Below, one piece after another: positions 1 through 64,000 of a stretch of DNA of 64,000 bases. A program made the translations under genes and the position numbers. Each line of letters starts with the position of its first letter. Positions within the stretch are counted from its first letter, which is position 1. This DNA is from Candidatus Woesearchaeota archaeon. Lineage in GTDB: Archaea > Nanobdellota > Nanobdellia > Pacearchaeales > GW2011-AR1. The stretch spans positions 50,205 through 114,204 of the forward strand of contig CAZSPD010000002.1 in NCBI GenBank assembly GCA_964608765.1, in the 5' to 3' direction. Under the pieces are notes generated by a model. That model did no database searches and was not told the origin of the DNA. It worked only from the letters and a program-made list of their open reading frames with translations.

Positions 1-273
1 AGATGCGATGCAATAGTCACAACAGGTGAAGGGACAGGTATAGAAACACCTATAGGAAAATTAAAACTGTTCAAAAGATATCTCAGAGAATTTCCTTTGA
101 TAGTAGGTGCAGGGCTTAATACTGAAAACGCATATGAACAATTACAAATTGCAGATGGGGCAATAGTTGGAAGCTATTTTAAACCAAACAAAAATACTTT
201 TTTACCTGTTGACAAATATCTTGTAAAAGATTTAATAGATGTTGTAAAAGAAGTAAGAAAAATTAAATCTTAG
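1..273 (+). CDS. C-terminal fragment of a BtpA/SgcQ-family TIM-barrel protein (5' end outside window)
   Basis: Frame 1 is open from the window edge to TAG at 271-273. Translation AIVTTGEGTG...PLIVGAGLNTEN...ADGAIVGSYFK resembles the BtpA family C-terminus. Confidence 0.5.
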   Translation, partial: RCDAIVTTGEGTGIETPIGKLKLFKRYLREFPLIVGAGLNTENAYEQLQIADGAIVGSYFKPNKNTFLPVDKYLVKDLIDVVKEVRKIKS

Positions 274-314
274 AAAATAGTAAGTTTTTTATAATTAGTT
301 TCAATTTTTAGATT

Positions 315-755
315 ATGAATAAAAAGAGGATTGCAGGATTTGCTTTTATATTTGTAGCAACAGGAATAATTTTCTCAAATACTAAATTAACAGGGGCAGC
401 TATAGGTTCACCAATTTCAAACTCTTTTAATTTAGTAGCTGTGGTTTTATTAGTAATTGGATTGATTCTAGCCTCTCAAAAAGATAATCTGAAATATGGA
501 AATTATGCTTATCAAATTTTAGAAAGTAAAAAGTATGTGGACAATGTAAATGAGTTAAAGAAAATTGCTAGAAGGTCTGGATACACTTTAAGAGAAGGAT
601 TTAGAGAGGGGACGAAAGTATATGATGATAATGAACAAATTATAACTGTTATTCCAAATCACAAAAGAATAGGTGGTAAAGGAACTTCAAAAAGTATTTT
701 AGAAGCATTAGCATCAGGAGAATCAAATTATAGAGTTAATCAAAGAAATAGATAA
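315..755 (+). CDS. Two-TM membrane protein with a C-terminal HicA/YcfA-like domain
   Basis: N-terminal hydrophobic hairpin. The C-terminus ELKKIARRSGYTLREG..ITVIPNHKRIGGKGTSKSILEAL aligns by eye with the HicA pattern (G-W/Y...tvP.H..l..GTl.sILkqa). The HicA catalytic His position appears substituted. Confidence 0.4.
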   Translation: MNKKRIAGFAFIFVATGIIFSNTKLTGAAIGSPISNSFNLVAVVLLVIGLILASQKDNLKYGNYAYQILESKKYVDNVNELKKIARRSGYTLREGFREGTKVYDDNEQIITVIPNHKRIGGKGTSKSILEALASGESNYRVNQRNR

Positions 756-1043
756 TTATTTTTTTAATCTTTCTAACATTTTTTGATAAACAACATATCT
801 CCGAGCTTCATCTGGGTTATTTTCAGCTCCTAAAGCTAGAATCTGAGAGACGTCAATATGCCCTTTGCTGTTTTGGGGTAAATAAATGTTTTCAAATATA
901 TCATCATTGATTATAGCTTTTGATTCTAATCCTATTTGAATATTTTTTCCTCTCCTAGCTGCTTCTTCTACTCCTTCTTCTAGTAAAAACTTCCCGTATT
1001 TATCGATTTGGTATTTTAACCAGATTTTTTTGCAGATATCCAT
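756..1043 (-). CDS. Hypothetical protein
   Basis: 95-aa ORF that fills the gap between neighbouring genes. No recognisable motif. Confidence 0.35.
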   Translation of the reverse strand: MDICKKIWLKYQIDKYGKFLLEEGVEEAARRGKNIQIGLESKAIINDDIFENIYLPQNSKGHIDVSQILALGAENNPDEARRYVVYQKMLERLKK

Positions 1044-1128
1044 CTTATTTCTCCTACTCTTATTTTTAATCTAACATATTTAAATCTTTCTTTTGTTACT
1101 ACTTAAAAATAACTTAGAAATATGTTTA

Positions 1129-1440
1129 TTACATAAATTTATTTAATTTCTCAATGAGGTCATCTTCACTCATTGCACCAACAAAATTTGTTAAAACTTC
1201 ACCGTCTTTAAAAAGAATGAAATTAGGAATTGATGAAATGCCAAATTTTTGTGCAATTTCTTGCTCATCTTCTACATTAACTTTTCCTACCTTAAGTTTG
1301 CCTTTGAATTTTTTAGAGACATCGTCTACAATAGGACCCATCATTACACAGGGCATACACCAGTCTGCATAAAAGTCAATTAACACTATTCCTTCTCTTA
1401 TAAATTCATTAAATTTGCTGCTTGTTAGTTCTGTTGTCAT
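1129..1440 (-). CDS. trxA: Thioredoxin
   Basis: 103 aa with active-site DFYADWCMPC (a variant of WCGPC), then the thioredoxin-fold pattern KVNVDE..IAQKFGI.SIP. Confidence 0.9.
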   Translation of the reverse strand: MTTELTSSKFNEFIREGIVLIDFYADWCMPCVMMGPIVDDVSKKFKGKLKVGKVNVEDEQEIAQKFGISSIPNFILFKDGEVLTNFVGAMSEDDLIEKLNKFM

Positions 1441-1482
1441 GTTCCATATAGAAATATTGTATTTTTAAAAGTGTTGGTTTAT

Positions 1483-2598
1483 TTAAACACACATTTTTCT
1501 TCTTATTGCAGGATGAGGTTCATATCCTTCAATAACAAAATCATCTATTGTTAATTCTTCAAAGGGTTTTTTAGCAATTAATAGTTTAGGTAATTCTTTT
1601 GGTTCTCTAGATAGTTGTTCGAGTATTGCTGTAACATGGTCGTATTTTTCCATGTTTCCATCTACTGGAGCACATTTATTAATTGATTCTAAAACTTCTA
1701 GATAACCTGATTTATCTCCTGTTCTTTTTTCTAAATCTTTAACACCTTTTATTTTTTTCTGGACATCTTCAAAATTTTCCTTATACCATTCAGTTCTTTT
1801 CCCAATTGAAGCATAAAAATGACTATCTCCAAATGTATGTACAAATGTTTTTGGTGTCATTCCTGTTTCTTGAGCAATTATTTGCGTGAGTAAAGAATAG
1901 CTTGCTTTATTAAAAGGAACACCTAAAAATTGGTCACAACTTCTTTGATATAGTTGTAATTCTAATTCTCCATTTTCATTTCCAGTAGCTTGATAAAGCA
2001 CATGACAGGGAGGTAGAGACATGTAAGGAACATCTCCTGGTTGCCAAGCACTAACAATATGTTTTTTTCCAGTAGGTTTTTTCTTTAATCCTTCAATCAT
2101 ATTTCTTAATTGGTCTATCTCAATTATTTTATTTTGTTTTTTATCAAAATACTCCCATCTTCTCCATTGTTGCCCATAAATAGGACCTGCACTACCCCAT
2201 TTTTCAGCAAAACCATCTTTATCTTCTCTTATCATTTTACTATACTCTTTCATTGCATCATCCCAATCTGAAGAGTATTTTTTTATTCCGGAAGGAAAGA
2301 TTCCTTCTTTTACCATTTCTGGAAGATTGTGTTGAAATGCGTCAGGCCTCCAAATAGGACTTCTATTATCCTCGAGGTATTTTATGTTTGTGTCTCCTCT
2401 TAAAAACCAAATTGTTTCGTGAATCATTGAGTCTATTGCCATATCCTTTGTTGTTAAAAGAGGCCATCCTTCCCTCAAATCATGAACACTTTGATATCCA
2501 AATAAAGAAACAATTCCTGACTCTTTACTTCCTCCTTTAAAGTTTGAACGAGGAGAAGTTAGAATATCTAATGAATGTTCTAAATACTGTTGCACCAT
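1483..2598 (-). CDS. thyA: Thymidylate synthase ThyA (long form with insertions)
   Basis: Motifs SLPPCHVLYQ, RSCDQFLGVPFNKASY, GDSHFY and QLSREPKELPKL match ThyA signatures. At 371 aa it is longer than typical ThyA. Confidence 0.9.
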   Translation of the reverse strand: MVQQYLEHSLDILTSPRSNFKGGSKESGIVSLFGYQSVHDLREGWPLLTTKDMAIDSMIHETIWFLRGDTNIKYLEDNRSPIWRPDAFQHNLPEMVKEGIFPSGIKKYSSDWDDAMKEYSKMIREDKDGFAEKWGSAGPIYGQQWRRWEYFDKKQNKIIEIDQLRNMIEGLKKKPTGKKHIVSAWQPGDVPYMSLPPCHVLYQATGNENGELELQLYQRSCDQFLGVPFNKASYSLLTQIIAQETGMTPKTFVHTFGDSHFYASIGKRTEWYKENFEDVQKKIKGVKDLEKRTGDKSGYLEVLESINKCAPVDGNMEKYDHVTAILEQLSREPKELPKLLIAKKPFEELTIDDFVIEGYEPHPAIRRKMCV

Positions 2599-2671
2599 TT
2601 TTATTAGAAAATAAAATCAATTTCCTTTTATAAATACAATTAAACTCTAATATATACATAAAAGGGAAAGT

Positions 2672-3109
2672 TTATCCTCTTTTAAGTAATCCAAATCCAC
2701 CGTCTTTTTCACGCATTTCATTCAATAAATCCTGCAAATTTTTTTTAATTATTTTTCCATCCTTTGGGTCTATTATCTCTAAATCAGGATCATTAAAATA
2801 TTTTAAAACATACACGTGCTTGTTTATTCCGACAAACCCTTCATTTTCATTCATTTCTTTAAGTAAACTATCAGGTTCATGAAATGGAGTTTGATTCCAA
2901 AAATAATGAGTGTAACTAAAACCATTTGAGTGTAAAAAATCTTTTATACTTGCATCATTAACTAAATATCCTCCTTGAGTTCCAGGGTATAAATTTTTGG
3001 ATATTTGTTCTTGAGAAAATTCTATATTATAGTTTTTGAGAATAGCTTGTAAAACAGAGCAAACACAAAAATCATATTTTTCTTGAATCTTAATATCAAA
3101 GTTTTTCAT
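2672..3109 (-). CDS. Hypothetical protein, possibly papain-fold (peptidase C39-like)
   Basis: N-terminal DFCVCSVLQAIL, a later NKHVYVLKYF and IIDPKDG give a Cys...His...Asp order like C39-type peptidases. The match is weak. Confidence 0.35.
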   Translation of the reverse strand: MKNFDIKIQEKYDFCVCSVLQAILKNYNIEFSQEQISKNLYPGTQGGYLVNDASIKDFLHSNGFSYTHYFWNQTPFHEPDSLLKEMNENEGFVGINKHVYVLKYFNDPDLEIIDPKDGKIIKKNLQDLLNEMREKDGGFGLLKRG

Positions 3110-3126
3110 TTTAATTAGATAATCAA

Positions 3127-3540
3127 TTATTTTCCTGTGCTCCCAAATCCTCCACTCCCTCTTGATGTGTCAGATAATTCTTCAGATTCTTCAAATTCAA
3201 TTTTTGGATAAGGTAAAATAATTATCTGTCCTATTTTATCCCCTACTTCATACTCTTCATCACCTAATTTATTAAATCTCATAATTAATTCTCCTCTATA
3301 TCCTGAATCTAAGACCCCAACAGAATTTTTTAAAATTAAATCTTTATTTGTTACACTGCTTCTTGGAAAAATAAGCATAACATAACCTTGAGGAACTTCA
3401 AAAGATAATCCTGTTCCATATTCTATGAATTTTCCAGTGTGTTTTTTAGAAACTGCAAAAACATCCATTCCAGCATCACCATCGTGAGCGTATTTAGGAA
3501 GAATTGCATCAGAACTTAGTTTTTTTATTTTTATTTTCAT
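3127..3540 (-). CDS. dut: dUTP diphosphatase (trimeric dUTPase)
   Basis: Motifs GDAGMDV, PRSS, GVLDSGYRGE and the C-terminal RGSGGFGSTG. Confidence 0.9.
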   Translation of the reverse strand: MKIKIKKLSSDAILPKYAHDGDAGMDVFAVSKKHTGKFIEYGTGLSFEVPQGYVMLIFPRSSVTNKDLILKNSVGVLDSGYRGELIMRFNKLGDEEYEVGDKIGQIIILPYPKIEFEESEELSDTSRGSGGFGSTGK

Positions 3541-3551
3541 AATAATTCCCC

Positions 3552-3878
3552 TTATTTGAATAAACTATATAATAGTTTAATTGCATTTTCTTTTTCATGG
3601 GGAAAAGTACACCCGCTACAATCCCAAATTGTTCCATTAGGGGTTTTAATATATTTTCCACTAGGAGAATTTATTTTACATCCTCCTTCTTTTAAACTTC
3701 TATCATATTCAGGACAATAGCAAAAAAAGCAGTTTAAATTTTCAATATCGTGACATTTTTTATTTTCTTGATAACAGATGCATGATTCAGGATAAAGTTC
3801 TTTTCTTGTTTCAAAATCCCAAGCATTAATTGTTTCTTCAAGGTTGTCTTTTATTTTTTTGTCGATTATTTTATTCAT
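3552..3878 (-). CDS. Cysteine-rich small-domain (zf-like) metal-binding protein
   Basis: CH..NLNCFFCYCPEY...GGC...WDCSGCTFPH matches my recollection of the archaeal Cysteine-rich small domain family. I chose the start at the internal Met (MNKIIDKK, 3878) to limit the overlap with the upstream deaminase. The ORF track extends to 3926. Confidence 0.55.
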   Translation of the reverse strand: MNKIIDKKIKDNLEETINAWDFETRKELYPESCICYQENKKCHDIENLNCFFCYCPEYDRSLKEGGCKINSPSGKYIKTPNGTIWDCSGCTFPHEKENAIKLLYSLFK

Positions 3879-4377
3879 CTGAAAACTTACCTCTCCTAAA
3901 TTTTTTAACATCAGATAGGATGCCATTCCAGTATTTAACTTTAACTCCTACTTCTTGAAACATTTGTAATGATTTTTTTGAATTTTCTGAATCTTCTGGA
4001 GAATTCATTTTATCCCACTCTTTATCAACAATAACCTCTAATATTCCTGATTGAATTATTCCTCTTGCACAATCAGTGCATGGAACACCATTAGTGTACA
4101 TTTTACATCCTTTTAATGAAACTCCAATTAAAGTAGCATTGTAGATGGAATTTCTTTCAGCATGCTCAAACCAATTATATTTTTCTGGTTTTTCTTGTCT
4201 TTCTGGAACATTGTCATTTAAACCTCTCACAAAACTATTATATCCTGTTGTTTTAATCTCATTATCTGGCCCTACAACAACTGCACCAATATGGGTTCTA
4301 TTATCTTTACTTTTAGCTGCAACAAGATAAACCATAGACATAAAATAATCATCCCAAGTTAATTTTTTATTTTCCAT
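3871..4377 (-). CDS. dCMP deaminase (CMP/dCMP deaminase zinc-binding family)
   Basis: HAERNSI and PCTDCARGI zinc-ligand motifs; 168 aa. Confidence 0.85.
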   Translation of the reverse strand: MENKKLTWDDYFMSMVYLVAAKSKDNRTHIGAVVVGPDNEIKTTGYNSFVRGLNDNVPERQEKPEKYNWFEHAERNSIYNATLIGVSLKGCKMYTNGVPCTDCARGIIQSGILEVIVDKEWDKMNSPEDSENSKKSLQMFQEVGVKVKYWNGILSDVKKFRRGKFSDE

Positions 4378-4459
4378 TTTTAGATTTTTACCTGTTTAAT
4401 TAGGTTGTCAATTTCATTATATAAGTATAATTATATCCTAAAATATATTCTAAATAATT

Positions 4460-7186
4460 TTATCCGCATCCTGCTCCATTATCATGCTCACAATTCTTAC
4501 ACTTAGGGGAGTGACATCCTGCTTCAAAATGATATTCAGTTGAACCGCATCTCTCACACACAAATTTTGAATCTAGTTTACCATTAGTCCCAGATATTTC
4601 TATTTCTTCATTATTTTCACATAAGCTTGCCTGAGAAATTATTTCTTTGTATTCAAGAGTACCTCTTTCAATTTTTCTTAAATCTTTTTTTCTAACAGCT
4701 TGAACTAGTTCTCCTGTAGGTTCATCTCTTTTAATAACTCCATTTCTTAAAAGATAGTCTTCAAATATTAAACCAGCAGCATGTTCAATTGATTTTATTC
4801 TTCTGGGTCCTATTCCTTCATCTTCATTTGAAAAAGGAGATTGTAATCTTTTAACAAATTCAGCATAGTCTGGATCAGGTCCTCTTAATATTTCTGTTCT
4901 ATCCATTCCTGATTGAGCAAATGAAACACTTGTAGCTGAGCCTCCTGGAGCTCTAACTTGGAAATCCTCATCAGGTATAAAGTATGCTTTTTTATTTTCG
5001 TCATCAACATACAAGTCACTTGTTAAGATTACATGTAAACTATCACCTGCTCCTGCTCTCTTAATTCTATATTTTTTTGCTTGAGGTTTTATGTCTAGGA
5101 GTACATGGGGTTTAACATTATTTTGCACAAGTTTAATTTTTTCTGAAGATCCTTTTTTTAGTACCCCTTCTCTAGAACCGTCTCTATATATTGTAACTCC
5201 TTTGCATCCTTCTTTCCAAGCAGTTCTATACAATTCATTTACTAAACTTTCGTCAGTATCTTCTGGAAGGTTTATTGTGGCACTAATAGAATGGTCTACC
5301 CATTTTTGAATTGCCCCTTGCATTCTTACTTTTTCAACCCAGTCAATATCATTTGCAGTTGCGTTATAGTAAGGAGATTTTTCTAAAATTCCTTCTAATT
5401 CTCTTTCTTTTTGAGGGTTAGTTATGCTTTCATTAGCAATTTTCTTAACATCATCTACAGAATATCCATTTACTGAAAGCCAATCTTCAAATTTATGATG
5501 GAATACTTTATATTTTTGCCACTTATCTCCTTGTTCATCGGTTTCATCAACACGTGAGTCAAGATCATTTTGATTTATTTTCTTTTTTCTTTCATAGACA
5601 GGAGAAAATGTAGGTTCAATTCCTGAACTAGTTTGAGTCATTAAACTAGTTGTTCCTGTAGGGGCAATTGTAAGAAGAGAAATATTTCTTCTTCCGTGTT
5701 TAACCATCTCAGCATATAATTCAGGATCCTCTCCTTTTAATCTCTGTATAAATGGATTATCTTTTTCTCTATCTGAATTGTAAATTTCGAATTTTCCTCT
5801 TTCTTTTGCCATTTCAACTGAACTTCTATAAGCTTCAATTGCAAGTACTTTATGCACTTGAGTTGCAAATTCTGTAGCCTCTCCTGTACCATATCTTAAT
5901 CCTAAAGCAGCAAGCATATCTCCTTCTCCAGTTATTCCTGTTCCTGTTCTTCTTCCTCTAATAGATTTGTCTTTTATTTTTTCCCACAATTTTTTTTCAA
6001 TGTACTTTGTTTCACCATCTTCAGGATCACTTTCAATTTTCTTTAATATTCCATCAATTTTTTCAAGTTCCATATCAATTATATCATCATTCATCCTTTG
6101 CGCATACCCTATGTGTTTCTTAAACAAGTCAAAATCAAATTCTGCTTCTTTTGTAAATGGATTTTTAACATATCCAAATAAATTAACAGCCAATAATCTA
6201 CACGAGTCATAAGGGCATAATGGAATTTCTCCACATGGGTTTGTTGAAACAGTGTTAAAACCCAAATCTGCATAGCAATCAGGAATAGACTCCCTTGTTA
6301 TTGTGTCCCAGAATAAAACACCTGGTTCAGCAGATTTCCAAGCATTATGGATAATTTTATCCCATAACTTACCTGCATCTATTTCTTTAGAGTATTTAGG
6401 TTTATCTGAAGCTATAGGAAATTTTTGCTGAAACTTTTCTCCTGATTCAACAGCTTTCATGAATTCGTCAGTGACTTTAACAGAAATGTTTGCACCTGTA
6501 ATTTTCCCTGTTTCTAATTTAGCATCAATAAATCTTTCTGCATCTGGATGCTTTACTGATAAACTTAACATCAATGCTCCTCTTCTCCCATCTTGAGCAA
6601 CTTCTCTTGTTGAATTAGAATATCTTTCCATAAACGGAACAACCCCTGTAGAGGTTAGTGCACTATTAAGAACAGACATACCTTTAGGTCTAATGTATGA
6701 TAAGTCATGCCCAACACCCCCTCTTCTTTTCATTAATTGAACTTGTTCTTGGTCAATTTTCATTATTGCTCCATAAGAGTCTGAAGATTTTTCATCATTC
6801 CCTATAACAAAACAATTAGATAATGAAACTATCTGATTAGTGTTACCTATTCCTGACATAGGGCTTCCTTGAGGAATAATGTAATTGAAGCGGTCCATTA
6901 GTGAGAAAAGCTCTTGGTAGCTTAAAGGATTTGGATATTTATTTTCAATTCTTGCAAATTCACTTGCTAATCTTTTATGCATGTCTTCAGGGTTTTTCTC
7001 ATATAAAATTATATTAGCTAAATCTTTTCCATCAGTGTCTTTCAAAGCATATTTACTCAAAAATGCTCCAGCTGCAAGTTCATCTCCTAAAAAGTATTCT
7101 TTAGAACTTTCAAAAGATTCTTTGTAAGTGTACCCTTTTTTTTCAAGTGGATTGTAATTTGCTTTTTTTTCTAAATTTTCACCCAT
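4460..7186 (-). CDS. nrdJ: Adenosylcobalamin-dependent (class II) ribonucleotide reductase
   Basis: 908 aa with the STNPCGEIPL active-site loop, LLTIAPTGTTS, and a Cys-rich C-terminal tail CERCGS...CHSPKCKNC typical of monomeric class II RNRs. Confidence 0.9.
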   Translation of the reverse strand: MGENLEKKANYNPLEKKGYTYKESFESSKEYFLGDELAAGAFLSKYALKDTDGKDLANIILYEKNPEDMHKRLASEFARIENKYPNPLSYQELFSLMDRFNYIIPQGSPMSGIGNTNQIVSLSNCFVIGNDEKSSDSYGAIMKIDQEQVQLMKRRGGVGHDLSYIRPKGMSVLNSALTSTGVVPFMERYSNSTREVAQDGRRGALMLSLSVKHPDAERFIDAKLETGKITGANISVKVTDEFMKAVESGEKFQQKFPIASDKPKYSKEIDAGKLWDKIIHNAWKSAEPGVLFWDTITRESIPDCYADLGFNTVSTNPCGEIPLCPYDSCRLLAVNLFGYVKNPFTKEAEFDFDLFKKHIGYAQRMNDDIIDMELEKIDGILKKIESDPEDGETKYIEKKLWEKIKDKSIRGRRTGTGITGEGDMLAALGLRYGTGEATEFATQVHKVLAIEAYRSSVEMAKERGKFEIYNSDREKDNPFIQRLKGEDPELYAEMVKHGRRNISLLTIAPTGTTSLMTQTSSGIEPTFSPVYERKKKINQNDLDSRVDETDEQGDKWQKYKVFHHKFEDWLSVNGYSVDDVKKIANESITNPQKERELEGILEKSPYYNATANDIDWVEKVRMQGAIQKWVDHSISATINLPEDTDESLVNELYRTAWKEGCKGVTIYRDGSREGVLKKGSSEKIKLVQNNVKPHVLLDIKPQAKKYRIKRAGAGDSLHVILTSDLYVDDENKKAYFIPDEDFQVRAPGGSATSVSFAQSGMDRTEILRGPDPDYAEFVKRLQSPFSNEDEGIGPRRIKSIEHAAGLIFEDYLLRNGVIKRDEPTGELVQAVRKKDLRKIERGTLEYKEIISQASLCENNEEIEISGTNGKLDSKFVCERCGSTEYHFEAGCHSPKCKNCEHDNGAGCG

Positions 7187-7207
7187 TTTTCTTTTTAAGT
7201 TTCCTCT

Positions 7208-7645
7208 TTATAACTCCTTCATTTCTTGTTTAAAATCATTTATATCCTGAAATTGTCTATATACAGATGCAAATCTCACATAAGCTATTTCATCTATTTT
7301 TCTTAGTTTCTTCATAACAAGTTCTCCAATAACAGAACTTTTTACTTCTTTTTTACCTGATTTTCTTATTTGTTCATCTATTTTACTTATCATTTTATTG
7401 ACTATTTCTTGAGAGATTGGGCGTTTTTCAAGAGCCTTTTCAATTCCTGCTTCAAGTTTTTTAATATCAAATTTTTCTCTTCTTCCATCTTTTTTAATTA
7501 CATACAAATCAGTTCTTTCAACCCTTTCGTATGTTGTAAACCTTTTTTTGCATTTTAAGCATTCTCTCCTTCTCCTTATTCCGTCAGGAGAACTTCTTTT
7601 ATCTGTAACTTTTGAATTTTTATGACCGCAATAAGGACAATCCAT
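7208..7645 (-). CDS. nrdR: Transcriptional repressor NrdR (zinc ribbon + ATP-cone)
   Basis: MDCPYCGH...RRRRECLKCKKRFTTYE zinc ribbon followed by an ATP-cone (VIKKDGRREKFDIKKL). It ends 21 nt upstream of nrdJ on the same strand. Confidence 0.9.
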   Translation of the reverse strand: MDCPYCGHKNSKVTDKRSSPDGIRRRRECLKCKKRFTTYERVERTDLYVIKKDGRREKFDIKKLEAGIEKALEKRPISQEIVNKMISKIDEQIRKSGKKEVKSSVIGELVMKKLRKIDEIAYVRFASVYRQFQDINDFKQEMKEL

Positions 7646-7676
7646 TTTTACCTCTTATATTCTATTTATAAGTTAT

Positions 7677-7723
7677 ATACAATATGTTGTATATTTAACC
7701 TATTTAATTACTATAGGTTGTAT
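7677..7723. promoter_or_regulatory. Two NrdR-box-like 16-mers spaced 31 bp apart, upstream of nrdR-nrdJ
   Basis: ATACAATATGTTGTAT (7677-7692) has 6-bp palindromic arms. TTACTATAGGTTGTAT (7708-7723) matches it at 13 of 16 positions. Both resemble the bacterial NrdR-box consensus acaCwAtATaTwGtgt, and tandem boxes at about 31-32 bp are the known arrangement. Confidence 0.5.
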
Positions 7724-7920
7724 TTATTGAAATATTCAGAAAATACCCATATTTAAACTTTAGTAATCACTAGTGTATTCAACACACCCATACAACTTTT
7801 TAGAGTGAAAATAAAATTTTCAATAGACACCCCTCTTAATCCTTTTGTTAATACACTCGATAATTGTACACTTACTAACATTTTTAAAGTTTATAATCAT
7901 AAATATTTTAGGAGGTGGCG

Positions 7921-8184
7921 ATGGACTATTTAAATGAACTTACAGCTCAATTGGGGATTTCTCTCTGGTTAATCATTATTATGATTATCTGGTCAAGTGT
8001 TTGGAAATTTTTAGCACTTTGGAAATCAGCAAGAAAGGGGCATGTTGCATGGTTTGTTGTATTTGCTTTAGTTAATACAATTGGAATTTTAGAGATATTG
8101 TATATTTACATTTTCTCTGACAAAACATGTTGTAAAGCAAATGTTAAGAAAAAACCTGTTAAACAGATAAAAAAGAAAAAATAA
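7921..8184 (+). CDS. Small two-TM membrane protein
   Basis: AGGAGG lies 5 nt upstream of the ATG at 7921 (the ORF track starts at GTG 7915). Hydrophobic WSSVWKFLALWKSARKGHVAWFVVFALVNTIGILEILYI. Confidence 0.5.
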   Translation: MDYLNELTAQLGISLWLIIIMIIWSSVWKFLALWKSARKGHVAWFVVFALVNTIGILEILYIYIFSDKTCCKANVKKKPVKQIKKKK

Positions 8185-8200
8185 ATTATTTTATTTTTAT

Positions 8201-8443
8201 TTAATTTCCTTTTGATTTTATTGCAGTTGTAGAACCAAGAAGAAATCCTACAACTAGTGAAGCAATTATTACATTAGAAAGCTTTGAAAAAAATGTTTTT
8301 AGCTTAGTCACATCTAAGTTTCCTAACATTAATTTTACTTCTTCTGTGCTACCAGTCAATTTAACATAAACTAAAAAGTACATAGATAAAAATAGAATAA
8401 GTGAAAAAATAAATCCCCAGATTAACCAATTGAATTTTCCCAT
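8201..8443 (-). CDS. Small membrane protein (tandem paralog of 8452-8679)
   Basis: 80 aa with two hydrophobic segments. The N-terminus WLIWGFIFSLILFLSMYFLVY resembles its neighbour. Confidence 0.4.
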   Translation of the reverse strand: MGKFNWLIWGFIFSLILFLSMYFLVYVKLTGSTEEVKLMLGNLDVTKLKTFFSKLSNVIIASLVVGFLLGSTTAIKSKGN

Positions 8444-8451
8444 TTTGTTTT

Positions 8452-8679
8452 TTATTTTTTATTTTGTTTAGTTTCTTTTTTAAATAAAAACTCTTTTATT
8501 ATAACAAATGTAAACCCACATACAAGGGATACAATTATTATTGATTTAATTGTAAACATTTCTAAATACCCTTCCCATAAATTAGGAAGAATTCTAAAAT
8601 ACACAAGAAGATATACTATTGAAAATATTATTGCAGAATAAATTATTGATCTTACTAACCATAAACCTCTCTTTTCCAT
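8452..8679 (-). CDS. Small membrane protein (tandem paralog of 8201-8443)
   Basis: 75 aa. The N-terminus WLVRSIIYSAIIFSIVYLLVY resembles its neighbour. Confidence 0.4.
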   Translation of the reverse strand: MEKRGLWLVRSIIYSAIIFSIVYLLVYFRILPNLWEGYLEMFTIKSIIIVSLVCGFTFVIIKEFLFKKETKQNKK

Positions 8680-8789
8680 TTAATACTTAAAGAAAGTATA
8701 TTTTTAAATTTAATCAATAGGATTCATGAGTAGTTATTAGGCAAATATAAAGATATTAAAAGTTTGAATTCAAACAAATTAAAGTAAAA

Positions 8790-9224
8790 ATGGATTTAAC
8801 ATTAATAATATTTATTTTAGTACTTTTGATAAGCATAGTTATATCTTATTTAGTTGGCAAAAAAACAGGGGCTTTCCAAAGAGATAAGCATTGGGAAAAA
8901 GAATTACCTGTTCAAAGAAAACAAGCAATAACTCAGTCAAGGGCAGTTCTTGGTGGACAATTTTCAGAACAGCTTTCACCTTATCTTCCTAATTTTAATT
9001 ACTCTCCAACAGAATGCAAATTTATTGGAAAACCAATTGATTTTATTTGTTTCAAAGGAATGGATGAAAAAGAGATAAAAGAAGTTATTTTTGTTGAGGT
9101 AAAAAGCACTAAAAAATCAAGTCTCACTCCCCAAGAAAAAAATCTTAGAGAAGCAATAGAAAAGAAACAAGTAAAATGGGAAAGGTATGTTGTCCCAGAA
9201 GAAGTTACTAAAAAAAGAGAGTAA
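8790..9224 (+). CDS. Membrane-anchored PD-(D/E)xK endonuclease related to archaeal Holliday junction resolvase
   Basis: N-terminal TM helix, then PIDFICF...VIFVEVKSTKKSSLTPQEKNLREAI, a D...(E)VK pattern as in the Hjc-related endonuclease family. Confidence 0.45.
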   Translation: MDLTLIIFILVLLISIVISYLVGKKTGAFQRDKHWEKELPVQRKQAITQSRAVLGGQFSEQLSPYLPNFNYSPTECKFIGKPIDFICFKGMDEKEIKEVIFVEVKSTKKSSLTPQEKNLREAIEKKQVKWERYVVPEEVTKKRE

Positions 9225-9256
9225 TTAATCTCAATAATTCTTAAAAACCTATTTAG

Positions 9257-9496
9257 ATGCTTTTTTCTATGGCAACTAAAAAACAAGAAAATGAATTAGA
9301 AAGATTAAGTGAAAAGTTTAAGGGAAAATTTAGAATTATAGATATAAGAGAAGATGGTGTTTATGGATATACTGAAAATTCTAAAAAATACTTGGGTTCT
9401 CTAGTAGAATACACTAAGTATAAAAGACTCCGAACACTTAATAAAAAACCTCTTTTAAGAGATGAATTTTATACAGGGCTTCCTTTTAATGAGTGA
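9257..9496 (+). CDS. Hypothetical protein
   Basis: 79-aa ORF with no motif. The start could instead be the second Met. Confidence 0.3.
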   Translation: MLFSMATKKQENELERLSEKFKGKFRIIDIREDGVYGYTENSKKYLGSLVEYTKYKRLRTLNKKPLLRDEFYTGLPFNE

Positions 9497-9559
9497 CGAG
9501 TGGTTAGCAGTTGGTAGCAGGTTAAAGTTTAAAAAGTATTTTTACATTATTTAGATATT

Positions 9560-9865
9560 ATGAACACTAAACCCACAAAAAAGAAAGTGATTGGAACTTT
9601 GGTTCTTGCTTTGATAATAAATGTTGCTGTACCTTTAATTAATTGGATTATAACTACAATAACTTGGCCATTAATAATGAAGTATATTGAAACTAATAAG
9701 GTTGAAGGACTTTTTCAGCCTCCTCTTCTTACAGTTTTAACCAGTTATCTTCTTTCAACTTGGAATATTGTAATCTTTATACTCGAGATAATAGTAATTT
9801 ATTTTATATGGAGTTTATTCCAAAAGAAAAAACCCAAAAAAATGCCAGTTAAAACTAAAGAGTAA
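9560..9865 (+). CDS. Small multi-TM membrane protein (paralog of 38158-38388)
   Basis: Shares the N-terminus MN.KPTK.KVI and the C-terminus I.E.I..Y.I.SLFQKKK with the ORF at 38158-38388. TTTAAAAA lies 24 nt upstream of the ATG. Confidence 0.5.
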   Translation: MNTKPTKKKVIGTLVLALIINVAVPLINWIITTITWPLIMKYIETNKVEGLFQPPLLTVLTSYLLSTWNIVIFILEIIVIYFIWSLFQKKKPKKMPVKTKE

Positions 9866-9895
9866 ATTTAAAAACAAATATTTCTATTGGAAAAC

Positions 9896-10420
9896 ATGGC
9901 ATCAAAATTAATGAAATATGCTGGTGAAGATGAAAATTACGGGAAAGTAGATTTTTTCTATAGTCCAGATATGAAAAAAGACATTGGTCTTAAAGATGAT
10001 TTTGCTTTAGATATTTTGTCTTGGACAACACTCAATAAGTTTTTAGGCATGAACTTTGAATATGAAAAAGTAATAGAAGCAAATGCTAAAAAGAATAATC
10101 TTGAGAATATAGCAATATTAGCTGCACACGGTGCAGATAAAGATGGTAAGTGGTTTTATTTTGTTGATGAAAAAGAAAAGTCAATGCAGAGATGGATAAA
10201 TAGTGTAGATGGAAAATATAAACTTATAATTTTATACTCGTGTAATCCTGGGGGAAATGAAGTATACACAAAAAAGACACCTATTATTGCTCCAAATGAA
10301 ACCTTTTCCTATAAATTATATAATGAAGGAAAAGTTCAGGTTGAACTTATTATGCCTAATACAGGATATGTTGATTCATATATGATTGAAGAAGAATTAA
10401 AAAAAATAGAAGAAAAATAA
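9896..10420 (+). CDS. Hypothetical protein
   Basis: The ORF track starts at TTG 9887; the first ATG is at 9896. No recognisable motif. Confidence 0.45.
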   Translation: MASKLMKYAGEDENYGKVDFFYSPDMKKDIGLKDDFALDILSWTTLNKFLGMNFEYEKVIEANAKKNNLENIAILAAHGADKDGKWFYFVDEKEKSMQRWINSVDGKYKLIILYSCNPGGNEVYTKKTPIIAPNETFSYKLYNEGKVQVELIMPNTGYVDSYMIEEELKKIEEK

Positions 10421-10459
10421 AAGAATAAAAAGAAAAAATAAAATAATTTATTTCTAAAT

Positions 10460-10696
10460 TTATTTTCCACAGCCACAAGAACCTGTTCCTGAAACTGCTC
10501 CGCAAGTTGCAAGTCCGCAATTACTTTCAGCACTGCATCCATTTCCACAACCAGAACAACTTATTGTTTTAGCCGGGGTTATAATGTTATCTGATTCTAC
10601 ATTATTGTCTGTACTATTTGAGATAGCACTAACAACTGCAAACCCTCCAATAACGAGGATTCCAAGCACTATTGAAGCGATTATCCATGTTTTCAT
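10460..10696 (-). CDS. Signal-anchored cysteine-rich peptide
   Basis: N-terminal TM/signal segment, then CSGCGNGCSAESNCGLATCGAVSGTGSCGCGK (9 Cys in the last 32 residues). Confidence 0.5.
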   Translation of the reverse strand: MKTWIIASIVLGILVIGGFAVVSAISNSTDNNVESDNIITPAKTISCSGCGNGCSAESNCGLATCGAVSGTGSCGCGK

Positions 10697-10880
10697 TTTA
10701 AACCTCCCAGTTAATTTAATTAAAATTTACAAGAAAGTATCATATAATAGCGGTTTGGTGAAACTAGTTTCATTGATTAATTAATTGAATTAATGAAGAA
10801 GAAAGGAATCTGTGAAGAATTTTCAATGATAAATTTCATGAGCTTGCAGTCTAAATTCACAAAAGGGGAACCAACAGAAA

Positions 10881-10890
10881 AGTTTAAAGG
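10881..10890 (+). promoter_or_regulatory. Putative BRE/TATA element of the hsdM operon
   Basis: AGTTTAAAGG has its TTTAAA ending 22 nt before the hsdM ATG. The same AAAGTTTAAA motif precedes the ORFs at 9560 and 41387 at the same distance. Confidence 0.35.
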
Positions 10891-10910
10891 TTAGAGATTT
10901 TTAGAGGATT

Positions 10911-12437
10911 ATGGAAAATAATTCCAACATTGGTCTTGAGAGAAAACTTTGGGCAGCTGCAGATAAACTTAGGAGTAATATGGATGCTGCAGAGTATAAG
11001 CATGTTGTTTTAGGACTTATTTTCTTGAAATATATATCTGATTCTTTTGAAGATGCATATAAAGAGATTAAGGCTGATCCTGATGGAGATCCTGAAGATA
11101 TTGATGAGTATAAAGCGAGGAATGTCTTTTGGGTTCCGCTTGAGAGTAGGTGGGGTTATTTACAGAAGAATGCAAGGCAACCAACAATTGGCAAACTTGT
11201 GGATAGTGCTATGGATGCTATTGAGCGTGAAAATACTTCATTGAAAGGAGTTTTACCAAAAGATTATGCAAGAGAAGCATTGGATAAAACCCGTTTGGGA
11301 GAGTTGATTGATTTAATTGGAACTATTGGTCTTGGAGATAAGGCAAGCAAGGGCAAAGATATGTTGGGTCAAGTTTATGAGTATTTTCTTGGACAATTTG
11401 CAGATGCTGAAGGAAAAAAGGGAGGTCAATTTTACACTCCAAAATGCATTGTTAAACTTCTTGTTGAAATGATTGAGCCATTCAGAGGAAGAATTTTTGA
11501 CCCTTGCTGCGGTAGCGGGGGAATGTTTGTTCAATCAGAGAAGTTTGTTGAAGAGCATTCAGGAAGAAAAGGAGACATTTATGTTTATGGTCAAGAGTCA
11601 AATTCTACTACTTGGAAACTTTGTAAGATGAATATGGCGATTAGAGGCATAGATTCAAATATCCAATGGGGAGATAGTTTGCATGATAACAAGCACAAGG
11701 ACTTGAAAGTTGATTATATTCTCGCGAATCCTCCTTTTAATGATTCTGACTGGAATGGGCATTTGTTGAAAGATGATGTTCGTTGGAAATATGGAGTTCC
11801 TCCTACAGGGAATGCGAACTTTGCGTGGGTTCAGCATTTTATTCATCACCTCTCTCATAGGGGAATTGCAGGGTTTGTTTTAGCTAATGGCTCTATGTCC
11901 TCAAATACTGGAGGTGAAGGAGAAATAAGAAAAAGAATAATTGAAGATGATTTAGTTGATTGTATGGTTGCTTTGCCTTCTCAGTTGTTTTACAATACAA
12001 TGATTCCTGCATGTTTGTGGTTTCTAACTAGAGACAAGACCAATCATGGCAAGAGAAAAAGAACAAATGAGATTTTGTTTATTGATGCAAGGAACATGGG
12101 GACAATGATTGACAGAAGGCACAGAGAATTAACTGATGAAGATATAAAGAAAATAACTGACACTTATCATGCCTGGAGAGGAGAAGAAAAATCAGGAAAG
12201 TATGAAGATGTTGCGGGTTTTTGCAAATCAGCAACTCTTGAAGATGTTGAAAAGAATAATTTTATCCTCACACCCGGAAGATATGTTGGTGTTGCAGAGG
12301 AAGAAGACGATGGCGAGCCTTTTGAGGAGAAGATGAAGAGATTGACTGAAGAATTGAAGGGTCAGTTTGAAGAAGGGAAGAGGTTGGAGAAGGAGATAAA
12401 ATTAAATTTGGAGAAGATTGGTTGGAGTATTAAATAA
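10911..12437 (+). CDS. hsdM: Type I restriction-modification system, methyltransferase subunit
   Basis: N-terminal HsdM domain ([32 protein letters not shown]), AdoMet motif [10 protein letters not shown] and catalytic motif LANPPFN. Confidence 0.95.
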
Positions 12438-12470
12438 GTATTAAAACTTAACTAACTTGGAAGATATAAT

Positions 12471-13793
12471 ATGCTTACAAAAATTGATATAGAAAAATTG
12501 ATTGTAAATCCTGAAAATTATAGGTTTGATCCAGTGGATACTCAAAATCAGGCAATTGAGTTAATGCTTGAAGAGAAAAATGAAGAAATTTTTAATTTAG
12601 CAAAACACATAATTGAAAATGGATTAGATAAAGCAAAAAATCTGAGAGTAGTGGAAATAAAAAAAGATTTATTTAAAATTCTTGAAGGAAATAGAAGAAT
12701 AACTGCGATAAAATGTTTATTGGACCCATCAGTAATTAAAAGTGATTCTTTAAAAAATAAATTTAAAAAATTAATTGACGAATCAAAAAAAGAAAATAAG
12801 GTGATTCCAACCAAGATTAGTTGTTTTATTTATAAAAGCGAAGAAGAAGCAGCTAAATGGATTAAACTGGATCATACTGGAAAAAATAAGGGAGTAGGCC
12901 TTGATGAATGGGGCCCTGCAGAAAAAGAAAGATTTGCTTATAAGTTTGAGGGAAAGATAAGTCCTGCTATGCAAATTGTAAATTTATTTGAGGTAGAAAC
13001 AAACTCTAAGATTGACAAAAATAAATTAAAAATTTCTACAATAAATCGTATACTTTCTAATTCCGAGTCTAGATCCTATTTAGGAGTAGACATAAAAAAT
13101 GGAAATTTAGTATTAACGTCAAATAAAAAAGAGGTTTTGGGAAGGATAGACAAACTATTTAATAAAATGTTGACAGAAGATATTACAGTTTCTGAAGTTT
13201 ATCATACAAGTGATTCTATTAAATTTATGAAAAATTTATTTGGAGAAAAACCTGTTGCATTAAAGAAAAAAACAGTAGTCCAATCCAAAATTTTGCAGGA
13301 TAAAAAAATTAAGAAAGTAAATATTTTGCCTAAAACAAATGGTAGAGAAGTTTTAATTCCTTATTCGTGTGGATTGATTATTCATGAAAAAAAAATTAAT
13401 AATATTTACCATGAATTAAGAAATCTTTCAATTTCAGAATATACAAATGCTGTAGCTGTTCTTTTTAGGGTATTTTTAGAGACTAGTTTAGATTGTTATG
13501 CTGAAAAATACGGGATGCAATTTAACAACCTTACTAAACTATCTGGTAAAATAACCAAAGTTGCCGACGAATTAGAAAAGGGAAAGACTGCCACAAATAA
13601 TCAATTAAAAAACATTAGAAATGTTGCTACAAAAACAAATTCTATTTTATCAATAGGAAATTTTCATGAATATGTTCATTCCTTTAAAAGTCAACCAATA
13701 CCCAGCGATTTAGTTTATTCATGGGATAATTTACAGGAATTCTTTGAAATTATCTGGGGAGAAATCTCAAGGAAAGAAGGTAAAACAAAATGA
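12471..13793 (+). CDS. ParB/Srx-fold N-terminal domain protein with an unassigned helical C-terminal half
   Basis: LIVNPENYRFDP and ILEGNRRITAIKCL resemble the ParB N-terminal box and the GERRxRA-type arginine patch. 440 aa. Its stop overlaps the next gene's start (ATGA). Confidence 0.55.
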   Translation: MLTKIDIEKLIVNPENYRFDPVDTQNQAIELMLEEKNEEIFNLAKHIIENGLDKAKNLRVVEIKKDLFKILEGNRRITAIKCLLDPSVIKSDSLKNKFKKLIDESKKENKVIPTKISCFIYKSEEEAAKWIKLDHTGKNKGVGLDEWGPAEKERFAYKFEGKISPAMQIVNLFEVETNSKIDKNKLKISTINRILSNSESRSYLGVDIKNGNLVLTSNKKEVLGRIDKLFNKMLTEDITVSEVYHTSDSIKFMKNLFGEKPVALKKKTVVQSKILQDKKIKKVNILPKTNGREVLIPYSCGLIIHEKKINNIYHELRNLSISEYTNAVAVLFRVFLETSLDCYAEKYGMQFNNLTKLSGKITKVADELEKGKTATNNQLKNIRNVATKTNSILSIGNFHEYVHSFKSQPIPSDLVYSWDNLQEFFEIIWGEISRKEGKTK

Positions 13794-14638
13794 CATTTTA
13801 TTCACCATTAAGATATCCAGGCGGGAAAGGAAAATTAGTTAATTATTTTAAAAAAGTATTCAAAGAAAATTCTCTTGATAAGGGGATTTATGTTGAGCCT
13901 TACGTTGGAGGAGCATCAATTGCACTTTCACTTTTAATTGAAGGCTATGCATCAAAGATAATTATTAACGACAAAGATAAATCAATTTATGCTTTTTGGT
14001 ATTCTGTTTTAAATTATCCAAATAAATTATGCAACTTGATAAAAAAAACTCCAGTCAATTTAAAAATAAGAGAAGAACAAAAAAAGATTCAAGAAAACAA
14101 AGAAAAAGAGAATTTACTGACAGTAGGTTTTTCCACTTTTTTCCTTAATAGAACAAATCATTCGGGAATAATCAAGGCAGGGGCAATAGGGGGATTGAGC
14201 CAAGAGGGGAAATGGAAGATTGATGCAAGATATAACAAAGAAGAATTGATTAAAAGAATAAGGCAAATCTCTAAATACAAAGATAAAATTGAACTTTATA
14301 ATGAAGATGCAGTTGATTTAATAAAAAAACTCAAAAAAAAATTACCTTCAAAAACCTTAATCTATCTTGATCCTCCATATTATAACAAAGGAAAAGAACT
14401 CTACATGAATTATTATTCTGATGAAGACCATAAAAAAATAGCTAAAGAAATAAACAAGACAAAAAAACAAAAGTGGGTTATCACGTACGATAATGTTGAA
14501 TTTATTAAAAAATTATACGAAAATAATAAACAAACAAAATATGATTTATATTATAGTGCAGGAAAACCGAAACAAGGAAAAGAATTAATTATCTTCTCTG
14601 ATAATGTTAAAGAACTAAACCCGATGATGGTGAAATAA
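13790..14638 (+). CDS. Dam-family (D12 class) N6-adenine DNA methyltransferase
   Basis: LRYPGGKGKL, EPYVGGASIAL (AdoMet motif) and LDPPYY (catalytic DPPY). Confidence 0.85.
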   Translation: MTFYSPLRYPGGKGKLVNYFKKVFKENSLDKGIYVEPYVGGASIALSLLIEGYASKIIINDKDKSIYAFWYSVLNYPNKLCNLIKKTPVNLKIREEQKKIQENKEKENLLTVGFSTFFLNRTNHSGIIKAGAIGGLSQEGKWKIDARYNKEELIKRIRQISKYKDKIELYNEDAVDLIKKLKKKLPSKTLIYLDPPYYNKGKELYMNYYSDEDHKKIAKEINKTKKQKWVITYDNVEFIKKLYENNKQTKYDLYYSAGKPKQGKELIIFSDNVKELNPMMVK

Positions 14639-14639
14639 A

Positions 14640-15266
14640 ATGAATAAGAGAGGACAATCAGTAGATGTAACTGGAATAATTGGAGTAATTCTTTCTTTGT
14701 TTTTTGTGATTATATTTATTTCTGCAATAATTCCGGTGTTTAATTCTATTAATGGAAATGATGATTTACAAAAAGAGATAAATAATAAAAATAATCAAAT
14801 ATCTAATTTAGAACTTGAAAATTCTAAATTACAAAATTCCATTGGAGAATTAAATTTAAGAATAGTTGAGAAAGATAATCTAATTTCAAATTTAAGTTGG
14901 CAGTTTAGTGAAAAGGAAAAAAATTTTACGGAATCATTTAATCAAATTATCACGGAAAAAGAAAAATCAATTTCTAATTTAGGTGAACAATTAATTGAAA
15001 AAGATAAACAAATTGAAAATTTAACAAACGAGCTTGAAAATTACAGAGAAAAAGATTATCTGCCATCAATAAATAATAATTATTACAATATCTTAAATTA
15101 TATGGGAAGTATTGAAAACAAATTTTATACAATTAACCTTGCGGTTGGATTAATCTCTCTAACTCTTACAGGAATTGTAATAAAGTTATTTGGTTTGGAT
15201 GTTAAAATTAAATTTCTATTTAGGAAACTTAAAAGGAAAAAGGAGAAAAAAGAAAATGTTTCCTAA
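14640..15266 (+). CDS. Coiled-coil protein with N- and C-terminal TM helices
   Basis: TM helix at residues about 10-33, a heptad-rich N/E/K/L middle with the recurring ISNL motif, a second TM near the C-terminus and a basic tail. Confidence 0.5.
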   Translation: MNKRGQSVDVTGIIGVILSLFFVIIFISAIIPVFNSINGNDDLQKEINNKNNQISNLELENSKLQNSIGELNLRIVEKDNLISNLSWQFSEKEKNFTESFNQIITEKEKSISNLGEQLIEKDKQIENLTNELENYREKDYLPSINNNYYNILNYMGSIENKFYTINLAVGLISLTLTGIVIKLFGLDVKIKFLFRKLKRKKEKKENVS

Positions 15267-15441
15267 AAAAAGGAGAGTTAGTTTTTGGGCAACTAAAAAA
15301 ATTCCAAAAAAAGCTACTGTAAGCTTCAGAGATAGTTCTGGAAGAAGGGTTTCATTTACAGCTACAAAAAGGGTCCCGAAAAAAGTCAAAGTTAATTTTT
15401 GGGCTAGTAAATCCGGAAAGCCAATAAGGAGGAGGAGATGA
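15256..15441 (+). CDS. Small, highly basic tandem-repeat peptide (possible PIN partner)
   Basis: AGGAG lies 10 nt upstream of the ATG at 15256. Contains RRVSFWATKKIPKKATVSF and RRVSFTATKRVPKKVKVNF repeats. Its stop overlaps the PIN gene start. The longer 15190 start in the ORF track lies inside the previous gene. Confidence 0.4.
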   Translation: MFPKKRRVSFWATKKIPKKATVSFRDSSGRRVSFTATKRVPKKVKVNFWASKSGKPIRRRR

Positions 15442-15971
15442 TGAAAATTTACATAGACTCAAATGTCTTTGTATCTTATGTTAAGAGAGATGAGGGTCAG
15501 AACCATAAAGATTCTAAATCTTTTTTAGAATTTATATTGAGAAACAATTTTGAAGATGTTACTTTCTTTACATCAAGGTTTACAGAAGTGGAAGTAGGTT
15601 CTGCAGTTTATAGAAGAAGTAAACAACAAAATCAAGCCAGAGCAACATTACATCGTCTAACTCGTGCATGGGCAAATAAAATTTTTCCCTTGCCAGAGAA
15701 TCCATCGGAAAAAATTAAGATAGATAATTTAATAGTAAAATTGGTTGAAACTGCTCTAAATTATGGAACAACTTTTGGAGACACCATTCATGCAAACGAT
15801 GTAGAGAGCTACGATGTAGATTATTTAGTTACATGGAATCTTAGAGATTTTAAAAAACTAGAAAAGAAGATAAAGAAGGTTAAGGTCCTAACTCCTACAG
15901 GTATGCGGGAAATATTAGAGATGGGAAAAAGAAATAAACTCAAACAATCTGCAATAGGAAAAATAAAATGA
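15438..15971 (+). CDS. PIN-domain nuclease (VapC-like)
   Basis: IYIDSNVF (first Asp), TEVE, GDTIHANDVES and LVTWNLRDF follow the PIN acidic-residue order. Confidence 0.65.
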   Translation: MMKIYIDSNVFVSYVKRDEGQNHKDSKSFLEFILRNNFEDVTFFTSRFTEVEVGSAVYRRSKQQNQARATLHRLTRAWANKIFPLPENPSEKIKIDNLIVKLVETALNYGTTFGDTIHANDVESYDVDYLVTWNLRDFKKLEKKIKKVKVLTPTGMREILEMGKRNKLKQSAIGKIK

Positions 15972-16891
15972 ACCAAAAAAACAAAAAGCCAACTACAGCC
16001 AATTTGAAAAAGATACTTAAGAACCCTGATAAGATGACTGATTTTGTAAGAAAAAATCTACTTGGAAATAATCAATTTATCGACCTACTAACTAATTTTG
16101 ATAATTATTTTAATGAGTTAAAAAAACAAGACCATATTTGGAAAGAGAATTTAGTAGAAAATGAAGAGCTTGAAAAAAAGTATGAAGAGTTAATTAACAA
16201 AATTGATAGCATAGATAAAATCAACCCGCCAAATATAACGCCTCAGGAAGCGACTTTTGAAATGAATAAATTTTCAGAGAATAATATGTTTATCTATATG
16301 GAACTAAGTAAATTTATTGGTAAAAAGGAAGAAGATCCCATACCTGGAGACATTTATATTTTGGCCAATCTTTATCGGACAGTCTTAGAATTATATAAAA
16401 AAAATATGAAAGTTTGGCTTCCGAGTTTTGGCCAGTCTTTAAATGTTGGAAAAGGAACGATGAAGAAGTTAAAAAAAGGTAAAATTGAAATTGGAACATT
16501 CTTAGAACTGATTAAACAATTTGATAAGAATTTTCAAACAGATTATTATCCGACTTTCGTAAAATATATAGATTCTGATTTAAGAAATAAAATTGCTCAC
16601 GAACAATATTATATCGGAGAGATTTTGGTTAATATGCCTGATGGCTCCCAGGTAAGTAGCATTGGCTTTATAGGAGATGATAAAAAAATTTATTCTGCTG
16701 CAGATTTAATCAGTAAAATAAAAAGAGCTTACATATTTTTACTATTAACTATATTTAAGAATGGGTTTGGAAGATACGCATCATTATCGTCATCACAAAA
16801 CGATCTTGAAGAAATAAAGAAGAATCCTAAATTATTTGAGCAGGTTTTAAAAAAACAAATAGGAAATATGGGGAGCAAATATGCAAAATAA
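15968..16891 (+). CDS. Hypothetical protein with a HEPN-like Rx4H motif
   Basis: 307 aa. The C-terminal half contains DLRNKIAHEQYY (R-N-x3-H as in Abi-type HEPN domains). It has 4-nt and 11-nt overlaps with the flanking genes. Confidence 0.4.
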   Translation: MNQKNKKPTTANLKKILKNPDKMTDFVRKNLLGNNQFIDLLTNFDNYFNELKKQDHIWKENLVENEELEKKYEELINKIDSIDKINPPNITPQEATFEMNKFSENNMFIYMELSKFIGKKEEDPIPGDIYILANLYRTVLELYKKNMKVWLPSFGQSLNVGKGTMKKLKKGKIEIGTFLELIKQFDKNFQTDYYPTFVKYIDSDLRNKIAHEQYYIGEILVNMPDGSQVSSIGFIGDDKKIYSAADLISKIKRAYIFLLLTIFKNGFGRYASLSSSQNDLEEIKKNPKLFEQVLKKQIGNMGSKYAK

Positions 16892-17912
16892 ACCTAAGAA
16901 AACTGAAATGGGGAACTCAGAGAGAACTCTAATTATCTTCGATACAAATAATCTACAAAATACTCTTGATGGAGAATCGGATTATTCTACTTTTGACCCA
17001 AAAGGAGATATAAAGAAATTAAGAGATTTTATATCAAAAAACAATTTACAAGATAATATAATAATAGGATTGTCTGAAATTGTTTTAAAAGAGTATTGCA
17101 ACCATAGAAAAACTGATTTTATTAAAAAATTAGATCAATTTAAACAATTGCATTCAAAAATGAAAAATCTTAGTTGTATAAATTTTGACAACATTACATT
17201 TCCCCCAGACAATTTTGATTATGGAAATTATATTTATGACAAAATTAGAGAAATTGTTTCAAACGAAAATAGTATATTCATTTTAATTCCTATCGAAGAA
17301 GAAAAATGTGGCGAGATATTTAAGAAAATTTTATACAAATCAATAAATCATATTAAACCTTTTGATGAACGAGGTGATAAAGGTTTTAAAGATGCAATAA
17401 TTTTTGAATCATTAATAAATTTTCAGATAAAGAATAACTACGCAAAAGTTATTTTATTTAGTAAGGATTTAGGATTTTCTGAAGAATTAAGATGGGAATT
17501 TTCACGATTAACTGGAAAATTTTTAGATATAGAATCAAATTATGAGCTCTTAGAGCAAAATTTAATGGGAGTTTATCATTTAATAGTCAAATATCCGGAA
17601 CTTCTGAATCACTTGAAAACAGATTATTTCAAAGGACAATTAATGGACTATATGTCTGATTTTGAAGGACTCGGAATAAATAATTTTGAGATAATTAACT
17701 GCTGCTCAGGAATTGAAGATTGTAAAAAAGAAGATTTAGAAAAGTTTAGACAGGAAGAGTATTTAGAAGAGGTAATGGATAATTTTAAAATAGTTTCCTT
17801 AGAATTTGAAAATGATGGAAAAGAATATATTGCTGAAGTTTTATTTGATTTAAGCGTAAATGAGATTATTGGTGGAGGCTATGAAGGGAAACAGGAGGTT
17901 CAAGTAATATGA
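16881..17912 (+). CDS. PIN-like domain protein (DUF4935-like)
   Basis: LIIFDTNNL near the N-terminus and a later ERGDKGFKDAIIFESL resemble the PIN-like DUF4935 pattern. Its stop overlaps the hsdS start. Confidence 0.5.
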   Translation: MQNKPKKTEMGNSERTLIIFDTNNLQNTLDGESDYSTFDPKGDIKKLRDFISKNNLQDNIIIGLSEIVLKEYCNHRKTDFIKKLDQFKQLHSKMKNLSCINFDNITFPPDNFDYGNYIYDKIREIVSNENSIFILIPIEEEKCGEIFKKILYKSINHIKPFDERGDKGFKDAIIFESLINFQIKNNYAKVILFSKDLGFSEELRWEFSRLTGKFLDIESNYELLEQNLMGVYHLIVKYPELLNHLKTDYFKGQLMDYMSDFEGLGINNFEIINCCSGIEDCKKEDLEKFRQEEYLEEVMDNFKIVSLEFENDGKEYIAEVLFDLSVNEIIGGGYEGKQEVQVI

Positions 17913-19087
17913 ATGGGAAAATTAATCCTGACTGGGAAATTGCAAAAATAAAAGATATCGGAAAAGTTATAACTGGAAAAACTCCCCCCACTTCAAATAA
18001 AACTTTCTTCAATGGAAAATATCCTTTTATCAAAATTCCCGATATGAATAATTCTGTCTATTTGTCTTTTTCAGAGAGTTCTTTGTCTGAAGAAGGAGCA
18101 AGTCATATGAAAAATTTAATTCTTCCCCCGGACTCTGTAATGGTTTCTTGTTTGGCAACGATTGGGAAAGTGGGAATTACTACAAAAGAATCTTTTACAA
18201 ATCAACAAATTAATTCAATTATTCCAAATAAAAAAATCATTTCTCCCTTGTGGATTTATTACTTTTTTAAGAATAATAAAAATTATTTAGAAAGTCTTGG
18301 TGGCGGAGGTTCAGTTTATATTAACATCTCTAAAACAAAATTTGAAAATGCAGTTATTCCGCTTCCCCCTCTCCCCGAACAACTTGCCATCGCCTCCATC
18401 CTCTCCTCCCTTGACGCAAAAATAGAACTCAACAATAAAATGAACAAAACCCTTGAAGCCATTGGGCAGGCATTGTTTAAGAAATGGTTTGTGGAAAATC
18501 CTGAGAAAGATAATTGGAAAGAGGGGAAATTAGGTGATATTGTGAAATTAAAAATGGGAATTTCTCCAAAGGGGGAAAGTTATAATGAAACAGAAACCGG
18601 TGTTCCATTACTTAATGGGGCGGCAGATTTTTCTGGGAAACTAATAATCCCAAAAAAGTTTACATCCGCTCCAATTAAAATGTGTGATGTCGGAGATTTA
18701 ATTTTTTGTATTAGGGCAACAATCGGAAATATTACTTTTGCAGATAAAAAATATTGTCTAGGGCGAGGTGTTGCCGCATTAGAAATACAAAAGGGATATC
18801 GAGAATTTGTTTATTACCTATTAAATTCTTCATTAGAAGAAATGGTATCTGGGGCATATGGGAGTGTAATAAAAGGGCTATCAAAAATAGATATAGAAAA
18901 TCTAAAAATTACAATTCCGGACAAAGAAACAATATTAAATTTTAATAAAATTTGTTTTCCTATTTTTGAAAAACAATTCTCACTAGATAAACAAAATCAA
19001 ACTCTCTCTCAAATTCGGGATGCGTTGTTGCCTAAGTTGATGAGTGGAGAAGTGAGGGTTTCATTATGTGAGGAGAATATAAAATGA
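17909..19087 (+). CDS. hsdS: Type I restriction-modification system, specificity subunit
   Basis: Two target-recognition halves separated by the conserved central region LPPLPEQLAIASILSSLDAKIELNNKMNKTLEAIGQALFKKWF. C-terminal conserved region LSQIRDALLPKLMSGEVRV. Confidence 0.9.
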   Translation: MNGKINPDWEIAKIKDIGKVITGKTPPTSNKTFFNGKYPFIKIPDMNNSVYLSFSESSLSEEGASHMKNLILPPDSVMVSCLATIGKVGITTKESFTNQQINSIIPNKKIISPLWIYYFFKNNKNYLESLGGGGSVYINISKTKFENAVIPLPPLPEQLAIASILSSLDAKIELNNKMNKTLEAIGQALFKKWFVENPEKDNWKEGKLGDIVKLKMGISPKGESYNETETGVPLLNGAADFSGKLIIPKKFTSAPIKMCDVGDLIFCIRATIGNITFADKKYCLGRGVAALEIQKGYREFVYYLLNSSLEEMVSGAYGSVIKGLSKIDIENLKITIPDKETILNFNKICFPIFEKQFSLDKQNQTLSQIRDALLPKLMSGEVRVSLCEENIK

Positions 19088-19386
19088 GTTTATTTGGCAA
19101 TTTATTTAATTTTAATATAAAAAATTTAATTATTCAAGGAAGAGTGGATATTGCCTACGATAAAATATATAATATGGCAGAAAAAATAACGGTCCATGAG
19201 TTAAAATTGCATCAATCCAATTTAGTTCATAAATATGGAACCAAAGCAATACAAGGAAAAAATTATAATCTTTTGGAAGAGGTGAGTAAATTGGAAAATT
19301 GGAAATTTAAAAGAATTCAATATCACATAAACGAAATGAAAGAATTATTAAAATTAAGAGAAAAATTAAAGGAGAATAAAGGATAA
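19084..19386 (+). CDS. Hypothetical helical protein
   Basis: 100 aa, ATGA overlap with the hsdS stop. No motif. Confidence 0.4.
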   Translation: MSLFGNLFNFNIKNLIIQGRVDIAYDKIYNMAEKITVHELKLHQSNLVHKYGTKAIQGKNYNLLEEVSKLENWKFKRIQYHINEMKELLKLREKLKENKG

Positions 19387-19694
19387 ACTTCTATGAAATT
19401 TTAATTTTAATTATCGCTGGAGCAGTAGCGATAAGATTTACTTTTAAATTTTATTTAAACAGATATTTAGAAAATAGAAGAAAAATAAAATTAGATCAAC
19501 TAAAAAATATTTGTCCGCATTGTAAAATTGAATTTTTAGGCAACAAACAAATTAAAGTTGAATCTTATTTTTCATCACCAATTGGAACTACGCAATGGGT
19601 TTGTTCCAGATGTAATTGTATTGTAGAATCAGATCTTGGTATCTTGAGCCTTAAATTAGTATACTTTCAAGTATACTACTCTAGATTATACTAA
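19380..19694 (+). other. Open frame without a canonical start codon, encoding a TM helix plus CxxC...CxxC zinc ribbon
   Basis: The frame opens right after a TAA at 19377-19379 and runs to a TAA at 19692-19694. Translation: INFYEILILIIAGAVAIRFTFKFYL...CPHCKIEF...WVCSRCNC. There is no ATG, GTG or TTG in the first 80 codons, so it is absent from the ORF track. Confidence 0.3.
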
Positions 19695-19785
19695 ATTTTC
19701 TGATTTAATATTTACTATTAATTTATTACTTTCTTTATCAAATATCCTAAAACAGTATTTGCCTAGGAAGAGATAATTTTATAAA

Positions 19786-19807
19786 TACTATCAATTTACT
19801 ATCAATT
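19786..19807. repeat. Perfect tandem direct repeat TACTATCAATT x2 upstream of the AlbA_2 gene
   Basis: Read directly: 19786-19796 and 19797-19807 are identical. A degenerate third copy, TACTATTAAT, lies at 19817-19826, and three TATACT copies lie at about 19660-19692. Confidence 0.9.
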
Positions 19808-19832
19808 AATATTAAATACTATTAATAGTAAA

Positions 19833-21212
19833 ATGGACATAGACCAAGTCTTAAGAGTCATAGAATCTGGAGAATCTCAAGAAGTTGAGTTTAAAGAATC
19901 ATTTCATAGTTCTCAAGATTTTTCAAAAATAATGTGTGGATTTGCAAATACTTATGGAGGAGTTATTCTGATAGGGGTTAATAATAAAAAAGAGGTTGTA
20001 GGAGTAAAAGATAATTTAGACAGCCTTCAACAAAAAATATCTTCTTCAGCTCAAGCAGTTTCTCCTCCGATATTTCCATCAATAGAAACTCATAAAATTA
20101 AAGGAGCGGACGTAATATCTATAGTTATACAGCAAGCAATAGACAACACATTTCATAGTTTTCAAGGAGTTATCTATGTAAGGATTGGCAGTACTTTAAG
20201 AAAGATAGAAGGAAATCAAATAGTTGATTTCTTGCGTGGGAAACAAATTCTATGTTTTGATGAAACTATAAGTAACGCTAAACTTACAGATTTGGACCTT
20301 AATAAAATTAAAGAATATCTAAATATAAGGAAACAATCAGATTATTTTAAATCTCATTCCAGTGAGGATTTTTTGTTAAGCATGAAATTGGCTTCAAAAA
20401 ACGGAGAGTTTAAAGTAAAAAACTCTGCCTTACTGTTTTTTGCTAAAGACCCAATCTTCTTTAATCCCCAAATAGAAATTAAAGCAGTTAGATTTGACGG
20501 CACAGAACCAGTTAAAATAATTTCCCATGAATTAATCCAATCAAATTTGACCGAATCAATTGAAAAGGCTTTATCTTTCGTAAAGAGTAATATTTCAAAG
20601 AGTATTAATATTAAGTCTGAGGCTAAACGAGAAGAGAAATATCAATATCCTTTGGATGTCATCAGAGAAGCAATAGTCAATGCAGCGGCTCACAGAGATT
20701 ATTTTAGTAAAGATTCTATTCAAATTTATATCTTTTCAGATAGAATAGAAATGACTAATCCTGGGTCTTTACCTAAGGATTTGCCTAAGGAGTTATTTGG
20801 CACCCTTTCTGTTCAAAGAAATCCTCTGACCTATAGGATTTTAAGAGATTATGGATTTGTTGAAGGCTTGGGATCTGGAGTTCCTAGAATGATTAATAGT
20901 ATGAGGGAACACGGCCTTTCTGATCCAGAATTTGGAATATATGAACATTTTTTCAGAACAATTTTGCGAAGCACACAAAGTGAACTAAAGCCCATTAAAA
21001 AATATCAAGACTTAAATGAAAGACAAATAAAAACCTTAGAATTTTTGAAGAAGAATAGATCCATAAAAACAAAAGCATATACAAAATTAAATAGAGTCTC
21101 TTTAGGTACTGCTAGGCTAGACATTAATGAGATGCTTAAATTTGGTTATATAAAAAAAGTAGGTGCTTTCAGGGGAGCCTATTATATACTAAATGAGGAT
21201 AATAAAAAATGA
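19833..21212 (+). CDS. AlbA_2 (Schlafen-like divergent AAA) / HATPase_c_4 / C-terminal wHTH protein
   Basis: [10 protein letters not shown] and [13 protein letters not shown] (AlbA_2), [13 protein letters not shown] and [11 protein letters not shown] (HATPase_c_4-like), and a C-terminal wHTH-like [21 protein letters not shown]. Its stop overlaps the hsdR start. Confidence 0.7.
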
Positions 21213-24200
21213 AAATAACAGAAAACGAAGTTGAAGGATTAGCACTGGATATTTTTAGAGAAATGGATTATAAAGTCCTTAATGGACTTGAAATATCTCC
21301 TGGAGGAAGTAAACAAGAAAGAAACGATTTCAGAGAAGTTATCTTAAAAGAAAGATTATTGAATTCTATTGGAAGAATAAACCCCAACATGCCTAAAGAC
21401 GCATTGGAAGATGCCATGAAAAAAGTTTCAAGAGTTTCCTCTCAAAACCAAGTTCTTGACAATCAACAATTTCACAAATTATTAACAGAAGGGGTTCCAG
21501 TATCTTTTAGAAAAGGGCAATCAACAAAACATGAGATTATAAATTTAGTTGATTTTGAAAATCCAAGCAAAAACGAATTTCTTGCAGTTAATCAATTTAC
21601 TATAATTGAAGGTAAGTGTAACCGAAGGCCAGACATAATTCTTTTTGTAAATGGCTTGCCTTTGGCAGTAATAGAGCTAAAGAATCTTGCAGAAGAAAAA
21701 GCAACAATTGATGATGCATTCACACAACTTCAAAATTACAAGATGCAGATTCCTTCCTTGTTTAGATTTAATGAAATTCTTATGATAAGTGACGGAGCAC
21801 TTGCACAGGCAGGGACAATTTCTTCAACAAGAGAGTGGTTTGTTGAATGGAAAACAATTGATGGTAAAATGCCAAAGAATAAGCTTAGTATGGATACATT
21901 ACTAAGAGGAATGTTTAACAAAAAAACCTTTTTAGATTTAATCAAAAATTTTATTGTTTTTGAAAAAGATGAAGAAACAATAAAGAAAATTTCTACTTAT
22001 GCCCAGTATAATGCTGTAAATAAAGCAATTGATTCAACAATAAAAGCAGTTAAAGGAAATAAAAAGGCAGGAGTTGTATGGCACACTCAGGGATCTGGAA
22101 AATCCCTTTCAATGGTTTTCTATTCTGGAAAACTCGCATTGGAAAAAGAGCTTGAAAATCCAACAATTGTTGTTTTAACAGATAGGAATGATTTAGATGA
22201 TCAATTATTTAAAACATTTTCAAGATGTTCTGAGCTTTTAAGACAAGAGCCAAAAAATGCAGGATCAAGAAAACAAATTAAAGAGCTTTTGAAGAAATCC
22301 TCTGGAGGCATTATTTTTACTACAATTCAAAAATTTTCTCCAGAAAAAGATGAAAAATTTCCTGAGCTTTCAGATAGAAGAAATATAATTGTTATTGCAG
22401 ATGAAGCGCACAGAACCCAATACGGTTTTTCAGCGCATGTTGTTCAAACGAAGGATGATGGAGCCCTCATAAGATATGGTTTTGCTAAATATTTAAGAGA
22501 TGCCTTGCCAAATGCTTCATTTATCGGTTTTACTGGGACACCTATTGAAAAACAGGACAGGTCAACTCCTGCTGTCTTTGGAAATTATGTTGATAAGTAT
22601 GATATACAACAAGCAGTTGAAGATAAAGCGACTGTTAAGCTTTTATATGAAAGTCGACTGGCTAAACTTGGGATAAAACCGGAAGAAAGAAGAAAAATTG
22701 ATCCCTTTATTGAAGAATTAACAGAAGATCAGGAAGTAAAGAATAAACTAAAGAGCAAATGGGCTAAACTTGAAAAGGTTGTAGGTAGTCCCGAGAGAAT
22801 AAGACGAGTGGCAAAGGACATTATTGAGCATTTTGAAGAGAGGTTGAAAGTCCTTGATGGAAAAGCCATGATTGTTTGCATGAGTAGAAGAATTTGTGTT
22901 GATTTGTACAATGAGATAATTTCTTTAAGACCAGAGTGGCACAACAAAGACGACAAAGAGGGAATAATAAAAGTAATCATGACTGGTTCTTCTTCTGATC
23001 CAACAGAATGGCAAGAACATATAAGAAACAAAAAGAGGAGAGAAAAAATTGGAGATATGTTTAAATCTCCTAAAGAAGAATTGAGAATCGTAATAGTTAG
23101 AGATATGTGGCTGACTGGTTTTGATGCTCCCTCTGTCCATACAATGTATATTGACAAACCAATGAAATCTCATGGACTAATGCAGACAATTGCAAGAGCA
23201 AACAGGAAATACAAAGACAAGGATGCGGGATTGATAGTTGACTATTTTGGAATTGGAAAAGAACTAAAAGATGCAGTCATGCAATATACTGCTAGTGGTG
23301 GAAAAGGCAAGCCTATTTTTGAACAAAGTGAAGCAGTCAAGAAAATGTTGGAAAAATATGAGGTTGTCAGAGATATGTTTTATGGATTTAATTATAAGAA
23401 ATTCTTTACCTTAAATCCAAAAGAACGACTTTCAGTAATTCCAAATGCTGTGGAGCATATTTTGAAGGGAAAAGAAAAATTAAAAGAAAGATTTATCAGA
23501 GAAACAAGCGCTTTAATTAGGGCATTTGCTTTGTCTGTTCCAGATGAAAAAGCAATGCAAATAAAAGAAGAAGTAGGATTTTTCCAAGCAATAAAATCAA
23601 CTATAGTCAAGAATACCATAATATCTTCAAAGGGCTCCATAGAATTTGATACAGCAATTAAGCAAATAATCTCCAAAGCAATCATCTCTGACAGAATAAT
23701 TGATATTTTTGAAGCTGCAGGTGTCCAAAAACCAGACATCTCAATCCTATCAGATAAATTCTTAAGGGAAGTCAAAGAAATTCCTCAAAAGAATCTTGCT
23801 TTTGAAGCACTGAAAAAACTAATCAATGACGACATAAAGGTAAGGTTTAAGAAAAATATTGTTAAAGAAAAATCATTCATGGAAATGTTAGATAAAATAA
23901 TAACAAGATATACAAACAAAAGCATTGAGGCGGCTGAAGCAATAGAAGAATTAATCGGATTAGCTAAGAAGTTTAGAGAAGAACAAAAAGAAGGAAAAGA
24001 TCTTGGCCTAACTGAAGATGAAAAAGCTTTTTATGATGCTCTTGCAGACTGTAAAGAGGCAATAGATGTTTTGGGTGATGAAAAATTAAGAATAATTGCC
24101 CTTGAACTAGTTAATATGATAAGAAATAATGTAAAAGTGGATTGGACAATTAGAGAAAATGTTCAGTCAGATTTAAAATTAAAAGTTAAAAGGATTTTAA

Positions 24201-24310
24201 AGATTCACGGGTACCCTCCTATTGGGAGAGAAAAAGCAATAGATCTTGTTTTAAAACAAGCTGGTGTTGTGGCAGATGATTGGGCAGAAAAGAACCTTTA
24301 TTTTGTTTAA
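21209..24310 (+). CDS. hsdR: Type I restriction-modification system, restriction (helicase-nuclease) subunit
   Basis: 1033 aa. N-terminal PD-(D/E)xK region ([20 protein letters not shown]), Walker [15 protein letters not shown] box [11 protein letters not shown], and a helicase C-terminal domain ([15 protein letters not shown]). Confidence 0.95.
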
Positions 24311-24975
24311 ATTTTTTCATCCTCAACCCAGCTCCAATAACTCTCTTTTCCAAGAATCACATGGTCAAGGACTTTTATGCCTATGAGCTCTCCGACTTCA
24401 ATTAACTTTCCTGTTATATCCAAATCTTCTTTGCTTGGATTTGGATTCCCTGAAGGATGATTATGAACAATAATCATTTTTGATGCTGAATGTTTTATTG
24501 CAGGCTTGAATACTTCTCTTGGGTGCAAAATTGCTGCATCAAGAACTCCCTTTGAAATAAGCTCCTCTTTTAAAATATTGTTCTGGCTGTTCAACAAAAC
24601 AACATAAAAATTCTCCTGTTTTTCATCTTTAAGCCTTTCACAAAACAGCTCAAAAACATCTTTGGCATTAGATATTTTCTTTACTGGTTTTTTTGACTGG
24701 GAATATCTCTTCCCAAGCTCTGCAATTGCCAGGATTTGCATTGCTTTGCTTGGACCTATCCCTTTTATTTTTTCAAGTTCTTTTAAAGAACAATCAAAAA
24801 GGTTTTCCAACCCATTTTCTTTTATCAGCCTGTTAGACATCTCAACAACATTCTCTCCTCTTGTTCCTGTTCTCAGGATAATAGCAAATAATTCAGCATC
24901 ACTTAATGCTTCTTTTCCTTGTTTTAAGAATCTCTCCCTAGGTTTTGAAGAATTTGGGAGATCTTTTATTTTCAT
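24307..24975 (-). CDS. radC: RadC-like JAB-domain protein
   Basis: HhH-like N-terminus ([14 protein letters not shown]) and JAMM motif [22 protein letters not shown]. Confidence 0.9.
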
Positions 24976-25021
24976 AATTTATCAAAAATGTATAATTATA
25001 AAAGCTTTTCACCCAACACTA

Positions 25022-25039
25022 ACTGCCTTATATCCCGCC
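25022..25039. repeat. Left copy of an 18-nt direct repeat flanking the MNT-HEPN cassette
   Basis: ACTGCCTTATATCCCGCC matches ACTGCCTTAAATCCCGCC at 26466-26483 in 17 of 18 positions. Both copies are preceded by AGCTTT(T)CAC and followed by a TTCTTTTT run. Confidence 0.7.
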
Positions 25040-25424
25040 CCTTTCACCATTCTTTTTCAGCACAATCTTCCTCTTTTCAACTTCTTTTAAGATTACAGTT
25101 AAAATGGCATCATTTTATCACCGATTGAAACAGCATCATCAGAGTAAGATAAGCACAATCCCCCTTTTTACTTAATAACTACCCAAAAAATATCAAAAAT
25201 CCCAAAATATGGTAAAAATACCATAATGTTATGGCAAATACACCATTAACATATATAAAAAGATCACACTCCCTTAACCATCTTCCTTACTTTATTCAGG
25301 TGTTTTTTAAATAGACATACAGTTTTTTGGGCATATTTGCTTTTCAATAGACATTATCCTCTTTTCAATTAATTTTTTCATATGCTTTCTGTCTTTTCCA
25401 ATATGTTCTAACATGTGCTTAAAT

Positions 25425-25457
25425 TAGATAACTATTATCTGCTCTTAATAGATAACT
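25425..25457. promoter_or_regulatory. Direct repeats TAGATAACT x2 (24-bp spacing) abutting the putative TATA box of the wHTH-MNT gene
   Basis: TAGATAACT at 25425-25433 and 25449-25457. The first lies within the inverted repeat AGATAA-cta-TTATCT (25426-25440). TTTAAATAT follows, about 23 nt before the ATG at 25489. Confidence 0.35.
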
Positions 25458-25488
25458 TTAAATATCAATTGATACTATATAATATCAT

Positions 25489-26022
25489 ATGACACGTAAG
25501 AATATCAAGCAGAATATTATAGAATATTTTTTTCTCAATCCGACAGCCAAGCTTAGGGTGAGGGAAATAGAAAGAACTCTAAAACTTCCTCTGCCTTCTG
25601 TAATAAGATATTGCAAAGAGCTTGAAAAAGAGGGCATCCTCTCAAATATTAAAACAGGGAGCATTTCGCTTTACACTGCAAATAAAATGGGTGAAAAATA
25701 CCTGCTTGAAAAAAAGCTCTTTAACATAAAGCGGTTATACGAATCAGGAATCATTGAATATTTAAAAATAGAAATTAGCAATCCTGCAATAATCTTATTT
25801 GGTTCTTTTGCCAGAGGGGAAGACACAGAAGGAAGCGATATTGATTTATACATAGAAACTCCCTCAAATAAAGAATTGGATTTAGGAAAATTTGAAAAAA
25901 TCCTAAAAAGAAAAATACAGGCATTAAAGCATAAAAGCCTTCATGATATACAGAACCTTCATTTGTCAAATAATATCATAAATGGCGTTCTATTAAATGG
26001 ATTCGTGGAGGTTTTCAAATAA
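25489..26022 (+). CDS. wHTH-fused minimal nucleotidyltransferase (MNT)
   Basis: N-terminal wHTH-like LRVREIERTLKLPLPSVIRYCKELEKEGIL, then the NTase motif LFGSFARGEDTEGSDIDLY. Confidence 0.8.
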   Translation: MTRKNIKQNIIEYFFLNPTAKLRVREIERTLKLPLPSVIRYCKELEKEGILSNIKTGSISLYTANKMGEKYLLEKKLFNIKRLYESGIIEYLKIEISNPAIILFGSFARGEDTEGSDIDLYIETPSNKELDLGKFEKILKRKIQALKHKSLHDIQNLHLSNNIINGVLLNGFVEVFK

Positions 26023-26423
26023 TGCGGGAATCAAACTGGGAAGAGTGCTTATTATGCAATTCTGCTAAAAAAGTCTCTCCGGATCCAAATCGCGCAAAAT
26101 CTCTAATTGAAACATCAAAAGAAAGGCTAAGTTTGATAAAAGAAATAACTGAAAAAAACTGCAACTTTGTATTTGAAGATTATTACACTTCCCTGATTGA
26201 GCTTCTCCAGGCATTAGCTTTCAAAAAAGGATTTAATATATTGAACCATGTTTGTCTTGGATATTATTTAAGAGATTTTATGAAAAGGGAAGAATTATAC
26301 CGGACATTTGATGATTTAAGATATAAAAGAAATTCCCTTACTTATTACGGAACTAAAATGGATTTTGAAATTGCAAAGCAAGCAATTCAAAATTGCAAAA
26401 AATTAATAGAAGAGTTAAAATGA
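26022..26423 (+). CDS. HEPN-domain protein (partner of the MNT)
   Basis: 133 aa, all-helical. DDLRYKRNSLTYYG resembles the RxxRNxxxY/H HEPN motif. Its start overlaps the MNT stop. Confidence 0.65.
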   Translation: MRESNWEECLLCNSAKKVSPDPNRAKSLIETSKERLSLIKEITEKNCNFVFEDYYTSLIELLQALAFKKGFNILNHVCLGYYLRDFMKREELYRTFDDLRYKRNSLTYYGTKMDFEIAKQAIQNCKKLIEELK

Positions 26424-26465
26424 ACATAACCAGATCAGCAGAGACGTTTCTTTCATTCAGCTTTC

Positions 26466-26483
26466 ACTGCCTTAAATCCCGCC
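26466..26483. repeat. Right copy of an 18-nt direct repeat flanking the MNT-HEPN cassette
   Basis: See 25022-25039. The GC-rich core ATCCCGCC stands out in AT-rich intergenic DNA. Confidence 0.7.
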
Positions 26484-26524
26484 ATTGAACCAGCCTTCTT
26501 TTTAACGTTGTAAGAATGAATGTA

Positions 26525-26623
26525 TTAAGTATTAATCTTTAAAACTATTAAAACAAAGATTCCTATTAGTACTGCAGCAGCCAATACAGCTAAAACAATT
26601 AAAATTACTGACCTTTTTTCCAT
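26525..26623 (-). CDS. Possible 32-aa single-TM mini-protein
   Basis: MEKRSVILIVLAVLAAAVLIGIFVLIVLKINT, translated by hand. It is below the ORF-track size cutoff and has no further support. Confidence 0.25.
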   Translation of the reverse strand: MEKRSVILIVLAVLAAAVLIGIFVLIVLKINT

Positions 26624-26653
26624 TTATATTTAAACAATCCCATTTAAATAAAA

Positions 26654-27127
26654 TTAATCCTTCAAAACAACCAAATTATTCATCCCCCGTCTTTTTCTTT
26701 CAATTATCTGTTTTGATTCAAGTTTATCCAATAATCTTGTAGCTCCGACTTTTCCAATATTCAATTTCTCCATTAAATCAGCCTGAAACATTGCATTCCC
26801 CTCATTTAACAATAAATCTACAACCTCTTTTTCTTTTTTTTCAAGTCCTGAATAATCTTTCTTTTTCTTTTTCTCTTTTATTGTTTTTACAATTATTTTT
26901 TCTTTAGGCTTAACAAACATTAAAACAATCCCAATTATAAGAACAACTCCAACAATTGCTAAACTAACCCAGGTTTGAATTGCAATTGTATCATACATAG
27001 AACAAGAATCCCCGTGAGTGCATGTATCTCCAACTATCCTCTTTAAGGCATTATTAAATATCCAGACTATAACTGCCATTAAAACAGCAATTCCAGTTAT
27101 TATCCAACCTACGGTTTTATTTTCCAT
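26654..27127 (-). CDS. Membrane-anchored winged-helix transcription regulator
   Basis: Two TM helices flank an extracytoplasmic CTHGDSCSMYD loop. C-terminal wHTH: EKEVVDLLLNEGNAMFQADLMEKLNIGKVGATRLLDKLESKQIIERKRRG. Confidence 0.55.
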   Translation of the reverse strand: MENKTVGWIITGIAVLMAVIVWIFNNALKRIVGDTCTHGDSCSMYDTIAIQTWVSLAIVGVVLIIGIVLMFVKPKEKIIVKTIKEKKKKKDYSGLEKKEKEVVDLLLNEGNAMFQADLMEKLNIGKVGATRLLDKLESKQIIERKRRGMNNLVVLKD

Positions 27128-27146
27128 GCTAAAAATTATCCTAAAA

Positions 27147-27809
27147 TTATTGTTCTATAATTATCTTATTTTCATCTATTCCTAATTTTAATAGATTTTT
27201 CCTCACTATTTTAACAAATTTTTGAGGTCCGCAAATATAAAAATATTTATTTAAATCAGTTATTTCTTTTTTGAGTAGATTACTACTAAGTTTCTTTTTA
27301 AGATATCCTTTTCTTTTTTCATCTGTTAATAAAAAAAGTACATTTTCTCCAAGTATATCAGTTAATTCTCTTTCGCATATAATATCTTTATAGGCTTTAT
27401 TAAAAAATAAAAGTTTGTTTTTCTTAGCTTCATCATTACTCATATTTCTAAGCATTGATAAAAACGGGGTTATTCCTGTTCCTCCTGCAATAAACATTCC
27501 TTCTCCTTTATATTCAAAATACCCAAATGTTTCTCCTATAATTAATTCATCTCCTGCTTTAAGATTATGAATTTTTTCAGTTATTCCATTAGAATATTTT
27601 TTTATTGTAAATTCTAAAACAGGATCATTGATTTTAGAAGTGAATGTAAAAGGCCTCTTTTCATTTTTTAAGTTTTCAGAATTAATTGAAATGTCTGTTG
27701 CTTGTCCTGGGATAAACTTATAATTAGATGGTTTTTCAAGTATAAACCTCTTAACATCATGAGTTACAAAATCTATTTTTAGTATTTTTACAGTGTATTC
27801 TTCAGACAT
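27147..27809 (-). CDS. FNR-like FAD/NAD(P)H oxidoreductase
   Basis: RPFTFTS (the RxYS/T FAD motif) and FIAGGTGITPF (the NAD(P)-binding GGxGxxP motif); 220 aa. Confidence 0.75.
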   Translation of the reverse strand: MSEEYTVKILKIDFVTHDVKRFILEKPSNYKFIPGQATDISINSENLKNEKRPFTFTSKINDPVLEFTIKKYSNGITEKIHNLKAGDELIIGETFGYFEYKGEGMFIAGGTGITPFLSMLRNMSNDEAKKNKLLFFNKAYKDIICERELTDILGENVLFLLTDEKRKGYLKKKLSSNLLKKEITDLNKYFYICGPQKFVKIVRKNLLKLGIDENKIIIEQ

Positions 27810-27845
27810 TTTACTTATTCTTTTAGTTTACTTTAGTTTAATTAT

Positions 27846-28235
27846 TTAATTGTTTGATTTATAGTCTTCAATAGCTTTTTTTAATGCTTGAGAAGCCATA
27901 GCTGAGCAATGAATTTTGATATTTGGAAGTCCTCCAAGTTCATTTACAATATCTTTGTAAGTTATTTTCTCAACATCTGCTAGTTTTTTTCCTTTTGCAA
28001 GTTTAGTAATCATAGAAGAAGTTGCAATAGCTGCTGCGCATCCAAAAGTTTTGAATTTAATATCCTTTAGTATTTCTTCTCCTTTCTCATTTTTCTCAAT
28101 TTTAATATATGCCCATAAAATATCCCCGCAAGTAGGGTTTCCAATTTTTCCAATACCACTAGGATTTTTTATTTCACCCATATTTTTAGGATTCATAAAT
28201 TCTTTCAAAACTTTTTTATTGTATTGTAAGGGCAT
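27846..28235 (-). CDS. iscU: Fe-S cluster assembly scaffold IscU/NifU-like
   Basis: GNPTCGD, FGCAAAIATSS and IHCSAMA supply the three conserved Cys motifs. Confidence 0.9.
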   Translation of the reverse strand: MPLQYNKKVLKEFMNPKNMGEIKNPSGIGKIGNPTCGDILWAYIKIEKNEKGEEILKDIKFKTFGCAAAIATSSMITKLAKGKKLADVEKITYKDIVNELGGLPNIKIHCSAMASQALKKAIEDYKSNN

Positions 28236-28247
28236 TTTAAAAATAAT

Positions 28248-28700
28248 TTAAATTAATTTTTCTCCTTTCAAAATATTCTTATGAGAGTAAGCTAATTTCA
28301 TATTTTTTATCTCAGAAGGTTTAAACCATTTAACATCTTGAGTTTCATCTTTGGGTTTAGGTGTTCCACTAATTATTTTTGCATAAAAAGGAATATCAAC
28401 ACTATGGAATCTACAAATTTTAGAAGGGAAAGTCTCGTAGGTATTCTTAGATTTTTTAATTAATTTAATATTAATTCCTAATTCTTCTTTAACTTCTCTT
28501 TTAGCAGTGTCTTCAAGTTTCTCATTATATTCAGGCATTCCACCTGGGAGTCCCCAGTATCCTGGAAAACTAGAAAGATTTTTGCTCCTTTTTCCAAGCA
28601 ATATTTCTTTTTTAGAATTTTGAATTATAACAGGAACTCCTACATAAACATATTTTTGTTTAATTAGTCTAGAAAATAAATTAATTAGCGAGTGAGTCAT
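28248..28700 (-). CDS. Nudix hydrolase
   Basis: A complete Nudix box, GMPEYNEKLEDTAKREVKEELGI (Gx5Ex7REVxEExGI). Confidence 0.85.
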   Translation of the reverse strand: MTHSLINLFSRLIKQKYVYVGVPVIIQNSKKEILLGKRSKNLSSFPGYWGLPGGMPEYNEKLEDTAKREVKEELGINIKLIKKSKNTYETFPSKICRFHSVDIPFYAKIISGTPKPKDETQDVKWFKPSEIKNMKLAYSHKNILKGEKLI

Positions 28701-29031
28701 TTTTTTTATTTCCTCTTTTTAAATTTATTTTATTTTTAATTTTAGCCTTAGTTTTAGATTTGGGCTTAGGATTATCTTCCTGATTTAATCTTTCAACAAA
28801 TTTACTAATTTCCTTATCATTCATTCCATGAGCCCTACATCCATCTTCAATTGTTTCCATTCTAGCCATAGGGCATCCCATACACCCCATTCCAGATGAA
28901 AGCAATATTCCAACTAATTCTGGTTTCTCAATAATCAGTTCATTCAAGTTTGTATTTTTAGTAATTGCAAGTTTTTTCATTTTAGTTTTCTTAAACTGAT
29001 TAATAGTGGTCTTCTTCTTCATAAAAATCAC
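28681..29031 (-). CDS. DUF1858 / hybrid-cluster-protein-associated redox disulfide domain protein
   Basis: NLNELIIEKPELVGILLSSGMGCMGCPMARMETIEDGC. The true start may be Met18 (28980), because a small upstream ORF overlaps the 5' end. Confidence 0.6.
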   Translation of the reverse strand: MIFMKKKTTINQFKKTKMKKLAITKNTNLNELIIEKPELVGILLSSGMGCMGCPMARMETIEDGCRAHGMNDKEISKFVERLNQEDNPKPKSKTKAKIKNKINLKRGNKKNDSLAN

Positions 29032-29137
29032 TTTCTTCAGTTTTTAAATTAGCATCTTTTCCATCTAATTCTTCTTCGCATTCTGCTTCATTTTTAAATT
29101 CGCAAGAATGCTCTTCAAATTGATTTTTTCTTTTCAT
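29000..29137 (-). CDS. Possible 45-aa acidic Cys-containing peptide
   Basis: Hand translation: MKRKNQFEEHSCEFKNEAECEEELDGKDANLKTEESDFYEEEDHY. AAGGAGGT lies 4-5 nt upstream of the ATG. Below the ORF-track cutoff. Confidence 0.35.
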   Translation of the reverse strand: MKRKNQFEEHSCEFKNEAECEEELDGKDANLKTEESDFYEEEDHY

Positions 29138-29195
29138 TTTACCTCCTTGTGTTATTTATTATTTTACAAATGAATATATTGTAATTCTATTCTAA

Positions 29196-30347
29196 TTATT
29201 TTATAATTGGACTTATTCTTCTAAGTTTTTTTACAATTTTAGATATTTTTTCAAGGAAATAATCAATGTCTCCTTCTGTAGTGTATTTGCTTATTGAAAT
29301 TCTTAGAGAACTATTTGATTCTAAAGAACTTAACCCTAATGCTTTTAGAACATGACTTGTTTGGAGAGTGTTTGACATACAGGCACTTCCTGTTGAAGTT
29401 AAAATTCCTTCATTTTCTAAATAACCTCCAATTGATTCTCCTTCAATATTATTAAATGAAACATTAATATTATTACACAATCTTTTATCTCCCCTAGGAC
29501 CATTTAATTTAACATTTTCAATATCTAGAAGTCCTTCAATTAATTTATCTCTTAGTTTAGACATTTTCTTAACATCTTTTTCACTTGCAATCTCTACTGC
29601 TTTAGCAAATCCCACTACTCCTGGGATATTCTCTGTTCCACTTCTTAATTTTTTTTCATGTCCTCCTCCGTGAGAGAGAGGTGTTATTTTAATCCCTTCT
29701 TTAATATATAATGCTCCAATTCCTTTAGGGCCATAAATTTTATGTGCATTTAAAGTAACTAAATCTAAATTTTGTTTATTTACATTAATAAAAGATTTAG
29801 TATAACTCTGACATGCATCAGTGTGAAATAAAACATTTTTCTCCTTGCATAATTTTCCTATTTCTTCAATATCTTGTATTGTACCCACTTCATTATTCCC
29901 ATGGATAATACTCACCAAAATTGTTTTATCTGTAATCTCTTTTCTAATATCTTCTAAATTAACAAATCCCTCTTTATTAACCTCTAAATAAGTTACTTTA
30001 GCTCCTTGAGTTTCTAACCATCTGCAAACATTTAACACAGAATCGTGTTCTATTTTAGTTGTTATTATGTGGTCTTTATTCGGATAATTTGAAAAAAACA
30101 ATCCTTTTAGAGCAAGATTATTTGCTTCTGTTCCTCCAGATGTAAAGATTATTTCCCCTGTGTTTGCTTTAATTGATTTTGCAATTGCTCTTCTACTTCT
30201 TTCTAAAACTTCTTTAGCTTTAATCCCAACAGCATGCTGAGAAGAAGCATTTCCAAATCTTTCACTAAGGTAAGGAATCATTTCTTTTACAACTTTCTCG
30301 TCAACTTTTGTTGTTGCTGCATTGTCAAAATAAATTTGTTTAGCCAT
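29196..30347 (-). CDS. iscS: Cysteine desulfurase (IscS/NifS class V aminotransferase)
   Basis: PLP-lysine region LNAHKIYGPKGIGALY and active-site loop TSTGSACMS; 383 aa. Confidence 0.9.
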   Translation of the reverse strand: MAKQIYFDNAATTKVDEKVVKEMIPYLSERFGNASSQHAVGIKAKEVLERSRRAIAKSIKANTGEIIFTSGGTEANNLALKGLFFSNYPNKDHIITTKIEHDSVLNVCRWLETQGAKVTYLEVNKEGFVNLEDIRKEITDKTILVSIIHGNNEVGTIQDIEEIGKLCKEKNVLFHTDACQSYTKSFINVNKQNLDLVTLNAHKIYGPKGIGALYIKEGIKITPLSHGGGHEKKLRSGTENIPGVVGFAKAVEIASEKDVKKMSKLRDKLIEGLLDIENVKLNGPRGDKRLCNNINVSFNNIEGESIGGYLENEGILTSTGSACMSNTLQTSHVLKALGLSSLESNSSLRISISKYTTEGDIDYFLEKISKIVKKLRRISPIIK

Positions 30348-30369
30348 TTTGTTTAATTATATTATTTTC

Positions 30370-30699
30370 CTATGCTATACACCCTTTACACTCTTTGCAT
30401 TTACAAAAAGATTTTGAATGTTCGTCAATCATCTTTAATAAAGGTAGTATGGTTCTTTTATTCAATGAATATACTCTCTCTTTTCCTCTCTTTTCAAATT
30501 CAACAATATTGCATCCTTTGAGTAACCTAAGTGCATGTGAAACTTTGCTTTGCTCAACTCCAAGTTTATGTACTATATCACTAACTGAACTTTCTCTTTC
30601 ATTAAGTACAGAGATTATACTTATTTTAAGAGGGTTTGCAAGGTTCCTGAAAAAAATATGATATGTTAAAAAATTACCACGTTTTAAATATTCGCTCAT
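30370..30699 (-). CDS. ArsR/SmtB-family transcription regulator with a C-terminal Cys cluster
   Basis: LANPLKISIISVLNERESSVSDIVHKLGVEQSKVSHALRLLKGCNIV, plus a C-terminal CKCKECKGC. Confidence 0.8.
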   Translation of the reverse strand: MSEYLKRGNFLTYHIFFRNLANPLKISIISVLNERESSVSDIVHKLGVEQSKVSHALRLLKGCNIVEFEKRGKERVYSLNKRTILPLLKMIDEHSKSFCKCKECKGCIA

Positions 30700-30754
30700 A
30701 TGAAATTAATTTCATAAGTATTTATAAATGTTTTGAAAAATAAAAATTTTAAAA

Positions 30755-30949
30755 CTATCCTCTATCTGGAAATATTTTTCTGTATTTAAATTTAGTATAA
30801 GTTTCTCTTATACGCATTTTATATTCTCTGTAAGAGTATTCTCTTCTTAAATAAGCGATTCTTCCTAATCTGACTTTATTTAATTTTTCTTCTAAATAAA
30901 TCCTTTCTTCTAAATCCCCTATGTCGTTGTCAAATATTTTATTTTTCAT
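30755..30949 (-). CDS. Hypothetical basic protein
   Basis: 64-aa ORF between the tRNA-Trp and arsR-like genes. No motif. Confidence 0.3.
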   Translation of the reverse strand: MKNKIFDNDIGDLEERIYLEEKLNKVRLGRIAYLRREYSYREYKMRIRETYTKFKYRKIFPDRG

Positions 30950-30962
30950 TTTTTAATTAAAA

Positions 30963-31033
30963 TGGGCGCGGAGAGAATCGAACTCCCGAATGGCGGTCTG
31001 GAGCCGCCCAGTTTACCACTAGCCTACGCACCC
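30963..31033 (-). tRNA. tRNA-Trp (anticodon CCA)
   Basis: Hand-folded reverse complement: GGGTGCGTAGGCTAGTGGTAAACTGGGCGGCTCCAGACCGCCATTCGGGAGTTCGATTCTCTCCGCGCCCA. It has a 7-bp acceptor stem, a GGCGG/CCGCC anticodon stem, the loop CU-CCA-GA and the T-loop TTCGATT. There is one C-A mismatch in the D stem, and no encoded CCA. Confidence 0.75.
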
Positions 31034-31119
31034 TAAATATATACAGGTGTATATTTGATAATTCAAACTTCTAAGGGTTTTTATTAATTTCCTTTTTATA
31101 TAGAATACTATCTTATCTT

Positions 31120-31812
31120 TTATTTTATTTTTTTAATCTCTTCGATTTCTTCATGAGAAATAGCACATCCTTTAGACTTTACTGCATATAAAAGTGCATC
31201 TAAAAGAAAAGTTCCATTTTTCAAATCAACTAATCCTTTTTTCCAGGCAACATAAATTAATTCTGCAGAGCGTATAACTTGAAAATCTTTAAAGTAATTG
31301 AAATTATTTTTAACTAATCTTATATTTGTGTGTAATTTCCTTATTAGTAATTCTCTGAGATTTTCAGGTTTTTCAATAAGCATCCTTGCTGTTCTCTCAT
31401 CTATAACAATAACATTTTTTATATTTTTTTTATTTAAAATACTGCTAAGTGCTAAACAAGAAGCTTCTCCTATGTGAAGTAGTTTGACAGGCTCTTTTGG
31501 ACTCATAAAAAAAGAATTTGCAATTTCCATGAGCTCCTCTGTTTTATTTGCTATACTATTATCATCTATCCCATAATCTTCTGCAAGTTCTATTATCTTA
31601 TCCTCTAATAATTTCTTAGTTCTTAATGCTTCGAGTTCAAAGTTCTTTATAGTTAGAGGTTTATCTATTACTTCTTTTTTTACTTGTCTAGTAATTAAAA
31701 AAGCACCATCAAAAATATTTTTAAGTGCTCTTAATTCTTTATCTAAACCATTCATTGATATTGTTATTAGAGCACCTGCATCAAATATCATTGCTTTATT
31801 TAATTTTTTCAT
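31120..31812 (-). CDS. PIN-like domain protein
   Basis: MIFDAGALITI, GEASCLALS and VIDERTARML follow the acidic-residue order of PIN domains; 230 aa. Confidence 0.45.
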   Translation of the reverse strand: MKKLNKAMIFDAGALITISMNGLDKELRALKNIFDGAFLITRQVKKEVIDKPLTIKNFELEALRTKKLLEDKIIELAEDYGIDDNSIANKTEELMEIANSFFMSPKEPVKLLHIGEASCLALSSILNKKNIKNVIVIDERTARMLIEKPENLRELLIRKLHTNIRLVKNNFNYFKDFQVIRSAELIYVAWKKGLVDLKNGTFLLDALLYAVKSKGCAISHEEIEEIKKIK

Positions 31813-31813
31813 T

Positions 31814-32086
31814 TTATCCTCTTAAATCTTTATAGTCTGGTTTTGTTTTAAGGATTTTAATAATATGGGCAATTGAGACTCCAACAAAGATTAAAGAGAG
31901 TGTAAGTGCTGGCCAAGATTTAGTTACAAATGTGCTTATTGCTAATCCAATAAAACCAAATAAATTTATAAGATGATACAAAACATAATTCATCTTAAGT
32001 TTCTTTGTAGTGTATAGGATGTATGCTAATATAATAAATATTACTCCAATCCACCCAATTAAAGAAAATGCTAATAGTTCATCCAT
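31814..32086 (-). CDS. Small three-TM membrane protein
   Basis: 90 aa, hydrophobic throughout. Confidence 0.45.
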   Translation of the reverse strand: MDELLAFSLIGWIGVIFIILAYILYTTKKLKMNYVLYHLINLFGFIGLAISTFVTKSWPALTLSLIFVGVSIAHIIKILKTKPDYKDLRG

Positions 32087-32646
32087 TATTCAAACATCTC
32101 CATAACTAATTTAATTCTAGATTTTGTATCTTTGGTTTTACTTTCACGAACATCAGGTATCCCTGTTTTTCCAGCATATTCTGCAAGCTCATATTGAGTT
32201 ATTCCTAAAAGATTAGCTGTTTGCTCCATTGAAATCCCGTGTTCATAAATTCTAGATGCCTTACTTACTTCTGCTGTTCTTAAAACCTCTTTAATATATT
32301 TTTTTAATTTTCCAGAAAGATTTTCAATACTGCCCCTAATCATTTTAAAATCTTCTCTAAATTTTTTATAATCTTCTTCTTCAATGTCTTTTATTGACTT
32401 ATCTAAATAAAGTAAAATATTTGAATAAAATTTTTTCCATCCTGGAAGTTGTCTGTAATCTATTCTTTCCATTATTTTACTTAAAGAATACACTATAACT
32501 GCAACAGCAATATTATCAATGTCTTGGCTAAGAGAAGCAGTGTTTATTGTTTGATTACTTAATCCTCTAATTTTGAATGTATCATTTGTTTCAAGAGCAG
32601 CACGTGTTTCTTTCAAGATTCTTAGGACATTATCTGGTTCTTGCAT
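32086..32646 (-). CDS. Putative transcription regulator with a C-terminal HTH
   Basis: C-terminal HGISMEQTANLLGITQYELAEYAGKTG resembles an XRE-type HTH. Confidence 0.45.
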   Translation of the reverse strand: MQEPDNVLRILKETRAALETNDTFKIRGLSNQTINTASLSQDIDNIAVAVIVYSLSKIMERIDYRQLPGWKKFYSNILLYLDKSIKDIEEEDYKKFREDFKMIRGSIENLSGKLKKYIKEVLRTAEVSKASRIYEHGISMEQTANLLGITQYELAEYAGKTGIPDVRESKTKDTKSRIKLVMEMFE

Positions 32647-32714
32647 ATTAATTACCTTCTTTTAAAGCTAAAAATAAATAGAAAGAGGATTATTTAAAGA
32701 TTAGGATTGTGTGC

Positions 32715-33185
32715 CTAATGTGGTAGGTAATTTTCTTTTTGAAATTTAAATCCTGAAACATAATATTTTGTCCAATCAGCTACACAATTTCTGTCAGTTA
32801 TAGAATCAAGAGGTTTAAATGGATATATTCCACCTTCAGGAATTTTTTCACAGTAATTCCTGTACAGATAATTGTTTAGGAGATTTAAATTAGATAGAAG
32901 CTTATTATGTGAGGAGTGTTGATTAGACCAAAATCTTTCCATTTCTTTTGTTGAATCCTCTGTCCATCTTTCACAGTCTCTAAGTCTCTTTAAATACGTT
33001 TCAAATTTAATAGAAGCATTAACATAATTTAAAGCAGAATAATCTAATTTTCTTAAAATTTTTAAACCTTCATCATCGTCTTTTAATATATTTTTTATTA
33101 AACTTCTTCTTTCTTTAGCCTTGATTATCTTGTCTTGCTTCACTTTATATTTATTATTTACTTCTTGGAGTGATTCTATTCTCAT
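32715..33185 (-). CDS. Hypothetical protein, paralog of 33463-33879 (CVADW family)
   Basis: The two ORFs share KAKERR..I..IL..D..GL..LR.L..SAL.YV, LLS.LN..N.YL..NY, P.GGIY and SI.DR.CVADW..YY..G.K. Confidence 0.5.
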   Translation of the reverse strand: MRIESLQEVNNKYKVKQDKIIKAKERRSLIKNILKDDDEGLKILRKLDYSALNYVNASIKFETYLKRLRDCERWTEDSTKEMERFWSNQHSSHNKLLSNLNLLNNYLYRNYCEKIPEGGIYPFKPLDSITDRNCVADWTKYYVSGFKFQKENYLPH

Positions 33186-33432
33186 AAAGATATTTCATCA
33201 GTTCAATTGAAAAATCCATTGGATGAACTTTCCTAAATTCTTCGTGTTTTTTAAGGTAGTCATAAATTTTATGCAAAGTTGAAGAATAATTTGGATTGTA
33301 CTTTTTGAAATTGTAAAGTGTTCTATGTACAAATCCAGAATAATACTCTGTACTTAATTTAGTTAAGTCTACAACTATACTTGCATTTTCTTTTTTAGAT
33401 ACAAAGTCTTTTATTAAATGTGTTAAGTCCAT
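33154..33432 (-). CDS. Hypothetical protein between the two CVADW paralogs
   Basis: 92-aa ORF whose 3' end overlaps the downstream paralog by 32 nt. Confidence 0.4.
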   Translation of the reverse strand: MDLTHLIKDFVSKKENASIVVDLTKLSTEYYSGFVHRTLYNFKKYNPNYSSTLHKIYDYLKKHEEFRKVHPMDFSIELMKYLYENRITPRSK

Positions 33433-33462
33433 TTTATTTGAATTAATCCTCCTTATTTAAAT

Positions 33463-33879
33463 TTAATTTCCACCTCCATTTTTAAGTCCAAACAAATAAT
33501 ACCCTGCCCAGTCAGCAACACAATGCCTATCTCTTATTGATTCTGGGGGTTCTAGAGAATATATTCCCCCTATTGGAGCATCTTCTCTATAATTATTAAA
33601 TAAATATCTATTAAATGAATTTAACTTGGATAAAAGAGCTTCGTGGGCTATTCTTTTATTAAAATCTAATTCTGCCACAACCTCTACAGAATTGTCTATA
33701 AATCTTTCAGAGTCTTGAAGTTTTCTTCTGTGTGCTTCAAAATTAACAGTAGTATCAACATAATCTAGTGCAGAAAATGTTAATCCTCTTAAAAGCCCTA
33801 ACCCCACTTCATCATTTTCCAATATTTTTTCTATTTTATTTCTCCTTTCTCTTGCTTTGTTTATTTCATTTTGATTCAT
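33463..33879 (-). CDS. Hypothetical protein, paralog of 32715-33185 (CVADW family)
   Basis: See 32715-33185. C-terminal IRDRHCVADWAGYYLFGLK. Confidence 0.5.
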   Translation of the reverse strand: MNQNEINKARERRNKIEKILENDEVGLGLLRGLTFSALDYVDTTVNFEAHRRKLQDSERFIDNSVEVVAELDFNKRIAHEALLSKLNSFNRYLFNNYREDAPIGGIYSLEPPESIRDRHCVADWAGYYLFGLKNGGGN

Positions 33880-33903
33880 TTTGATTCATTATAGTCTACT
33901 TGT

Positions 33904-34017
33904 TTATTTAAGTAAAAACCTAACAAATTTGTATAAAAGGATTGGAGGCAAAACTATTAGGAGTCCTAGGCCCATAAAAAATACCTCTGTTCCTGCCCAA
34001 AATTCAATCCATTCCAT
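33904..34017 (-). CDS. Possible 37-aa TM mini-protein
   Basis: Hand translation: MEWIEFWAGTEVFFMGLGLLIVLPPILLYKFVRFLLK. Below the ORF-track cutoff. Confidence 0.25.
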   Translation of the reverse strand: MEWIEFWAGTEVFFMGLGLLIVLPPILLYKFVRFLLK

Positions 34018-34119
34018 GTTATTTGCCAGAATTTCAGATATTTAAATCTTTCTAAATGTTACTATTATTTAGTGCTTACAATAGAAAAGATTTAAAAATA
34101 AGGGGCATTTGAGTAATTT

Positions 34120-35394
34120 ATGAAAATTGTTAATGGAAAATATAAAGAATACCGATTAAACAATGGATTAGTAGTAGCTCTTCAAAACACTCCTACCAGA
34201 ACAATATCAGGAAGATTAAGAGTGAATATAGGGTCTTATCATGAAAAGGAGGGTGAAGAAGGACTAGCGCACTTACTAGAACACTGTGTTGTTATGGGAG
34301 GAAGTAAAAAATACACTCCTCAGCAAGGAGATGAAATAGTAGACTCACTAGGCTATACTAACGCATCAACAGGTATTGATAAAACTTTTTTTAAAGGAGA
34401 AATGTTGAATGAAGATGTTAGTATTTGGTTAGATTATATTTCAGACCATGTGTTTAATCCTAGATTAGACTTAAAAAGGGTTAATGGAGAAAAGGAAAGA
34501 GTTCTTAGAGAAATATCTGATGAAAAAAGTCATTATTCATATTTAATTGAAAAAGAACTTGCAAAAACATTTTACAGAGGACATCCTCTTGAAAAGGAAA
34601 TACTTGGAAAGGAAGAGGTTGTAAAAAACGCGAGCTTAGAAAAAATGTTAGAATTTCATTCTAGAGGATATCATCCAAATAACATGGAGCTGATTCTTGT
34701 AGGGGGTTTACCAGGAAATATTGATGAAATTATAGAAAATTACTTTGGAAAATATAAAAAAGGAAAAGAAACTAGAGTAAAATTCCCAAAACTAAAACCT
34801 TTAGAAGGTGTACGTAAATTACACTTCTCTGCTCCTAGTTTAATTAATCACGATAATCCAGAACAAAGTTCAGCAATTTTACTTTTAAACTATGCTGGAC
34901 CTATAGGAGAAGGCATTGATGTATATTCAACTATTGCAATGAGCCACTTTCTTGGAGGAGACACTAGTTCTTACTTGCATAAAGAACTAGGATTAAAAAG
35001 AGGGTTAGCTTATGCTGTAAGTGCTAATTATAGGCAATCATCCAATGTAGGAAAAGGACTTGTTTCTGCAAAAGTCCCAATATATAGAGCAGAAGAAGCT
35101 ATTTATTCAATTTTTGATGTTTTTAAAAAAATGAAAGACCAAGTCCTAGATTCAAAAAGAGTTAGTGATTTTAAGAAAAAAGTTAGATATTCTACAGCAA
35201 AAAATTTTGAATCTAATTCAGGGCATATTGAAGCTATTGAGTCCAAATTAGATTTTGGAATTTCCCCTGAAGAAAACTTTGAGAATTGGAATAAAGTAAC
35301 TCCAAAAACAATACACGAAGCTGCAAATAAATATCTTCCTGAAGAAAGTGGGAATTATGTTTTATGTCTTGTAAATCCTCTTAAAGAAGAATGA
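34120..35394 (+). CDS. M16-family (pitrilysin/insulinase-like) zinc peptidase
   Basis: Inverted zincin motif HLLEHCVVMGG (HxxEH) near the N-terminus; 424 aa with a two-domain layout. Confidence 0.85.
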   Translation: MKIVNGKYKEYRLNNGLVVALQNTPTRTISGRLRVNIGSYHEKEGEEGLAHLLEHCVVMGGSKKYTPQQGDEIVDSLGYTNASTGIDKTFFKGEMLNEDVSIWLDYISDHVFNPRLDLKRVNGEKERVLREISDEKSHYSYLIEKELAKTFYRGHPLEKEILGKEEVVKNASLEKMLEFHSRGYHPNNMELILVGGLPGNIDEIIENYFGKYKKGKETRVKFPKLKPLEGVRKLHFSAPSLINHDNPEQSSAILLLNYAGPIGEGIDVYSTIAMSHFLGGDTSSYLHKELGLKRGLAYAVSANYRQSSNVGKGLVSAKVPIYRAEEAIYSIFDVFKKMKDQVLDSKRVSDFKKKVRYSTAKNFESNSGHIEAIESKLDFGISPEENFENWNKVTPKTIHEAANKYLPEESGNYVLCLVNPLKEE

Positions 35395-35461
35395 GGGGAA
35401 ATGAAGAAGAATAAACACAATTCTCCAGAGAATATTTAAAGATTGTTTAATAAATAAGAAT

Positions 35462-35800
35462 ATGGAACAGGTGCTTTTAGACACAAATTTTATTTTAACT
35501 TGTATAAAACAAAAAATAGACTTTTTTGAAGAATTTTATTTGGCTGGAATCCAGGTAATTATCCCTAAAGAGGTTGTAGGTGAACTTGAAAAATTAAAGA
35601 AAATTTCTGCACTGAAGCTTTTAGAAAAAAACAAGTATAAAACCCTTGAATTAGGTGGGAAAAATGTGGATAATGCAATAGTTAATTTTGCTAAAAAGAA
35701 TCCAGATGTAATTATTGCAACATTAGATAGGGAAATTAGGAATAAAATTAAAAATAAAAAAGCATCTATAAGAGGTAAAAAGATAATTGAGATACACTAA
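35462..35800 (+). CDS. PIN-domain ribonuclease, Fcf1/Utp24-like
   Basis: VLLDTNFIL and IATLDREIRNKI. It sits immediately upstream of rpo7, as in the conserved archaeal gene order. Confidence 0.65.
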   Translation: MEQVLLDTNFILTCIKQKIDFFEEFYLAGIQVIIPKEVVGELEKLKKISALKLLEKNKYKTLELGGKNVDNAIVNFAKKNPDVIIATLDREIRNKIKNKKASIRGKKIIEIH

Positions 35801-35864
35801 TAAAGTCTTTTAAATACTAACCGAAGAGCTTTTAAACCAATTTTTACTCTAATTTTCAATTAAA

Positions 35865-36485
35865 ATGTTTTATTTAACTGAAGTCGAAGACTATGTAAGG
35901 GTTGAACCAAAATTATTTGGATTACCAACAGTAGAAGCTGTTGACCAGCAACTCAGAGAAATTTATTCTAATTATTATAATAAAGATTTAGGAAGGTCAG
36001 TTGCTGTTATAGAAGTTCTTGAAGTTGGAGAAGGGGTTATAATTCCTGGAGATGGTGCAACTTACTATAATTCAAAGTTTAAACTTCTTGTCTGGAAACC
36101 TGAATTACAAGAATTAGTTTATGGTGAAATTGCTGAAATAACAAAGTTTGGTGCATTTATTGACATGGGGTCTATGAAAGGAATGATTCATATAAGCCAG
36201 ACAATGGATGATTTTGTAAGCTTTAGTAAAACTAATGTATTGTCAGGTAAAATGTCTAAGAGGAATTTGAAGCAAGGAGACATGTGCATGGCTAGAATAG
36301 TTGCAATTTCTCATAAAGGAGATGAGCCTAAAATAGGATTAACAATGAGGCAACCAGGTTTAGGAAAACTTGAATGGATTAAAGAAGATGCTATAAAGAA
36401 AGAGAAAGAAGCTGAAAAAGCAGAAAGATTAGCTGCAAAAGGTGAAACAAAAGAAAAGAAAGGAAAAGGAGATAAAAAGAAATAA
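35865..36485 (+). CDS. rpo7: DNA-directed RNA polymerase subunit E' (Rpo7) with an S1 domain
   Basis: The N-terminal MFYLTEVEDYVRVEP pattern and S1 domain GEIAEITKFGAFIDMG, plus a K/E-rich C-terminal tail. Confidence 0.85.
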   Translation: MFYLTEVEDYVRVEPKLFGLPTVEAVDQQLREIYSNYYNKDLGRSVAVIEVLEVGEGVIIPGDGATYYNSKFKLLVWKPELQELVYGEIAEITKFGAFIDMGSMKGMIHISQTMDDFVSFSKTNVLSGKMSKRNLKQGDMCMARIVAISHKGDEPKIGLTMRQPGLGKLEWIKEDAIKKEKEAEKAERLAAKGETKEKKGKGDKKK

Positions 36486-36486
36486 A

Positions 36487-36681
36487 ATGGCAAAAACAAA
36501 AGCATGTAAACTATGTTCAACAATTCTTGAAGAAGGAGGAGATAAGTGTCCTAACTGTGGTTCAAAGGAATTAACAGAAAACTTTAAAGGGCGCGCTGTT
36601 ATTTTAGATCCTGAAAAATCTGAAATTGCAAATAAATTAAACTTAAAAGAAAAAGGAAATTTTGCAATAAAAGCTCGTTAA
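36487..36681 (+). CDS. spt4: Transcription elongation factor Spt4 (RpoE'')
   Basis: 64 aa, zinc ribbon CKLCSTIL...CPNCGS. The start is at 36487, one nt after the rpo7 stop; the longer ORF-track start at 36442 lies inside rpo7. Confidence 0.8.
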   Translation: MAKTKACKLCSTILEEGGDKCPNCGSKELTENFKGRAVILDPEKSEIANKLNLKEKGNFAIKAR

Positions 36682-36696
36682 AATAAACTAATTCAA

Positions 36697-37059
36697 ATGG
36701 AAATAAAAAATATTGAAGAAATAAAAAATCCTGTCTTTGAAAGGAAAGAAGTACAAGTACTAGTAGTTACTGAAATAACACCTTCTTATAAAGAAGCTTT
36801 AGGTGCACTTGCAAAAAAATTTTCTGTGTCAGAGGATTCAATAAAAATTAAAGGAATCTATGGTAAGTTTGGAATAAAAGAATTTGAAATAAAAGCACAT
36901 GTTTACAAGTCTAAAGAAGAAAAAGATAAAATAGAAAAAAAGACTAAGAAAGAGATAGAGGAAGAAAAGAAAGCTGTTGAAGCAGCTAAAAAAGCAGCTC
37001 AAGAAGCTAAAAAAGCTGAGGAAGAAAAGAAACCTGAAGGAGAGAGTAAAGGAGAATAA
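36697..37059 (+). CDS. rps24e: 30S ribosomal protein S24e
   Basis: EIKNPVFERKEVQVLV...TPSYKEALGALAKKF...IKGIYGKFGIKEFEIKAHVY matches the S24e pattern, plus a K/E/A-rich tail. Confidence 0.85.
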   Translation: MEIKNIEEIKNPVFERKEVQVLVVTEITPSYKEALGALAKKFSVSEDSIKIKGIYGKFGIKEFEIKAHVYKSKEEKDKIEKKTKKEIEEEKKAVEAAKKAAQEAKKAEEEKKPEGESKGE

Positions 37060-37064
37060 ATAAA

Positions 37065-37280
37065 ATGGCAAAAAAGAAAGTTGTAAAAAAAGGAAAAAAG
37101 AAACACGTGAATAAACCTACAAGTAAAAAATATTCAAAATATAAAATAGAAGGAGATAAAGTTACACGAACTCATAAATTCTGTCCAAGATGTGGGCCTG
37201 GTGTATTTTTAATGAATTCTAAAGGAAGATTGTATTGTGGGAAGTGCCATTATACTGAGTTTACAGTTAAGAGTAATTAA
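37065..37280 (+). CDS. rps27ae: 30S ribosomal protein S27ae
   Basis: Zinc ribbon CPRCGPGVFL...CGKCHYT; 71 aa, basic N-terminus. Confidence 0.85.
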   Translation: MAKKKVVKKGKKKHVNKPTSKKYSKYKIEGDKVTRTHKFCPRCGPGVFLMNSKGRLYCGKCHYTEFTVKSN

Positions 37281-37335
37281 ATAAAATTCTTCCAAGCAAA
37301 TTAGAATTAAAAGCTGCTAGTTAATCTCATTTTAT

Positions 37336-38112
37336 TCAAACTCTTTGCAGTTTTCTAAGTTTTCTTTTTGATTTATTTTTTCCTGAATTAAATTTGAAAA
37401 ATAAAAGGAATGCTCCTAAAAAAATTAAATAAATACCAATAAAACTTTTCCAAAATGACTCAGATGAATTAATCACATTGCCTGTAATTAGAGTGAAACC
37501 AGAAGAAGTAATTAAAATATATGAGCCTATTAAAAATAAACTAGTGATTCCTATTGAAAGGAGAGTGTCTATTGTTTTTGAAGATTTCTTTTTGAAAGCG
37601 TTTTTCTTAAAATCATACATCATTTCATCTTTTAAATCTTCAAATCTTTTGTATGGTTTGAATGTTTCTTTAGAAGTAGCAAGATATGTTCCTCCATCTA
37701 TCTCTTCTCCAGAAAAATCTAATTTAGAATTGTTTTTTAAATTTTTAACTTTATCCCAAGGAACTAAAAACATTTTTACAAATGCCCAGTTATCAGGGTC
37801 TTCATTATATCCATAATCTCTTTGAGATAAAACTCTTAAACCAATTTCAGGATTTTCAGAAAGTCTGTAAATACTGTTTATCCCTGAGTCTCCTTTTGGT
37901 CCAATTCCTGCAAAATATCCTCCTATACTCCCGCGAAAATGCTTAACTTCTTTAGCAAATTTATTTTTTATAAACTGCTCGTCTAGATATTTTAAAAAAT
38001 CATAGGCAAAATTACCTTGTAATTTTTCTCCTTTTTTCATACTATTTACTAATGAAGCATTGTTTAAAAATATATCAAAATGTTTTTGCTTCTTATAATT
38101 GTGATTTTCCAC
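37336..38112 (-). CDS. Hypothetical protein with a C-terminal TM hairpin
   Basis: Soluble N-terminal domain, then TM-LITGNVINS-TM and a basic tail. Confidence 0.45.
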   Translation of the reverse strand: MENHNYKKQKHFDIFLNNASLVNSMKKGEKLQGNFAYDFLKYLDEQFIKNKFAKEVKHFRGSIGGYFAGIGPKGDSGINSIYRLSENPEIGLRVLSQRDYGYNEDPDNWAFVKMFLVPWDKVKNLKNNSKLDFSGEEIDGGTYLATSKETFKPYKRFEDLKDEMMYDFKKNAFKKKSSKTIDTLLSIGITSLFLIGSYILITSSGFTLITGNVINSSESFWKSFIGIYLIFLGAFLLFFKFNSGKNKSKRKLRKLQRV

Positions 38113-38157
38113 CTTCTAAAGTTTTCAAATTTCTTAGAATTAAATTTAATTTTTCTT

Positions 38158-38388
38158 CTACTTTTTCTTTTGGAAGAGACTAAAGATTAAGTAGACAAAA
38201 ATTAGTTCTATTATAAAAAGAGGAATGTTTGAAAGAGGCTTTGATAGATTTATTAAATTTAGAAAATTTCTGACTAGTGATGGAAGTTCTGCATTTCCAA
38301 CATTTATAAAAAAGAGTGGAACCCAGAAAACAACCAATGTAATAATTATGCTCAAAATCACCTTCCATTTAGTTGGTTTAAAGTTCAT
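38158..38388 (-). CDS. Small membrane protein (paralog of 9560-9865)
   Basis: MNFKPTKWKVI...IELIFVYLIFSLFQKKK matches both ends of the 9560 ORF. Confidence 0.5.
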   Translation of the reverse strand: MNFKPTKWKVILSIIITLVVFWVPLFFINVGNAELPSLVRNFLNLINLSKPLSNIPLFIIELIFVYLIFSLFQKKK

Positions 38389-38490
38389 ATAGTAATATTG
38401 TATTTAATGTTTATAAATCTTTTTGTGATTTAGTTGATATTTAATCTGTTTTACTAAAACTTTTTTTGGGAAAGGTTAATATAGTTGTTT

Positions 38491-38796
38491 TTAATCTTTT
38501 ATATATGGATTTTGAATGGATAATAACTGAGGAAGATATAAAATTACTAAAGGATATTTACAAGAGTCCCATCCAGAAACACCACTTATTGAATCCTTAA
38601 AAGAGAATTTTGCAATAGATATTGAGAGGTTTTCACATCTGTATATTTTACCTGCAGTGTAATGTCCAAGTTCATGAATCACAATCCCTGCTGTTTGAAG
38701 AACTATTGAAAAAATCAATATCCAAACTAAAAGAACTAGCCAAGACTTTAAGAGTTTCTTAAGTTTTTTGTGTAGTTTAATATATTTCTTTTCCAC
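38491..38796 (-). CDS. Small membrane protein with an HExxH motif (putative zincin-like)
   Basis: TM helix followed by VIHELGHYTAGK. At 101 aa it may be truncated. Confidence 0.4.
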   Translation of the reverse strand: MEKKYIKLHKKLKKLLKSWLVLLVWILIFSIVLQTAGIVIHELGHYTAGKIYRCENLSISIAKFSFKDSISGVSGWDSCKYPLVILYLPQLLSIQNPYIKD

Positions 38797-38906
38797 ATTA
38801 TTTATTAGAAGAGAGTATATTTATTTCTTCTGTCTTCTAGACTTATACTATTTAAAGTGATATCTAAATAAGCTTAAAGCAAAATAAATTGATATAGAAT
38901 ACTTTC

Positions 38907-39878
38907 TTAATTCAATCTTCCAAAAGTTTTTTTAATCCACTCTGAAATTGCGTCGAAAAATCCTTTTTTACAAGAAAAATCATCAGCACATTCGCAATTT
39001 TTAGTTTCTGATTTTAACACTCCATTATCACAATAATATTCAGTTAAAACACCATTTGAGCAACTATCTGTTTTTGAGTTTTCAGTTCTTCCATCAATAG
39101 TTTCAAGATATTCTGTTGCAGTTCCTTTTTTATAATAATTTCTTCCCCATTTTCCAAGAGAAAGTTCTAACACAGTGTTTCCAACAGTGTAAGAATCTGT
39201 ATCGATGCATGAAGAAAGGCTTCCCATAGAAACACTAGCTTGAACTATATTACTATCTCCTATTAAAGGATTAGCATAAAACCATACTCCAGAGTTGAAT
39301 GTTCCTATCTCTTCTTTATCTAGATTAGTAACACTAGCTATAGAAGCTATTTGATTCTGGCTTACATCTGAATAATTAACTTCCCCTTTATATAAATAAA
39401 TCCCAGCATCATTTCCTGTTTTTATCTCGCTCGGTCCTCCATACCAGCTTGCATTTTCATTGAAAATTAAGTATTTAACAATATATCCTCCTTCAAAGTG
39501 TACTTCATCTCCTGGAGAAAGAGAATAATTTCCTAGGCCTTGATATATTTTAAATTCTTTTTTATAACAGAAAAGGGGATAAGGGCATGCTAATGGTGAA
39601 GCTCTTAATCCGTAATTTAAAGGGCCTATTCCTTCAAATGAACTAAAATCAAAAACTGAACAAGTGTATCCTTCAGTGTTCTCACATGGGAACTCTCCAA
39701 TAGGGGTGCAACAATAAGAATCAACAGGGTATCCGTCACAACTATAGGATTTAATACTATATGTTGCTGGACAACTCTTGACACAAATCCCTTTATTATC
39801 TGTACATTCGTTTGCAGAAATAAATCCAACACTTAAAGTTAAAGATAACATTAAGAATAATAACATCTCCTTTTTCAT
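38907..39878 (-). CDS. Secreted cysteine-rich protein
   Basis: N-terminal signal-like MKKEMLLFLMLSLTLSVGFISA. Cys-rich N- and C-terminal modules (CSNGVLTEYYCDNGVLKSETKNCEC). Confidence 0.55.
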   Translation of the reverse strand: MKKEMLLFLMLSLTLSVGFISANECTDNKGICVKSCPATYSIKSYSCDGYPVDSYCCTPIGEFPCENTEGYTCSVFDFSSFEGIGPLNYGLRASPLACPYPLFCYKKEFKIYQGLGNYSLSPGDEVHFEGGYIVKYLIFNENASWYGGPSEIKTGNDAGIYLYKGEVNYSDVSQNQIASIASVTNLDKEEIGTFNSGVWFYANPLIGDSNIVQASVSMGSLSSCIDTDSYTVGNTVLELSLGKWGRNYYKKGTATEYLETIDGRTENSKTDSCSNGVLTEYYCDNGVLKSETKNCECADDFSCKKGFFDAISEWIKKTFGRLN

Positions 39879-40006
39879 TATTTAAAGAGTAAATCAAGGT
39901 TTATAAATCTTTTATCTGGATTATTTTTTGTTTTTTATTTAACAAAGATATTCAAAAATTATGTAAGATATGTGTAGCATTTAATATTTCAGAACAGAAC
40001 TCTTTT

Positions 40007-40354
40007 CTATTCATAAGTTATAGCAGGGCTTTTTTCAGTAATTCTGGGAATTATTATACTTGCAGATTCTCTTTCATTCCCGTCACCAACAACAAATCTC
40101 ATAGTTGCTCTGTTATTCCTAAAATTAAATATCTCCACCTTAAATTCTGTTATTTTGGAGAGAACTATCATCTTGGAAAGTACTGCTTTAAATAATTCAG
40201 ATGCATTAAATATTTCAATTGAGGTTAAATTACCTTTTTTATCAAAATCAAAGACAAAGTCTCCTATCTCAACAGCACCATTAGATTTAGATCCTTCTAA
40301 ATAGACAAATAAGCTATCATTTTCTTTATCATAATCAAATTTAAATTCTTGCAT
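40007..40354 (-). CDS. DUF2283-like protein
   Basis: FDYDKENDSLFVYLEG...FDFDKKGNLTSIEIFNASE resembles the DUF2283 pattern. Confidence 0.5.
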   Translation of the reverse strand: MQEFKFDYDKENDSLFVYLEGSKSNGAVEIGDFVFDFDKKGNLTSIEIFNASELFKAVLSKMIVLSKITEFKVEIFNFRNNRATMRFVVGDGNERESASIIIPRITEKSPAITYE

Positions 40355-40458
40355 TTTATACCCTTATTATCTTCTGCCAATCTCCATATTCTACTCTTAA
40401 AAAGTAATTAAAAAAAGATTGATTTAATACTCCCCTAGAGATTAAACAAACCCCTATT

Positions 40459-40782
40459 TTAGATATCTCCATTTATTCCTTCGATAAGTATATCATTTAG
40501 TTTCTTTATCTTTTCCCCAGACAATCCAATCAAGATTAACTTATTGGCTGTGGGGATATAAAAAGCATAACCTTTTGGAGGAGAACCCATTAAAGAAAAA
40601 ACATAAGTGCCAATTTTTCCATAATCATTTTTTATCTTTGTTACTATTAATTCCCTCTCTAAATCCTCTTTTTTGACCCCGTTATATATCTTACATATCT
40701 CTCTTTTTATCCAGTCATAATTAACTCTCCAATAAATCCCTTTACGCAATTCTCTTCTTGGATTAAACTTATTGCTCTTCAT
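40459..40782 (-). CDS. Hypothetical protein
   Basis: 107-aa ORF, no motif. Confidence 0.35.
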   Translation of the reverse strand: MKSNKFNPRRELRKGIYWRVNYDWIKREICKIYNGVKKEDLERELIVTKIKNDYGKIGTYVFSLMGSPPKGYAFYIPTANKLILIGLSGEKIKKLNDILIEGINGDI

Positions 40783-40882
40783 AGTTTAATCTAAGCTGTG
40801 TAATATTTATACATTTATAATCATTTAAAGAGGGCAACTTGGACTCTAGTAATCCTTAAATAGTTTAGTAATCTCAAAATTT

Positions 40883-41347
40883 ATGGACAAAAAAGATGAA
40901 AAAGATGTCTTACAAAAGATAGATATTTTAATAGAAGGTATGTACCCTCCTATAAAATCTGGGAGCAAATCTATGTGGGACAACAAAGCCCATGCTAAGA
41001 GAATTGTCTCTCTAAGAAAAGAGCTTGCAAAAAAAATTAAAGAGTCCACTAGACCAATTAAAGACTTTTTAGAATTAAACATCTTCGTATACATCCCTAA
41101 AAATAAAATAGATAGAAGAATAGACTTGGATAATCTTATAACAGGAGTATGTGATTCTTTACAAGATGCTAAAACAAAGGATTTTGATAAGATATTTGAA
41201 GAACCAGAAAATAAAGATGTAGATCCTAAAATAACTTTTATAGAAGATGATAAGCAAATAATTAAAATTATAGCTGAAAAAAGAGTGACCACTAAAGATA
41301 AGGAGTATTACAGAGTTATTTTAAAAAAAGCTGATTTAAAAGATTAA
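40883..41347 (+). CDS. RusA-like crossover junction endodeoxyribonuclease
   Basis: DRRIDLDNLITGVCDSLQDA and FIEDDKQIIKI match the RusA catalytic pattern (RRxDLDNL...DAL...DD.Q). The antisense ORF at 40846-41292 is a low-complexity artefact. Confidence 0.7.
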   Translation: MDKKDEKDVLQKIDILIEGMYPPIKSGSKSMWDNKAHAKRIVSLRKELAKKIKESTRPIKDFLELNIFVYIPKNKIDRRIDLDNLITGVCDSLQDAKTKDFDKIFEEPENKDVDPKITFIEDDKQIIKIIAEKRVTTKDKEYYRVILKKADLKD

Positions 41348-41386
41348 TTTAGTAAAGTTTAAAGGCTTTGATTCCTTTCAAAGTTA

Positions 41387-41995
41387 ATGGATAAATTCTG
41401 CAATGTGTGTAAAAAAGAAATTACTGAAGAAGTATATGCTTATTCTATGAAAAATTATTCAAGGGCATTATGTAGGGAGCATCAGCCTAATCAAATAAAA
41501 AAACAATATACTCCTAAAAGAAAGCCAGAGCCTACTCCAGAAGCATTAAGGTTAGGAAATTTATTGAAGAGTATGGGCTATAAAATCGAATTTGAGAAAT
41601 ATGATGGATTTAAGCATATTGATATTGCGATTGTTGATAAAAAAGTAAATATTGAAGTTGATGGAAGTCAACATCATGGAACCAAACAAGCTTTAAGAGA
41701 TTTGAAAAGGACATACTATTCATGGAATAAGAATTTTGTGACATTAAGAATACCTAACTCACTTACTAAGGAAGGGACTATTGAAGAAACAGCAAAATAT
41801 ATTGACAAATTTCTAAAGAAAGACAGGGGACAATTAGAGAAAGAGATAAAAAAAGAATATATAGAAGAAGGAAATCCTTTTTGGGAAGATGTTAATAATT
41901 TTGTTAATGGAGTGAATAATATTATTAACAATGTAAGTGATGCTGTTAGTAGTGTGAGTAAGACATTTAGCAGTGCTTTAAAGAAATTTAAATAA
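41387..41995 (+). CDS. Zinc-finger plus DUF559/Vsr-like PD-(D/E)xK endonuclease domain protein
   Basis: N-terminal CNVCKK...CREH. Core KHIDIAIVDKKVNIEVDGSQHHG resembles DUF559 (D...IE.DG..H). Confidence 0.55.
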   Translation: MDKFCNVCKKEITEEVYAYSMKNYSRALCREHQPNQIKKQYTPKRKPEPTPEALRLGNLLKSMGYKIEFEKYDGFKHIDIAIVDKKVNIEVDGSQHHGTKQALRDLKRTYYSWNKNFVTLRIPNSLTKEGTIEETAKYIDKFLKKDRGQLEKEIKKEYIEEGNPFWEDVNNFVNGVNNIINNVSDAVSSVSKTFSSALKKFK

Positions 41996-42458
41996 AAAAG
42001 TTCGAACGCTTTGATATTCTGGGAATTTTATAAAGATAAGGAGGCTTTATCTTAGATAATTATAGTAAAAATGAAAATAGAGTTTCAGTAAAACCCTGAT
42101 TGAATGACAGGTTTCACCTTTTGAAATGTATTTTATCATAAAGAATTGAAACTGATGATAAAACCCTGGGAGATTCTTCAAGCCAACAAAAAGCAGACCT
42201 GAAGCGTCTCCTGGGTAAAAAGAGGTGATAATAAATGCAATACTATTAACTATTTAAATCTTTCGTTTCTGTTACTCTTTAAAAATGACACTCAGTGTTA
42301 AACATAGAGTAGTAATTAAATTTTCATTAGTCATTTAATAATGCTAAACTCTTGTTGTCTTTTTAGTCACTACACATATTTATATTAAAATATTATGTTA
42401 GTGAATTAAGCCCAGGGTATTTAAAAACATTTATATCCTTGTTTAATTTAAGTATAAA

Positions 42459-43487
42459 ATGGAAAAAAAAGAGGAGTTTTTTGATAATCCTTTGAGTTCT
42501 TTGAATGTAGTTGCTCAACCTGAGGTAGTTCAAACTCTAAGCCCTGTAAAAGTCAATGTAAAACAAGAAGAAATCCATGATTTATTATTTAGTAAAGAAA
42601 TAGGATGGAGAGATATTATTTATGATTTAATAAATACAGAGCAATTAGATCCCTGGGATGTTGATTTAACTATACTTACTGAAAAATACTTTCAAAGAAT
42701 ACAGGAAATGGAAGAAAAAAGTTTTTTTATATCGAGTAAAGTCCTTTTAGCTGCTTCTTTATTACTTAGGATAAAGTCTGAAATTCTCTTAAATAAATAC
42801 ATAAAGAGTATAGATGAGATTTTATTTGGAAATAAAGAGGAAATAAAAAAGACAACTATTGAAAGAATAGAATTAGATGAGGAAATACCTGAATTAATTC
42901 CAAGAAGCCCTTTACCTAGATTTAGAAAAGTAACACTGAATGAATTATTAGAATCTTTAAATAAAGCAATAATAACTGAAAATAGAAGAATAAAAAGGGA
43001 AATTGTAAATAAAAATGCTTTAAGGGAAAGTTCAATTTCTCTTCCAAAAAGAAAATTTAGTATAAAAGATAAGATACTTGAGATAGTAACTAGACTTGAA
43101 TTGCATTTTAATTCACAACAGGAAATAAAAAAGATAACTTATACTGAATTTGTAGGGCAAGAAAAAGAAAAGAGAATTGAGAATTTTTCACCTTTACTTC
43201 ACCTTGAAAATCAAAAGAAAATATGGCTTGAACAAGAAAGTCATTTTGAGGAAATATATATTTGGGAAAAGAAAAATTATTGGGAGAAAAATGGAGATCC
43301 ATTTAAAGATTTAATAACTGACTTAAAAAACGGAACATATCCTGAAGAACAAATATCTGACGAGGAGTTTAGTAAATTTGCAGAAAAAGATGAAATAGAT
43401 GAAGAATTAGAACTTGAGAAAAAGACTAAAAAATATCAAGCTAAAGAAAGTAGGAAAAAGAAAGAAAGAGATGAAGAAGAGTTTTAA
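42459..43487 (+). CDS. scpA: Segregation and condensation protein A (kleisin ScpA)
   Basis: LDPWDVDLTILTEKYFQRIQEM and LLAASLLLRIKSE match the ScpA N-terminus. Acidic/basic C-terminal tail. Confidence 0.75.
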   Translation: MEKKEEFFDNPLSSLNVVAQPEVVQTLSPVKVNVKQEEIHDLLFSKEIGWRDIIYDLINTEQLDPWDVDLTILTEKYFQRIQEMEEKSFFISSKVLLAASLLLRIKSEILLNKYIKSIDEILFGNKEEIKKTTIERIELDEEIPELIPRSPLPRFRKVTLNELLESLNKAIITENRRIKREIVNKNALRESSISLPKRKFSIKDKILEIVTRLELHFNSQQEIKKITYTEFVGQEKEKRIENFSPLLHLENQKKIWLEQESHFEEIYIWEKKNYWEKNGDPFKDLITDLKNGTYPEEQISDEEFSKFAEKDEIDEELELEKKTKKYQAKESRKKKERDEEEF

Positions 43488-43521
43488 TTAATCTTAAAAA
43501 CAATAGTCACCTAATAAATAC

Positions 43522-44202
43522 ATGAAAATAGCATCACTTTTTTCAGGTGGAAAAGATTCTGTTTATGCAACTTACCTTGCAAAAAAACAAGGACATGAAA
43601 TAGTCTGCCTTATAACACTTGATTCAAAAAATAAAGAATCTTATATGTTTCACACACCTAATATAAAAAGAGTAAGTGCTCAAGCAAAATCAATGGGTAT
43701 TCCTTTAATAATGCATAAAACCCTTGGAAAAAAAGAAGAAGAGCTCAAAGATTTAGAAAATGCAGTAAAAAAAGCAATAAAAAAATACAATATTAAGGGT
43801 ATTGTTGTAGGGACATTACACTCTAAATACCAAAACTCACGAATAGAAAAAATATGTGAAAATCTAGGTATAAAATGCATAAAACCTTTATGGGAAAAAC
43901 AAGAGATACCTTATCTTGAAGAATTAGTAAAAAATAATTTTAAAGTTATGATAGTTGGAGTGTTTGCATATCCTTTAACTCAATTGTGGCTTGGAAAAGT
44001 TATTGATAAAAAGTTTATAGAAGAAGTTAAAACACTCAATAAAAAATATCAATTACACCCTGCAGGAGAGGGTGGAGAATTTGAGACATTTGTTTTAGAG
44101 TGTCCTCTTTTTAAAAAACCTCTTAAAGTAAAATCATTTAAAGATTTTAAAGAAGGTGAAAATTCTTGGAGGAGGGAAATTCTTTTAAGTAAGGAGAATT
44201 AA
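43522..44202 (+). CDS. dph6: Diphthine-ammonia ligase-like PP-loop ATPase (MJ0570/Dph6 family)
   Basis: PP-loop SLFSGGKDS and the C-terminal HPAGEGGEFETFVLECPLF. Confidence 0.8.
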   Translation: MKIASLFSGGKDSVYATYLAKKQGHEIVCLITLDSKNKESYMFHTPNIKRVSAQAKSMGIPLIMHKTLGKKEEELKDLENAVKKAIKKYNIKGIVVGTLHSKYQNSRIEKICENLGIKCIKPLWEKQEIPYLEELVKNNFKVMIVGVFAYPLTQLWLGKVIDKKFIEEVKTLNKKYQLHPAGEGGEFETFVLECPLFKKPLKVKSFKDFKEGENSWRREILLSKEN

Positions 44203-44210
44203 AGAATATT

Positions 44211-45404
44211 ATGAAAATATTTAAATTTCTAAAGGATTTGTTTAAAGAAGAAGATGAAAAACCAATAGAAAATGAAAAAAAAGAAGTAAAATTCTCTGAA
44301 TTAATGGGATTATTAGAAGATAAAATTAAAAGTATAAAGGAAAAAGAACAAAAATTAATTCTAGACATAAACTCAAAAATAGATGAATTTGTAGAAGAAT
44401 TAAAAGAAAAAACAAAAAATGCTGAAAGTGTAGATGTAGAACAAAAAGAAAAAAACGAAAAAATTAAGTCTGTTGTATATGAAGGAAGAAAAAAATACAT
44501 AGAGTTTATTGAAAGACTTATTGACAATTTAGAAGAACACAAAGATATTGAAGAGTTTAGTAAAAAAATAGAAAATATTAATTCTTCTTTTTCTAAATTT
44601 AATGAGAACTCTTTTAAGAGCTATGAAAGAGCAACAATCTTAATTGGAAAAGAAATGGGTCTAATAAAAGAATCTCTGAAAAAGTTTTCTAATGAAATTT
44701 TAAATATATTTAATGAAAATAAGCACATAATTACAGATTATGGAGCAATAAATACGATTCAAAATACTTATCATGAAATAAAAGATATAGAAGAAAAAAT
44801 TGAAAATATGAATAAAGAAATAAAAGAACTAACTAATAAAATAAAATCAAGTGAACAAGAAAAACAGAAGATTGAAGATGAAATTGAAAAAGTGAAAGAC
44901 AGTAAAGAGTATATTGAAAATATAAAAATACAAGAAGAAATAAAATCAAAGGAAGAAAAAATTAAACAACAAGTCTCAGAATTAAGGCAATTAATTGACT
45001 TTAAATCACTATCTAACTTTTTCCATATATTTGAGGATAAAATGGAGATTATAAAATCTTATAGAGATAATTTTAGCAGTGAGTTTAATTACAAGGAAGA
45101 TAAGCTTGTTAAATTATTAAATGAATCTAATCTAAATAATCAAAACATAACTAACAAAATAAATGAAATAACTATCAATGAAAGCCAATTAAAGGAAAAA
45201 AGATTAAAAGTAAAAGAAGATGAAACAAAAGAACTTAATTCAAATGTAGATAGTGTAAGAGATAGAATAGAAAGCTTAAAGAAAGAAAAGGAATGGAAAA
45301 CAAAAAATATTGAAAAACAAAAAGAGAGCTTGGAGATTAATTTTAAAAAAATAGAAAAAGAAGCTAAAATTATTAATATTAATTTAAATCTTAAAGATAA
45401 TTAA
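44211..45404 (+). CDS. Long coiled-coil K/E-rich protein
   Basis: 397 aa dominated by heptad-like K/E/I/N sequence. The antisense ORF at 44147-44542 is an artefact. Confidence 0.55.
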   Translation: MKIFKFLKDLFKEEDEKPIENEKKEVKFSELMGLLEDKIKSIKEKEQKLILDINSKIDEFVEELKEKTKNAESVDVEQKEKNEKIKSVVYEGRKKYIEFIERLIDNLEEHKDIEEFSKKIENINSSFSKFNENSFKSYERATILIGKEMGLIKESLKKFSNEILNIFNENKHIITDYGAINTIQNTYHEIKDIEEKIENMNKEIKELTNKIKSSEQEKQKIEDEIEKVKDSKEYIENIKIQEEIKSKEEKIKQQVSELRQLIDFKSLSNFFHIFEDKMEIIKSYRDNFSSEFNYKEDKLVKLLNESNLNNQNITNKINEITINESQLKEKRLKVKEDETKELNSNVDSVRDRIESLKKEKEWKTKNIEKQKESLEINFKKIEKEAKIININLNLKDN

Positions 45405-45440
45405 AATAAAGAAAATTTATATATCCTTAAAATTTAATAA

Positions 45441-45698
45441 ATGAATATGAAAAAAAGAGTGATGTCTAAACAGGAAAAGAGAAAAATAGGAAAGATAATA
45501 AATAAATTTATAGAATTTGGAAATAAAAAATCAGTTTTTTGGTCAATAATAATATCCACTATAATTTTAACACTATTAGCAATAATAATTAGTATTAAAG
45601 ACAAAAATATTATTAGAATTTTAGGGGCTACTTGGATTATTGAATCAGTTTACATTTGGATATATCTTGAAACTAAAAAAAGATATAACTTCAAATAG
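45441..45698 (+). CDS. Small two-TM membrane protein
   Basis: 85 aa, basic N-terminus, two hydrophobic segments. Confidence 0.4.
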   Translation: MNMKKRVMSKQEKRKIGKIINKFIEFGNKKSVFWSIIISTIILTLLAIIISIKDKNIIRILGATWIIESVYIWIYLETKKRYNFK

Positions 45699-45746
45699 AA
45701 TTGAACCCTTCAAATAGTTTATAAATAAATTCCTTTTAATTTAATT

Positions 45747-46370
45747 ATGGATGAAAACCATTTTATGTTAATTTCACTTGAAGATTCAAAATCAAAATCT
45801 ATTTCTGAAGTACTAGGTAGCAAAACATGCAAAAAGATAATTGCTTATTTAAGTGATAAGAAAGAAGCAAGTCAAAAAGATTTATCTGATGCACTGAATA
45901 TTCCATTAAATACACTTGATTATAATATTAAAAAACTTCTTAAGTCTGGTTTTGTCCAAAAGAAAAAAGAATTTTTTTGGAGTAAAAAAGGAAAGAAAAT
46001 AATTATGTATGAATTATCAAATAAATCAATTGTAATTTCTCCAAAAAAACCAACTTCTCAAAAATTAAAATCAATTATTCCTGCATTTATTTTAACTGCT
46101 GTTGGAACATTTGCAGTTTGGACATATGAAAAAATAAGATATGCTGCAAACTATTCTATGGAAAATATTCAACAACCTGCTTTAGATTATGTTGCAAGAG
46201 AATCACCTGAAATACTTTCAAAAGGAGCAGGTGCTGCTTCCTCAACTGTATCCTCATCTAGTTATACCTCTTTAGCAGCATCTTCTCCCATATTAATTTG
46301 GCCTTGGTTTTTAATAGGTGCACTTCTTGTAACATTCATATTTTCAATTATAAATTGGAAAAAACTTTAA
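45747..46370 (+). CDS. ArsR-like wHTH regulator with C-terminal TM anchors
   Basis: ISEVLGSKTCKKIIAYLSDKKEASQKDLSDALNIPLNTLDYNIKKLLKSGFV, plus two C-terminal TM helices. Confidence 0.6.
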   Translation: MDENHFMLISLEDSKSKSISEVLGSKTCKKIIAYLSDKKEASQKDLSDALNIPLNTLDYNIKKLLKSGFVQKKKEFFWSKKGKKIIMYELSNKSIVISPKKPTSQKLKSIIPAFILTAVGTFAVWTYEKIRYAANYSMENIQQPALDYVARESPEILSKGAGAASSTVSSSSYTSLAASSPILIWPWFLIGALLVTFIFSIINWKKL

Positions 46371-46388
46371 TAAATAAAGCAAAGACAG

Positions 46389-47183
46389 ATGAAAGGGGGT
46401 AAAAACAAAAAACAAATGGGAAAAAACAATGGAATAATAATAACATCTATAATTGGCGTAGTTGTGTTAATTGTATCTATTCTTGCTTTAACTACATTTA
46501 ATTCTGCTATTCCTTCTGGAAAAGATAGTGTTACAGTTCAAGGAACTTCAACAATAAAAGCAATGCCAGACTTAGTTTCAGTGTATATAAATATACAAAC
46601 AAATGGAACTACTAGTGCTAAAGCAACATCTGAAAATACTAAAATATACAATAAACTCTTAGAAGAATTAGTTGTTGCAGGGTTTAAAGAAGGGAGCTTA
46701 AAGACAGAAAGTTTCAGTGTATATGAAAATACTTACTGGGACTCTAAAGAAGATAAAAGCAAAAAAGATGGATATATTGCAAACCATTACTTAAAGGTTG
46801 AACTTGATGCAGATGAAATGAATAGAGTTTCAAATGTAATTGATGCTACAGTAAATGCAGGAGCAGGGATAAGTTACATTAATTTTGAACTTAGTAAAAA
46901 GTCTCAAAATGAGTATAAAGCACAAGCATTGAAAGAAGCTTCAAAAGATGCAAAAATAAAAGCAGAATCTATTGCCTCTGGGTTTGACTTGAAAATAGGA
47001 AAACTTCTTTCAGTTCAAACAAGTGACTTTGGATACTATCCTTGGAATGTTTACACTGCTAGAAGTGCAGGTGGAATGGATATGGCAGAAGATGCTGTAA
47101 TGATGAAATCATCTGTAATGGGAATGGAGCCAGGTGAAGAAGAAGTTTATGCTTCAATAACTGCTACATTTAAGATGAAATAA
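46389..47183 (+). CDS. SIMPL/DUF541-domain protein, signal-anchored
   Basis: VTVQGTSTIKAMPDLVSVYINIQT...SAKATSENTKIYNKLLEEL and the later KAQALKEASKDAKIKAESIA follow the DUF541 pattern. Confidence 0.7.
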   Translation: MKGGKNKKQMGKNNGIIITSIIGVVVLIVSILALTTFNSAIPSGKDSVTVQGTSTIKAMPDLVSVYINIQTNGTTSAKATSENTKIYNKLLEELVVAGFKEGSLKTESFSVYENTYWDSKEDKSKKDGYIANHYLKVELDADEMNRVSNVIDATVNAGAGISYINFELSKKSQNEYKAQALKEASKDAKIKAESIASGFDLKIGKLLSVQTSDFGYYPWNVYTARSAGGMDMAEDAVMMKSSVMGMEPGEEEVYASITATFKMK

Positions 47184-47253
47184 ATTTAATTTATTTTTTT
47201 TATTTTTTATTTACTTTATTAAGATTTATAAACAAAAATTTTCTAAAATATAG

Positions 47254-48051
47254 ATGAAAGGTGAAAAAATAATAGAGGTAGAAAACCTAGTTAAAAAATT
47301 TGATAAGCTTGTTGCTGTAAACAATATTTCTTTTGATGTAAAAGAAGGAGAAACATTTGCATTTTTAGGACCAAATGGTGCAGGAAAAACAACTACTATA
47401 AAAATACTTACTACTCTTTTGCGTCAGACATCAGGAGAAGTAAAAATAAATAATTATCCTATTAAAGACACAAATAATATAAGAAAATCCTTTGGGATAG
47501 TTTTTCAAGATCCTAGTTTAGATGATGAATTAACTGCAATAGAAAATTTAGAGTTTCATTCTGCACTTTATAGAGTTCCAAAAAAAATAAGAAAAGAAAG
47601 AATATTGGAACTTCTTAAATTAGTTGATTTACATGAAAGAGGAAATGATTTAGTAAAAACATTTTCAGGTGGAATGAAGAGAAGACTTGAAATAGCACGT
47701 GGTCTAATACATCATCCAAAAATATTATTCTTAGATGAACCTACACTTGGATTAGATGCGCAAACAAGGAATTTTTTATGGGAATATATAAAAGAATTAA
47801 ATAAAAAAGAAAATACAACTGTATTTCTAACAACTCACTATCTTGAAGAAGCTGAAAAAATAGCAGATAGAATAGCAATTATTGATCATGGTGAAATAAT
47901 TAAAATTGGAAGTGCAAAGGAAATAAAAGAAGATACAAAATCAAAAGACCTTGAAGAAGCTTTTTTAAAACTTACAGGATATAAAATAAGAAGAGAAGAA
48001 GCAGACCCTAAACAAAGGTTAAGGATGAAGCATAAACGGAGGGTTAGATGA
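47254..48051 (+). CDS. ABC transporter ATP-binding protein (ABC-2/DrrA type)
   Basis: Walker A GPNGAGKTT, signature FSGGMKRRLE, Walker B ILFLDEPTLGLD. Confidence 0.9.
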   Translation: MKGEKIIEVENLVKKFDKLVAVNNISFDVKEGETFAFLGPNGAGKTTTIKILTTLLRQTSGEVKINNYPIKDTNNIRKSFGIVFQDPSLDDELTAIENLEFHSALYRVPKKIRKERILELLKLVDLHERGNDLVKTFSGGMKRRLEIARGLIHHPKILFLDEPTLGLDAQTRNFLWEYIKELNKKENTTVFLTTHYLEEAEKIADRIAIIDHGEIIKIGSAKEIKEDTKSKDLEEAFLKLTGYKIRREEADPKQRLRMKHKRRVR

Positions 48052-48797
48052 AAGGGCCAGTATACATAATGTGGATAAGGCAACTTAAAAGAACTTGGCG
48101 TTCTAAACCTCGTCTTATAGGTTCTCTTGCACAGCCTTTATTATTTTTAATTGCACTGGGTTTTGGATTTGGCCCAGTATTTGAAAAAGCAGGTGGTGGA
48201 AACTACATTGATTTTCTTTCTCCTGGAATAATTGGTATGACTATTCTTTTTAGTTCAATGTTTTCAGGGATGGAAGTTCTTTGGGATAAAGAATTTGGGT
48301 TTTTAAAAGAAACACTTGTAGCACCTGTCTCAAGATGGAAAATTATGTTAGGTAAAACTCTTGGAGGGGCAACTGTGTCATCGATACAAGGACTAACTGT
48401 ATTTTTATTTGCATTAGCAATAGGATTTAGGCCATCAAGTATACCTTTTGTTTTTGTTTCATTTATTTTTATGTTCCTTCTTGCAATGCTTTTCACTTCT
48501 TTTGGTGTATCAATAGCATCTAAACTCGAAGATATGCAAGCATTTCCAATAATAATGAATTTTATAATAATGCCCTTATTCTTTTTATCTGGAGCCTTAT
48601 TTCCTCTAGAAAATCTCTCAAAAGCACTTTCAATAGTAATAAAACTAAATCCACTTTCTTATGGTATTGATGCAATAAGGCAGACACTAACTGGAGTTGG
48701 AAGTTTCAATATATTTTTAGATTTAGGAGTAATGCTTGGAGCAACAATTATAATGTTGCTTATTGGGACAAGATTATTTAATAGAATAGAAGTTTAA
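48048..48797 (+). CDS. ABC-2 type transporter permease
   Basis: 249 aa with six predicted TM segments. 4-nt overlap with the ATPase gene. Confidence 0.85.
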   Translation: MKGPVYIMWIRQLKRTWRSKPRLIGSLAQPLLFLIALGFGFGPVFEKAGGGNYIDFLSPGIIGMTILFSSMFSGMEVLWDKEFGFLKETLVAPVSRWKIMLGKTLGGATVSSIQGLTVFLFALAIGFRPSSIPFVFVSFIFMFLLAMLFTSFGVSIASKLEDMQAFPIIMNFIIMPLFFLSGALFPLENLSKALSIVIKLNPLSYGIDAIRQTLTGVGSFNIFLDLGVMLGATIIMLLIGTRLFNRIEV

Positions 48798-48901
48798 AAA
48801 TTATTAATTATTTAGTTATTATATAATAATACTGAAAAGGTTTATTCTCTAAGATATTGTTAGTTAATATAAGGCTAATAATATGAAGGCATATTAAAGG
48901 A

Positions 48902-50584
48902 TTATCTCCCTCCGCCTCCACCACCACCTACTCCTCCGCCTCCTGCTCCGCTGAATCCTCCTCCACTTCCCCCGCTTCTTCCTGCTCCAGGAGAACTAAA
49001 AAAAGATGTTCCAAAAAATGAGCCCTTTGATATTCCAACATAAATTCTAGTCTGGTGTTCACTAATTAAGTTGTTTAATTTAAGTTCTTTGATTACTTTA
49101 TCTGGGACACCTAGAGCAGTTGCATAAATAAGATATTGATTCCATATTATAACTGTCTTATGTGTAGCAGTCTTTATTGAAAATGAATTTTTAAGGTATC
49201 TCTTAAATGCTTCCCATTTTTGATATTCTATATAGTGTTCTCCTTTAAACCTTGAAAATATTGCATTATTAAAAGAAAAAACAAATATTATAAGCATCAT
49301 AATAAAATAAGGAATAAAGATAAGATTTGGGAGTATTCCAGATTCAAGGATCCAAGATAATGGTAAAAAAACTAAAAATATAAGAAAAATGTATAAATAC
49401 GTTTTATTAAGGCTATAAATATATTCTTTTCCTTTATTTTCAACCTTTTCTTTAAGATTTTTATAGCTATCTAATAAAGGCTTATTTAGAGTGTTTCTGT
49501 AGTAGAAACTATTTGTAAACCCTTTTAGATTAAAGTATTCTCCATCTAAATATTTTGCATCTTTATCTTTTCTTATACTTGATTGTGTAATCTTTAAAAT
49601 TTCATAAATATTTTTTTCAACTTCATCTCCTTTAAATTCATTTAATTTTATGAACACTTCTTTTCCTTTTTCTTTTATTTCAATTACTTTTTCATTATAA
49701 AACTTCAAAAGCACAGAAGAAAAAACATTTTTATCTAATACAGCTAAAGGAAGGTTAAAATAAGTTGAAACTTCCCATGCACTTCTTTCACTAGGAAATA
49801 CACTTATTTCTTTAGGAATATCTTCATAAGCTCTTTCTTTCCCAGTGAAAAACCACAATCCAAAAACTAAAAGTCCTGGTAAAATAGAGAAGAGTATTTT
49901 AAGAAATGAAAATCCAGAATCAAATTTAAAATTTGTTTGCTCAATAATATTAAATCCAGATATTCCTCTGTTATATGGAATGTACAAGATAACATCTTCA
50001 TTTGAAACATATCTTTTCTTTTTTACAATATCTTGGTTAACTATAAAATTATTGGGGTTTAAATTTTTGTGATTATTTGAAGAGTAAGCTATAAATTTAA
50101 TATAGTATTTTCCATTAATTAAAAATAAATTTTCTGGATACAAGACGTACTCTGAACTAACAGTGTAGTCTTCTCCCTTAAAGAATCCAAAAATACTCCC
50201 AAAAGAACACCCGTATTCATTTGAATCAGTGTAAGCGTAATTTTCAGGATAAGCTTTTCCGCGATAGTCTTTAAAATAATTATTTCCATGAGAGCAAGTT
50301 ACACTTCTAATAAGAATGTAATTTTTTGAATTAATATTTGGTTCATTAAAGGAATATATTTGATTTTCAAAATTTCTATATAAAGTGTGGTAAGGTTTAT
50401 TTGGTTTAAAGTGCAATTCTTCATGTATATTCATTCCATCAGCTGTAATCTTAGATGAATAAAAATTAAAACTAGTGTTTCCACCCCAAGTTAAAATAGC
50501 TAATCCTCCTAAAATAAGAATAAGTGTAATTGATAAAATAACAGGTAGTTCTGGATTTACAGTAATTCCTTCAAATTTAGACAT
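48902..50584 (-). CDS. DUF2207-like membrane protein with a poly-Gly C-terminal tail
   Basis: N-terminal TM, large extracytoplasmic domain, central TM cluster and a C-terminal GAGRSGGSGGGFSGAGGGGVGGGGGGG tail, typical of DUF2207. Confidence 0.65.
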   Translation of the reverse strand: MSKFEGITVNPELPVILSITLILILGGLAILTWGGNTSFNFYSSKITADGMNIHEELHFKPNKPYHTLYRNFENQIYSFNEPNINSKNYILIRSVTCSHGNNYFKDYRGKAYPENYAYTDSNEYGCSFGSIFGFFKGEDYTVSSEYVLYPENLFLINGKYYIKFIAYSSNNHKNLNPNNFIVNQDIVKKKRYVSNEDVILYIPYNRGISGFNIIEQTNFKFDSGFSFLKILFSILPGLLVFGLWFFTGKERAYEDIPKEISVFPSERSAWEVSTYFNLPLAVLDKNVFSSVLLKFYNEKVIEIKEKGKEVFIKLNEFKGDEVEKNIYEILKITQSSIRKDKDAKYLDGEYFNLKGFTNSFYYRNTLNKPLLDSYKNLKEKVENKGKEYIYSLNKTYLYIFLIFLVFLPLSWILESGILPNLIFIPYFIMMLIIFVFSFNNAIFSRFKGEHYIEYQKWEAFKRYLKNSFSIKTATHKTVIIWNQYLIYATALGVPDKVIKELKLNNLISEHQTRIYVGISKGSFFGTSFFSSPGAGRSGGSGGGFSGAGGGGVGGGGGGGR

Positions 50585-50608
50585 TTGTTATTTTCACCTA
50601 TTTTATTT

Positions 50609-51754
50609 TTATTTACTTATTTTCTCTAGTGAGAGTGTTTTTTCTTTTCCTGTAATCATATCTTTAATTTTAAATTTTCCACTTTTAACTTCTTTATCTC
50701 CTATAAAAATAACTTTATTTATTTTCCAAGAATTTGCATATTCTAATGCTTTAGAAGGTTTTCCATAATAAATAGAGACACTCTCTCCTTTTTTCCTCAA
50801 TACATCTGCAATAGCAATTGTTTCTTTATCTTCATCTAAAGAAACTAAAAGAATACTATCTTTTGTATAATTAAAATTAGCTAACATAGAGAGCCTATCT
50901 AATCCAAAACTAATTCCTGTACACTGAATTCCATTAAATTCATAACTTCCACCTCCGCAAATAGTTTCTTTCATCTTACTTGTTTTTATTTCAAATACAG
51001 TTCCATTATAGTAGCTTAAACCTCTTGCAAGTGAAGGTAAAAATTCAGCTTTAATCTTGTACATTTTTAGATAATCACTAAATTCTTTAACCTCTTTATA
51101 AGATTCATATTTAGAAAAATAATTTTCAGGTTTCTTAAATATTTCTAATATTTCTTCAGCATTATATTTTTTTAAATTTTGTTTAACATCTGCTTCAGGA
51201 AGTTTGTCTAATTTATCTATTTCTTTAATAATTTTTATTTTATCTCCTTCTTTAATATCTTTTTTTTGGAGTATTTCATTAAGTAATTTCCTATTATTAA
51301 AATAAATAATTGGTTTTACACCTATTTTATCAAAGATTTCTTTTGTAAGTGCAATAATGTCTGCTTCATCTTTTATTTTGCTTCCAATAACATCAACATC
51401 ACACTGAGTAAACTGCCTAAATCTATTTGCTGTAACTGGCTCATCTCTAAAAACTTCCCCAATCTGATATCTTCTATAAGGTAGTTTTTTACCTTTCATT
51501 AATCTCTTAATTTGAAAAGTAAATTCATATCTTAAAGCTAATTCTCTTTTACCTCTATCTTTTAATTTGAAAATATCTGAAACAGCTTCATCTTGTTTAT
51601 TTTCTCCTTGAACAAATTCCCTATACTCTATTAAAGGAGTTTCAGCTGGTTCAAAACTATATCTTTCAAAGGTATCCACTAATATTTTCCTTATTTCTGC
51701 TCTCTTACAGGCTTCTTCTCCTGTATAATCTCTAAATCCTTTTACTGTTTCCAT
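50609..51754 (-). CDS. hisS: Histidine--tRNA ligase (class IIa), short form
   Basis: VKGFRDY, LALRYEFTF, RRYQIGEVFRDEPVTANRFRQFTQCDVDVIG (motif 2) and GGGSYEF (motif 3), with a C-terminal anticodon-binding-like domain. 381 aa. Confidence 0.8.
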   Translation of the reverse strand: METVKGFRDYTGEEACKRAEIRKILVDTFERYSFEPAETPLIEYREFVQGENKQDEAVSDIFKLKDRGKRELALRYEFTFQIKRLMKGKKLPYRRYQIGEVFRDEPVTANRFRQFTQCDVDVIGSKIKDEADIIALTKEIFDKIGVKPIIYFNNRKLLNEILQKKDIKEGDKIKIIKEIDKLDKLPEADVKQNLKKYNAEEILEIFKKPENYFSKYESYKEVKEFSDYLKMYKIKAEFLPSLARGLSYYNGTVFEIKTSKMKETICGGGSYEFNGIQCTGISFGLDRLSMLANFNYTKDSILLVSLDEDKETIAIADVLRKKGESVSIYYGKPSKALEYANSWKINKVIFIGDKEVKSGKFKIKDMITGKEKTLSLEKISK

Positions 51755-51771
51755 TTTCTATCTTTAGTAGC

Positions 51772-52185
51772 TTATTTTGAGTTCTCTAACTTTACTACAA
51801 GTTTTTCTATTTTTTTCTTTATTTTCTTAATTCTTTTTTCTATTAAAGCTTTGCTTGAGTCACTAAAAACATCTCTTATTTTCCAAACTATAATTTTTCC
51901 AGTATATCTTTCATAATTAAAGATATTTTTTGGTACATTATTTGCAACAATCACCACTAAATCAATTTTTCTTAGTAAATCAGTTGTTATTGTCTTAGGT
52001 TTTCCTTGTATATTTACTCCATTTGATTTTGCTATTTTAACTTCGCCCTTGTCTAAGGGGTAGTGTCCTTGAAGAATACCTCCACTAAAAACATTAATAT
52101 TTTTATTTTTATTTAATTTTTTAAAATATGCTTCAGCAACTCTGCTTCTAAAACGATTGTATTTACACACAAAAAGTATATTCAT
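51772..52185 (-). CDS. Low-molecular-weight phosphotyrosine phosphatase / ArsC-like
   Basis: N-terminal ILFVCKYNRFRS gives the CX5R(S) P-loop. Confidence 0.65.
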   Translation of the reverse strand: MNILFVCKYNRFRSRVAEAYFKKLNKNKNINVFSGGILQGHYPLDKGEVKIAKSNGVNIQGKPKTITTDLLRKIDLVVIVANNVPKNIFNYERYTGKIIVWKIRDVFSDSSKALIEKRIKKIKKKIEKLVVKLENSK

Positions 52186-52249
52186 TTTTCCCTCTTTTTC
52201 ATAATTTAAATAAGAAAAACTCCTATAAAAACTTTACACTTGATTAAAA

Positions 52250-53239
52250 TTACAAGATTCCTTCTTTTAGGAGGTCATCCCAAGATTTTTCTCCAAGGGC
52301 TACAAGTGCTTCCTTGAAGGTTATCAATGGTTTAGAATATCGTGCAAAATCATCTATTGCAATTCTTGGACAAGCTAATTCTACAAATGCATCTATATTA
52401 GAAAAATTAATTAGTTTATCAGGGGAAAATTCACTCATTGTTATTAAAACAATTTCTTTACCAGACTTTTCAAATTTATCTTTTAATATCTTATAATTTC
52501 CAAAGAAACTTTGTCCTTTTCTTGAACTTATAATTATTCCTATTTTTTTAGATTCTTTAAATTTCTCTAATGATAAAATTCTTTGTCTAATCATCTTATC
52601 TTTAAATTTTTCCATGTTTTTTATTTCATTATTATAAACATCAACTAAGAATACTGGTTTAGTAAGCGCAAGAGCTGCACCTGTAGAATGAAAATTATTC
52701 CCTAATATAATGAAACACTCTACATCTTTTTCAATTTCTTTTAATCCTAAGTATTGGCACCCTACAACTTGCCCTTCATAAAAAATATTCCCCTTTTTTT
52801 TAGAGAGAATTATTTTCTTACCATTATCTTCATAAAATTTAATTATTTCTTTAGTATCGTGAATATGCTGAACAGATAAACTTAATCCAATTTTTTTAAA
52901 ATTCTTTAATTCTTTAATTGATTTTTTAAGTAATTGTTCTAAATTTAATTCATCTTTTATAGGAATATAAACAACAGGAAAATCTACTTTCATAAATTCT
53001 GAATGTCCAAAGTGAACAATTAAATCTGCTCCTACTGCTTTAGCTTCATTAACTTCAACTGAACATCCTCCCCAGCAAGTTTCACCAGAAAATAAAACTT
53101 CTATATTTAAATCATTAAATAATTTAGATAATTTAAGAGAGTGTTGTTTGATTCCTTCTGGAAGTTGAACTAAAACTCGTTTAGGCTTTAATTTCTTTAG
53201 TTCTTTAGTTAGTCTTTCAGTTTCAAAATCAAATACCAT
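52250..53239 (-). CDS. dph2: 2-(3-amino-3-carboxypropyl)histidine synthase (diphthamide biosynthesis Dph2)
   Basis: 329 aa with RVLVQLPEGIK near the N-terminus and conserved Cys positions (CWGGC, VVGCQ, ELACPR), as in archaeal Dph2. Confidence 0.8.
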   Translation of the reverse strand: MVFDFETERLTKELKKLKPKRVLVQLPEGIKQHSLKLSKLFNDLNIEVLFSGETCWGGCSVEVNEAKAVGADLIVHFGHSEFMKVDFPVVYIPIKDELNLEQLLKKSIKELKNFKKIGLSLSVQHIHDTKEIIKFYEDNGKKIILSKKKGNIFYEGQVVGCQYLGLKEIEKDVECFIILGNNFHSTGAALALTKPVFLVDVYNNEIKNMEKFKDKMIRQRILSLEKFKESKKIGIIISSRKGQSFFGNYKILKDKFEKSGKEIVLITMSEFSPDKLINFSNIDAFVELACPRIAIDDFARYSKPLITFKEALVALGEKSWDDLLKEGIL

Positions 53240-53243
53240 AAAA

Positions 53244-54206
53244 TTAATTTTTGCTCATCCAATCGTAAGCTGATTTTGCTGCAATTGCTCCTTGAGAAGC
53301 AGCAACTACAACCTGTTTCAATTTAGTACTAGTAACATCTCCTGCAGCATACACTCCTTCTACAGAAGTTTGCATGTCTTCATCAACTGAAATGAATTTT
53401 TCATCATCCATTTTTAAATTAAGATTTTTTGTAAATTCTGCAAGAGGGGTAGAACCAATTTCAACAAAAAGTCCATCTATCTTAATATCTAATTTTTTTC
53501 CTTTCTCTAATATTTTAAGTCCTTCAACTTTATTTTCCCCCAATACTTCTATAGGAATAGTATTATAAAAATACTCTACATTTTTTCGCTCACTGAGTCT
53601 TTTCCCAGTTATTTTTTCACATCTGAGGTTTTCTCCTCTATAAATAACATAAACTTTTTTTGCTATATCTGAGAGTGCAAGAGCAGATGTTGCTGAACAA
53701 TCACTTCCCCCTATTACTGCAACATCTTTATTCTTAAAGAAAAATGAATCGCATGTAGCACAATAACTTACTCCTCTTCCTAAAAATTTTTCTTCTCCAG
53801 GTATTTTTAATTTTCTTCTCTCTGTTCCTGTAGCAATTATTATGGATTTAGATTTAAATTCTTTATTTTTAGTTTTTACACTAAATAATGCTTCTTTATC
53901 AGAGATTTTATCTTTTTCAATTAAAAGAACTTCTTCTAAAATAAATTTTATAGGATATTTTGTTACTTGATTATAAAATTTTTTAACTAATTCAGGCCCT
54001 GAACCACAAAAACAAGGCCAATTTTCTATTCTAAGTATTGAGTTCACTGTTCCGCCTATATCCTTAGATAAAACACCTACCTTAAGCCCATTTCTTGCAC
54101 TATATAATGCAGCAGTTAAACCAGCAGGCCCTGCTCCTAAGATGAGTACATCATAGAAATTATCTTTTTTTGAGTTTTCTATTTGCTTCTCTGTTTTTTT
54201 ATTCAT
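53244..54206 (-). CDS. trxB: Thioredoxin-disulfide reductase
   Basis: FAD motif ILGAGPAGLTAALYSAR, redox-active CATCD, and the C-terminal GVYAAGDV. Confidence 0.9.
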   Translation of the reverse strand: MNKKTEKQIENSKKDNFYDVLILGAGPAGLTAALYSARNGLKVGVLSKDIGGTVNSILRIENWPCFCGSGPELVKKFYNQVTKYPIKFILEEVLLIEKDKISDKEALFSVKTKNKEFKSKSIIIATGTERRKLKIPGEEKFLGRGVSYCATCDSFFFKNKDVAVIGGSDCSATSALALSDIAKKVYVIYRGENLRCEKITGKRLSERKNVEYFYNTIPIEVLGENKVEGLKILEKGKKLDIKIDGLFVEIGSTPLAEFTKNLNLKMDDEKFISVDEDMQTSVEGVYAAGDVTSTKLKQVVVAASQGAIAAKSAYDWMSKN

Positions 54207-54262
54207 TTTTTTAGGTATTTTTATTGTTTTTTTTAATTTAGTTTAAACTTGGAACAAGGTTA

Positions 54263-54290
54263 TGTTGAGTGTTTGAAGGGCGAATGGAGG
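54263..54290. repeat. Distal copy of a 28-bp perfect direct repeat covering the tRNA-His 3' end plus flank
   Basis: TGTTGAGTGTTTGAAGGGCGAATGGAGG is identical to 54317-54344. The bases on either side of the two copies differ. Confidence 0.9.
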
Positions 54291-54316
54291 CTGAAATCTT
54301 ATTTCGCTAACCATTC

Positions 54317-54344
54317 TGTTGAGTGTTTGAAGGGCGAATGGAGG
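54317..54344. repeat. Proximal copy of the 28-bp direct repeat (overlaps the last 12 nt of tRNA-His)
   Basis: See 54263-54290. Positions 54333-54344 are the tRNA 3' T-stem/acceptor strand plus the discriminator. Confidence 0.9.
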
Positions 54345-54404
54345 GAATCGAACCCTCTCTGCACGGACCACAACCGTGTGTACTACCGTTATACTACATC
54401 CGCC
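54333..54404 (-). tRNA. tRNA-His (anticodon GTG) with genome-encoded G-1
   Basis: Hand-folded reverse complement: G-GCGGATG-TA-GTAT-AACGGTA-GTAC-A-CACGG-TTGTGGT-CCGTG-CAGA-GAGGG-TTCGATT-CCCTC-CATTCGC-C. All stems pair, and G-1 pairs with C73. No encoded CCA. Confidence 0.85.
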
Positions 54405-54438
54405 AGTATTTTATTAATTTAATGAATTTAGAAGACTT

Positions 54439-55053
54439 TTAATTCTTTTTGTTTGTATCTAAAGGATAAAAAACAGTTGGGCAAAAATGTTTATTTCTAG
54501 GACCATCTAAAAAATAAACAATAACTCCTACCTTATTAGGATTAGGAACATTAGAGGCTACTGTAACTTGCACAGTTTTAGAAGTGGATTGTACTATATC
54601 TCCTGAAAAGCTTGCAGTATAATTTTCATTCAAATATTTATCTTTAAAAATCAATTCAACTCCCCCCATTTCAGATGTTCCTTCTTCTCTTAAAAGAGTT
54701 ATCTCAAACACATTTTTTTCTAATTCAAAAATGTCACTAACTAAAACCTTTGAAAAAAGACACCTTGAATCTACACTAAACCTTATTTCATTGTCCATAA
54801 CCTTTAAAGTAGTTCTTGTAAATATCAAACTAGACCAAATAATGATAAGAAAGAATATTAATAAGAAGAATGCTGCTCCAAGAGTAACTGCTGCAATTGC
54901 TAATCCTTTTCCTTTTTCACCTTCTTTTTTAATTTGAGAGAGTGCTATTATTCCAAGGATAAATCCTGCAGGTGGAAAAATAAATGCAAAAATAAATCCT
55001 ATTATGGATAATGTATTATATTTTCCCTCTTTTTTTCCTAGTGAATCACCCAT
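54439..55053 (-). CDS. Membrane protein: DUF4190-like TM N-terminus plus a pilin-type globular domain (paralog of the 56950-57471 C-terminus)
   Basis: Shares with the pilin-like ORF: DSRCL/DSMCL, MGGVELIFKD/IGGIKLVFSN and PNKVGVIVYFLDG...FCPT/PNKVSVVVYFLDS...LCST. Confidence 0.5.
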   Translation of the reverse strand: MGDSLGKKEGKYNTLSIIGFIFAFIFPPAGFILGIIALSQIKKEGEKGKGLAIAAVTLGAAFFLLIFFLIIIWSSLIFTRTTLKVMDNEIRFSVDSRCLFSKVLVSDIFELEKNVFEITLLREEGTSEMGGVELIFKDKYLNENYTASFSGDIVQSTSKTVQVTVASNVPNPNKVGVIVYFLDGPRNKHFCPTVFYPLDTNKKN

Positions 55054-55108
55054 GATAAAATATAAATAAAGATATTAATAAATCTTCTTAAAGAATAATA
55101 GATAGGTG

Positions 55109-55516
55109 TTATAATTTAAATCCTAAATCTTTTTTATTTTTTCCAAGAACAATACGTCTGTCTAATATCCCATCTAAATCAGTGTCAATAAATAATTCAT
55201 CGTCAACTCCATCTTCATTTTTATCAAATATCAACATAAATGCTTTATCATCACTATAATAAAGTACGTCTTTATTAGGTAATTCTTTTTTTTCTCTTAT
55301 TAAAAACACTCCCCTAGTATCCTTTTTACTATTTTGATTTAAATCATAGTCAATTACAACAACATCATATATTGAATCTCCACTAATATCTCCAAAATAC
55401 TGAGATAAACTGTGCTCTGCATAATCCCGTTTAGAAAATGAATTGTACTGGGCATTTAAATTAAGTCCAATTAATCCTATTATCCCTGTTCCAATTATCT
55501 TTGATAAGTTTTTCAT
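55109..55516 (-). CDS. Secreted protein with Ca-binding-like DxDxDG loops
   Basis: Signal-like N-terminus, then DKNEDGVDDELFIDTDLDGILD. Confidence 0.45.
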   Translation of the reverse strand: MKNLSKIIGTGIIGLIGLNLNAQYNSFSKRDYAEHSLSQYFGDISGDSIYDVVVIDYDLNQNSKKDTRGVFLIREKKELPNKDVLYYSDDKAFMLIFDKNEDGVDDELFIDTDLDGILDRRIVLGKNKKDLGFKL

Positions 55517-55598
55517 GAAGCTCTAAAAAATAAGCTCTTTTTAAGTATTTAGTAAATCAGATAGTCATTCTTAAAAACTCTTTTTTCTTTAAATTTAA

Positions 55599-56819
55599 AT
55601 GGTAAAAAAGAAAATCGTATATGAACGATATGAACTCTTAGCACCTGCAGGAGATTTTTCAATGCTGCAAACAGCAGTTAATTCAGGGGCAGATGCAGTT
55701 TATTTTGGATTAAAAGATTTTTCTTTAAGAGCAAATGCTAGAAATTTTGAAATTAAGGATCTAGATAAAATAAATGAGATATGCAATAAAAATAAAAAAC
55801 AAGGAAAAATAGTAAAAAAATATCTCACTCTAAACTCAATAATCTATTCAAATGAACTTTTAAAGATTGAAAAAATTCTAAAAAAAATAAAAGGAAAAGT
55901 AGATGCAGTAATATGTTGGGATTTGGGAGTTATTCAGCTTTGTAAAAAATATAATATTCCTTTTCATGTATCAACTCAGGCATCAATATCCAATGTAGAA
56001 TCTGCAAAATTCTATAAAAAATTAGGAGCTGAAAGAATAATTCTTGCAAGGGAATTAGATCTTAAACAAATAAAAGAAATAATCCAAAAAGTAGATATAC
56101 AAGTTGAAACTTTTGTGCACGGAGCAATGTGCTTGGCTGTGAGTGGAAGATGTTTAATGTCACAGTTTTTATTTAATAAATCTGCAAATAGAGGAGAGTG
56201 TATTCATCCGTGTAGAAGAAGTTACATAATTAAAGATACTCAAGAAGGGTATGAATTAGAAATTGAAAACAACCATGTCTTATCTGCAAAAGATTTGTGT
56301 ACTCTTCCTTATATTGAACAATTAAAAAAAGTTGGAATAACTTGCTTTAAGATTGAAGGCAGAAATAGGGACCCAAGATATTTAGAGAGTGTCATAAAGG
56401 AGTATAGAAAAGCTTTAGATAAAAAACTTTCAAATAAAGAAATAAGGGAGAGCATGAATGAATTAGAGAAAGTGTATAATAAAGGATTTTCTTCTGGATT
56501 TTATTTGGGAAAACCAATGCCCTCTGATTTTTCATCAATAGAACACTCTAATGCCACAGAAAAAAAGCAATTTATTGGTAAGATAACAAAATACTATCCT
56601 AAAATGGGTGTGGCAACAATTAAGCTTGTTTCTAAAATTGAAGTTGGTGACAAAATAATTGTAATTGGAAAATCAACAGGTATAGTTAACTCAAAAGTAG
56701 AGAGGATTGAGATAAAAAACTCTCCTGTTGAAAAAGCAGAGAAAGGACAAGAAATAGGAATAAAACTTCCTTTAGTAAGGAAAAATGAAGAAGTCTATAA
56801 AATAGCTCCTTCAAAATAA
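55599..56819 (+). CDS. Peptidase U32 family protein
   Basis: ELLAPAG, SGADAVYFG and the U32 signature ETFVHGAMCLAVSGRCLMS. Confidence 0.85.
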   Translation: MVKKKIVYERYELLAPAGDFSMLQTAVNSGADAVYFGLKDFSLRANARNFEIKDLDKINEICNKNKKQGKIVKKYLTLNSIIYSNELLKIEKILKKIKGKVDAVICWDLGVIQLCKKYNIPFHVSTQASISNVESAKFYKKLGAERIILARELDLKQIKEIIQKVDIQVETFVHGAMCLAVSGRCLMSQFLFNKSANRGECIHPCRRSYIIKDTQEGYELEIENNHVLSAKDLCTLPYIEQLKKVGITCFKIEGRNRDPRYLESVIKEYRKALDKKLSNKEIRESMNELEKVYNKGFSSGFYLGKPMPSDFSSIEHSNATEKKQFIGKITKYYPKMGVATIKLVSKIEVGDKIIVIGKSTGIVNSKVERIEIKNSPVEKAEKGQEIGIKLPLVRKNEEVYKIAPSK

Positions 56820-56894
56820 TTTCTTCAAAATAAATCTAAATAATTTAGTTTAATTAATTTTAAAAAAATAATAAAATATTTTAAAAAATAAAAA

Positions 56895-56913
56895 TTAGGG
56901 AATTTCACCCTAA
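56895..56913. terminator. Short hairpin in an A/T-run spacer between convergent genes
   Basis: TTAGGG-aatttca-CCCTAA (6-bp stem), flanked by long A runs (T runs on the other strand), lies between the U32 stop at 56819 and the pilin stop at 56950. Confidence 0.3.
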
Positions 56914-56949
56914 CAAAATTAAAAAAAATAAAAAAATAAAAAAATTTAC

Positions 56950-57471
56950 TTATGCTACTGGTTGGAATGTAAGTTGATTAGCAGTACTACAAAGTTGTTT
57001 CTTTCCTGAACTGTCAAGGAAGTAAACTACTACACTTACTTTGTTAGGTTTAAAAGAACCACTTAAATTACCAATTTGTGCAGGTCCAGCTTCAAATTCA
57101 ACTGGTAGTGTTATTGTTCTAGATGCTAAAGCAACTAAAGGAGCATTGTCACCTGTTCCAGTTAATTCCCAATCTACAACTTGATTTTCTGAGCCTGTCT
57201 GATTACTGAAAACTAACTTGATTCCTCCTATAGGCTCGTCTCCGCCCATTCTAGTGAAAGTTACTGTATATACACTATCTGTAGCCTTAACACTTGTAGC
57301 TTCAACACTTGCACGTAAACACATAGAGTCTATATCTACTTGTTGTGTTGAATCTTGAACAACATTTCGTATAACAATCCAAATTATACCTACAGCAACA
57401 AGTGTAAGCAAAATTATCAACAAAGTAGCGACAATCGCTGACAAACCCTTTTTACTTTTTCTCATGTTCAC
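56950..57471 (-). CDS. Archaeal type IV pilin-like protein (class III signal peptide)
   Basis: MNMRKSKKGLSAIVATLLIILLTLVAVGIIW matches the archaeal pilin N-terminal pattern: a basic stretch, a G/small cleavage site, then a hydrophobic helix. Confidence 0.75.
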   Translation of the reverse strand: MNMRKSKKGLSAIVATLLIILLTLVAVGIIWIVIRNVVQDSTQQVDIDSMCLRASVEATSVKATDSVYTVTFTRMGGDEPIGGIKLVFSNQTGSENQVVDWELTGTGDNAPLVALASRTITLPVEFEAGPAQIGNLSGSFKPNKVSVVVYFLDSSGKKQLCSTANQLTFQPVA

Positions 57472-57539
57472 CTCCTTTCAACCATTTAAAATGACCATCA
57501 AGGTCTATATAGTAAGAAAATACTCCTATAAAAACCTTT

Positions 57540-58766
57540 TTATTTTTTAAAAGTGTCAATAATTTTAAAAAATTCCTTGCTGTCAATTACTTTATCCACT
57601 TCTGTAAGTCCTCTCTGCTCTACAAATCCTGCAAATGCTCCTGAACTATATCCTCTTTTTCTAAGAGAAATTATTGTAGGTAATCTTTCATCATCATCTC
57701 CTGAGAACTCTCCTGAATCAATCATTGAATTTAATTTTCTTTTTGATAAAATTAAATCACTAAATTTAATTCTTCCCATAAAATACACCCAAGGTGATTT
57801 TTTATTAAAGACATCAAAAATCATTTTTTGTCTCTTAGCATTATCCATGTGGTCTTTTCCTCTAATTATATGAGTCATTCCAAATTCAATATCATCTACA
57901 GAAACTACTAAATTCATTAAAGGCCAAACTCTATATTTTCTTTTTTGTTTTGGATGTTCGTGTTCATCAATTCTTGCTAGAGGAAAGTCTCTCATAGCAG
58001 GATTAGAATCTTGCATTCCAAATTTAGATTTAAATCTTATCACAGCTTTTCCTTGAGGGTATCCCTTTTTTTCATTTAACATTAGCTTCCACCTATAAAG
58101 ATTTTCTTTTAAATCATTATTTCTACACGGGCAGTTTTCTTTTAATTCTGAAAACCCCTTAAATTTTTCAGGAGAACAAGTACAAACATATGCAACATTT
58201 TTAGTTATCATTTTTTCAATATAATCATAATAAATCTCCATTCTGTCTGAGGAGTTAATATACTCTGTTACATTTCCAAATGCCCAGTCGCAATCTCGTT
58301 TAATGTTTTTATAAGCTTCTTTACGTGTTGTCTTTGGGTCAGTATCATCAACAATAATGTAAAATTTACCCCCATATTTTTTAACATACAATGAAGAAAT
58401 CATTCCTGATATTATGTGTCCTACATGCATTGGTCCAGACGGTGCAGGTCTAAATCTCATTACAACTCCTTTTTTTGGAACATCAGGTAATTCATCTAAT
58501 CCTTCTCTTATTTCTCTTTCTGAAACAAATTTTTTAAGTTTTTCATATTCTTTTTTTTGTTTCTCTAAAGGTAATTTATTTACAGAATTAACAATCTCAT
58601 TTACTTCTTTAGAATATTCTTTAACTTCTTCTCTTTTCAGTCCTTCTGCAAATAGTCCAGATATAACTGCTCCTGGATTAGCCTTGCCATTATAATTTAT
58701 TGCATTTTTTAAAGCATATGCTCTTGCCTTTTTATTAAAATCTTTCATGTTATCTATACTCTCCAA
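57540..58766 (-). CDS. gltX: Glutamate--tRNA ligase-like protein lacking the usual C-terminal anticodon-binding region
   Basis: Archaeal-type N-terminal YALKNAINYNGKANPGAVISG, HIGH motif PSGPMHVGH, the zinc-knuckle-like VCTCSPEKF...CPCR and KMSKS-like LILSKRKL. Only about 74 residues follow KMSKS. Confidence 0.75.
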   Translation of the reverse strand: MESIDNMKDFNKKARAYALKNAINYNGKANPGAVISGLFAEGLKREEVKEYSKEVNEIVNSVNKLPLEKQKKEYEKLKKFVSEREIREGLDELPDVPKKGVVMRFRPAPSGPMHVGHIISGMISSLYVKKYGGKFYIIVDDTDPKTTRKEAYKNIKRDCDWAFGNVTEYINSSDRMEIYYDYIEKMITKNVAYVCTCSPEKFKGFSELKENCPCRNNDLKENLYRWKLMLNEKKGYPQGKAVIRFKSKFGMQDSNPAMRDFPLARIDEHEHPKQKRKYRVWPLMNLVVSVDDIEFGMTHIIRGKDHMDNAKRQKMIFDVFNKKSPWVYFMGRIKFSDLILSKRKLNSMIDSGEFSGDDDERLPTIISLRKRGYSSGAFAGFVEQRGLTEVDKVIDSKEFFKIIDTFKK

Positions 58767-59127
58767 TGCTTAATTTTTTTTCAATAACTTCCATTTTTTG
58801 TTGTAGTGAATACATTTGGTTAGACAATTCCTCTATTTTATCAGTCATGTTTTTAAGTCTTAGTGCAAGTCTTCTTCTTTTTTCTTCAGAATCTAAACCA
58901 GACTCTGAATTAGATTGTTGAATTAAATTAGTTGATTGAGTTAAAACGGAAGTTGATTCAAAAGTATTAAAAAATCCTCCAAAGGAACCTGAATTTTCTG
59001 AAGAAGATGTTGAAGTTTCTTCTTTATTTTCTGGTAAATTACTTCCTTTATCTGATTTTAGTTTTCTTTGGTTATAATTATAATCTTCAGTCAAATCAAT
59101 AACTTTTTTCCTCTTAAAAATTCCCAT
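58750..59127 (-). CDS. Hypothetical protein: basic N-terminus, Ser-rich linker, C-terminal coiled coil
   Basis: MGIFKRKK...EEKRRRLALRLKNMTDKIEELSNQMYSLQQKMEVIEKKL. Its 3' end overlaps the gltX start by 17 nt. Confidence 0.4.
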   Translation of the reverse strand: MGIFKRKKVIDLTEDYNYNQRKLKSDKGSNLPENKEETSTSSSENSGSFGGFFNTFESTSVLTQSTNLIQQSNSESGLDSEEKRRRLALRLKNMTDKIEELSNQMYSLQQKMEVIEKKLSIGEYR

Positions 59128-59201
59128 AATTAATGAAGTCTATGAATATTTTTAAATCTAGCTATCAAACATTTTTTAAATGTGAAATTCTTTAAATTTA
59201 C

Positions 59202-60596
59202 ATGGGTTCAACAATATCAGATATAATTGGAAAAATAAATCCCAAATATATTGAAGAGCCTGCTGCAATACATACTTTAGGGTATGATTCTGCTGCTGAA
59301 ACACTAGAACCAGTTTATTTTTTCATACTTGACTTAATGAATGATTTTGGATTAAGAACTGAAAAATTAATTGATAATTTCTCATCGTCACCTGGTTCAG
59401 GACACTTTGCTGAGTTAGGAGGTAGAGCAACAGTAATGCAAAACCAAGCAAGCAAAGTTATGGGTGATATTAATACTGTGTTGAGAAGTGTCCTTAATTT
59501 AATATATGATTTAAAAGAATTTAGAATGAGGATTCAAAGTTATGAGGATTTAAAAAATCCTTCAAAAAAAGAGGGTGCAATTCTTTCACTTAAACAAGTA
59601 TGGATGGATAAAGTAGATATCCTAAAAGGAAACTCAAGTTTAAAGGCAATGGCATTAGGACAAAGTGGGTTTGTAACTCTTTTAGATGCATTCCTTGCTT
59701 CAAAAGATGAAGGACATGCAAAATCACTTGACTTAAATGAGAGAGTAAAAAGAATTTTAATTCCAAGAATAGCTGAATTTAATATTTGGTTAAAACAATC
59801 AGAACAAGAATTAAGAAAAAGATATGAACTTGAAAAAACTTATCTTAAAAGTCAAGTTAATAGTCTTAAACTATATTCTAGATGGGCTAAACCCTATCTT
59901 AAGGCAGCATATGATTTAGAAAGTAAAGATAGTGGAAGAGACCCTGCACTTGTAAAGACATTTAATACTATTGTATTAAATTTAGTTTTAGTAGGAAAAA
60001 AGGAAATAAAAGTAAAAGATGCTGCAATGGAGGGTATACTTCCAAAAGAATTTGCAAAAGATAATTTTATTAAAAAACTTAGAAAATATTATAGTTGTGT
60101 TGTAGTTGAATTATTATTTAGGGGAATACCTCAAAGAATCTCCCAGCAATCCCATTATACATTTGGTGGAAAAGCAGAAGTCACATTTAAAGCATATGCA
60201 CTTAATGAAGATGAACTTAATAAACTTAATAAAGAATTAGAAAAGTCTGATATAGGAGATGCACTAACATTAATAGAAGGAACAACTGAAGAAAGTTTAG
60301 GGCAAATACAAGATGAGATAAATTTCTTTTTAGAAGAAAAAGACAAAGAAGAGAAGGAAAAAAAAGTTAAAGACACTTCAAACCCTTTTTTAGCATTGTT
60401 TGGGTATTATGATAAAAAAGAAAGCAAAGGTGAAGCTCCAAAAAAGAAAGAAGATGATTCAGATAAACCAATAAGAAAAGACGACTGGATAGAAAAAACA
60501 CATTTAAGACCATTAGCAGAAGAAGGTGCAATAGCAACTGCAATGAGTTTATTTGATATATATAAGAAATCTCATCAAATGGCAAGTTTTACTTAA
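59202..60596 (+). CDS. Hypothetical 464-aa, mostly helical protein
   Basis: A long uninterrupted ORF with a TATA-like TTTAAAT about 20 nt upstream of the ATG. I recognise no motif. Confidence 0.55.
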   Translation: MGSTISDIIGKINPKYIEEPAAIHTLGYDSAAETLEPVYFFILDLMNDFGLRTEKLIDNFSSSPGSGHFAELGGRATVMQNQASKVMGDINTVLRSVLNLIYDLKEFRMRIQSYEDLKNPSKKEGAILSLKQVWMDKVDILKGNSSLKAMALGQSGFVTLLDAFLASKDEGHAKSLDLNERVKRILIPRIAEFNIWLKQSEQELRKRYELEKTYLKSQVNSLKLYSRWAKPYLKAAYDLESKDSGRDPALVKTFNTIVLNLVLVGKKEIKVKDAAMEGILPKEFAKDNFIKKLRKYYSCVVVELLFRGIPQRISQQSHYTFGGKAEVTFKAYALNEDELNKLNKELEKSDIGDALTLIEGTTEESLGQIQDEINFFLEEKDKEEKEKKVKDTSNPFLALFGYYDKKESKGEAPKKKEDDSDKPIRKDDWIEKTHLRPLAEEGAIATAMSLFDIYKKSHQMASFT

Positions 60597-60627
60597 ACTT
60601 TATATAATTTATACTCTTTGACATAGT

Positions 60628-61257
60628 ATGGTAAAAAAGTCAAAAACAAAGAAAAAACAGCCTATTAAAAAAAATCAAGAAAAGAAAAAAGAAACTAAAG
60701 ATTTAAATTCAATTCTCAATCAAGAAGAAATAAATTCTTTAAAAAAAATAGTTAAACAAGAAGATAGAGGTTTAAACCCCATTAATATACAAGACATTTT
60801 AAAAAATCAGGAAATAAAATCTTCTCCTTCTTTAGAAAAAATAAATTCACTTCAAGAAATTCCAATTAGGATAGATAGGAATATTATAACAGGAAATATG
60901 TCTGTGGATGTAAAAGATAATAAGATGTACGGGGATAAAAAAGAATCAGGATACTCTCAAAAAGATTCTGAGCAAGAAGATAAAAAATATACCTCTATTT
61001 ATGGAGAAAATATAGTAAAATTAGTTAGTAAAAATGATACTAGAATATCTGGACCAATAGGTGGAACAGAACCAAGAAAGATAATATTTAATCAACAAAG
61101 TGAAGTTAAAAGTAAAGGACAAGATAATTTTGAAAAATATTCTACATTTCTTCCTATGGAAAGAGCTGACACAATTGGAAAAAAGAAAAAAAATATTTTT
61201 GGGATAGAGAATAGTTTTGAAGTAACTGAAATAAAATATGAGGGGAGTGGGTACTGA
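60628..61257 (+). CDS. Hypothetical low-complexity protein with a lysine-rich N-terminal leader
   Basis: The MVKKSKTKKKQPIKKNQEKKKE leader is homologous to the N-terminus of the ORF at 63439. CTTTATATAAT lies about 21 nt upstream. Confidence 0.45.
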   Translation: MVKKSKTKKKQPIKKNQEKKKETKDLNSILNQEEINSLKKIVKQEDRGLNPINIQDILKNQEIKSSPSLEKINSLQEIPIRIDRNIITGNMSVDVKDNKMYGDKKESGYSQKDSEQEDKKYTSIYGENIVKLVSKNDTRISGPIGGTEPRKIIFNQQSEVKSKGQDNFEKYSTFLPMERADTIGKKKKNIFGIENSFEVTEIKYEGSGY

Positions 61258-61327
61258 TTAGAATTAATACATTCTAATATATATCATAAACCATTAAATT
61301 AATAAATTAAATAATCTAAAATATAAT

Positions 61328-63136
61328 ATGGTAAAAGGGGGAGGATATACAATTGAAAATGTTTATCAAGGAGGATATAATACATTAGATCCAAATAAAG
61401 CTTATTCTAATTCTTTTACAGGGTATAGGGCAAGTGTAGGTTCATTAGGATTAACTACAAACCCAAATACAGTTCATCAATTAAAAGAAGTTTCTGATAA
61501 ACTCTCTTCTGGTTTAAAAAATGTAGAAATTGAACTTATTTTTCCAAATATAACTGATGCTATACCTAAGCAGCACTTTACAGAAATGAGACAATTAAGT
61601 AAACTTGTTGGTGGAGAACTTTCTGTGCATGGGCCAGTAATAGATACTACTGGAATGTCTCGTGAGGGATATAGTGAATTAAATAGACAATTATCTGAAA
61701 GAAGAATAACAGATACACTCTTAAAAAGTCATGAATTAAATCCTGATGGTACTCTCACTGTAAATTTTCATTCTGCTGACGGACTTCCTAGTTCAACTTG
61801 GAAAACATTAGGAAGTTTAGATGGAAAAACATCTAGAGAAGCAAAAAAGATTATTGCAATAAATAGAGAAAATGGAAGTGTGGCTAACCTAGAAGAAGAA
61901 AAAAAATATTATCCTGGAACAGACCTTTCTAAACCAAAAACATACACTCCTGAAAAAAATTTAGAAATATTAAATGAAAGCAAATGGGACAGTGATATAA
62001 ATCAATTATTTTTTATTAAAGAAAGAGCAGACCAAATTCTTGGGGAAAACACTGTTCAAATACAACATTTATTTGAAGGATTAAAAAAAGGAGAAATAAA
62101 TCCTAATGATTTAACTCCTACACAACAAGTAATCCTTTCAAAATATAATGATGCATCTCACTATCTTCAAGATATTCACAGAAGCGTTAAAGCACTGTTT
62201 AGTAAAGGATATGAATATGGAGATGAAAAACAAAGAGAAGCACTATCTAAATTATCTGAACAATATAAAAGAGATATTGATGTAAAAAATGGTGGGGACA
62301 ATATTTTGGTTCAATCAGGAGCAATGAAAAACCTTTTATTTGAGCTACAAAATTCAAAAACTTCTCTTGCTCCTAAAATTTATATCCCAATAGATGATTT
62401 TGCTCTTGAAAAATCTTCACAAACTTATGGAAATGCTATTTTTAATGCATTTGATAAATTTAAAGATGTAAATAAAACCCCAATAATGCTTATTGAAAAC
62501 CCTCCTGCTGGAGTAGCACTTTCAACAGGAGAAGATTTGAAAAACTTAATTATAAAATCTAGGGAACAATTTGTGAAAAGAGCAGTTGAAGAGAAAAATA
62601 TGAAACCTAGAGAAGCAGAAAAAATAGCTGAAAAATTAATTGGTGCTACTTGGGATGTTGGGCATATTAACATGTTAAGAAAAGGAGGATTTAAAGATGA
62701 AGACATAATAAAAGAAACTGAAAAAATAGCACCCTATGTAAGGCACGTGCATCTTTCAGATAATTTTGGATTAGAACATACTGAATTACCTATGGGGATG
62801 GGAAATGTTCCACTAAAAGAAATGATGTCTAAACTTGGTGAAAAAGGATTTGAAGCTAAAAAAATAATTGAAGCAGGAGATTGGTGGGCTCAGTTCAAAA
62901 CATCTCCAATAAAAGAATCACTTGAAGGATTAGGCTCTCCAATGTATTTTAGTGGACAAGGGCCATACTGGAACCAGTCATTAGGTTTACAGCAAAATTA
63001 TTTTTCAGGTTATGGTATGATACTTCCTTCTAATAACTACCAAACATTTGGAGCAGGATTTTCTCAACTTCCTCAAGAACTTGGAGGAGAGATGAGGGGA
63101 TCTGGAGGAAGATTCAGCCAGAGAGGAATGGAATAG
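61328..63136 (+). CDS. Xylose isomerase-like/AP-endonuclease-2-type TIM-barrel protein with a large insertion and a G/Q/S-rich tail
   Basis: LSVHGP, LIENPP, TWDVGH and HVHLSDNFGLEHTELPMGMGNV follow the metal-ligand order of the sugar-phosphate isomerase/endonuclease IV TIM-barrel superfamily. About 250 residues are inserted between the first two motifs. Confidence 0.55.
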   Translation: MVKGGGYTIENVYQGGYNTLDPNKAYSNSFTGYRASVGSLGLTTNPNTVHQLKEVSDKLSSGLKNVEIELIFPNITDAIPKQHFTEMRQLSKLVGGELSVHGPVIDTTGMSREGYSELNRQLSERRITDTLLKSHELNPDGTLTVNFHSADGLPSSTWKTLGSLDGKTSREAKKIIAINRENGSVANLEEEKKYYPGTDLSKPKTYTPEKNLEILNESKWDSDINQLFFIKERADQILGENTVQIQHLFEGLKKGEINPNDLTPTQQVILSKYNDASHYLQDIHRSVKALFSKGYEYGDEKQREALSKLSEQYKRDIDVKNGGDNILVQSGAMKNLLFELQNSKTSLAPKIYIPIDDFALEKSSQTYGNAIFNAFDKFKDVNKTPIMLIENPPAGVALSTGEDLKNLIIKSREQFVKRAVEEKNMKPREAEKIAEKLIGATWDVGHINMLRKGGFKDEDIIKETEKIAPYVRHVHLSDNFGLEHTELPMGMGNVPLKEMMSKLGEKGFEAKKIIEAGDWWAQFKTSPIKESLEGLGSPMYFSGQGPYWNQSLGLQQNYFSGYGMILPSNNYQTFGAGFSQLPQELGGEMRGSGGRFSQRGME

Positions 63137-63186
63137 CTAAAATAAAATAACAATATATTTATTAATTAAAAAAGACTAGTAAAATA

Positions 63187-63417
63187 ATGGCTAAGCAGAG
63201 AAAGAAAAAATCAATAAAACCAGAAACATTCTATAAAATTAGTTCAGCTGTAATTGGATTTATTGGAACATTTTTAATTTTATTTAATTTGAATATTACT
63301 GGTGCAGTTATAAGTGATGAAAGTACAGTAACAAGCGGAATTATTGGAGTGTTTATGGTGTTTTTAGCATTACTATTATATTTAAGACCTTTAAAAAAAA
63401 GTTTTAAAAAGCAATAA
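63187..63417 (+). CDS. Small two-TM membrane protein with an ITGAVI hairpin motif
   Basis: The TM-NLNITGAVISDES-TM layout is shared with the ORFs at 315 and 37336. Confidence 0.45.
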   Translation: MAKQRKKKSIKPETFYKISSAVIGFIGTFLILFNLNITGAVISDESTVTSGIIGVFMVFLALLLYLRPLKKSFKKQ

Positions 63418-63438
63418 AACCTATAAAGAATATAAAAG

Positions 63439-64000
63439 ATGGTGAAAAAGAAAGTAAAAACAAAGCAAAAGCAACCTGTTAAAAAAAAGCTGAGTGTTAA
63501 GCAAAAGCAAGAAAAGAAAAAAGAAGAGATCATAAAAGAGATTCCTACATTTAAATTAAGAACAGAGGATGATATTGCAATGGACTTTGCAATAAAAGTT
63601 TATAAAAAATTTAATAAGATAGTTAAGTCAATAGTTCTATTTGGTTCAACAACTAAGCAAAGTGCAACACCTAGTTCTGATATTGACATTATGATTATTA
63701 TAGACGATGCTTCAATAAAATGGGATCAGAAATTAATTTTATGGTATAGAGAAGAGCTTGAAAAAATTATTAAAGAAAGTCCGTATAGAAGAGAACTTCA
63801 TGTTAATACAATGAAGTTAACAACATGGTGGGATGATTTAATTAGAGGAGACCCAACAGTTACAAACATTATAAGACATGGTGAACCTCTTATAGATGCA
63901 GGAGGATTTTTTATACCTCTTAAACAATTGCTTGCTCAAGGAAAAATTAAACCTACACCTGAAGCAATTTATTCTTGTTTACAAAGAGCTCCAATACATT
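63439..64000 (+). CDS. Nucleotidyltransferase-domain protein with a lysine-rich leader (3' end outside window)
   Basis: Hand-translated from the ATG at 63439: MVKKKVKTKQKQPVKKK...IVLFGSTTKQSATPSSDIDIMIIIDD (NTase GS-x-DxD motif). The frame is open to the window end. Confidence 0.7.
   Translation, partial: MVKKKVKTKQKQPVKKKLSVKQKQEKKKEEIIKEIPTFKLRTEDDIAMDFAIKVYKKFNKIVKSIVLFGSTTKQSATPSSDIDIMIIIDDASIKWDQKLILWYREELEKIIKESPYRRELHVNTMKLTTWWDDLIRGDPTVTNIIRHGEPLIDAGGFFIPLKQLLAQGKIKPTPEAIYSCLQRAPIH

Follow-up and report, generated by a model that had tools for sequence, protein, structure and literature searches.

A type I restriction-modification operon in an archaeal chromosome as a likely nested defence island with a recurrent PIN_12 gene

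In the 64,000-nt stretch of DNA analysed here (the window), about ten extra predicted defence genes are interposed among the three core hsd genes of an archaeal type I restriction-modification (R-M) operon. We consider it likely that this locus is a nested defence island in an archaeal, probably DPANN, chromosome, in which an hsdM/PIN_12/hsdS/hsdR scaffold carries exchangeable cassettes. Nesting as such is already documented, but one passenger, the PIN_12 nuclease gene, is placed between hsdM and hsdS in practically all of the related loci recovered. The host is archaeal: Dph6_archaeal and Dph2 arCOG04112 exceed their curated cutoffs, and GluRS is of the archaeal type. The top HsdM matches are DPANN MAGs. 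The locus comprises the following features:

10697-10910, + strand: divergent intergenic region of 214 nt ending at the hsdM ATG, probable promoter region of the cluster
10911-12437, + strand: hsdM, type I methyltransferase subunit, 508 aa (N6_Mtase 4.8e-115, HsdM_N 6.1e-28, PADLOC MTase_I 5.7e-231)
12471-13793, + strand: PD-Lambda-5_A homologue, 440 aa (PADLOC PD-Lambda-5_A 1.5e-117, residues 3-429 against profile positions 5-464 of 466)
13790-14638, + strand: PD-Lambda-5_B homologue, Dam-type (D12) N6-adenine methyltransferase, 282 aa (PADLOC PD-Lambda-5_B 1.4e-120; MethyltransfD12 6.2e-21)
14640-15266, + strand: TM/coiled-coil/TM protein, 208 aa (weak coiled-coil matches only; hydrophobic N- and C-terminal segments visible in the sequence)
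15256-15441, + strand: basic peptide, 61 aa if read from ATG 15256, containing four (R/K)VSF repeats (AAGGAG upstream; ATGA overlap with the PIN gene)
15438-15971, + strand: VapC-like PIN protein (PIN177), 177 aa (Pfam PIN 1.9e-3, below the curated cutoff)
15968-16891, + strand: near-orphan protein, 307 aa (conserved DLRNxIAHE, an Rx4H, HEPN-type motif; faint CARF_HEPN match, 3.6e-4)
16881-17912, + strand: PIN_12 (DUF4935) nuclease, 343 aa (PF16289 4e-14; 53.8 bits, cutoff 32), abutting hsdS
17909-19087, + strand: hsdS, 392-aa specificity subunit containing two target-recognition domains (two stretches match Methylase_S, 1.6e-50; PADLOC Specificity_I 3.8e-87)
19084-19386, + strand: 100-aa ORF, ATGA overlap with hsdS
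19383-19694, + strand: TM plus zinc-ribbon (CPHC...CSRC) frame, 64-67% identical to L006:14358-14723 and L114:10142-10498
19695-19832, + strand: AT-rich spacer of 138 nt directly before the AlbA_2 gene, sequence read directly
19833-21212, + strand: Schlafen-like AlbA_2 + HATPase_c_4 + weak wHTH protein of COG2865 type, 459 aa (SLFN_AlbA_2 2.3e-24, HATPase_c_4 1.1e-19, HTH_DeoR 8.7e-3)
21209-24310, + strand: hsdR, restriction/translocase subunit, 1033 aa (HSDR_N 3.8e-49, SWI2_SNF2 7.2e-82, T1RH-like_C 7.1e-121, TIGR00348 hsdR 2.7e-195)
24307-24975, - strand: gene for a RadC-like JAB protein (RadC 1.1e-43), convergent with hsdR, 4-nt overlap

A check of the window's ORF list places hsdM, hsdS, hsdR and all passengers on the + strand, and every ORF and junction described in a sequence-only reading of this DNA was found where it had been placed. 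ATGA overlaps occur at 13790, 15438, 15968, 17909, 19084 and 21209; the overlap at 16881-16891 is 11 nt long, and at 14639 a single nucleotide separates two of the genes. Overlapping same-strand junctions are enriched (9/12 in the cluster versus 7/50 in the rest of the window; Fisher p = 8e-5). The uninterrupted, translationally coupled chain proposed in that reading is not established, because the spacer at 19695-19832, in which direct reading found no Shine-Dalgarno-like sequence, precedes the AlbA_2 gene. This spacer holds a TATA-like ttttataaata and ttaatattaaata, and may act as an internal promoter that drives the AlbA_2 gene together with hsdR. The cluster promoter is provisionally assigned to the region 5' of the hsdM ATG, which is bordered by a small minus-strand ORF (10460-10696). 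A sigma-70 scan returned 77 sites against 64.6 +/- 8 expected, using a bacterial consensus that is inapplicable to an archaeal host.

The nested, co-oriented and densely packed passengers interrupt an intact type I gene set, as had been claimed; HsdM, HsdS and HsdR are all full-length by Pfam, PADLOC and NCBIfam. HsdM is 63-87% identical to the HsdM of more than 130 related loci, nucleotide conservation of hsdS across relatives is confined to a central region (18377-18538), and the closest solved structure to HsdR is that of the type IC enzyme EcoR124I (1e-37). RadC is a recurrent neighbour of this hsd clade. It adjoins the hsd genes in L006, L008, L010, L015, L083-85, L114, L120, L142 and L169, and nucleotide similarity to L114 and L084 continues from hsdR into RadC.

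The layout had been presented as unusual, but for this hsd clade it is not exceptional: of 54 relatives whose M, S and R genes share a strand, 46 have cargo of 500 nt or more in at least one of the two gaps, and in 19 neither gap is empty. Cargo ORFs lie on the hsd strand in 100 of 128 cases. Their domains are mostly of defence type, with HATPase_c_4 (7) and SLFN_AlbA_2 (5, tied) at the head of a census that also includes Abi_C, PIN_12, AAA_21/AAA_15, DUF3800, Fic, Abi_2, Mrr and GmrSD; PADLOC matches include Old, AriA, PDC-S02/S05/S19 and SoFic. The embedding of defence genes in type I loci has been catalogued at scale as 'guilt-by-embedding', with defence confirmed for 7 embedded candidates (Payne, Hughes, Fineran & Jackson 2024, bioRxiv 10.1101/2024.01.29.577857). 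Earlier examples are TgvAB, from the type I R-M cluster on VPI-2 of V. cholerae (PMC11411939), and the C. jejuni rlo genes, going by the citation of Miller 2005 in PMC11411939. The window resembles the catalogued cases in that its extra genes are mostly co-oriented, encode defence-type domains and sit between hsd subunit genes, and the census of relatives agrees. It differs in its archaeal host and in an unusually heavy load of about ten ORFs; its M-S gap, at 5.5 kb, approaches the longest found in 64 relatives (5742 nt).

Among the passengers, only PIN_12 shows near-exclusive hsd linkage of the prrC kind. In a profile search from PIN_12, hsdM lay upstream in 56/56 loci and hsdS downstream in 49/50; the profile was built from hsd-embedded members, so 56/56 holds for that subfamily but not for PF16289 as a whole. 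The extrapolated gap between PIN_12 and hsdS has a median of -15 nt in related loci. Carnobacterium has a compact four-gene M-PIN_12-S-R arrangement, a Moraniibacteriota genome also carries an hsd-flanked PIN_12, and the compact loci showed no gene resembling a cognate antitoxin. Residues D21, E71 and D171 do not vary among 34 sequences. The AF2 model (pLDDT 86.6) confidently predicts a VapC-like N-terminal fold, with the VapC toxins 3h87 (probability 0.96, E 0.036) and 3zvk (0.89, E 0.07) as top Foldseek matches; the C-terminal domain had no structural match in that search. PIN_12 recurs as a fourth gene in part of this hsd clade, in about 9% of it (5-6 of 64 loci). Transcriptional coupling of PIN genes to subunits of type I R-M systems was noted by Matelska et al. 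(2017, PMC5499597), who describe DUF4935 as mostly monocistronic; the members sampled here are instead embedded in hsd loci. A PF16289 member in Salinicoccus stands alone.

PIN_12 alone may be a true type I accessory, either a guarded effector that fires on Hsd inhibition or a modulator of HsdS/HsdM assembly, with the other passengers as independent modules. We regard this as a tentative possibility. The near-invariant flanking genes, the confidently modelled VapC-like N-terminal fold, the abutting or overlapping junction with hsdS, the compact operon in Carnobacterium, the conserved acidic residues and the lack of an antitoxin-like gene in compact loci all favour it, and the modelled C-terminal domain could be a docking or sensor module. 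However, identity to the window copy is correlated between HsdM and HsdR (rho 0.74) but not between HsdM and PIN_12 (rho 0.20), which argues against a tightly co-evolving interface. PIN_12 of L114 is 29% identical to the window copy, and that of L084 (HsdM 72%) is 66% identical. The stand-alone members of PF16289 and the small fraction of the hsd clade that carries the gene also weigh against it.

The reading we prefer, exchangeable cassettes on an hsd scaffold, draws on the other passengers as well. Directly 3' of hsdM lies a gene pair that had been described as ParB-like and Dam. Both genes exist and the second does encode a D12 methyltransferase, but the pair matches PD-Lambda-5_A and PD-Lambda-5_B. 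The A protein has an EGNRR motif that looks ParB-like by eye and no match in Pfam, NCBIfam or PDB sequences; its gene joins the B gene by an ATGA overlap. PD-lambda-5 is a compact 'RM+Abi'-like system from an E. coli prophage, an experimentally validated defence with broad protection that works on its own in E. coli, without hsd genes (Vassallo et al. 2022, PMC9519451). As in that system, the window genes are adjacent, full-length to both PADLOC models, and include a methyltransferase; unlike it, they lie in an archaeal chromosome. Of the roughly 160 related hsd loci examined, only the window locus has the pair.

The membrane coiled-coil protein has homologues of 42-53% identity in L003, L004, L114, L153, L158 and L163, encoded 3' of hsdM and, wherever the contig carries PIN_12, 5' of it. 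The basic-peptide ORF is open from TTG 15190 (15190-15441), a less likely start than ATG 15256, which has AAGGAG upstream and is the most likely one. The peptide matches no Pfam or PADLOC family, and outside its homologues (L084:4236-4403 and L004 at about 11893-12033) a scan of 2.06 Mb on both strands found the motif nowhere else. It is a genuine gene, present in three lineages and each time immediately 5' of a PIN gene. PIN177 is 43% identical to PIN228 of L004, its D7, E52 and D115 are invariant in an alignment with PIN228 and with PIN164 of L084, and PIN164 scores 8.7e-11 against PF01850. The pair resembles VapBC in the ATGA overlap of a small upstream gene with a PIN gene and in the conserved acidic residues. 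It differs in that the upstream product is extremely basic, with four (R/K)VSF repeats and no known antitoxin DNA-binding domain.

On its motif and faint profile match, the 307-aa ORF is a candidate HEPN RNase. A search of 5.8 billion sequences returned only the protein itself; among 1.84 billion representatives there were three remote relatives, of which the two that reach the motif region keep the motif and one sits outside any hsd locus. The ORF is absent from the roughly 160 related hsd loci, its AF2 model is unusable (pLDDT 41) and it had no PDB match. No PADLOC v2 model, PDC candidates included, matched the membrane coiled-coil protein, the basic peptide, PIN177, the 307-aa ORF, PIN_12 or the 100-aa ORF. 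The earlier claim that most passengers have predicted nuclease or defence domains is supported.

Between hsdS and hsdR, the 100-aa ORF has no family match in Pfam, PADLOC or NCBIfam and no homologue in the related loci (about 160); in L006 and L114 the zinc-ribbon gene comes directly after hsdS. The window's zinc-ribbon frame had been called start-less. It indeed has no ATG, as an ATA aligns with the ATG of the L006 and L114 homologues (ATAA versus ATGA at the upstream junction), but the frame is now bounded at 19383-19694 and is also truncated 3', the homologues having about 40 more C-terminal residues. Since nucleotide similarity to L114 ends at 19633, the 3' end is lost, and the gene is probably decaying. 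Relative to L114, the AlbA_2 cassette begins at 19634 and ends exactly at the hsdR ATG (21209); it has taken the place of the zinc-ribbon 3' end. The position of AlbA_2 genes differs among loci, some preceding M and others lying in the M-S or the S-R gap, and the AlbA_2+HATPase_c_4+HTH architecture is FAM_00002 of embedded genes (Payne et al. 2024). PADLOC matched the window protein through a pAgo model covering the AlbA_2/HATPase domains, and E14...E19, seen by eye, suggests that it may be catalytically competent. It shares an N-terminal SLFN_AlbA_2 followed by HATPase_c_4 with prokaryotic Schlafen nucleases, which are validated phage-activated anti-phage tRNases (PMC13056530), and with SLFN-pAgo systems with a GHKL ATPase (bioRxiv 10.64898/2026.05.29.728809). 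Unlike the latter, it has no Argonaute core and ends in a weak wHTH match.

Synteny gave a divided answer on whether passengers travel with hsd genes: PIN_12 does, whereas PD-lambda-5, the 307-aa ORF and the 100-aa ORF do not. Even the closest relative, L114 (HsdM 87%, HsdR 84%), differs from the window in the cargo of both gaps, M-S and S-R. The histories of the passengers are mixed, and they are not one co-evolved set. We propose that the scaffold is a four-gene unit, hsdM/PIN_12/hsdS/hsdR, recurring in a subset of the clade in archaea and bacteria and usually adjoined by RadC. Independent cassettes would gather and swap at two permissive junctions, after hsdM and after hsdS. In this genome the first slot holds PD-lambda-5 as a self-contained restriction-like system, the membrane coiled-coil protein, the VapBC-like basic-peptide/PIN pair, the candidate HEPN RNase and PIN_12; the second holds the 100-aa ORF, the decaying zinc-ribbon gene and the Schlafen-like AlbA_2/GHKL-ATPase protein. 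The boundary positions suggest recombination through hsd flanks, the conserved hsd genes serving as homology anchors. Given their co-orientation and overlapping stop and start codons, the genes may be co-expressed under a promoter at about 10.7-10.9 kb; a further start probably precedes the AlbA_2 gene. The cargo could provide parallel immune layers, in which restriction of unmodified DNA acts first and effectors of RNase or abortive-infection type (PIN, HEPN, Schlafen-like) come into play once a virus escapes it. A functional tie to the Hsd proteins is likely for PIN_12 alone.

Alternatively, the passengers could be selfish toxin-antitoxin pairs and stray genes that accumulate in a permissive, well-expressed and horizontally mobile locus and add nothing to hsd immunity. 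The variable content among close relatives, the lineage-specific passengers, the decaying zinc-ribbon gene, the toxin-antitoxin-like layout of the basic-peptide/PIN pair and the IS200-type transposases in the gaps of some relatives fit such a scenario. We consider it unlikely, however, as the census is dominated by defence-associated families and not by transposases or housekeeping genes, and PD-lambda-5, the 7 embedded candidates of Payne et al. and prokaryotic Schlafen nucleases are validated defences. Chance insertion also hardly explains the near-obligate position of PIN_12 beside hsdS in archaea and bacteria.

In the prr locus, prrC lies between hsdS and hsdR, and its product is masked by the EcoprrI Hsd complex and activated by a phage peptide. 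This type Ic precedent, raised in the sequence-only reading, is fair as a general idea: PIN_12 is likewise a nuclease gene near-exclusive to type I hsd loci, and the window HsdR is nearest a type IC enzyme. PIN_12 lies between hsdM and hsdS, however, and no passenger has a PrrC ABC-ATPase or anticodon-nuclease domain or matches a PrrC or RloC model (PADLOC, Pfam). A masking model of this kind is tenable for PIN_12 alone. It is very improbable that HsdMS(R) holds most or even all of the passengers in check as latent toxic effectors and frees them when restriction is blocked, despite their co-orientation and dense packing with hsd genes, their several predicted RNase domains (PIN, PIN_12, Rx4H motif, Schlafen-like AlbA_2) and an exclusivity of PIN_12 comparable to that of PrrC, which is found almost solely inside type I R-M loci (Payne et al. 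2024), because three passengers are missing from the roughly 160 related loci, PD-lambda-5 defends without hsd genes, the 307-aa protein has a relative encoded away from hsd genes, the AlbA_2 position varies, close relatives such as L114 carry other cargo, and PIN_12 divergence is uncoupled from that of HsdM and HsdR.

Base composition had been cited as evidence that the hsd backbone and its cargo have different histories. The three 60-nt samples were exact (46.7% GC in hsdM, 38.3% in hsdR and 26.7% in the ParB-like gene), but over whole genes the contrast is slight, and GC does not tell backbone and cargo apart. The proposal of different histories is nonetheless right in spirit, because synteny indicates that cargo is shuffled among loci. 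Gene-level GC3 is raised over most of the cluster and variable among the passengers.

The cluster encodes a complete type I R-M gene set, with sequence-specific methylation and ATP-dependent restriction as its predicted activities. HsdM matches PF02384 (N6_Mtase; 4.8e-115), PF12161 (the HsdM N-terminal domain; 6.1e-28) and the PADLOC model MTase_I (5.7e-231). HsdS matches PF01420 (Methylase_S; 1.6e-50) in two stretches, which are its two target-recognition domains, and Specificity_I over residues 8-385 (PADLOC; 3.8e-87). In HsdR, a profile search matched the HSDR_N nuclease domain, the SWI2_SNF2/ResIII motor, and T1R_D3-like and T1RH-like_C regions; the protein scores 650.8 bits against TIGR00348 (cutoff 284.55; 2.7e-195). 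The sequence-only reading had described an operon split open by about ten translationally coupled passenger genes. Each of its ORFs was found, on the plus strand and at the coordinates it gave, and its junctions proved to be as described when the sequence was re-read:

10911-12437, + strand, hsdM
12471-14638, + strand, two adjacent genes, PD-Lambda-5_A and PD-Lambda-5_B
14640-15266, + strand, TM / coiled-coil / TM protein; no informative profile match, weak SMC-like coiled-coil matches only
15256-15441, + strand, basic peptide of 61 aa
15438-15971, + strand, PIN177, a putative VapC-like PIN protein
15968-16891, + strand, 307-aa ORF
16881-17912, + strand, PIN_12/DUF4935 (PF16289) protein
17909-19087, + strand, hsdS, with a 100-aa ORF directly after it
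19383-19694, + strand, zinc-ribbon frame
19833-21212, + strand, AlbA_2 gene
21209-24310, + strand, hsdR

Overlaps occur at 9 of the 12 same-strand junctions in the cluster, a count that takes in the basic peptide and the zinc-ribbon frame, versus 7 of 50 in the rest of the window (Fisher p = 8e-5). The tight packing is thus real and above background. A scan for sigma-70 promoters and terminators gave counts at background, but this is a bacterial model and not applicable to an archaeal host. By its gene content the window is chromosomal, archaeal DNA. It has a GC content of 29%, carries genes for diphthamide synthesis that exceed the curated cutoffs of the archaeal models Dph6_archaeal (269 bits) and Dph2 arCOG04112 (284 bits), and codes for a GluRS of archaeal type as well as for HisRS, ribonucleotide reductase and ThyA. 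The top HsdM matches (71-76% identity) are from Woesearchaeota and Nanoarchaeota MAGs, so the host is likely a DPANN archaeon. Looked up by exact sequence, neither the PIN_12 nor the HsdR of the window had a match.

A split hsd operon is not unusual in this clade. We fetched 80 genomic loci via HsdM and mapped the window proteins onto each. The M-S-R order on one strand is nearly universal among them; all three genes are present at 54 loci, of which 8 lack any interruption, 46 contain one or more gaps of at least 500 nt and 19 are filled in both gaps. The window's hsdM-hsdS gap (5471 nt) is near the maximum (5742 nt) and its hsdS-hsdR gap (2121 nt) is ordinary. Most cargo ORFs (100/128) lie on the hsd strand. 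The commonest cargo Pfam families are HATPase_c_4 (7) and SLFN_AlbA_2, Abi_C, PIN_12 and SMC_N (5 each), followed by AAA_21, AAA_15 and DUF3800 (4 each) and then YhcG, Fic, DUF3644, RhuM, Abi_2, Mrr, AbiJ and GmrSD. PADLOC adds Old, AriA, NsnB, PDC-S02/S05/S19, SoFic and mad3 to the relatives' cargo.

The nesting of defence genes in type I R-M operons is already documented, and the window locus is ordinary in kind but unusually heavily loaded. Payne et al. (2024, bioRxiv 10.1101/2024.01.29.577857) list 17,432 non-redundant genes as lying inside BREX, DISARM or type I R-M loci, report confirmed defence for seven Hma-embedded candidates, and rank AlbA_2+HATPase_c_4+HTH second among embedded families. 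Earlier cases include TgvAB of V. cholerae (PMC11411939) and the C. jejuni rlo genes (as cited in PMC11411939), and a coupling of PIN genes to type I R-M was described by Matelska et al. (PMC5499597). With the present locus, embedding is also seen in an archaeon with a small genome, probably one of the DPANN; the viruses and immunity of such hosts are poorly known. By the logic of guilt by embedding, the coiled-coil protein, the basic-peptide/PIN pair and the HEPN-motif near-orphan encoded by the 307-aa ORF become defence candidates, and these three are not covered by PADLOC v2 or the literature searched. The hsdM / PIN_12 / hsdS / hsdR architecture, the basic-repeat-peptide/PIN pair and the HEPN-motif orphan family are unreported, and none matches PADLOC v2.

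How the cargo was assembled can be approached through the relatives. In the closest, locus L114, HsdM is 87% and HsdR 84% identical to the window's, and the locus is flanked as in the window, by a Holliday-junction-resolvase-like gene on its upstream side and by RadC on its downstream side. The cargo, however, is different: the coiled-coil protein, a 275-aa ORF that bears no relation to the 307-aa ORF, a PIN_12 sharing just 29% identity with that of the window, a 189-aa ORF (putatively NYN-like, by eye) and two other ORFs without assignment. At locus L084, HsdM is 72% identical, yet PIN_12 is 66% identical to the window's. Across loci, identity to the window is correlated between HsdM and HsdR (rho 0.74, p = 7e-9) and uncorrelated between HsdM and PIN_12 (rho 0.20, p = 0.12). 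Similarity at the nucleotide level is limited to hsdM, part of the coiled-coil gene, central hsdS, the zinc-ribbon gene and the stretch from hsdR to RadC. We infer that loci have traded cargo cassettes, the conserved hsd genes serving as anchors; several such events together would account for the window cluster. Within hsdS, nucleotide similarity to relatives (74-87%) is confined to the central conserved region, 18377-18538. Both target-recognition domains are unrelated to those of the relatives, as expected under specificity-domain swapping.

Base composition had been offered as a sign of different histories for backbone and cargo. The three 60-nt samples behind that suggestion (about 47% GC in hsdM, 38% in hsdR and 27% in the first passenger gene) are exact, but we reject GC mosaicism as evidence of history. 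Host genes have a GC content of 29.4 +/- 2.9% and a GC3 of 17.1 +/- 4.1%; GC3 in cluster genes is 16-30%, with hsdM as the outlier and with passenger values both above and below those of hsdS and hsdR.

In our view the cluster probably provides several layers of immunity that share one co-expressed scaffold. Unmodified DNA would be restricted by the type I enzyme, PD-lambda-5 would form a second, independent restriction-like layer, and the PIN, HEPN-motif and Schlafen-like proteins would be candidate abortive-infection RNase effectors. Judged from spacing alone, the genes could be co-transcribed from about 10.7-10.9 kb, with a second start before the AlbA_2 gene.

PD-lambda-5 is a validated two-gene system, with anti-phage activity shown for the E. 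coli version only; it has been termed a compact 'RM+Abi'-like system (Vassallo et al., PMC9519451). Its two genes are adjacent and full-length in the window, with an ATGA overlap between them. PD-Lambda-5_A matches at 1.5e-117 (residues 3-429 against profile positions 5-464 of 466) and PD-Lambda-5_B at 1.4e-120 (residues 1-274 against 1-274 of 291; both PADLOC); a comparison of the A protein with PDB sequences gave no match. PD-lambda-5, the 307-aa ORF and the 100-aa ORF are absent from all of the approximately 160 related loci. The neighbouring coiled-coil protein recurs 3' of hsdM in six of them (L003, L004, L114, L153, L158 and L163), and its gene is upstream of PIN_12 in every recurrence whose contig carries PIN_12.

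On sequence grounds the basic peptide is a real gene, with its start likely at ATG 15256, preceded by AAGGAG. L084/L085 and L004 carry homologues in which the four (R/K)VSF repeats are also present, each directly upstream of a PIN gene, and the peptide/PIN pair occupies the same slot in three lineages; the repeat pattern occurs nowhere else in a 2.06 Mb motif scan, and the peptide matches no Pfam or PADLOC family. PIN177 itself scores below the Pfam threshold for PF01850 (1.9e-3; 19.3 bits, cutoff 23.6). Its counterpart at L084, PIN164, matches that family at 8.7e-11, and D7, E52 and D115 are invariant among PIN177, PIN164 and the L004 counterpart, PIN228. Like VapBC modules, the pair has a small upstream gene and an ATGA overlap. 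Unlike VapBC antitoxins, which have an AbrB, RHH, PHD or HTH DNA-binding fold, the peptide consists of basic VSF repeats without one.

The 307-aa ORF is close to an orphan. A homologue search of 5.8 billion sequences found only the ORF itself, exhaustive HMMER against 1.84 billion representatives found three weak relatives, and an exact look-up returned only tiny Logan contigs, none with context. The protein contains 'LRNKIAHE', which fits the HEPN Rx4-6H motif. The motif ('DLRNxIAHE') is kept in both relatives that reach the region, as 'LRNSIAHE' in P0008 and 'LRNYIAHE' in P0009. PADLOC gives a faint CARF_HEPN match (3.6e-4). The AF2 model, built from a 4-sequence alignment, has a pLDDT of 41.1, and a profile search of PDB sequences returned noise. 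The 275-aa ORFs in the same position at L004 and L114 have no sequence similarity to it. The sole relative with usable context (L087, 7559-8888) lies outside any hsd locus and overlaps an upstream 153-aa ORF that is probably a membrane protein. We rejected this upstream gene as a PIN candidate, as it is not PIN-like; it and the 307-aa relative may form a separate two-gene cassette.

Between hsdS and hsdR, the zinc-ribbon gene appears to be in decay. Homologues at L006 and L114 have ATG where the window has ATA, and extend for about 40 more C-terminal residues. The junction at 19383-19386 reads ATAA rather than ATGA; replacement of one G by A would leave the upstream ORF with a stop codon (TGA to TAA) and deprive the downstream gene of its start (ATG to ATA). 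Nucleotide similarity to L114 breaks off after 19633 and picks up again precisely with the start codon of hsdR, 21209, a break indicating that an AlbA_2 cassette replaced the 3' end of the zinc-ribbon gene. The AlbA_2 protein matches SLFN_AlbA_2 (86.6 bits, cutoff 25.3) and HATPase_c_4 (70.6 bits, cutoff 26), with a weak wHTH match, and so shares the domain pairing of prokaryotic Schlafen/COG2865 proteins. Among prokaryotic Schlafens, phage-triggered, Mn-dependent tRNase activity has been demonstrated for RorSlfn5 only (PMC13056530). Proteins of this kind recur often with hsd genes, upstream of hsdM, between hsdM and hsdS, or between hsdS and hsdR. The gene is preceded by a 138-nt AT-rich spacer without a Shine-Dalgarno-like sequence, most likely the site of a putative second promoter.

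PIN_12 is the passenger most closely tied to the hsd genes. It scores 53.8 bits against PF16289 (gathering cutoff 32), and D21, E71 and D171 are invariant in 34 sequences. An AF2 model from an alignment of database proteins has a pLDDT of 86.6. In its top Foldseek matches (VapC structures 3h87 and 3zvk; probability 0.96 and 0.89; E 0.036-0.07; query-normalised TM 0.26), the N-terminal half is closest to VapC toxins; the C-terminal domain had no match among solved structures. Searching with a profile of eight PIN_12 sequences gave 80 metagenomic loci, with identities of 23-68%. Since that profile was built from hsd-embedded members, the figures that follow describe their subfamily rather than all PF16289: hsdM is upstream on the same strand in 56/56 loci having at least 1.2 kb upstream, and hsdS is downstream in 49/50 having at least 1.5 kb downstream. 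PIN_12 abuts hsdS (median extrapolated gap -15 nt), and additional cargo, where found, lies between hsdM and PIN_12. Carnobacterium maltaromaticum (GCA_033222045.1, 5488-12380) carries a compact hsdM / PIN_12 / hsdS / hsdR operon of overlapping genes, and a Moraniibacteriota (CPR) genome (GCA_053613725.1, 2892-14937) carries a larger composite locus. The latter, which resembles the window's build, runs RadC, hsdM, AlbA_2/HATPase, PIN_12, hsdS, a 225-aa ORF, a Shedu-like SduA_C protein, hsdR, Mrr. A tblastn search of PLSDB plasmids with the Carnobacterium PIN_12 gave no match. In Salinicoccus, PIN_12 stands alone, adjoining GmrSD, so hsd linkage is a property of a clade and not of all PF16289. 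Matelska et al. (PMC5499597), the one pertinent DUF4935 paper found, call its genes usually monocistronic, and only about 9% of this hsd clade carries PIN_12.

Among the passengers, PIN_12 alone matches the near-exclusive type I hsd location of PrrC; such a location fails for PD-lambda-5, the 307-aa ORF and the AlbA_2 protein. In a restricted prrC-like model, the Hsd complex would keep this one protein in check. The position and hsd exclusivity of PIN_12 favour that model, but its divergence is uncoupled from that of HsdM and stand-alone family members exist, and we regard the model as possible but doubtful. No passenger has the N-terminal ABC-type ATPase and C-terminal anticodon-nuclease domains of PrrC, and PrrC, RloC and ABC-ATPase models found no significant match in any of them (PADLOC, Pfam). 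Masking of the whole passenger set by the Hsd complex, which would apply the prrC precedent of the sequence-only reading to the full cluster, is very improbable, since the majority of these proteins are found, or act, in the absence of hsd genes.

Alongside layered immunity, a bolder and frankly speculative proposal is that a widespread type I R-M clade, occurring in DPANN and other archaea, CPR, Omnitrophota and Firmicutes, has in PIN_12 a fourth component that had gone unrecognised. It would be a PIN-based PrrC analogue made in step with HsdS, whose C-terminal domain would dock on or monitor M2S1, and it would cleave RNA once a virus disables restriction; the (R/K)VSF peptide would represent a novel type of antitoxin, or other partner, of VapC-like PINs. 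We think this proposal unlikely as it stands. Were PIN_12 to prove coupled to Hsd proteins in this way, the prrC principle would gain a second example, with another mechanism and a far wider distribution. This PIN_12 clade is placed almost constantly between hsdM and hsdS across distant phyla, cultured Carnobacterium included. PIN_12 is the testable lead, and Carnobacterium a tractable model.

HsdM and HsdS (10911-12437 and 17909-19087) also match the PADLOC MADS models mad2 (1.3e-49) and mad5 (2.1e-59), and mad3 is matched by five cargo ORFs of relatives (PADLOC). Some components may be common to this hsd clade and MADS-type systems.

The flanks hold further genes of interest. A RadC-like JAB protein gene (24307-24975, - strand) runs convergently to hsdR, with a 4-nt overlap. 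RadC adjoins this hsd clade in many unrelated genomes (L006, L008, L010, L015, L083-85, L114, L120, L142 and L169), and nucleotide similarity to L114 and L084 continues from hsdR into RadC, which suggests that RadC travels together with the hsd genes. Just past it lie a nucleotidyltransferase gene (25489-26022, + strand) and a small partner (26022-26423, + strand) in an MNT-HEPN-like layout; they match PDC-M05A (7.6e-14) and PDC-M05B (5.2e-7) in PADLOC, and the defence island thus reaches beyond hsdR. Upstream of hsdM, an Endonuc_Holl gene (archaeal Holliday-junction-resolvase-related; 8790-9224, + strand) has a counterpart at L114 (2537-2974, 62% identity). It is about 1.7 kb from hsdM in the window, versus about 0.35 kb in L114, and the window's interval contains three plus-strand ORFs and a small Cys-rich ORF on the minus strand (10460-10696).

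Follow-up and report, generated by a model that had tools for sequence, protein, structure and literature searches.

An archaeal ParB-like/HEPN-like protein and its D12-class methyltransferase partner very probably form a diverged PD-lambda-5 anti-phage system

Two overlapping genes of a Candidatus Woesearchaeota archaeon, here called A and B, very probably constitute a diverged archaeal member of the PD-lambda-5 anti-phage system. Protein A matches the PADLOC model PDLC03998 (PD-Lambda-5_A) with an E-value of 1.5e-117, its residues 3-429 aligning to positions 5-464 of 466, and also matches 27 further PD-Lambda-5_A models. Protein B matches the PADLOC model PDLC04018 (PD-Lambda-5_B) with an E-value of 1.4e-120 (residues 1-274 of 291). 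The first-pass annotation of this DNA, made from sequence alone, knew of no named system with this pairing; these matches supply the name. The combination has been on record since 2022, and PADLOC annotation would label it automatically. Membership in PD-lambda-5, combined with a reading of the pair as a methylation-gated sensor-effector, is in our judgement quite likely the best explanation overall. The mechanistic part taken by itself, in which A would be a sensor gated by methylation and equipped with an exchangeable effector while B would provide protection, is a tentative proposal whose chances are at best evenly balanced.

Results

Gene order and neighbourhood

The window, i.e. the whole stretch of DNA that was analysed, comprises 64,000 nucleotides and contains the pair together with the genes of an apparently complete Type I restriction-modification (R-M) system:

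10911..12437, + strand: hsdM of a separate Type I R-M system, context (Pfam N6_Mtase E 5e-115, HsdM_N)
12471..13793, + strand: probable PD-lambda-5 gene A, 440 aa, ParB-like / HEPN-like (ORF)
13790..14638, + strand: probable PD-lambda-5 gene B, 282 aa, alpha-class D12 DNA methyltransferase (ORF)
13790..13793, + strand: ATGA, overlap of the A stop and the B start, 4 nt (sequence)
17909..19087, + strand: hsdS, context (Pfam Methylase_S E 1.6e-50, two stretches)
21209..24310, + strand: putative hsdR, 1033 aa, context (helicase motifs read in the translation)

The ORF positions, the ATGA overlap and the motifs quoted in the first-pass annotation (NPENYRFDP, ILEGNRRITAIK, PGGKGKL and DPPY) are present as described, and through the overlap A and B may be translationally coupled. 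The window copy is part of a chromosomal island surrounded by housekeeping genes; the archaeal chromosome has a low GC content and probably belongs to the DPANN, and no integrase was seen near the pair. Downstream of B a membrane/coiled-coil protein gene is followed by PIN-domain genes, which agrees with the earlier statement that no conventional endonuclease stands beside the methylase; Pfam, NCBIfam and PADLOC gave no nuclease family match in A or the flanking genes.

In the ORF map the pair sits between hsdM and hsdS in a tightly packed gene string. The hsd-operon setting described previously is thus correct for the window, but the position is incidental: within 6 kb of the related loci hsdM was found in 4/68, hsdS in 1/68 and hsdR in 0/68. 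The Type I system of the same defence island is independent of the A-B pair, and the hsd operon as the functional frame of the pair is rejected on this poor linkage.

Family spread, linkage and conservation

Database searches with A retrieved 517 relatives at E <= 1e-5 (best non-self match 65% identity), and the family profile retrieved 4575 clusters at 50% identity (E <= 0.001); A is therefore not a chance ORF. Across 68 genomes from many phyla a methylase adjoins every intact A gene. In 65 of the 68 loci the gene directly downstream of A, with the same orientation, encodes a homologue of B, which bears out the proposal of a single methylase-linked module. The description of the methylase as orphan-looking has to be abandoned, since B is obligately paired with A. 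Linked pairs occur, among others, in Woese-, Pace-, Parv- and Aenigmarchaeota, Patescibacteria, Bacteroidota, Leptospira, Bacillota and Proteobacteria. Three loci deviate: L068 lies at a contig end, L060 retains a decayed remnant of A, and L058 holds a variant paired with a different methylase. Median identity is 34.5% for A versus 57.2% for B, and in 44 of 50 loci A is the less conserved of the two; this faster change of A is an arms-race signature.

Domain architecture of protein A

Pfam and NCBIfam scans of A returned no family match. The following features come from structure prediction, structure search and alignment:

12471..12890, + strand: ParB/Srx-like N-terminal domain, residues ~1-140, putative NTP-binding switch (Foldseek)
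12507..12533, + strand: NPENYRFDP motif, residues 13-21 (N16 and R18 invariant in both family branches)
12687..12698, + strand: GNRR, residues 73-76, putative equivalent of the ParB GxxRxxA arginine patch
12915..13280, + strand: central domain, residues ~149-270, ParB-like, putative DNA-binding (Foldseek)
13281..13343, + strand: low-confidence linker, residues ~271-291 (pLDDT <50 at 274-287)
13344..13790, + strand: HEPN-like helical bundle, residues 292-440, putative effector (AF2, Foldseek)
13461..13481, + strand: LFRVFLE helix with invariant R333, F335 and E337 (alignment)
13662..13682, + strand: FHEYVHS with invariant H403, just ahead of the last helix (alignment)

The AF2 model of full-length A has a mean pLDDT of 83.8. 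The best PDB matches of its N-terminal domain in Foldseek are the CTPases ParB, Noc and KorB as well as sulfiredoxin (probability 1.0, with a modest E-value of 2e-3; entries 7bnk, 7ng0, 6sdk and 8qa8, plus sulfiredoxin), in line with the ParB/Srx-like N-terminus proposed before, and the BFVD matches are dominated by ParB/Srx proteins. Alignments to ParB, Noc and KorB extend over ~270 columns, corresponding to the N-terminal domain plus a helix-turn-helix domain. These ParB-fold matches have TM-scores of 0.19 (query-normalised) and ~0.4 (target-normalised) with large rmsd, so the relative arrangement of the domains in A is uncertain. Profile searches of PDB sequences, run with the whole family and with the C-terminal domain, gave no meaningful match and no solved ParB; one match to a lectin repeat was spurious.

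Invariant throughout the family are N16, R18, G73, N74, R75, R76, W130 and H135 of the N-terminal domain. The NPENYRFDP motif, which contains the first two, may be the counterpart of ParB box I. Residues 70-81 read ILEGNRRITAIK and include GNRRITA (73-79), whose G73, N74, R75 and R76 are invariant in 24 sequences drawn from the archaeal/CPR/Bacteroidota and the proteobacterial branches. By its sequence pattern GNRRxxA fits the ParB arginine patch, and the conserved residues suggest that the domain may bind or hydrolyse a nucleotide (CTP/ATP). Matches to GmrSD_N, weak and far below the Pfam cut-off, occurred in six of 28 relatives scanned singly, the window protein giving none. In the central domain the helices 188-196 and 198-204 are marked by invariant R193, R201 and G205, and the domain may bind DNA. 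The linker that follows is the most length-variable stretch of the alignments.

Formerly, the C-terminal half was called unassignable. In the structure search it splits into the ParB-like central domain and a helical bundle, whose assignment to HEPN, drawn from a predicted model, is still weak. Modelled alone, residues 292-440 reach a pLDDT of 89.3 and a pTM of 0.86, and their best Foldseek PDB matches are mostly HEPN domains (2hsb with probability 0.99 and TM 0.51/0.58; further 5yep, 7ae9, 1wwp, 3o10 and 4nqf, with E-values of 0.1-3). The Rx4-6H motif is absent from the bundle: 70 residues separate the invariant R333 from H403, and the residue about six positions ahead of H403 varies across the family. 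For this reason we name the domain HEPN-like and not a canonical HEPN RNase.

Alternative C-termini in relatives

Relatives share residues ~1-270 of A and differ in the C-terminus, where three further helical variants of the R...E/H type and a 'FVITAFAGL' domain were found. For the latter the sole lead is a TIR-like match with an E-value of 0.14, a profile search of the PDB being empty. In the relatives L058 and P0122/L073 the HEPN-like domain is replaced by a PF18742 DpnII-MboI endonuclease domain (E 9e-33), which also matches models of restriction-endonuclease effectors associated with pAgo; both variants are methylase-linked, one of them with a D12 methylase directly downstream. The first-pass annotation had counted a methylase accompanied by a recognisable endonuclease in relatives as evidence against its reading. 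Such an endonuclease was unexpectedly found, fused to the ParB-like N-terminus in these two relatives. Its presence in the slot of the HEPN-like domain supports the C-terminus of A as an effector. From these alignments residues ~1-270 appear as the constant part of the protein and the C-terminus as a putative exchangeable effector slot.

The methyltransferase B

Three motifs were located in B:

13817-13837, + strand: PGGKGKL, residues 10-16
13895-13918, + strand: EPYVGGAS
14369-14380, + strand: DPPY, residues 194-197

With an E-value of 6e-21, above the cut-off, B matches PF02086 (D12-class N6-adenine methyltransferase), which confirms the class given in the first-pass annotation. It scores 66.2 bits against the TIGR00571 dam model, below the cut-off of 114.85, and accordingly does not qualify as a Dam (GATC) orthologue. 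The closest solved relative, M.CbeI, is an N4-cytosine methyltransferase, so the base modified by B is not settled by homology. Over 59 loci the region contacting DNA (residues 101-160) shows the same degree of conservation as the catalytic core, in keeping with the invariance of R193 and R201 in the helices by which A would bind DNA. Avoidance of palindromes was considered as a clue to the motif: the window contains far less GATC than expected (observed/expected 0.31, z -8.6), and depletion is heterogeneous among the carrier loci, with values <0.5 in 24/68. We do not assign GATC as the motif of B, as this conflicts with the prototype system working, with mrr deletion needed, in E. coli K-12, a Dam-positive strain.

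Discussion

The PD-lambda-5 system was validated in E. coli and labelled 'ParB/HEPN, methyltransferase' (Vassallo et al. 2022, Nat Microbiol, PMC9519451). Its prototype stems from E. coli ECOR7 (RCQ13837.1 and RCQ13838.1) and works as a two-gene clone that confers broad protection and required an mrr-deleted host (PMC9519451), which suggests that the prototype methylase acts on DNA. Protection was strongest against T-even phages, whose modified DNA withstands most R-M systems (PMC9519451); simple site-specific DNA restriction is thus unlikely to be the whole story, and the authors interpret the system as 'RM + Abi' (PMC9519451). Their HHsearch of the prototype listed DUF4145 and HEPN_RiboL-PSP at probabilities of 36% and 8% (PMC9519451).

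The window pair shares the two-gene order of PD-lambda-5, with the gene for the ParB-like/HEPN-like protein ahead of that for the D12 methyltransferase. Enterobacterial relatives align with A over the entire length and share the invariant residues, at ~25% identity between the window protein and the enterobacterial branch (the alignment includes a protein 97% identical to a Kosakonia plasmid copy). The window protein has 440 aa and the prototype roughly 500, as judged from HHsearch coordinates. Whereas the window copy is archaeal, chromosomal and placed inside an hsd operon, the prototype is from an E. coli prophage.

In the literature searched, which covered mechanism, ParB/HEPN/methyltransferase systems and ParB-like CTP-dependent defence, we found no mechanistic paper on PD-lambda-5, and every mechanistic step given here is therefore our inference. 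In our proposal B, an alpha-class DNA methyltransferase that uses SAM, would mark host DNA at one fixed short motif, while A would act as a single-chain sensor plus effector. The ParB/Srx-like N-terminal and the ParB-like central domain of A would bind DNA, probably controlled by a bound nucleotide triphosphate, and would engage DNA that lacks the mark set by B. Engagement would turn on the HEPN-like domain, a putative nuclease-type effector with invariant Arg333, Glu337 and His403, and activated A would halt the infection, be it directly or through shutdown of the infected cell. On host DNA, methylation by B would hold A silent. Inferred likewise are the methylated base and motif, the nucleic acid targeted by the effector and whether the outcome is direct or abortive.

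A more specific version is rather doubtful, namely that A is an immune version of the ParB nucleotide-gated clamp, which loads on the unmarked fixed motif and releases an interchangeable effector, be it HEPN-like, a DpnII-MboI endonuclease or the 'FVITAFAGL' domain, with one motif used family-wide. Given that conservation extends both to the DNA-contact region of B and to the helices by which A would bind DNA, all members from DPANN archaea to enterobacteria would then read the same motif. If true, a single protein of 440 aa would link methylation-based distinction of self from non-self to an abortive-type effector, and one motif would serve the entire family, whereas classical R-M systems diversify their specificity.

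The strongest competitor of the sensor-effector proposal, unlikely as we judge it, is a plain Type II-like R-M system in which A is a site-specific endonuclease that cuts unmethylated sites, either by a ParB-type nuclease centre or through DNA cleavage by the HEPN-like domain; immunity would be direct and would involve no abortive step. The obligate methylase linkage of A would be as expected from such an enzyme, a true restriction-endonuclease domain occupies the same position in two relatives, and DNA-nicking ParB/Srx proteins have been described in the literature. However, window A has no established DNase fold, and swappable C-termini, one of them shared with pAgo-associated effectors, look more like a sensor-effector than a restriction enzyme; the strong activity of the prototype on T-even phages and the 'RM + Abi' reading of its authors weigh against it as well. 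It is improbable that A watches the methylase or the neighbouring R-M system instead of DNA methylation, with a HEPN-like RNase that fires upon a phage anti-restriction factor or SAM depletion in the manner of PrrC. The gene prrC lies inside the hsd operon in EcoprrI, much as the window pair does, the published reading is one of 'compacted RM + Abi', and a later paper explicitly compares the system with PrrC and PARIS. Yet hsd linkage is seen in just 4/68 loci, the pair without A has no restriction component to guard, and the conserved ParB-like DNA-binding architecture favours DNA sensing.

An addiction module of mobile elements, in which loss of the element dilutes methylation, A kills the segregant and defence is a by-product, has a similarly low probability. 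Relatives occur on a conjugative plasmid, in phages and integrative elements and beside recombinases or replication genes, and the order of A before B, coupled as it may be, resembles toxin-first R-M-like cassettes; the window copy, however, is chromosomal, among housekeeping genes and with no integrase seen nearby, and defence by the prototype was demonstrated directly. Addiction is compatible with the sensor-effector proposal and not exclusive of it. Far less probable still is the absence of any defence role, with A a ParB-like regulator or partition-type protein and B an orphan epigenetic methylase. Such a role would be in keeping with the ParB fold of A, with literature descriptions of DndB-type ParB relatives as regulators and with database records that call some relatives just 'ParB N-terminal domain-containing protein', but the full-length match of the proteins to a defence family validated by experiment, the C-terminal nuclease-domain swaps, the faster evolution of A than of B and the defence-island setting speak against it. 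Hardly credible, finally, is the view of A and B as accessory subunits of the surrounding Type I enzyme: their place between hsdM and hsdS in a tight gene string invites it, but hsdM lies within 6 kb of only 4/68 related loci and hsdR of none, which effectively refutes it, and the prototype functions as a two-gene clone.

Regarding known systems, GmrSD, BrxU and SspE resemble A, as we read it, in combining a ParB-superfamily nucleotide-switch N-terminal domain with a C-terminal nuclease-type effector in DNA-modification-aware defence. They consist of DUF262 plus DUF1524 HNH, whereas A lacks HNH/DUF1524; they act against modified DNA or detect it and come with no methylase for protection, in contrast to A with its obligate methylase partner. 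The CTP-dependent clamps ParB, Noc and KorB are the best structural matches of residues ~1-270, with the GNRRxxA patch at the equivalent place; unlike them, A lacks a ParA partner and a ParB-type dimerisation domain and carries the putative HEPN-like effector instead. With PrrC-EcoprrI and other arrangements of R-M plus abortive infection the pair shares, in the published reading of PD-lambda-5, the concept of a methylation-based system joined to a suicide-type nuclease, and in the window also the location in a Type I operon, but it has no ABC-ATPase or anticodon-nuclease domains, and its methylase is a dedicated partner and not part of a full R-M system. PD-T4-2 from the same 2022 screen (a DUF262 protein and a HEPN protein) combines ParB-superfamily and HEPN-type domains in anti-phage defence, as A may do, but on two proteins and with no methylase. 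The PF18742 domain of DpnII/MboI Type II R-M systems is present in the relatives L058 and P0122/L073, while window A has the HEPN-like domain. We know of no classical Type II enzyme with a ParB-like N-terminal two-domain module.

It is reasonable, as the first-pass annotation proposed, to see in A an R-M-like effector that may be switched by a nucleotide, and the comparative data narrow the mechanism down by the obligate methylase link, the constant N-terminal ~270 residues, the exchangeable C-terminus and the unusually conserved DNA-contact region of B. From them emerge testable residues (N74/R75/R76, R193/R201 and R333/E337/H403) as well as the one-motif prediction. The PD-lambda-5 family is large (~4,600 clusters at 50% identity) and reaches DPANN archaea and CPR bacteria, whose tiny genomes make their defence repertoire of interest. 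Moreover, putative nucleotide switches of the ParB fold recur in immunity outside GmrSD, BrxU and SspE.

In E. coli genomes a DNA search with the Kosakonia plasmid homologue retrieved only B-like methylases behind unrelated ATPase/nuclease genes. A protein search starting from the same homologue retrieved relatives from enterobacteria, among them a partial entry of E. coli.

Identity of the gene pair

Two ORFs, A and B, share an ATGA overlap and lie inside an hsd operon, with hsdM upstream and hsdS and an hsdR-like gene downstream. This confirms what the first-pass annotation had observed; the four motifs it quoted were also found in place by sequence check.

Features of the A-B locus (window coordinates)
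10911..12437, hsdM, upstream of A
12471..13793 (+), A, 440-aa ORF (ORF call); NPENYRFDP at residues 13-21, ILEGNRRITAIK at residues 70-81
13790..14638 (+), B, 282-aa ORF, D12-class methyltransferase (Pfam PF02086, E 6e-21); PGGKGKL at residues 10-16, DPPY at residues 194-197
14640-15266, 208-aa protein combining a hydrophobic segment at its N-terminus with a long coiled coil, starting 2 nt past the B stop
15438..15971, 177-aa weak PIN protein
15968..16891, 307-aa protein with a faint CARF_HEPN match
16881..17912, 343-aa PIN_12 protein
17909..19087, hsdS, downstream of B
19084..19386, 100-aa ORF, after hsdS
19833-21212, 459-aa protein (domains Schlafen AlbA_2, HATPase_c_4), overlapping the hsdR start by 4 nt
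21209..24310, hsdR-like gene, 1033 aa, downstream of B
24307-24975 (-), RadC family protein (NF000642, 251.8 bits, above cut-off), convergent with and overlapping the hsdR end

Pfam and NCBIfam scans recognised no family in A. The PADLOC model PD-Lambda-5_A matched A at E 1.5e-117 (residues 3-429 on 5-464 of the 466-position model), and PD-Lambda-5_B matched B at E 1.4e-120 (residues 1-274 of 291). PD-lambda-5 comes from a functional selection on E. coli isolates that recovered 21 systems in all (Vassallo et al. 2022, PMC9519451). The view that no named system has such a pairing is therefore incorrect. Membership of the A-B pair in PD-lambda-5 is very probable, based on the PADLOC models together with alignments to enterobacterial relatives that run end to end. 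We class the pair as a new archaeal member, much diverged, of a known defence system that already has a name and experimental validation, and not as a new kind of system.

The prototype is a two-gene clone from strain ECOR7 with the entry "ParB/HEPN, methyltransferase", whose cloning required an mrr-deleted host (PMC9519451). Nine of ten test phages were affected, and protection was stronger for T-even phages than for lambda or T7; T-even phages resist most R-M systems (PMC9519451). Its HHsearch gave ParBc with 96.4% probability at residues 6-89 and, for the C-terminal part, only 36% for DUF4145 and only 8% for HEPN_RiboL-PSP (PMC9519451). Our search of the later literature found no paper establishing a mechanism for PD-lambda-5.

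Domain structure of A

An AlphaFold2 model of A, built with 28 homologues as input, has a mean pLDDT of 83.8, residues 274-287 being disordered. For the N-terminal two-thirds, the CTPase-plus-DNA-binding structures of ParB, Noc and KorB top the Foldseek PDB list (probability 1.0, E about 2e-3, some 270 columns aligned), with sulfiredoxin next, and the matches of A among predicted viral structures (BFVD) are again ParB/Srx proteins. The best viral match to this region is the uncharacterised 252-aa protein A0A7D7IC55 of Vibrio phage ValB1MD-2 (E 1.3e-7, target-normalised TM 0.52), a stand-alone ParB-like sensor part without effector.

The first-pass annotation had proposed a structure search for the C-terminal half. 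Residues 292-440, modelled alone (pLDDT 89.3, pTM 0.86), have HEPN domains as the majority of their best PDB matches, among them AF_0298 (2hsb, probability 0.99, TM 0.51/0.58), HEPN-MNT toxins and sacsin HEPN, yet the E-values are only 0.1-3. A contiguous Rx4-6H motif is absent from this domain, which we therefore term HEPN-like and not a canonical HEPN RNase. An alignment covering the archaeal/CPR/Bacteroidota branch and the proteobacterial branch revealed invariant residues in the ParB-like domain (N16, R18, G73-N74-R75-R76, W130, H135, G141, G143, W147, R154), in two short helices of the central domain (R193, R201, G205) and in the C-terminal bundle (R292, R333, F335, E337, H403, P409).

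Linkage, spread and genomic setting

Scanning one genome per species yielded 68 loci encoding an A relative, in DPANN archaea, Methanoperedens, Patescibacteria, Bacteroidota, Ignavibacteria, Leptospira, Bacillota, Alpha- and Gammaproteobacteria and others; the nearest relatives of the pair are in Woese-, Parv- and Pacearchaeota. Conservation across genomes, which the first-pass annotation had wanted checked, holds: in 65 of the 68 loci the next gene downstream, on the same strand, is a B homologue. The exceptions are L068, a locus cut by a contig end, L058, where both the C-terminal domain and the methylase differ and the latter is convergent, and L060 (461-1408), a Clostridia locus where the A-type gene is truncated to 315 aa with no methylase nearby and looks like a decayed copy. 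A-B is a real, well-conserved two-gene module.

Within 6 kb of the A relatives, homologues of the window hsdM occur at only 4 of the 68 loci, of hsdS at one and of hsdR at none, and no other window gene between hsdM and hsdR recurs there. The 208-aa coiled-coil protein is not kept beside the pair in related loci, and the three non-hsd proteins of a five-gene run with overlapping stops and starts, which leads into hsdS (15438-19386), have no homologue at any of the 68. Thus A-B is an autonomous module that sits inside a Type I operon by happenstance, and a role as an hsd accessory, which its position would suggest, is the less likely reading. Housekeeping genes flank the region (NrdJ, NifS/IscS, HisRS, thioredoxin reductase), so the locus is a chromosomal island. 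The host is an archaeon: the window encodes Dph2 of diphthamide synthesis (TIGR03682, scoring above cut-off) and a GluRS of archaeal type. The 459-aa AlbA_2/HATPase_c_4 protein, which also matches PADLOC pAgo and Aga models, may be a further defence or regulatory part of the island.

The A family comprises 4575 members at E <= 0.001 and 1579 at E <= 1e-30 (profile search, 1.84 billion cluster representatives). Among distant relatives, one lies on a conjugative Kosakonia plasmid with an annotated DNA adenine methylase behind it, and others occur in Vibrio and Pseudomonas phage records. In Pseudomonas phage OQ658368.1 (L071, 4400-5227), a B homologue (44% identity, E 1e-63) lies on the opposite strand in an unannotated gap, convergent with an A-like 'hypothetical protein'.

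Exchange of the A C-terminus

B changes far more slowly than A: measured against the window proteins, the median identity of A is 34.5% and that of B 57.2%, and in 44 of 50 loci B is the better conserved of the two. Residues ~1-270 form the constant part of A and are all that matches in 13 of the 68 loci, including the truncated L060 and the contig-end L068. Both an R..(L/I)E helix and a late His are retained in three further helical C-terminal variants. Another variant, of about 170 residues starting FVITAFAGL (L017 6001-7371, L034 5526-6917, L074 5001-6455), has a D12 methylase downstream; no family was identifiable for it, the only lead being TIR-like at E 0.14. At L074 it is surrounded by Phage_CRI, resolvase and replication-protein genes.

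Two protein clusters have a DpnII-MboI restriction-endonuclease domain (Pfam PF18742, E 9e-33) as the C-terminus of A, and PADLOC models of pAgo-associated REase effectors match this domain as well. In these rare fusions it replaces the HEPN-like domain behind the ParB-like N-terminal ~270 residues, next to a convergent N6_N4 (beta-class) methylase at L058 (5992-8549) and with a D12 methylase directly downstream at L073 (5001-7263).

Proposed mechanism

Effector exchange is typical of sensor-effector (abortive-type) defence proteins. This exchange and the prototype's best performance on T-even phages lead us to favour a methylation-gated sensor carrying a promiscuous effector, rather than a site-specific restriction enzyme of the simple kind. 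B would methylate host DNA at a fixed motif; the ParB-like N-domain and central domain of A would engage DNA lacking this mark, probably gated by bound nucleotide by analogy with ParB, KorB, BrxU and SspE; and contact with unmarked DNA would activate the C-terminal effector. As a whole this mechanism is tentative, its chances a little short of even; it is in line with the discoverers' remark "RM + Abi" (PMC9519451).

The main rival, a plain Type II-like action of the pair, we regard as rather unlikely. Guard-type action, addiction only, and a regulator beside an orphan methylase are also less likely than the methylation-gated sensor. The comparative data make the PD-lambda-5 mechanism directly testable: they comprise an obligate link to a methylase, a ParB-like sensor part that stays constant, a swappable effector slot able to hold a restriction-endonuclease domain, and the conserved DNA-contact region of the methylase.

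Specificity and relatives of methylase B

The DPPY motif and the D12 family point to N6-adenine as the target of B; among solved structures, M.CbeI, an N4-cytosine methyltransferase of the alpha class, is nearest to it in sequence, and B scores below the Dam equivalog cut-off. Residues 101-160, between the SAM-binding motifs and DPPY, are presumed to be the DNA-contact region. Their mean column conservation across 59 loci (0.71-0.79) equals that of the catalytic core, which suggests one specificity common to the whole family and would fit the invariant basic residues in the central domain of A.

Of the 4-mer palindromes in the window (1-64000), GATC is depleted far more than any other (48 observed versus 155.5 expected under a Markov model, ratio 0.31, z -8.6); of the 6-mer palindromes, GAATTC is the most depleted (9 versus 26.8). 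GATC was not assigned to B as its motif, since its depletion is inconsistent among carriers (ratio < 0.5 in 24 of 68 loci) and such a specificity would not agree with the prototype's behaviour in Dam-positive E. coli; the depletion has no firm link to the PD-lambda-5 methylase.

Two E. coli chromosomal loci (L075 1930-4579, L076 1424-4136), in an integrative conjugative element and an integrase island, encode a 'DNA adenine methylase' with about 70% DNA identity over ~200 nt to the Kosakonia plasmid B, directly behind an 'ATP-dependent nuclease' or 'AAA family ATPase' gene. B-type methylases seem to be paired with other effector genes as well.

Follow-up and report, generated by a model that had tools for sequence, protein, structure and literature searches.

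Three nuclease-type cassettes, probably stacked rather than one machine, in the type I restriction-modification operon of an archaeon

Do the four overlapping genes that occupy the hsdM-to-hsdS gap of an archaeal type I restriction-modification (R-M) operon encode one machine, or are they separate cassettes stacked at the same site? We examined this question in a 64,000-nucleotide stretch of DNA (the window) from a Candidatus Woesearchaeota archaeon; the host is a low-GC archaeon, and the window encodes an archaeal-type GluRS (gltX_arch) and Dph2. The block in question (15256-17912) holds genes for a basic repeat peptide, a PIN protein, an orphan protein (ORF3) and a PIN_12/DUF4935 protein (Table 1). 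The same operon also carries a PD-lambda-5 pair, a membrane coiled-coil protein and a Schlafen/AlbA_2 protein, which would be further stacked cargo, and is flanked by an MNT-HEPN pair. A first-pass annotation had proposed that the four products are subunits of one mutually regulated, co-translated multi-RNase abortive-infection or toxin-antitoxin (TA) system upstream of hsdS. With moderate confidence, and including the mechanisms proposed below, we favor the view that the block consists of three independent nuclease-type cassettes (peptide-PIN, ORF3 and PIN_12) placed one after another in the R-M operon.

Table 1. Genes of the R-M operon and its cargo, with window coordinates
Feature	Coordinates	Strand	Evidence and remarks
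hsdM, type I R-M methylase	10911..12437	+	Operon start; 72% identity to L002 hsdM (Pfam HsdM_N/N6_Mtase)
PD-lambda-5 subunit A-like, separate cargo	12471..13793	+	PADLOC PD-Lambda-5_A, E=1.5e-117
PD-lambda-5 subunit B-like, D12-class N6-adenine methyltransferase, separate cargo	13790..14638	+	PADLOC PD-Lambda-5_B, E=1.4e-120; Pfam MethyltransfD12, E=6e-21
208-aa protein with apparent hydrophobic transmembrane-like segments, coiled coil and basic tail	14640..15266	+	Coiled-coil-type matches only
61-aa basic repeat peptide, pI 12, polybasic tail	15256..15441	+	Conserved archaeal family; AGGAG upstream of ATG
177-aa VapC-like PIN nuclease	15438..15971	+	Translationally coupled to peptide (ATGA)
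ORF3, 307-aa orphan, candidate Csm6-type HEPN RNase	15968..16891	+	Helical N-terminal half; LANLYRT and LRNKIAHE (R206-x4-H211) blocks in the C-terminal half
343-aa PIN_12/DUF4935 nuclease, C-terminal domain (~140 aa) unassigned	16881..17912	+	PF16289, E=4e-14
hsdS, type I specificity subunit	17909..19087	+	Pfam Methylase_S, E=1.6e-50
100-aa ORF	19084..19386	+	4-nt overlap with hsdS
459-aa AlbA_2 (Schlafen-type) + HATPase_c_4 + HTH protein, embedded cargo	19833..21212	+	SLFN_AlbA_2, E=2e-24; HATPase_c_4, E=1e-19 (Pfam)
hsdR, type I restriction subunit	21209..24310	+	Operon end; 68% identity to L002 hsdR (HSDR_N/ResIII/T1RH-like_C)

A single system would fit the arrangement of the four genes, which overlap or abut on one strand with plausible ribosome-binding sites, and three of which carry nuclease-type signatures. 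As the first-pass annotation had described, they are chained by overlaps into hsdS: ATGA overlaps join the peptide gene to the PIN gene and the PIN gene to ORF3, ORF3 and the PIN_12 gene share 11 nt, and the PIN_12 gene and hsdS share 4 nt. The PIN_12 start at 16881 is preceded by a GGGGAG Shine-Dalgarno-like site; if translation began instead at the ATG at 16908, the 11-nt overlap would disappear. However, the chain extends beyond the four genes. It spans 13790 to 19084 and restarts at 21209, so that it takes in the unrelated PD-lambda-5 A/B genes, hsdS, the 100-aa ORF (no significant match in family searches) and the AlbA_2-hsdR junction (4 nt); the gene of the 208-aa protein likewise shares 11 nt with the peptide gene. 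The majority of the overlapping junctions in the window fall in this R-M island. Because the overlaps reach all neighboring cargo genes, they do not delimit a four-gene unit.

Comparison with related loci (a small sample of about 10 separate loci, including several short contigs) showed that the full quartet occurs at no other locus, that ORF3 is absent from all of them, its relatives lying elsewhere, and that the remaining cassettes are separable, all of which argues against a conserved multi-RNase module. In the orthologous operon of L001-L003, the gene order is peptide-PIN-PIN_12-hsdS, and AbiE and a 428-aa gene are present instead of ORF3, PD-lambda-5 and AlbA_2 (all three absent). Identities to the window in this operon are 72% for hsdM, 66% for PIN_12, 68% for hsdR, 68% for radC, 36% for hsdS and 47% for the peptide, and the protein encoded in L002 at the position of the 208-aa protein has an analogous architecture and no sequence similarity. 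The presence of peptide-PIN-PIN_12 both in the window and in the separate lineage of L001-L003 would favor one system, as would the adjacency of PIN and PIN_12 in L004 (PIN-PIN_12-hsdS) and L010 (PIN-PIN_12), where the available sequence begins at PIN. Against this, peptide-PIN occurs without PIN_12 in two loci (L011 and L012) and PIN_12 occurs without peptide-PIN in two others (L007, where the order is hsdM-145aa-PIN_12 with neither peptide nor PIN, and L009, with a different upstream gene). Taken together, we consider it improbable that the four products form one mutually regulated system.

The first gene of the block encodes the least familiar product. Its earlier description as a peptide with a pI well above 11 and a two-copy repeat was borne out: the pI is 12.0, the 61 residues include 22 K/R and 1 D/E, and two 19-aa repeats, RRVSFWATKKIPKKATVSF and RRVSFTATKRVPKKVKVNF, are identical at 13 of 19 positions, a value reached by none of 5000 shuffles. 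The internal duplication (~19-24 aa) is only 60% identical at the DNA level, which indicates that it is old and has been preserved at the protein level. We found no matching entry in Pfam, NCBIfam, PHROG, PADLOC or PDB, in agreement with the earlier remark that the peptide is unlike VapB-type antitoxin folds; its own fold is probably all-beta. Homologues (42-67% identity) are present at five other loci (Pacearchaeota, Thermoplasmata, Bathyarchaeota, Aenigmarchaeota and L002), extending the family to four further archaeal phyla. In the cassette, the peptide is 55-63 aa long with a pI of ~12; pI values of the homologues are 10.5-12 (19-25 K/R in 52-61 aa), and the polybasic tail is kept in all six members. 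Between phyla, a 43-aa core is 67-74% identical with many synonymous differences, and at least half of the identical residues among homologues are encoded by different codons.

The product of the adjoining gene had been called a PIN protein, and this assignment holds: the direct Pfam match is sub-threshold (E=0.0019, 19.3 vs 23.6 bits), but the L011 homologue from Pacearchaeota, 42% identical, passes the Pfam threshold, and full-length hhalign against the L002/L004/L010 PIN profile gave 80%, E=1.4e-5. The acidic residues are intact (D7, E52 and D115, all conserved), and the motif T132-x-N134-x-x-D137-F138 is present; since N134 is D in four relatives, the activity of the window PIN could be altered. 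The PIN gene lies immediately 3' of the peptide gene in four of six distinct loci, overlapping it by a 4-nt ATGA in the window, L002 and L011, and by ~35 nt in L012. In L011, a Pacearchaeota type I operon (hsdR...peptide-PIN-hsdS-TM-hsdM), the peptide is ~67-68% identical to that of the window and hsdM is merely 23% identical, and peptide-PIN was therefore embedded there independently. In L012, a BREX-like locus of Thermoplasmata, the order is type IIG/PglX-like gene, peptide, PIN and BrxL (brxL). The peptide also occurs without PIN: in L013 it stands alone, and in L014 its gene directly follows a type III res gene, which it overlaps. Judged from these sequences, peptide and PIN constitute a separable two-gene cassette, which is probably mobile.

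We infer that this cassette acts in the manner of VapBC toxin-antitoxin modules or abortive-infection pairs. PIN would be kept inactive by the peptide, plausibly because the polybasic tail of the peptide occupies the acidic active site and/or because the peptide tethers PIN to nucleic acid; upon infection, the collapse of host expression would lead to loss of the peptide and release of the nuclease, whose substrate would be RNA. A precedent is the FitA arginine inserted in the FitB active site. The pair resembles VapBC in that a small upstream gene overlaps, through ATGA, the gene of a ~170-aa PIN protein with conserved acidic residues, and in its apparently mobile, sporadic distribution in defense islands. 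It differs in that the upstream product, a duplicated, probably all-beta peptide with a putative neutralizing role, has no match among the DNA-binding folds known for VapB (AbrB, RHH, Phd/YefM, HTH), and in that this product is better conserved than the toxin. Specifically, identities for peptide vs PIN are 67% vs 42% and 61% vs 24%, the reverse of the usual pattern in antitoxin-toxin pairs. This conservation, together with the two loci without PIN, counts against a TA role and for an alternative that we regard as unlikely though not negligible, in which the peptide is an autonomous small nucleic-acid-binding protein of restriction systems generally (for example, a DNA/RNA-binding accessory, an operon regulator or an adaptor bringing nucleases to nucleic acid) and PIN is regulated otherwise. 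Its basic composition fits such a role, as does the finding that five of the six distinct peptide loci, retrieved by peptide sequence only, adjoin R-M/BREX genes. On the other hand, the immediate succession of PIN in most loci, three of which have the ATGA overlap that is typical for coupled TA genes, and the suitability of a polybasic tail for an acidic PIN active site speak for an antitoxin. The two roles of the peptide are not mutually exclusive.

The last gene of the block belongs with hsdS. The earlier assignment of a DUF4935-style PIN-like N-terminus to its product was confirmed by PF16289 (53.8 bits, cut-off 32), and the acidic residues are intact. Like the DUF4935/PIN_12 family described by Matelska et al., 2017, it combines an N-terminal PIN-like domain of ~200 aa, bearing the conserved acidic residues, with an unassigned alpha/beta C-terminal region (total ~340-350 aa). 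Unlike that family, which was reported as confined almost entirely to bacteria (310 bacterial vs 2 archaeal) and as 'usually expressed as mono-cistrons', PIN_12 is archaeal here and overlaps hsdS within an operon. Its homologues (55-67% identical) are always in or beside type I R-M genes wherever flanks exist, the 4-nt overlap with hsdS recurs in L001-L003 and L004, and the identity to the L002 orthologue is at the level of hsdM and hsdR. From these comparisons, PIN_12 appears as a stable partner of hsdS in this lineage, evolving at the rate of hsdM and hsdR. We propose that it would serve as a suicidal back-up nuclease, carried along with the Hsd complex and possibly guarded by it. The model is PrrC/EcoprrI, in which the gene of a latent nuclease is likewise embedded in a type I R-M operon and passed on together with it, and no antitoxin specific to PIN_12 is evident. 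PrrC, however, has an ABC-ATPase and an anticodon-nuclease domain with no sequence or domain similarity to PIN_12, and masking of PIN_12 by Hsd proteins is conjectured by analogy. Alternatively, PIN and/or PIN_12 might cut DNA as accessory type I restriction nucleases; the tight linkage of PIN_12 to hsdS and its co-evolution with hsdM and hsdR would suit this role, and Matelska et al. discussed PIN nucleases as possible restriction modules, with operons of hsdM, hsdS and PIN that have no restriction enzyme (PMC5499597). The window and its relatives encode a complete hsdR with nuclease/helicase architecture, which makes such a role doubtful. To our knowledge, the characterized VapC-group PINs are RNases, and we see little chance that these proteins are DNA-cutting enzymes rather than RNA-targeting suicide effectors.

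ORF3 is an orphan protein, and its gene would be a lineage-specific insertion. We found only three relatives among 1.84e9 representative proteins, all outside R-M loci. It had been called HEPN-like for its Rx4H motif, and this motif is indeed present: DLRNKIAHE (R206...H211) does not vary among the three full-length members of the family, ORF3 included. Among HEPN motifs, RN-x3-H is reportedly a common variant. The HEPN fold itself obtained sub-threshold matches only, of ORF3 residues 162-227 to PADLOC CARF_HEPN (E=3.6e-4) and of the homologous region of its relative P0008 to Pfam Cas_Csm6_HEPN (E=0.0064). We read the C-terminal half as a probable Csm6-type HEPN RNase, which is plausible on weak evidence, and ORF3 would act as a dimer via R206/H211. 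It shares with Csm6/Csx1-type RNases a helical C-terminal region bearing the conserved R-N-x3-H block and differs from them in having no CARF domain, a predicted helical/coiled N-terminal half and no CRISPR context. The competing possibility, which we rate lower but take seriously, is that ORF3 is a helical protein without catalytic activity (a regulator, a sensor or a partner associated with the membrane) that kept the R-x4-H block for another reason. ORF3 has no Pfam, NCBIfam or PHROG match, PDB searches with either family profile found nothing, its AF2 models are unusable (pLDDT 36 and 41) and Foldseek on them is meaningless, the PADLOC HEPN model is matched by one of four family members, and membrane proteins precede two of the three relatives; all of these points favor a non-catalytic protein. 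Set against them, LRNxIAHE is the most conserved block of a family that is otherwise ~25-34% identical, and two members independently match two different Csm6-type HEPN models in the homologous region.

Stacking of this kind has parallels. Nuclease "backup effectors" embedded in R-M and BREX systems are already described: PIN/HEPN/NYN/RelE RNase defenses inside Hma, BREX, DISARM and type I R-M loci were identified by guilt-by-embedding, with the categories HEC-03 PIN, HEC-08 HEPN, HEC-09 NYN and PDCs (Payne et al., 2024; bioRxiv 10.1101/2024.01.29.577857), HEPN, PIN and Schlafen endoRNases have been presented as back-up suicidal effectors in BREX loci (PMC12839542), TgvAB is embedded in a Vibrio cholerae type I R-M system (PMC11411939), and PIN toxins, some without antitoxins, are coupled to type I R-M (PMC5499597). 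Our locus resembles these systems in carrying PIN, HEPN-like and Schlafen/AlbA_2 cargo on the same strand between core genes and in the variation of this cargo between orthologous operons. It differs in its archaeal host, in having at least four or five cargo units in one operon, and in that peptide, PIN, ORF3 (apart from the weak CARF_HEPN match) and PIN_12 match no PADLOC v2.0.0 model, PDCs included. The very basic repeat peptide is previously undescribed, and the cassettes stacked in this operon may interact functionally.

We found that the four ORFs of the block overlap one another and run on into hsdS exactly as the first-pass annotation had placed them. They lie between hsdM and hsdS in a type I restriction-modification (R-M) operon whose hsdM, hsdS and hsdR are all present on one strand, and whose hsdM and hsdR share 72% and 68% identity with genes of the orthologous locus L002 that carry HsdM_N/N6_Mtase and HSDR_N/ResIII/T1RH-like_C domains. 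The window itself is a low-GC (~29%) archaeal chromosome with an archaeal-type GluRS, Dph2 (diphthamide synthase), ribonucleotide reductase, ThyA and HisRS. The chain of overlaps extends from 13790 through 19084 and resumes at 21209, and this island holds most of the overlapping junctions of the window. Because the chain reaches beyond the four genes, overlap here marks a packed operon and not a four-gene unit. The operon also carries other cargo. Both subunits of PD-lambda-5, a system originally defined in E. coli prophages, lie adjacent as a complete pair directly 3' of hsdM, here in an archaeal chromosome. The Schlafen-type AlbA_2 protein, which also matches PADLOC pAgo-associated models (E=2e-24), is missing from L002, where an unassigned 428-aa gene takes its place between hsdS and hsdR. 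Since radC and hsdR run convergently and overlap in both the window and L002, radC travels with the R-M operon, and the MNT-HEPN pair that follows extends the defence island past that operon.

Features of the window and of the related loci (nucleotide positions within each locus)
Locus	Feature	Position	Strand	Particulars
Window	144-aa protein	8790-9224		5' of the R-M operon; N-terminal hydrophobic segment and Holliday-junction-resolvase-related endonuclease domain (archaeal; PF10107, E=6e-35)
Window	hsdM	10911-12437		
Window	PD-lambda-5 A/B pair	12471-14638	+	A, ParB-like/Abi-type, 440 aa, E=1.5e-117; B, Dam-like MTase, 282 aa, E=1.4e-120 (PADLOC); 4-nt overlap
Window	208-aa transmembrane/coiled-coil protein	14640-15266		in the hsdM-hsdS gap, directly 5' of peptide-PIN
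Window	peptide	15256-15441		61 aa
Window	PIN	15438-15971		177 aa, VapC-like
Window	ORF3	15968-16891		307 aa
Window	PIN_12	16881-17912		343 aa, DUF4935
Window	hsdS	17909-19087		Methylase_S, E=1.6e-50
Window	100-aa ORF			between hsdS and hsdR
Window	AlbA_2 (Schlafen-type) + HATPase_c_4 + HTH protein	19833-21212		459 aa; overlaps hsdR start by 4 nt
Window	hsdR	21209-24310		
Window	radC	24307-24975	-	convergent with hsdR, overlapping its end by 4 nt
Window	MNT (HTH + NTP_transf_2) and HEPN-like pair	25489-26423		177 and 133 aa; PADLOC PDC-M05B, E=5e-7; directly after radC
L001	hsdM, split	7479-8979		overlapping genes of 106 and 411 aa; 159-kb JGI contig
L002	transmembrane/coiled-coil protein	3863-4258		directly 5' of peptide-PIN
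L002	radC	11686-12360		same 4-nt hsdR overlap; 68% identical to the window's
L005	transmembrane/coiled-coil protein	7559-8020		directly 5' of ORF3 relative, 20-nt overlap
L008	transmembrane/coiled-coil protein	3-191		directly 5' of ORF3 relative
L010	adapter-like sequence	1-125		fused to PIN gene end; public metagenome contig
L011 (Pacearchaeota)	peptide			67-68% identical to the window's; hsdR, four small genes, peptide, PIN (ATGA overlap), hsdS, TM protein, hsdM
L012 (Thermoplasmata)	peptide			61% (71% over best segment); C-terminal part of type IIG/PglX-like enzyme, peptide, PIN, BrxL
L013 (Bathyarchaeota)	peptide	3986-4165		60%; standalone, without PIN; near UPF0102-like gene, M48 peptidase, RtcB
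L014 (Aenigmarchaeota)	peptide	3974-4150		46%; overlaps 3' end of 974-aa type III res gene; without PIN

The idea that the quartet is conserved as a unit did not survive comparison with related loci. In the orthologous operon of L001-L003, the best sampled of these loci (PIN_12 66%, peptide 47% and hsdS 36% identical to those of the window), the order is AbiEi/Eii, hsdM, TM protein, peptide, PIN, PIN_12, hsdS, 428-aa gene, hsdR and radC, and ORF3, PD-lambda-5 and AlbA_2 are all absent. L004 carries PIN-PIN_12-hsdS and L010 PIN-PIN_12, while L007 has hsdM, a 145-aa coiled-coil protein and PIN_12 with neither peptide nor PIN, and in L009 the gene preceding PIN_12 is different again. Peptide and PIN are in turn found without PIN_12 in L011 and L012, and profile searches over all retrieved loci recovered ORF3 relatives only where expected. 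Together, these comparisons show that the block consists of three separable cassettes embedded in the R-M operon. Among the retrieved contigs, the split hsdM of L001 corresponds to a single 527-aa hsdM in the near-identical L002; the L001 copy has a frameshift or else contains a sequencing error. The 5' end of L010, which resembles an Illumina adapter (…GATCGGAAGAGCACACGTCTGAACTCCAGTCAC, reverse complement), is an artefact of how the source data were assembled or trimmed.

The most constant of the cassettes next to hsdS is PIN_12, whose assignment as a DUF4935-style PIN protein was confirmed over the full PF16289 model (E=4e-14, 53.8 bits against a cut-off of 32; residues 18-199 to model positions 1-172 of 172). 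Its homologues are 55-67% identical, and the acidic residues D21, E71, D166/D171 and E176 are invariant among five of them; the fourth motif, T-x-N-x-x-D-F in the relatives, is replaced by S-K-D-L-G-F in the window protein. We found no match in the PDB, no relatives in genome contigs, viral contigs or plasmids (tblastn for the last), and one short locus in metagenome contigs. Because PIN_12 is retained across loci with differing upstream genes, it is a stable hsdS-linked element with a variable slot just 5' of it. PIN_12 itself lacks a candidate antitoxin, and it co-evolves with the hsd genes. It may act as a back-up nuclease, perhaps restrained by the Hsd complex in the manner of PrrC, which is guarded by Hsd complexes (EcoprrI). 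PrrC joins an N-terminal ABC-ATPase to a C-terminal anticodon-nuclease domain; none of the four proteins matches an ATPase or PrrC in Pfam, NCBIfam or PADLOC, and the likeness to PrrC is functional only.

The small peptide at the head of the block is very basic and contains two repeat copies, as first described. Its gene starts 9 nt downstream of an AGGAG site, and its 61 residues include 22 K/R and 1 D/E (pI 12.0). The two 19-aa repeats are identical at 13 positions, compared with at most 9 in the best of 5000 shuffles. At the DNA level the repeats are just 60% identical, so the duplication is old and has been maintained at the protein level. Scanning 185,579 species, each represented by a single genome, with a pattern built from a two-peptide alignment, we found four relatives in four different archaeal phyla (46-71% identity). 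In all members of the family both repeats stay in register and the tail is polybasic. A 43-aa core is 67-74% identical across phyla, and 11-21 of its 27-32 identical residues are encoded by different codons, which indicates clear purifying selection on the protein. This sporadic distribution across phyla led us to reject a housekeeping chromatin or ribosomal protein and argues, from the sequences, for a mobile accessory gene. The peptide was also rightly said to be unlike the AbrB, RHH and Phd antitoxin folds: three members matched no family in Pfam, NCBIfam, PHROGs or PADLOC, two profiles matched nothing in the PDB, and no match was found in viral contigs, phages or plasmids.

Wherever the peptide is paired with a PIN, its gene lies upstream and co-directional. 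The two genes share 4 nt (ATGA) in three loci, namely the window, L002 and L011, and they also overlap in L012; in the window, AGGAGGAGGAG directly precedes the PIN start codon. The hsdM of L011 is merely 23% identical to that of the window, so L011 is an independent type I operon. Peptide and PIN are translationally coupled in four independent loci. The window PIN falls below the Pfam PIN threshold (E=0.0019, 19.3 bits; cut-off 23.6), which its homologues exceed (27.4 bits in L011, 37.9 in L012 and 42.9 in L002). It is 42% identical to the Pacearchaeota (L011) PIN and aligns end to end with a related PIN profile (hhalign 80%, E=1.4e-5), with the acidic residues D7, E52 and D115 and the T-x-N134-x-x-D137-F motif in register. 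Both PIN and PIN_12 retain their catalytic acidic residues. Residue 134 is Asn in the window and Asp in all four related PINs (T-x-D), with Asp137 three residues on; the Asn could be ordinary variation among VapC proteins or could go with altered activity. The PIN had no match in the PDB, and in PADLOC-DB v2.0.0, whose known and candidate defence families include PIN-type PDCs and HEC-03B, we found no family match for it (PDC-S40 alone, at E=0.027), none at E<0.001 for the L002, L011 and L012 homologues (best, L012 PIN to 'cll', E=0.0038), and zero matches for the peptide and PIN_12. Alignments of the short PINs and of PIN_12 did not match each other significantly (hhalign), and we therefore do not claim the two as paralogous partners. 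Transmembrane/coiled-coil proteins lie directly 5' of peptide-PIN in the window and L002 and share no sequence similarity. Such a membrane protein was rejected as a conserved third component, given this dissimilarity and its absence upstream in L011 and L012.

We propose that peptide and PIN work in the manner of VapBC: the basic peptide would keep the nuclease inactive, with its tail in an acidic pocket and/or by tethering to nucleic acid, until expression collapses in the course of an infection. On this reading the PIN would be toxic and the peptide would neutralise it by direct binding. The pair resembles VapBC in its putative PIN toxin with conserved acidic residues and its small coupled upstream gene. 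It differs in that the peptide falls in no known VapB DNA-binding fold (AbrB/SpoVT, RHH/CopG, Phd/YefM, HTH). The main rival is that the peptide has an autonomous, restriction-associated role in nucleic-acid binding. In its favour, the peptide is more conserved than the PIN, and two loci (L013, L014) carry the peptide without a PIN; the coupling to a PIN at the four other loci speaks against it.

The first-pass annotation had counted three predicted RNase folds in the block, which mostly holds: PIN and PIN_12 stand, and ORF3 has the expected motif with HEPN matches that are sub-threshold. A word-indexed search with ORF3 returned ORF3 itself alone, and when 1.84e9 representatives were scanned in full with HMMER, we recovered three distant relatives (E=2.5e-8 to 1.6e-4), to which a profile re-search with their alignment added nothing; none was found in viral contigs. 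The family shares the blocks LANLYRTxxE and D-x-D/G-LRNxIAHE. The latter includes the motif R206-N-K-I-A-H211-E (R-x4-6-H type), and all three full-length members carry LRNxIAHE unchanged. Residues 162-227 match PADLOC CARF1--CARF_HEPN below the family threshold (E=3.6e-4, 17.7 bits; no match for other members), and the homologous region in the C-terminal half of the relative P0008 matches Pfam Cas_Csm6_HEPN (E=0.0064, 16.8 bits; cut-off 23.4). Sequence and profile searches of the PDB gave nothing, and hhalign found no relation to the neighbouring PD-lambda-5 A protein. The AF2 model, with helices predicted around the motif, is unusable (mean pLDDT 36.5 from a single sequence, 41.1 from a 4-sequence alignment), and Foldseek on it returned noise only (best E 1.5). 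Judging by the motif and the two sub-threshold matches, ORF3 is plausibly, at somewhat better than even odds, a HEPN-type RNase that would act as a suicide effector. Its relatives lie outside R-M loci, and small membrane proteins precede two of the three (L005, L008). These upstream proteins share no sequence similarity and may be real partners of ORF3-like genes.

Effectors embedded in defence operons have been described before. PIN toxins coupled to type I R-M, at times antitoxin-less and in poorly conserved arrangements, were reported together with a DUF4935 family that is bacterial and mostly monocistronic (Matelska et al., PMC5499597). Guilt-by-embedding was established, and PIN-associated, HEPN and NYN effectors were validated, in one study (Payne et al., bioRxiv 10.1101/2024.01.29.577857), HEPN, PIN and Schlafen endoRNases have been described as back-up suicidal effectors in BREX loci (2026 BREX survey, PMC12839542), and TgvAB is a tested example within a type I operon (PMC11411939). 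The phenomenon itself is therefore already known. What is new is a peptide family that pairs with PIN, an orphan family containing ORF3, a linkage of PIN_12 to hsdS in an archaeon, and the extent to which cargo is stacked. We tentatively suggest, at somewhat less than an even chance, that the peptide represents a new archaea-wide small nucleic-acid-binding family specifically recruited to restriction-type defence operons (type I, III, BREX), mostly as a PIN partner (antitoxin or RNA/DNA-targeting adaptor), that ORF3 founds a very rare HEPN Abi family, and that together they form uncatalogued archaeal defence modules.

[quoted passage not shown] Here, a single archaeal type I operon carries no fewer than four or five units of cargo. 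What merits further work is the peptide-PIN cassette, a concrete, testable candidate: it goes unrecognised by PADLOC v2 and the domain databases, and it turns up again within R-M/BREX operons in three further lineages. The PIN_12-hsdS linkage offers a tractable case for asking whether Hsd complexes guard embedded nucleases, as they do PrrC. If the peptide proves to be a novel type of PIN inhibitor or adaptor, it would widen the known repertoire of VapC regulation; if it is instead a restriction-associated DNA-binding factor, it would be an unrecognised accessory of archaeal R-M systems.
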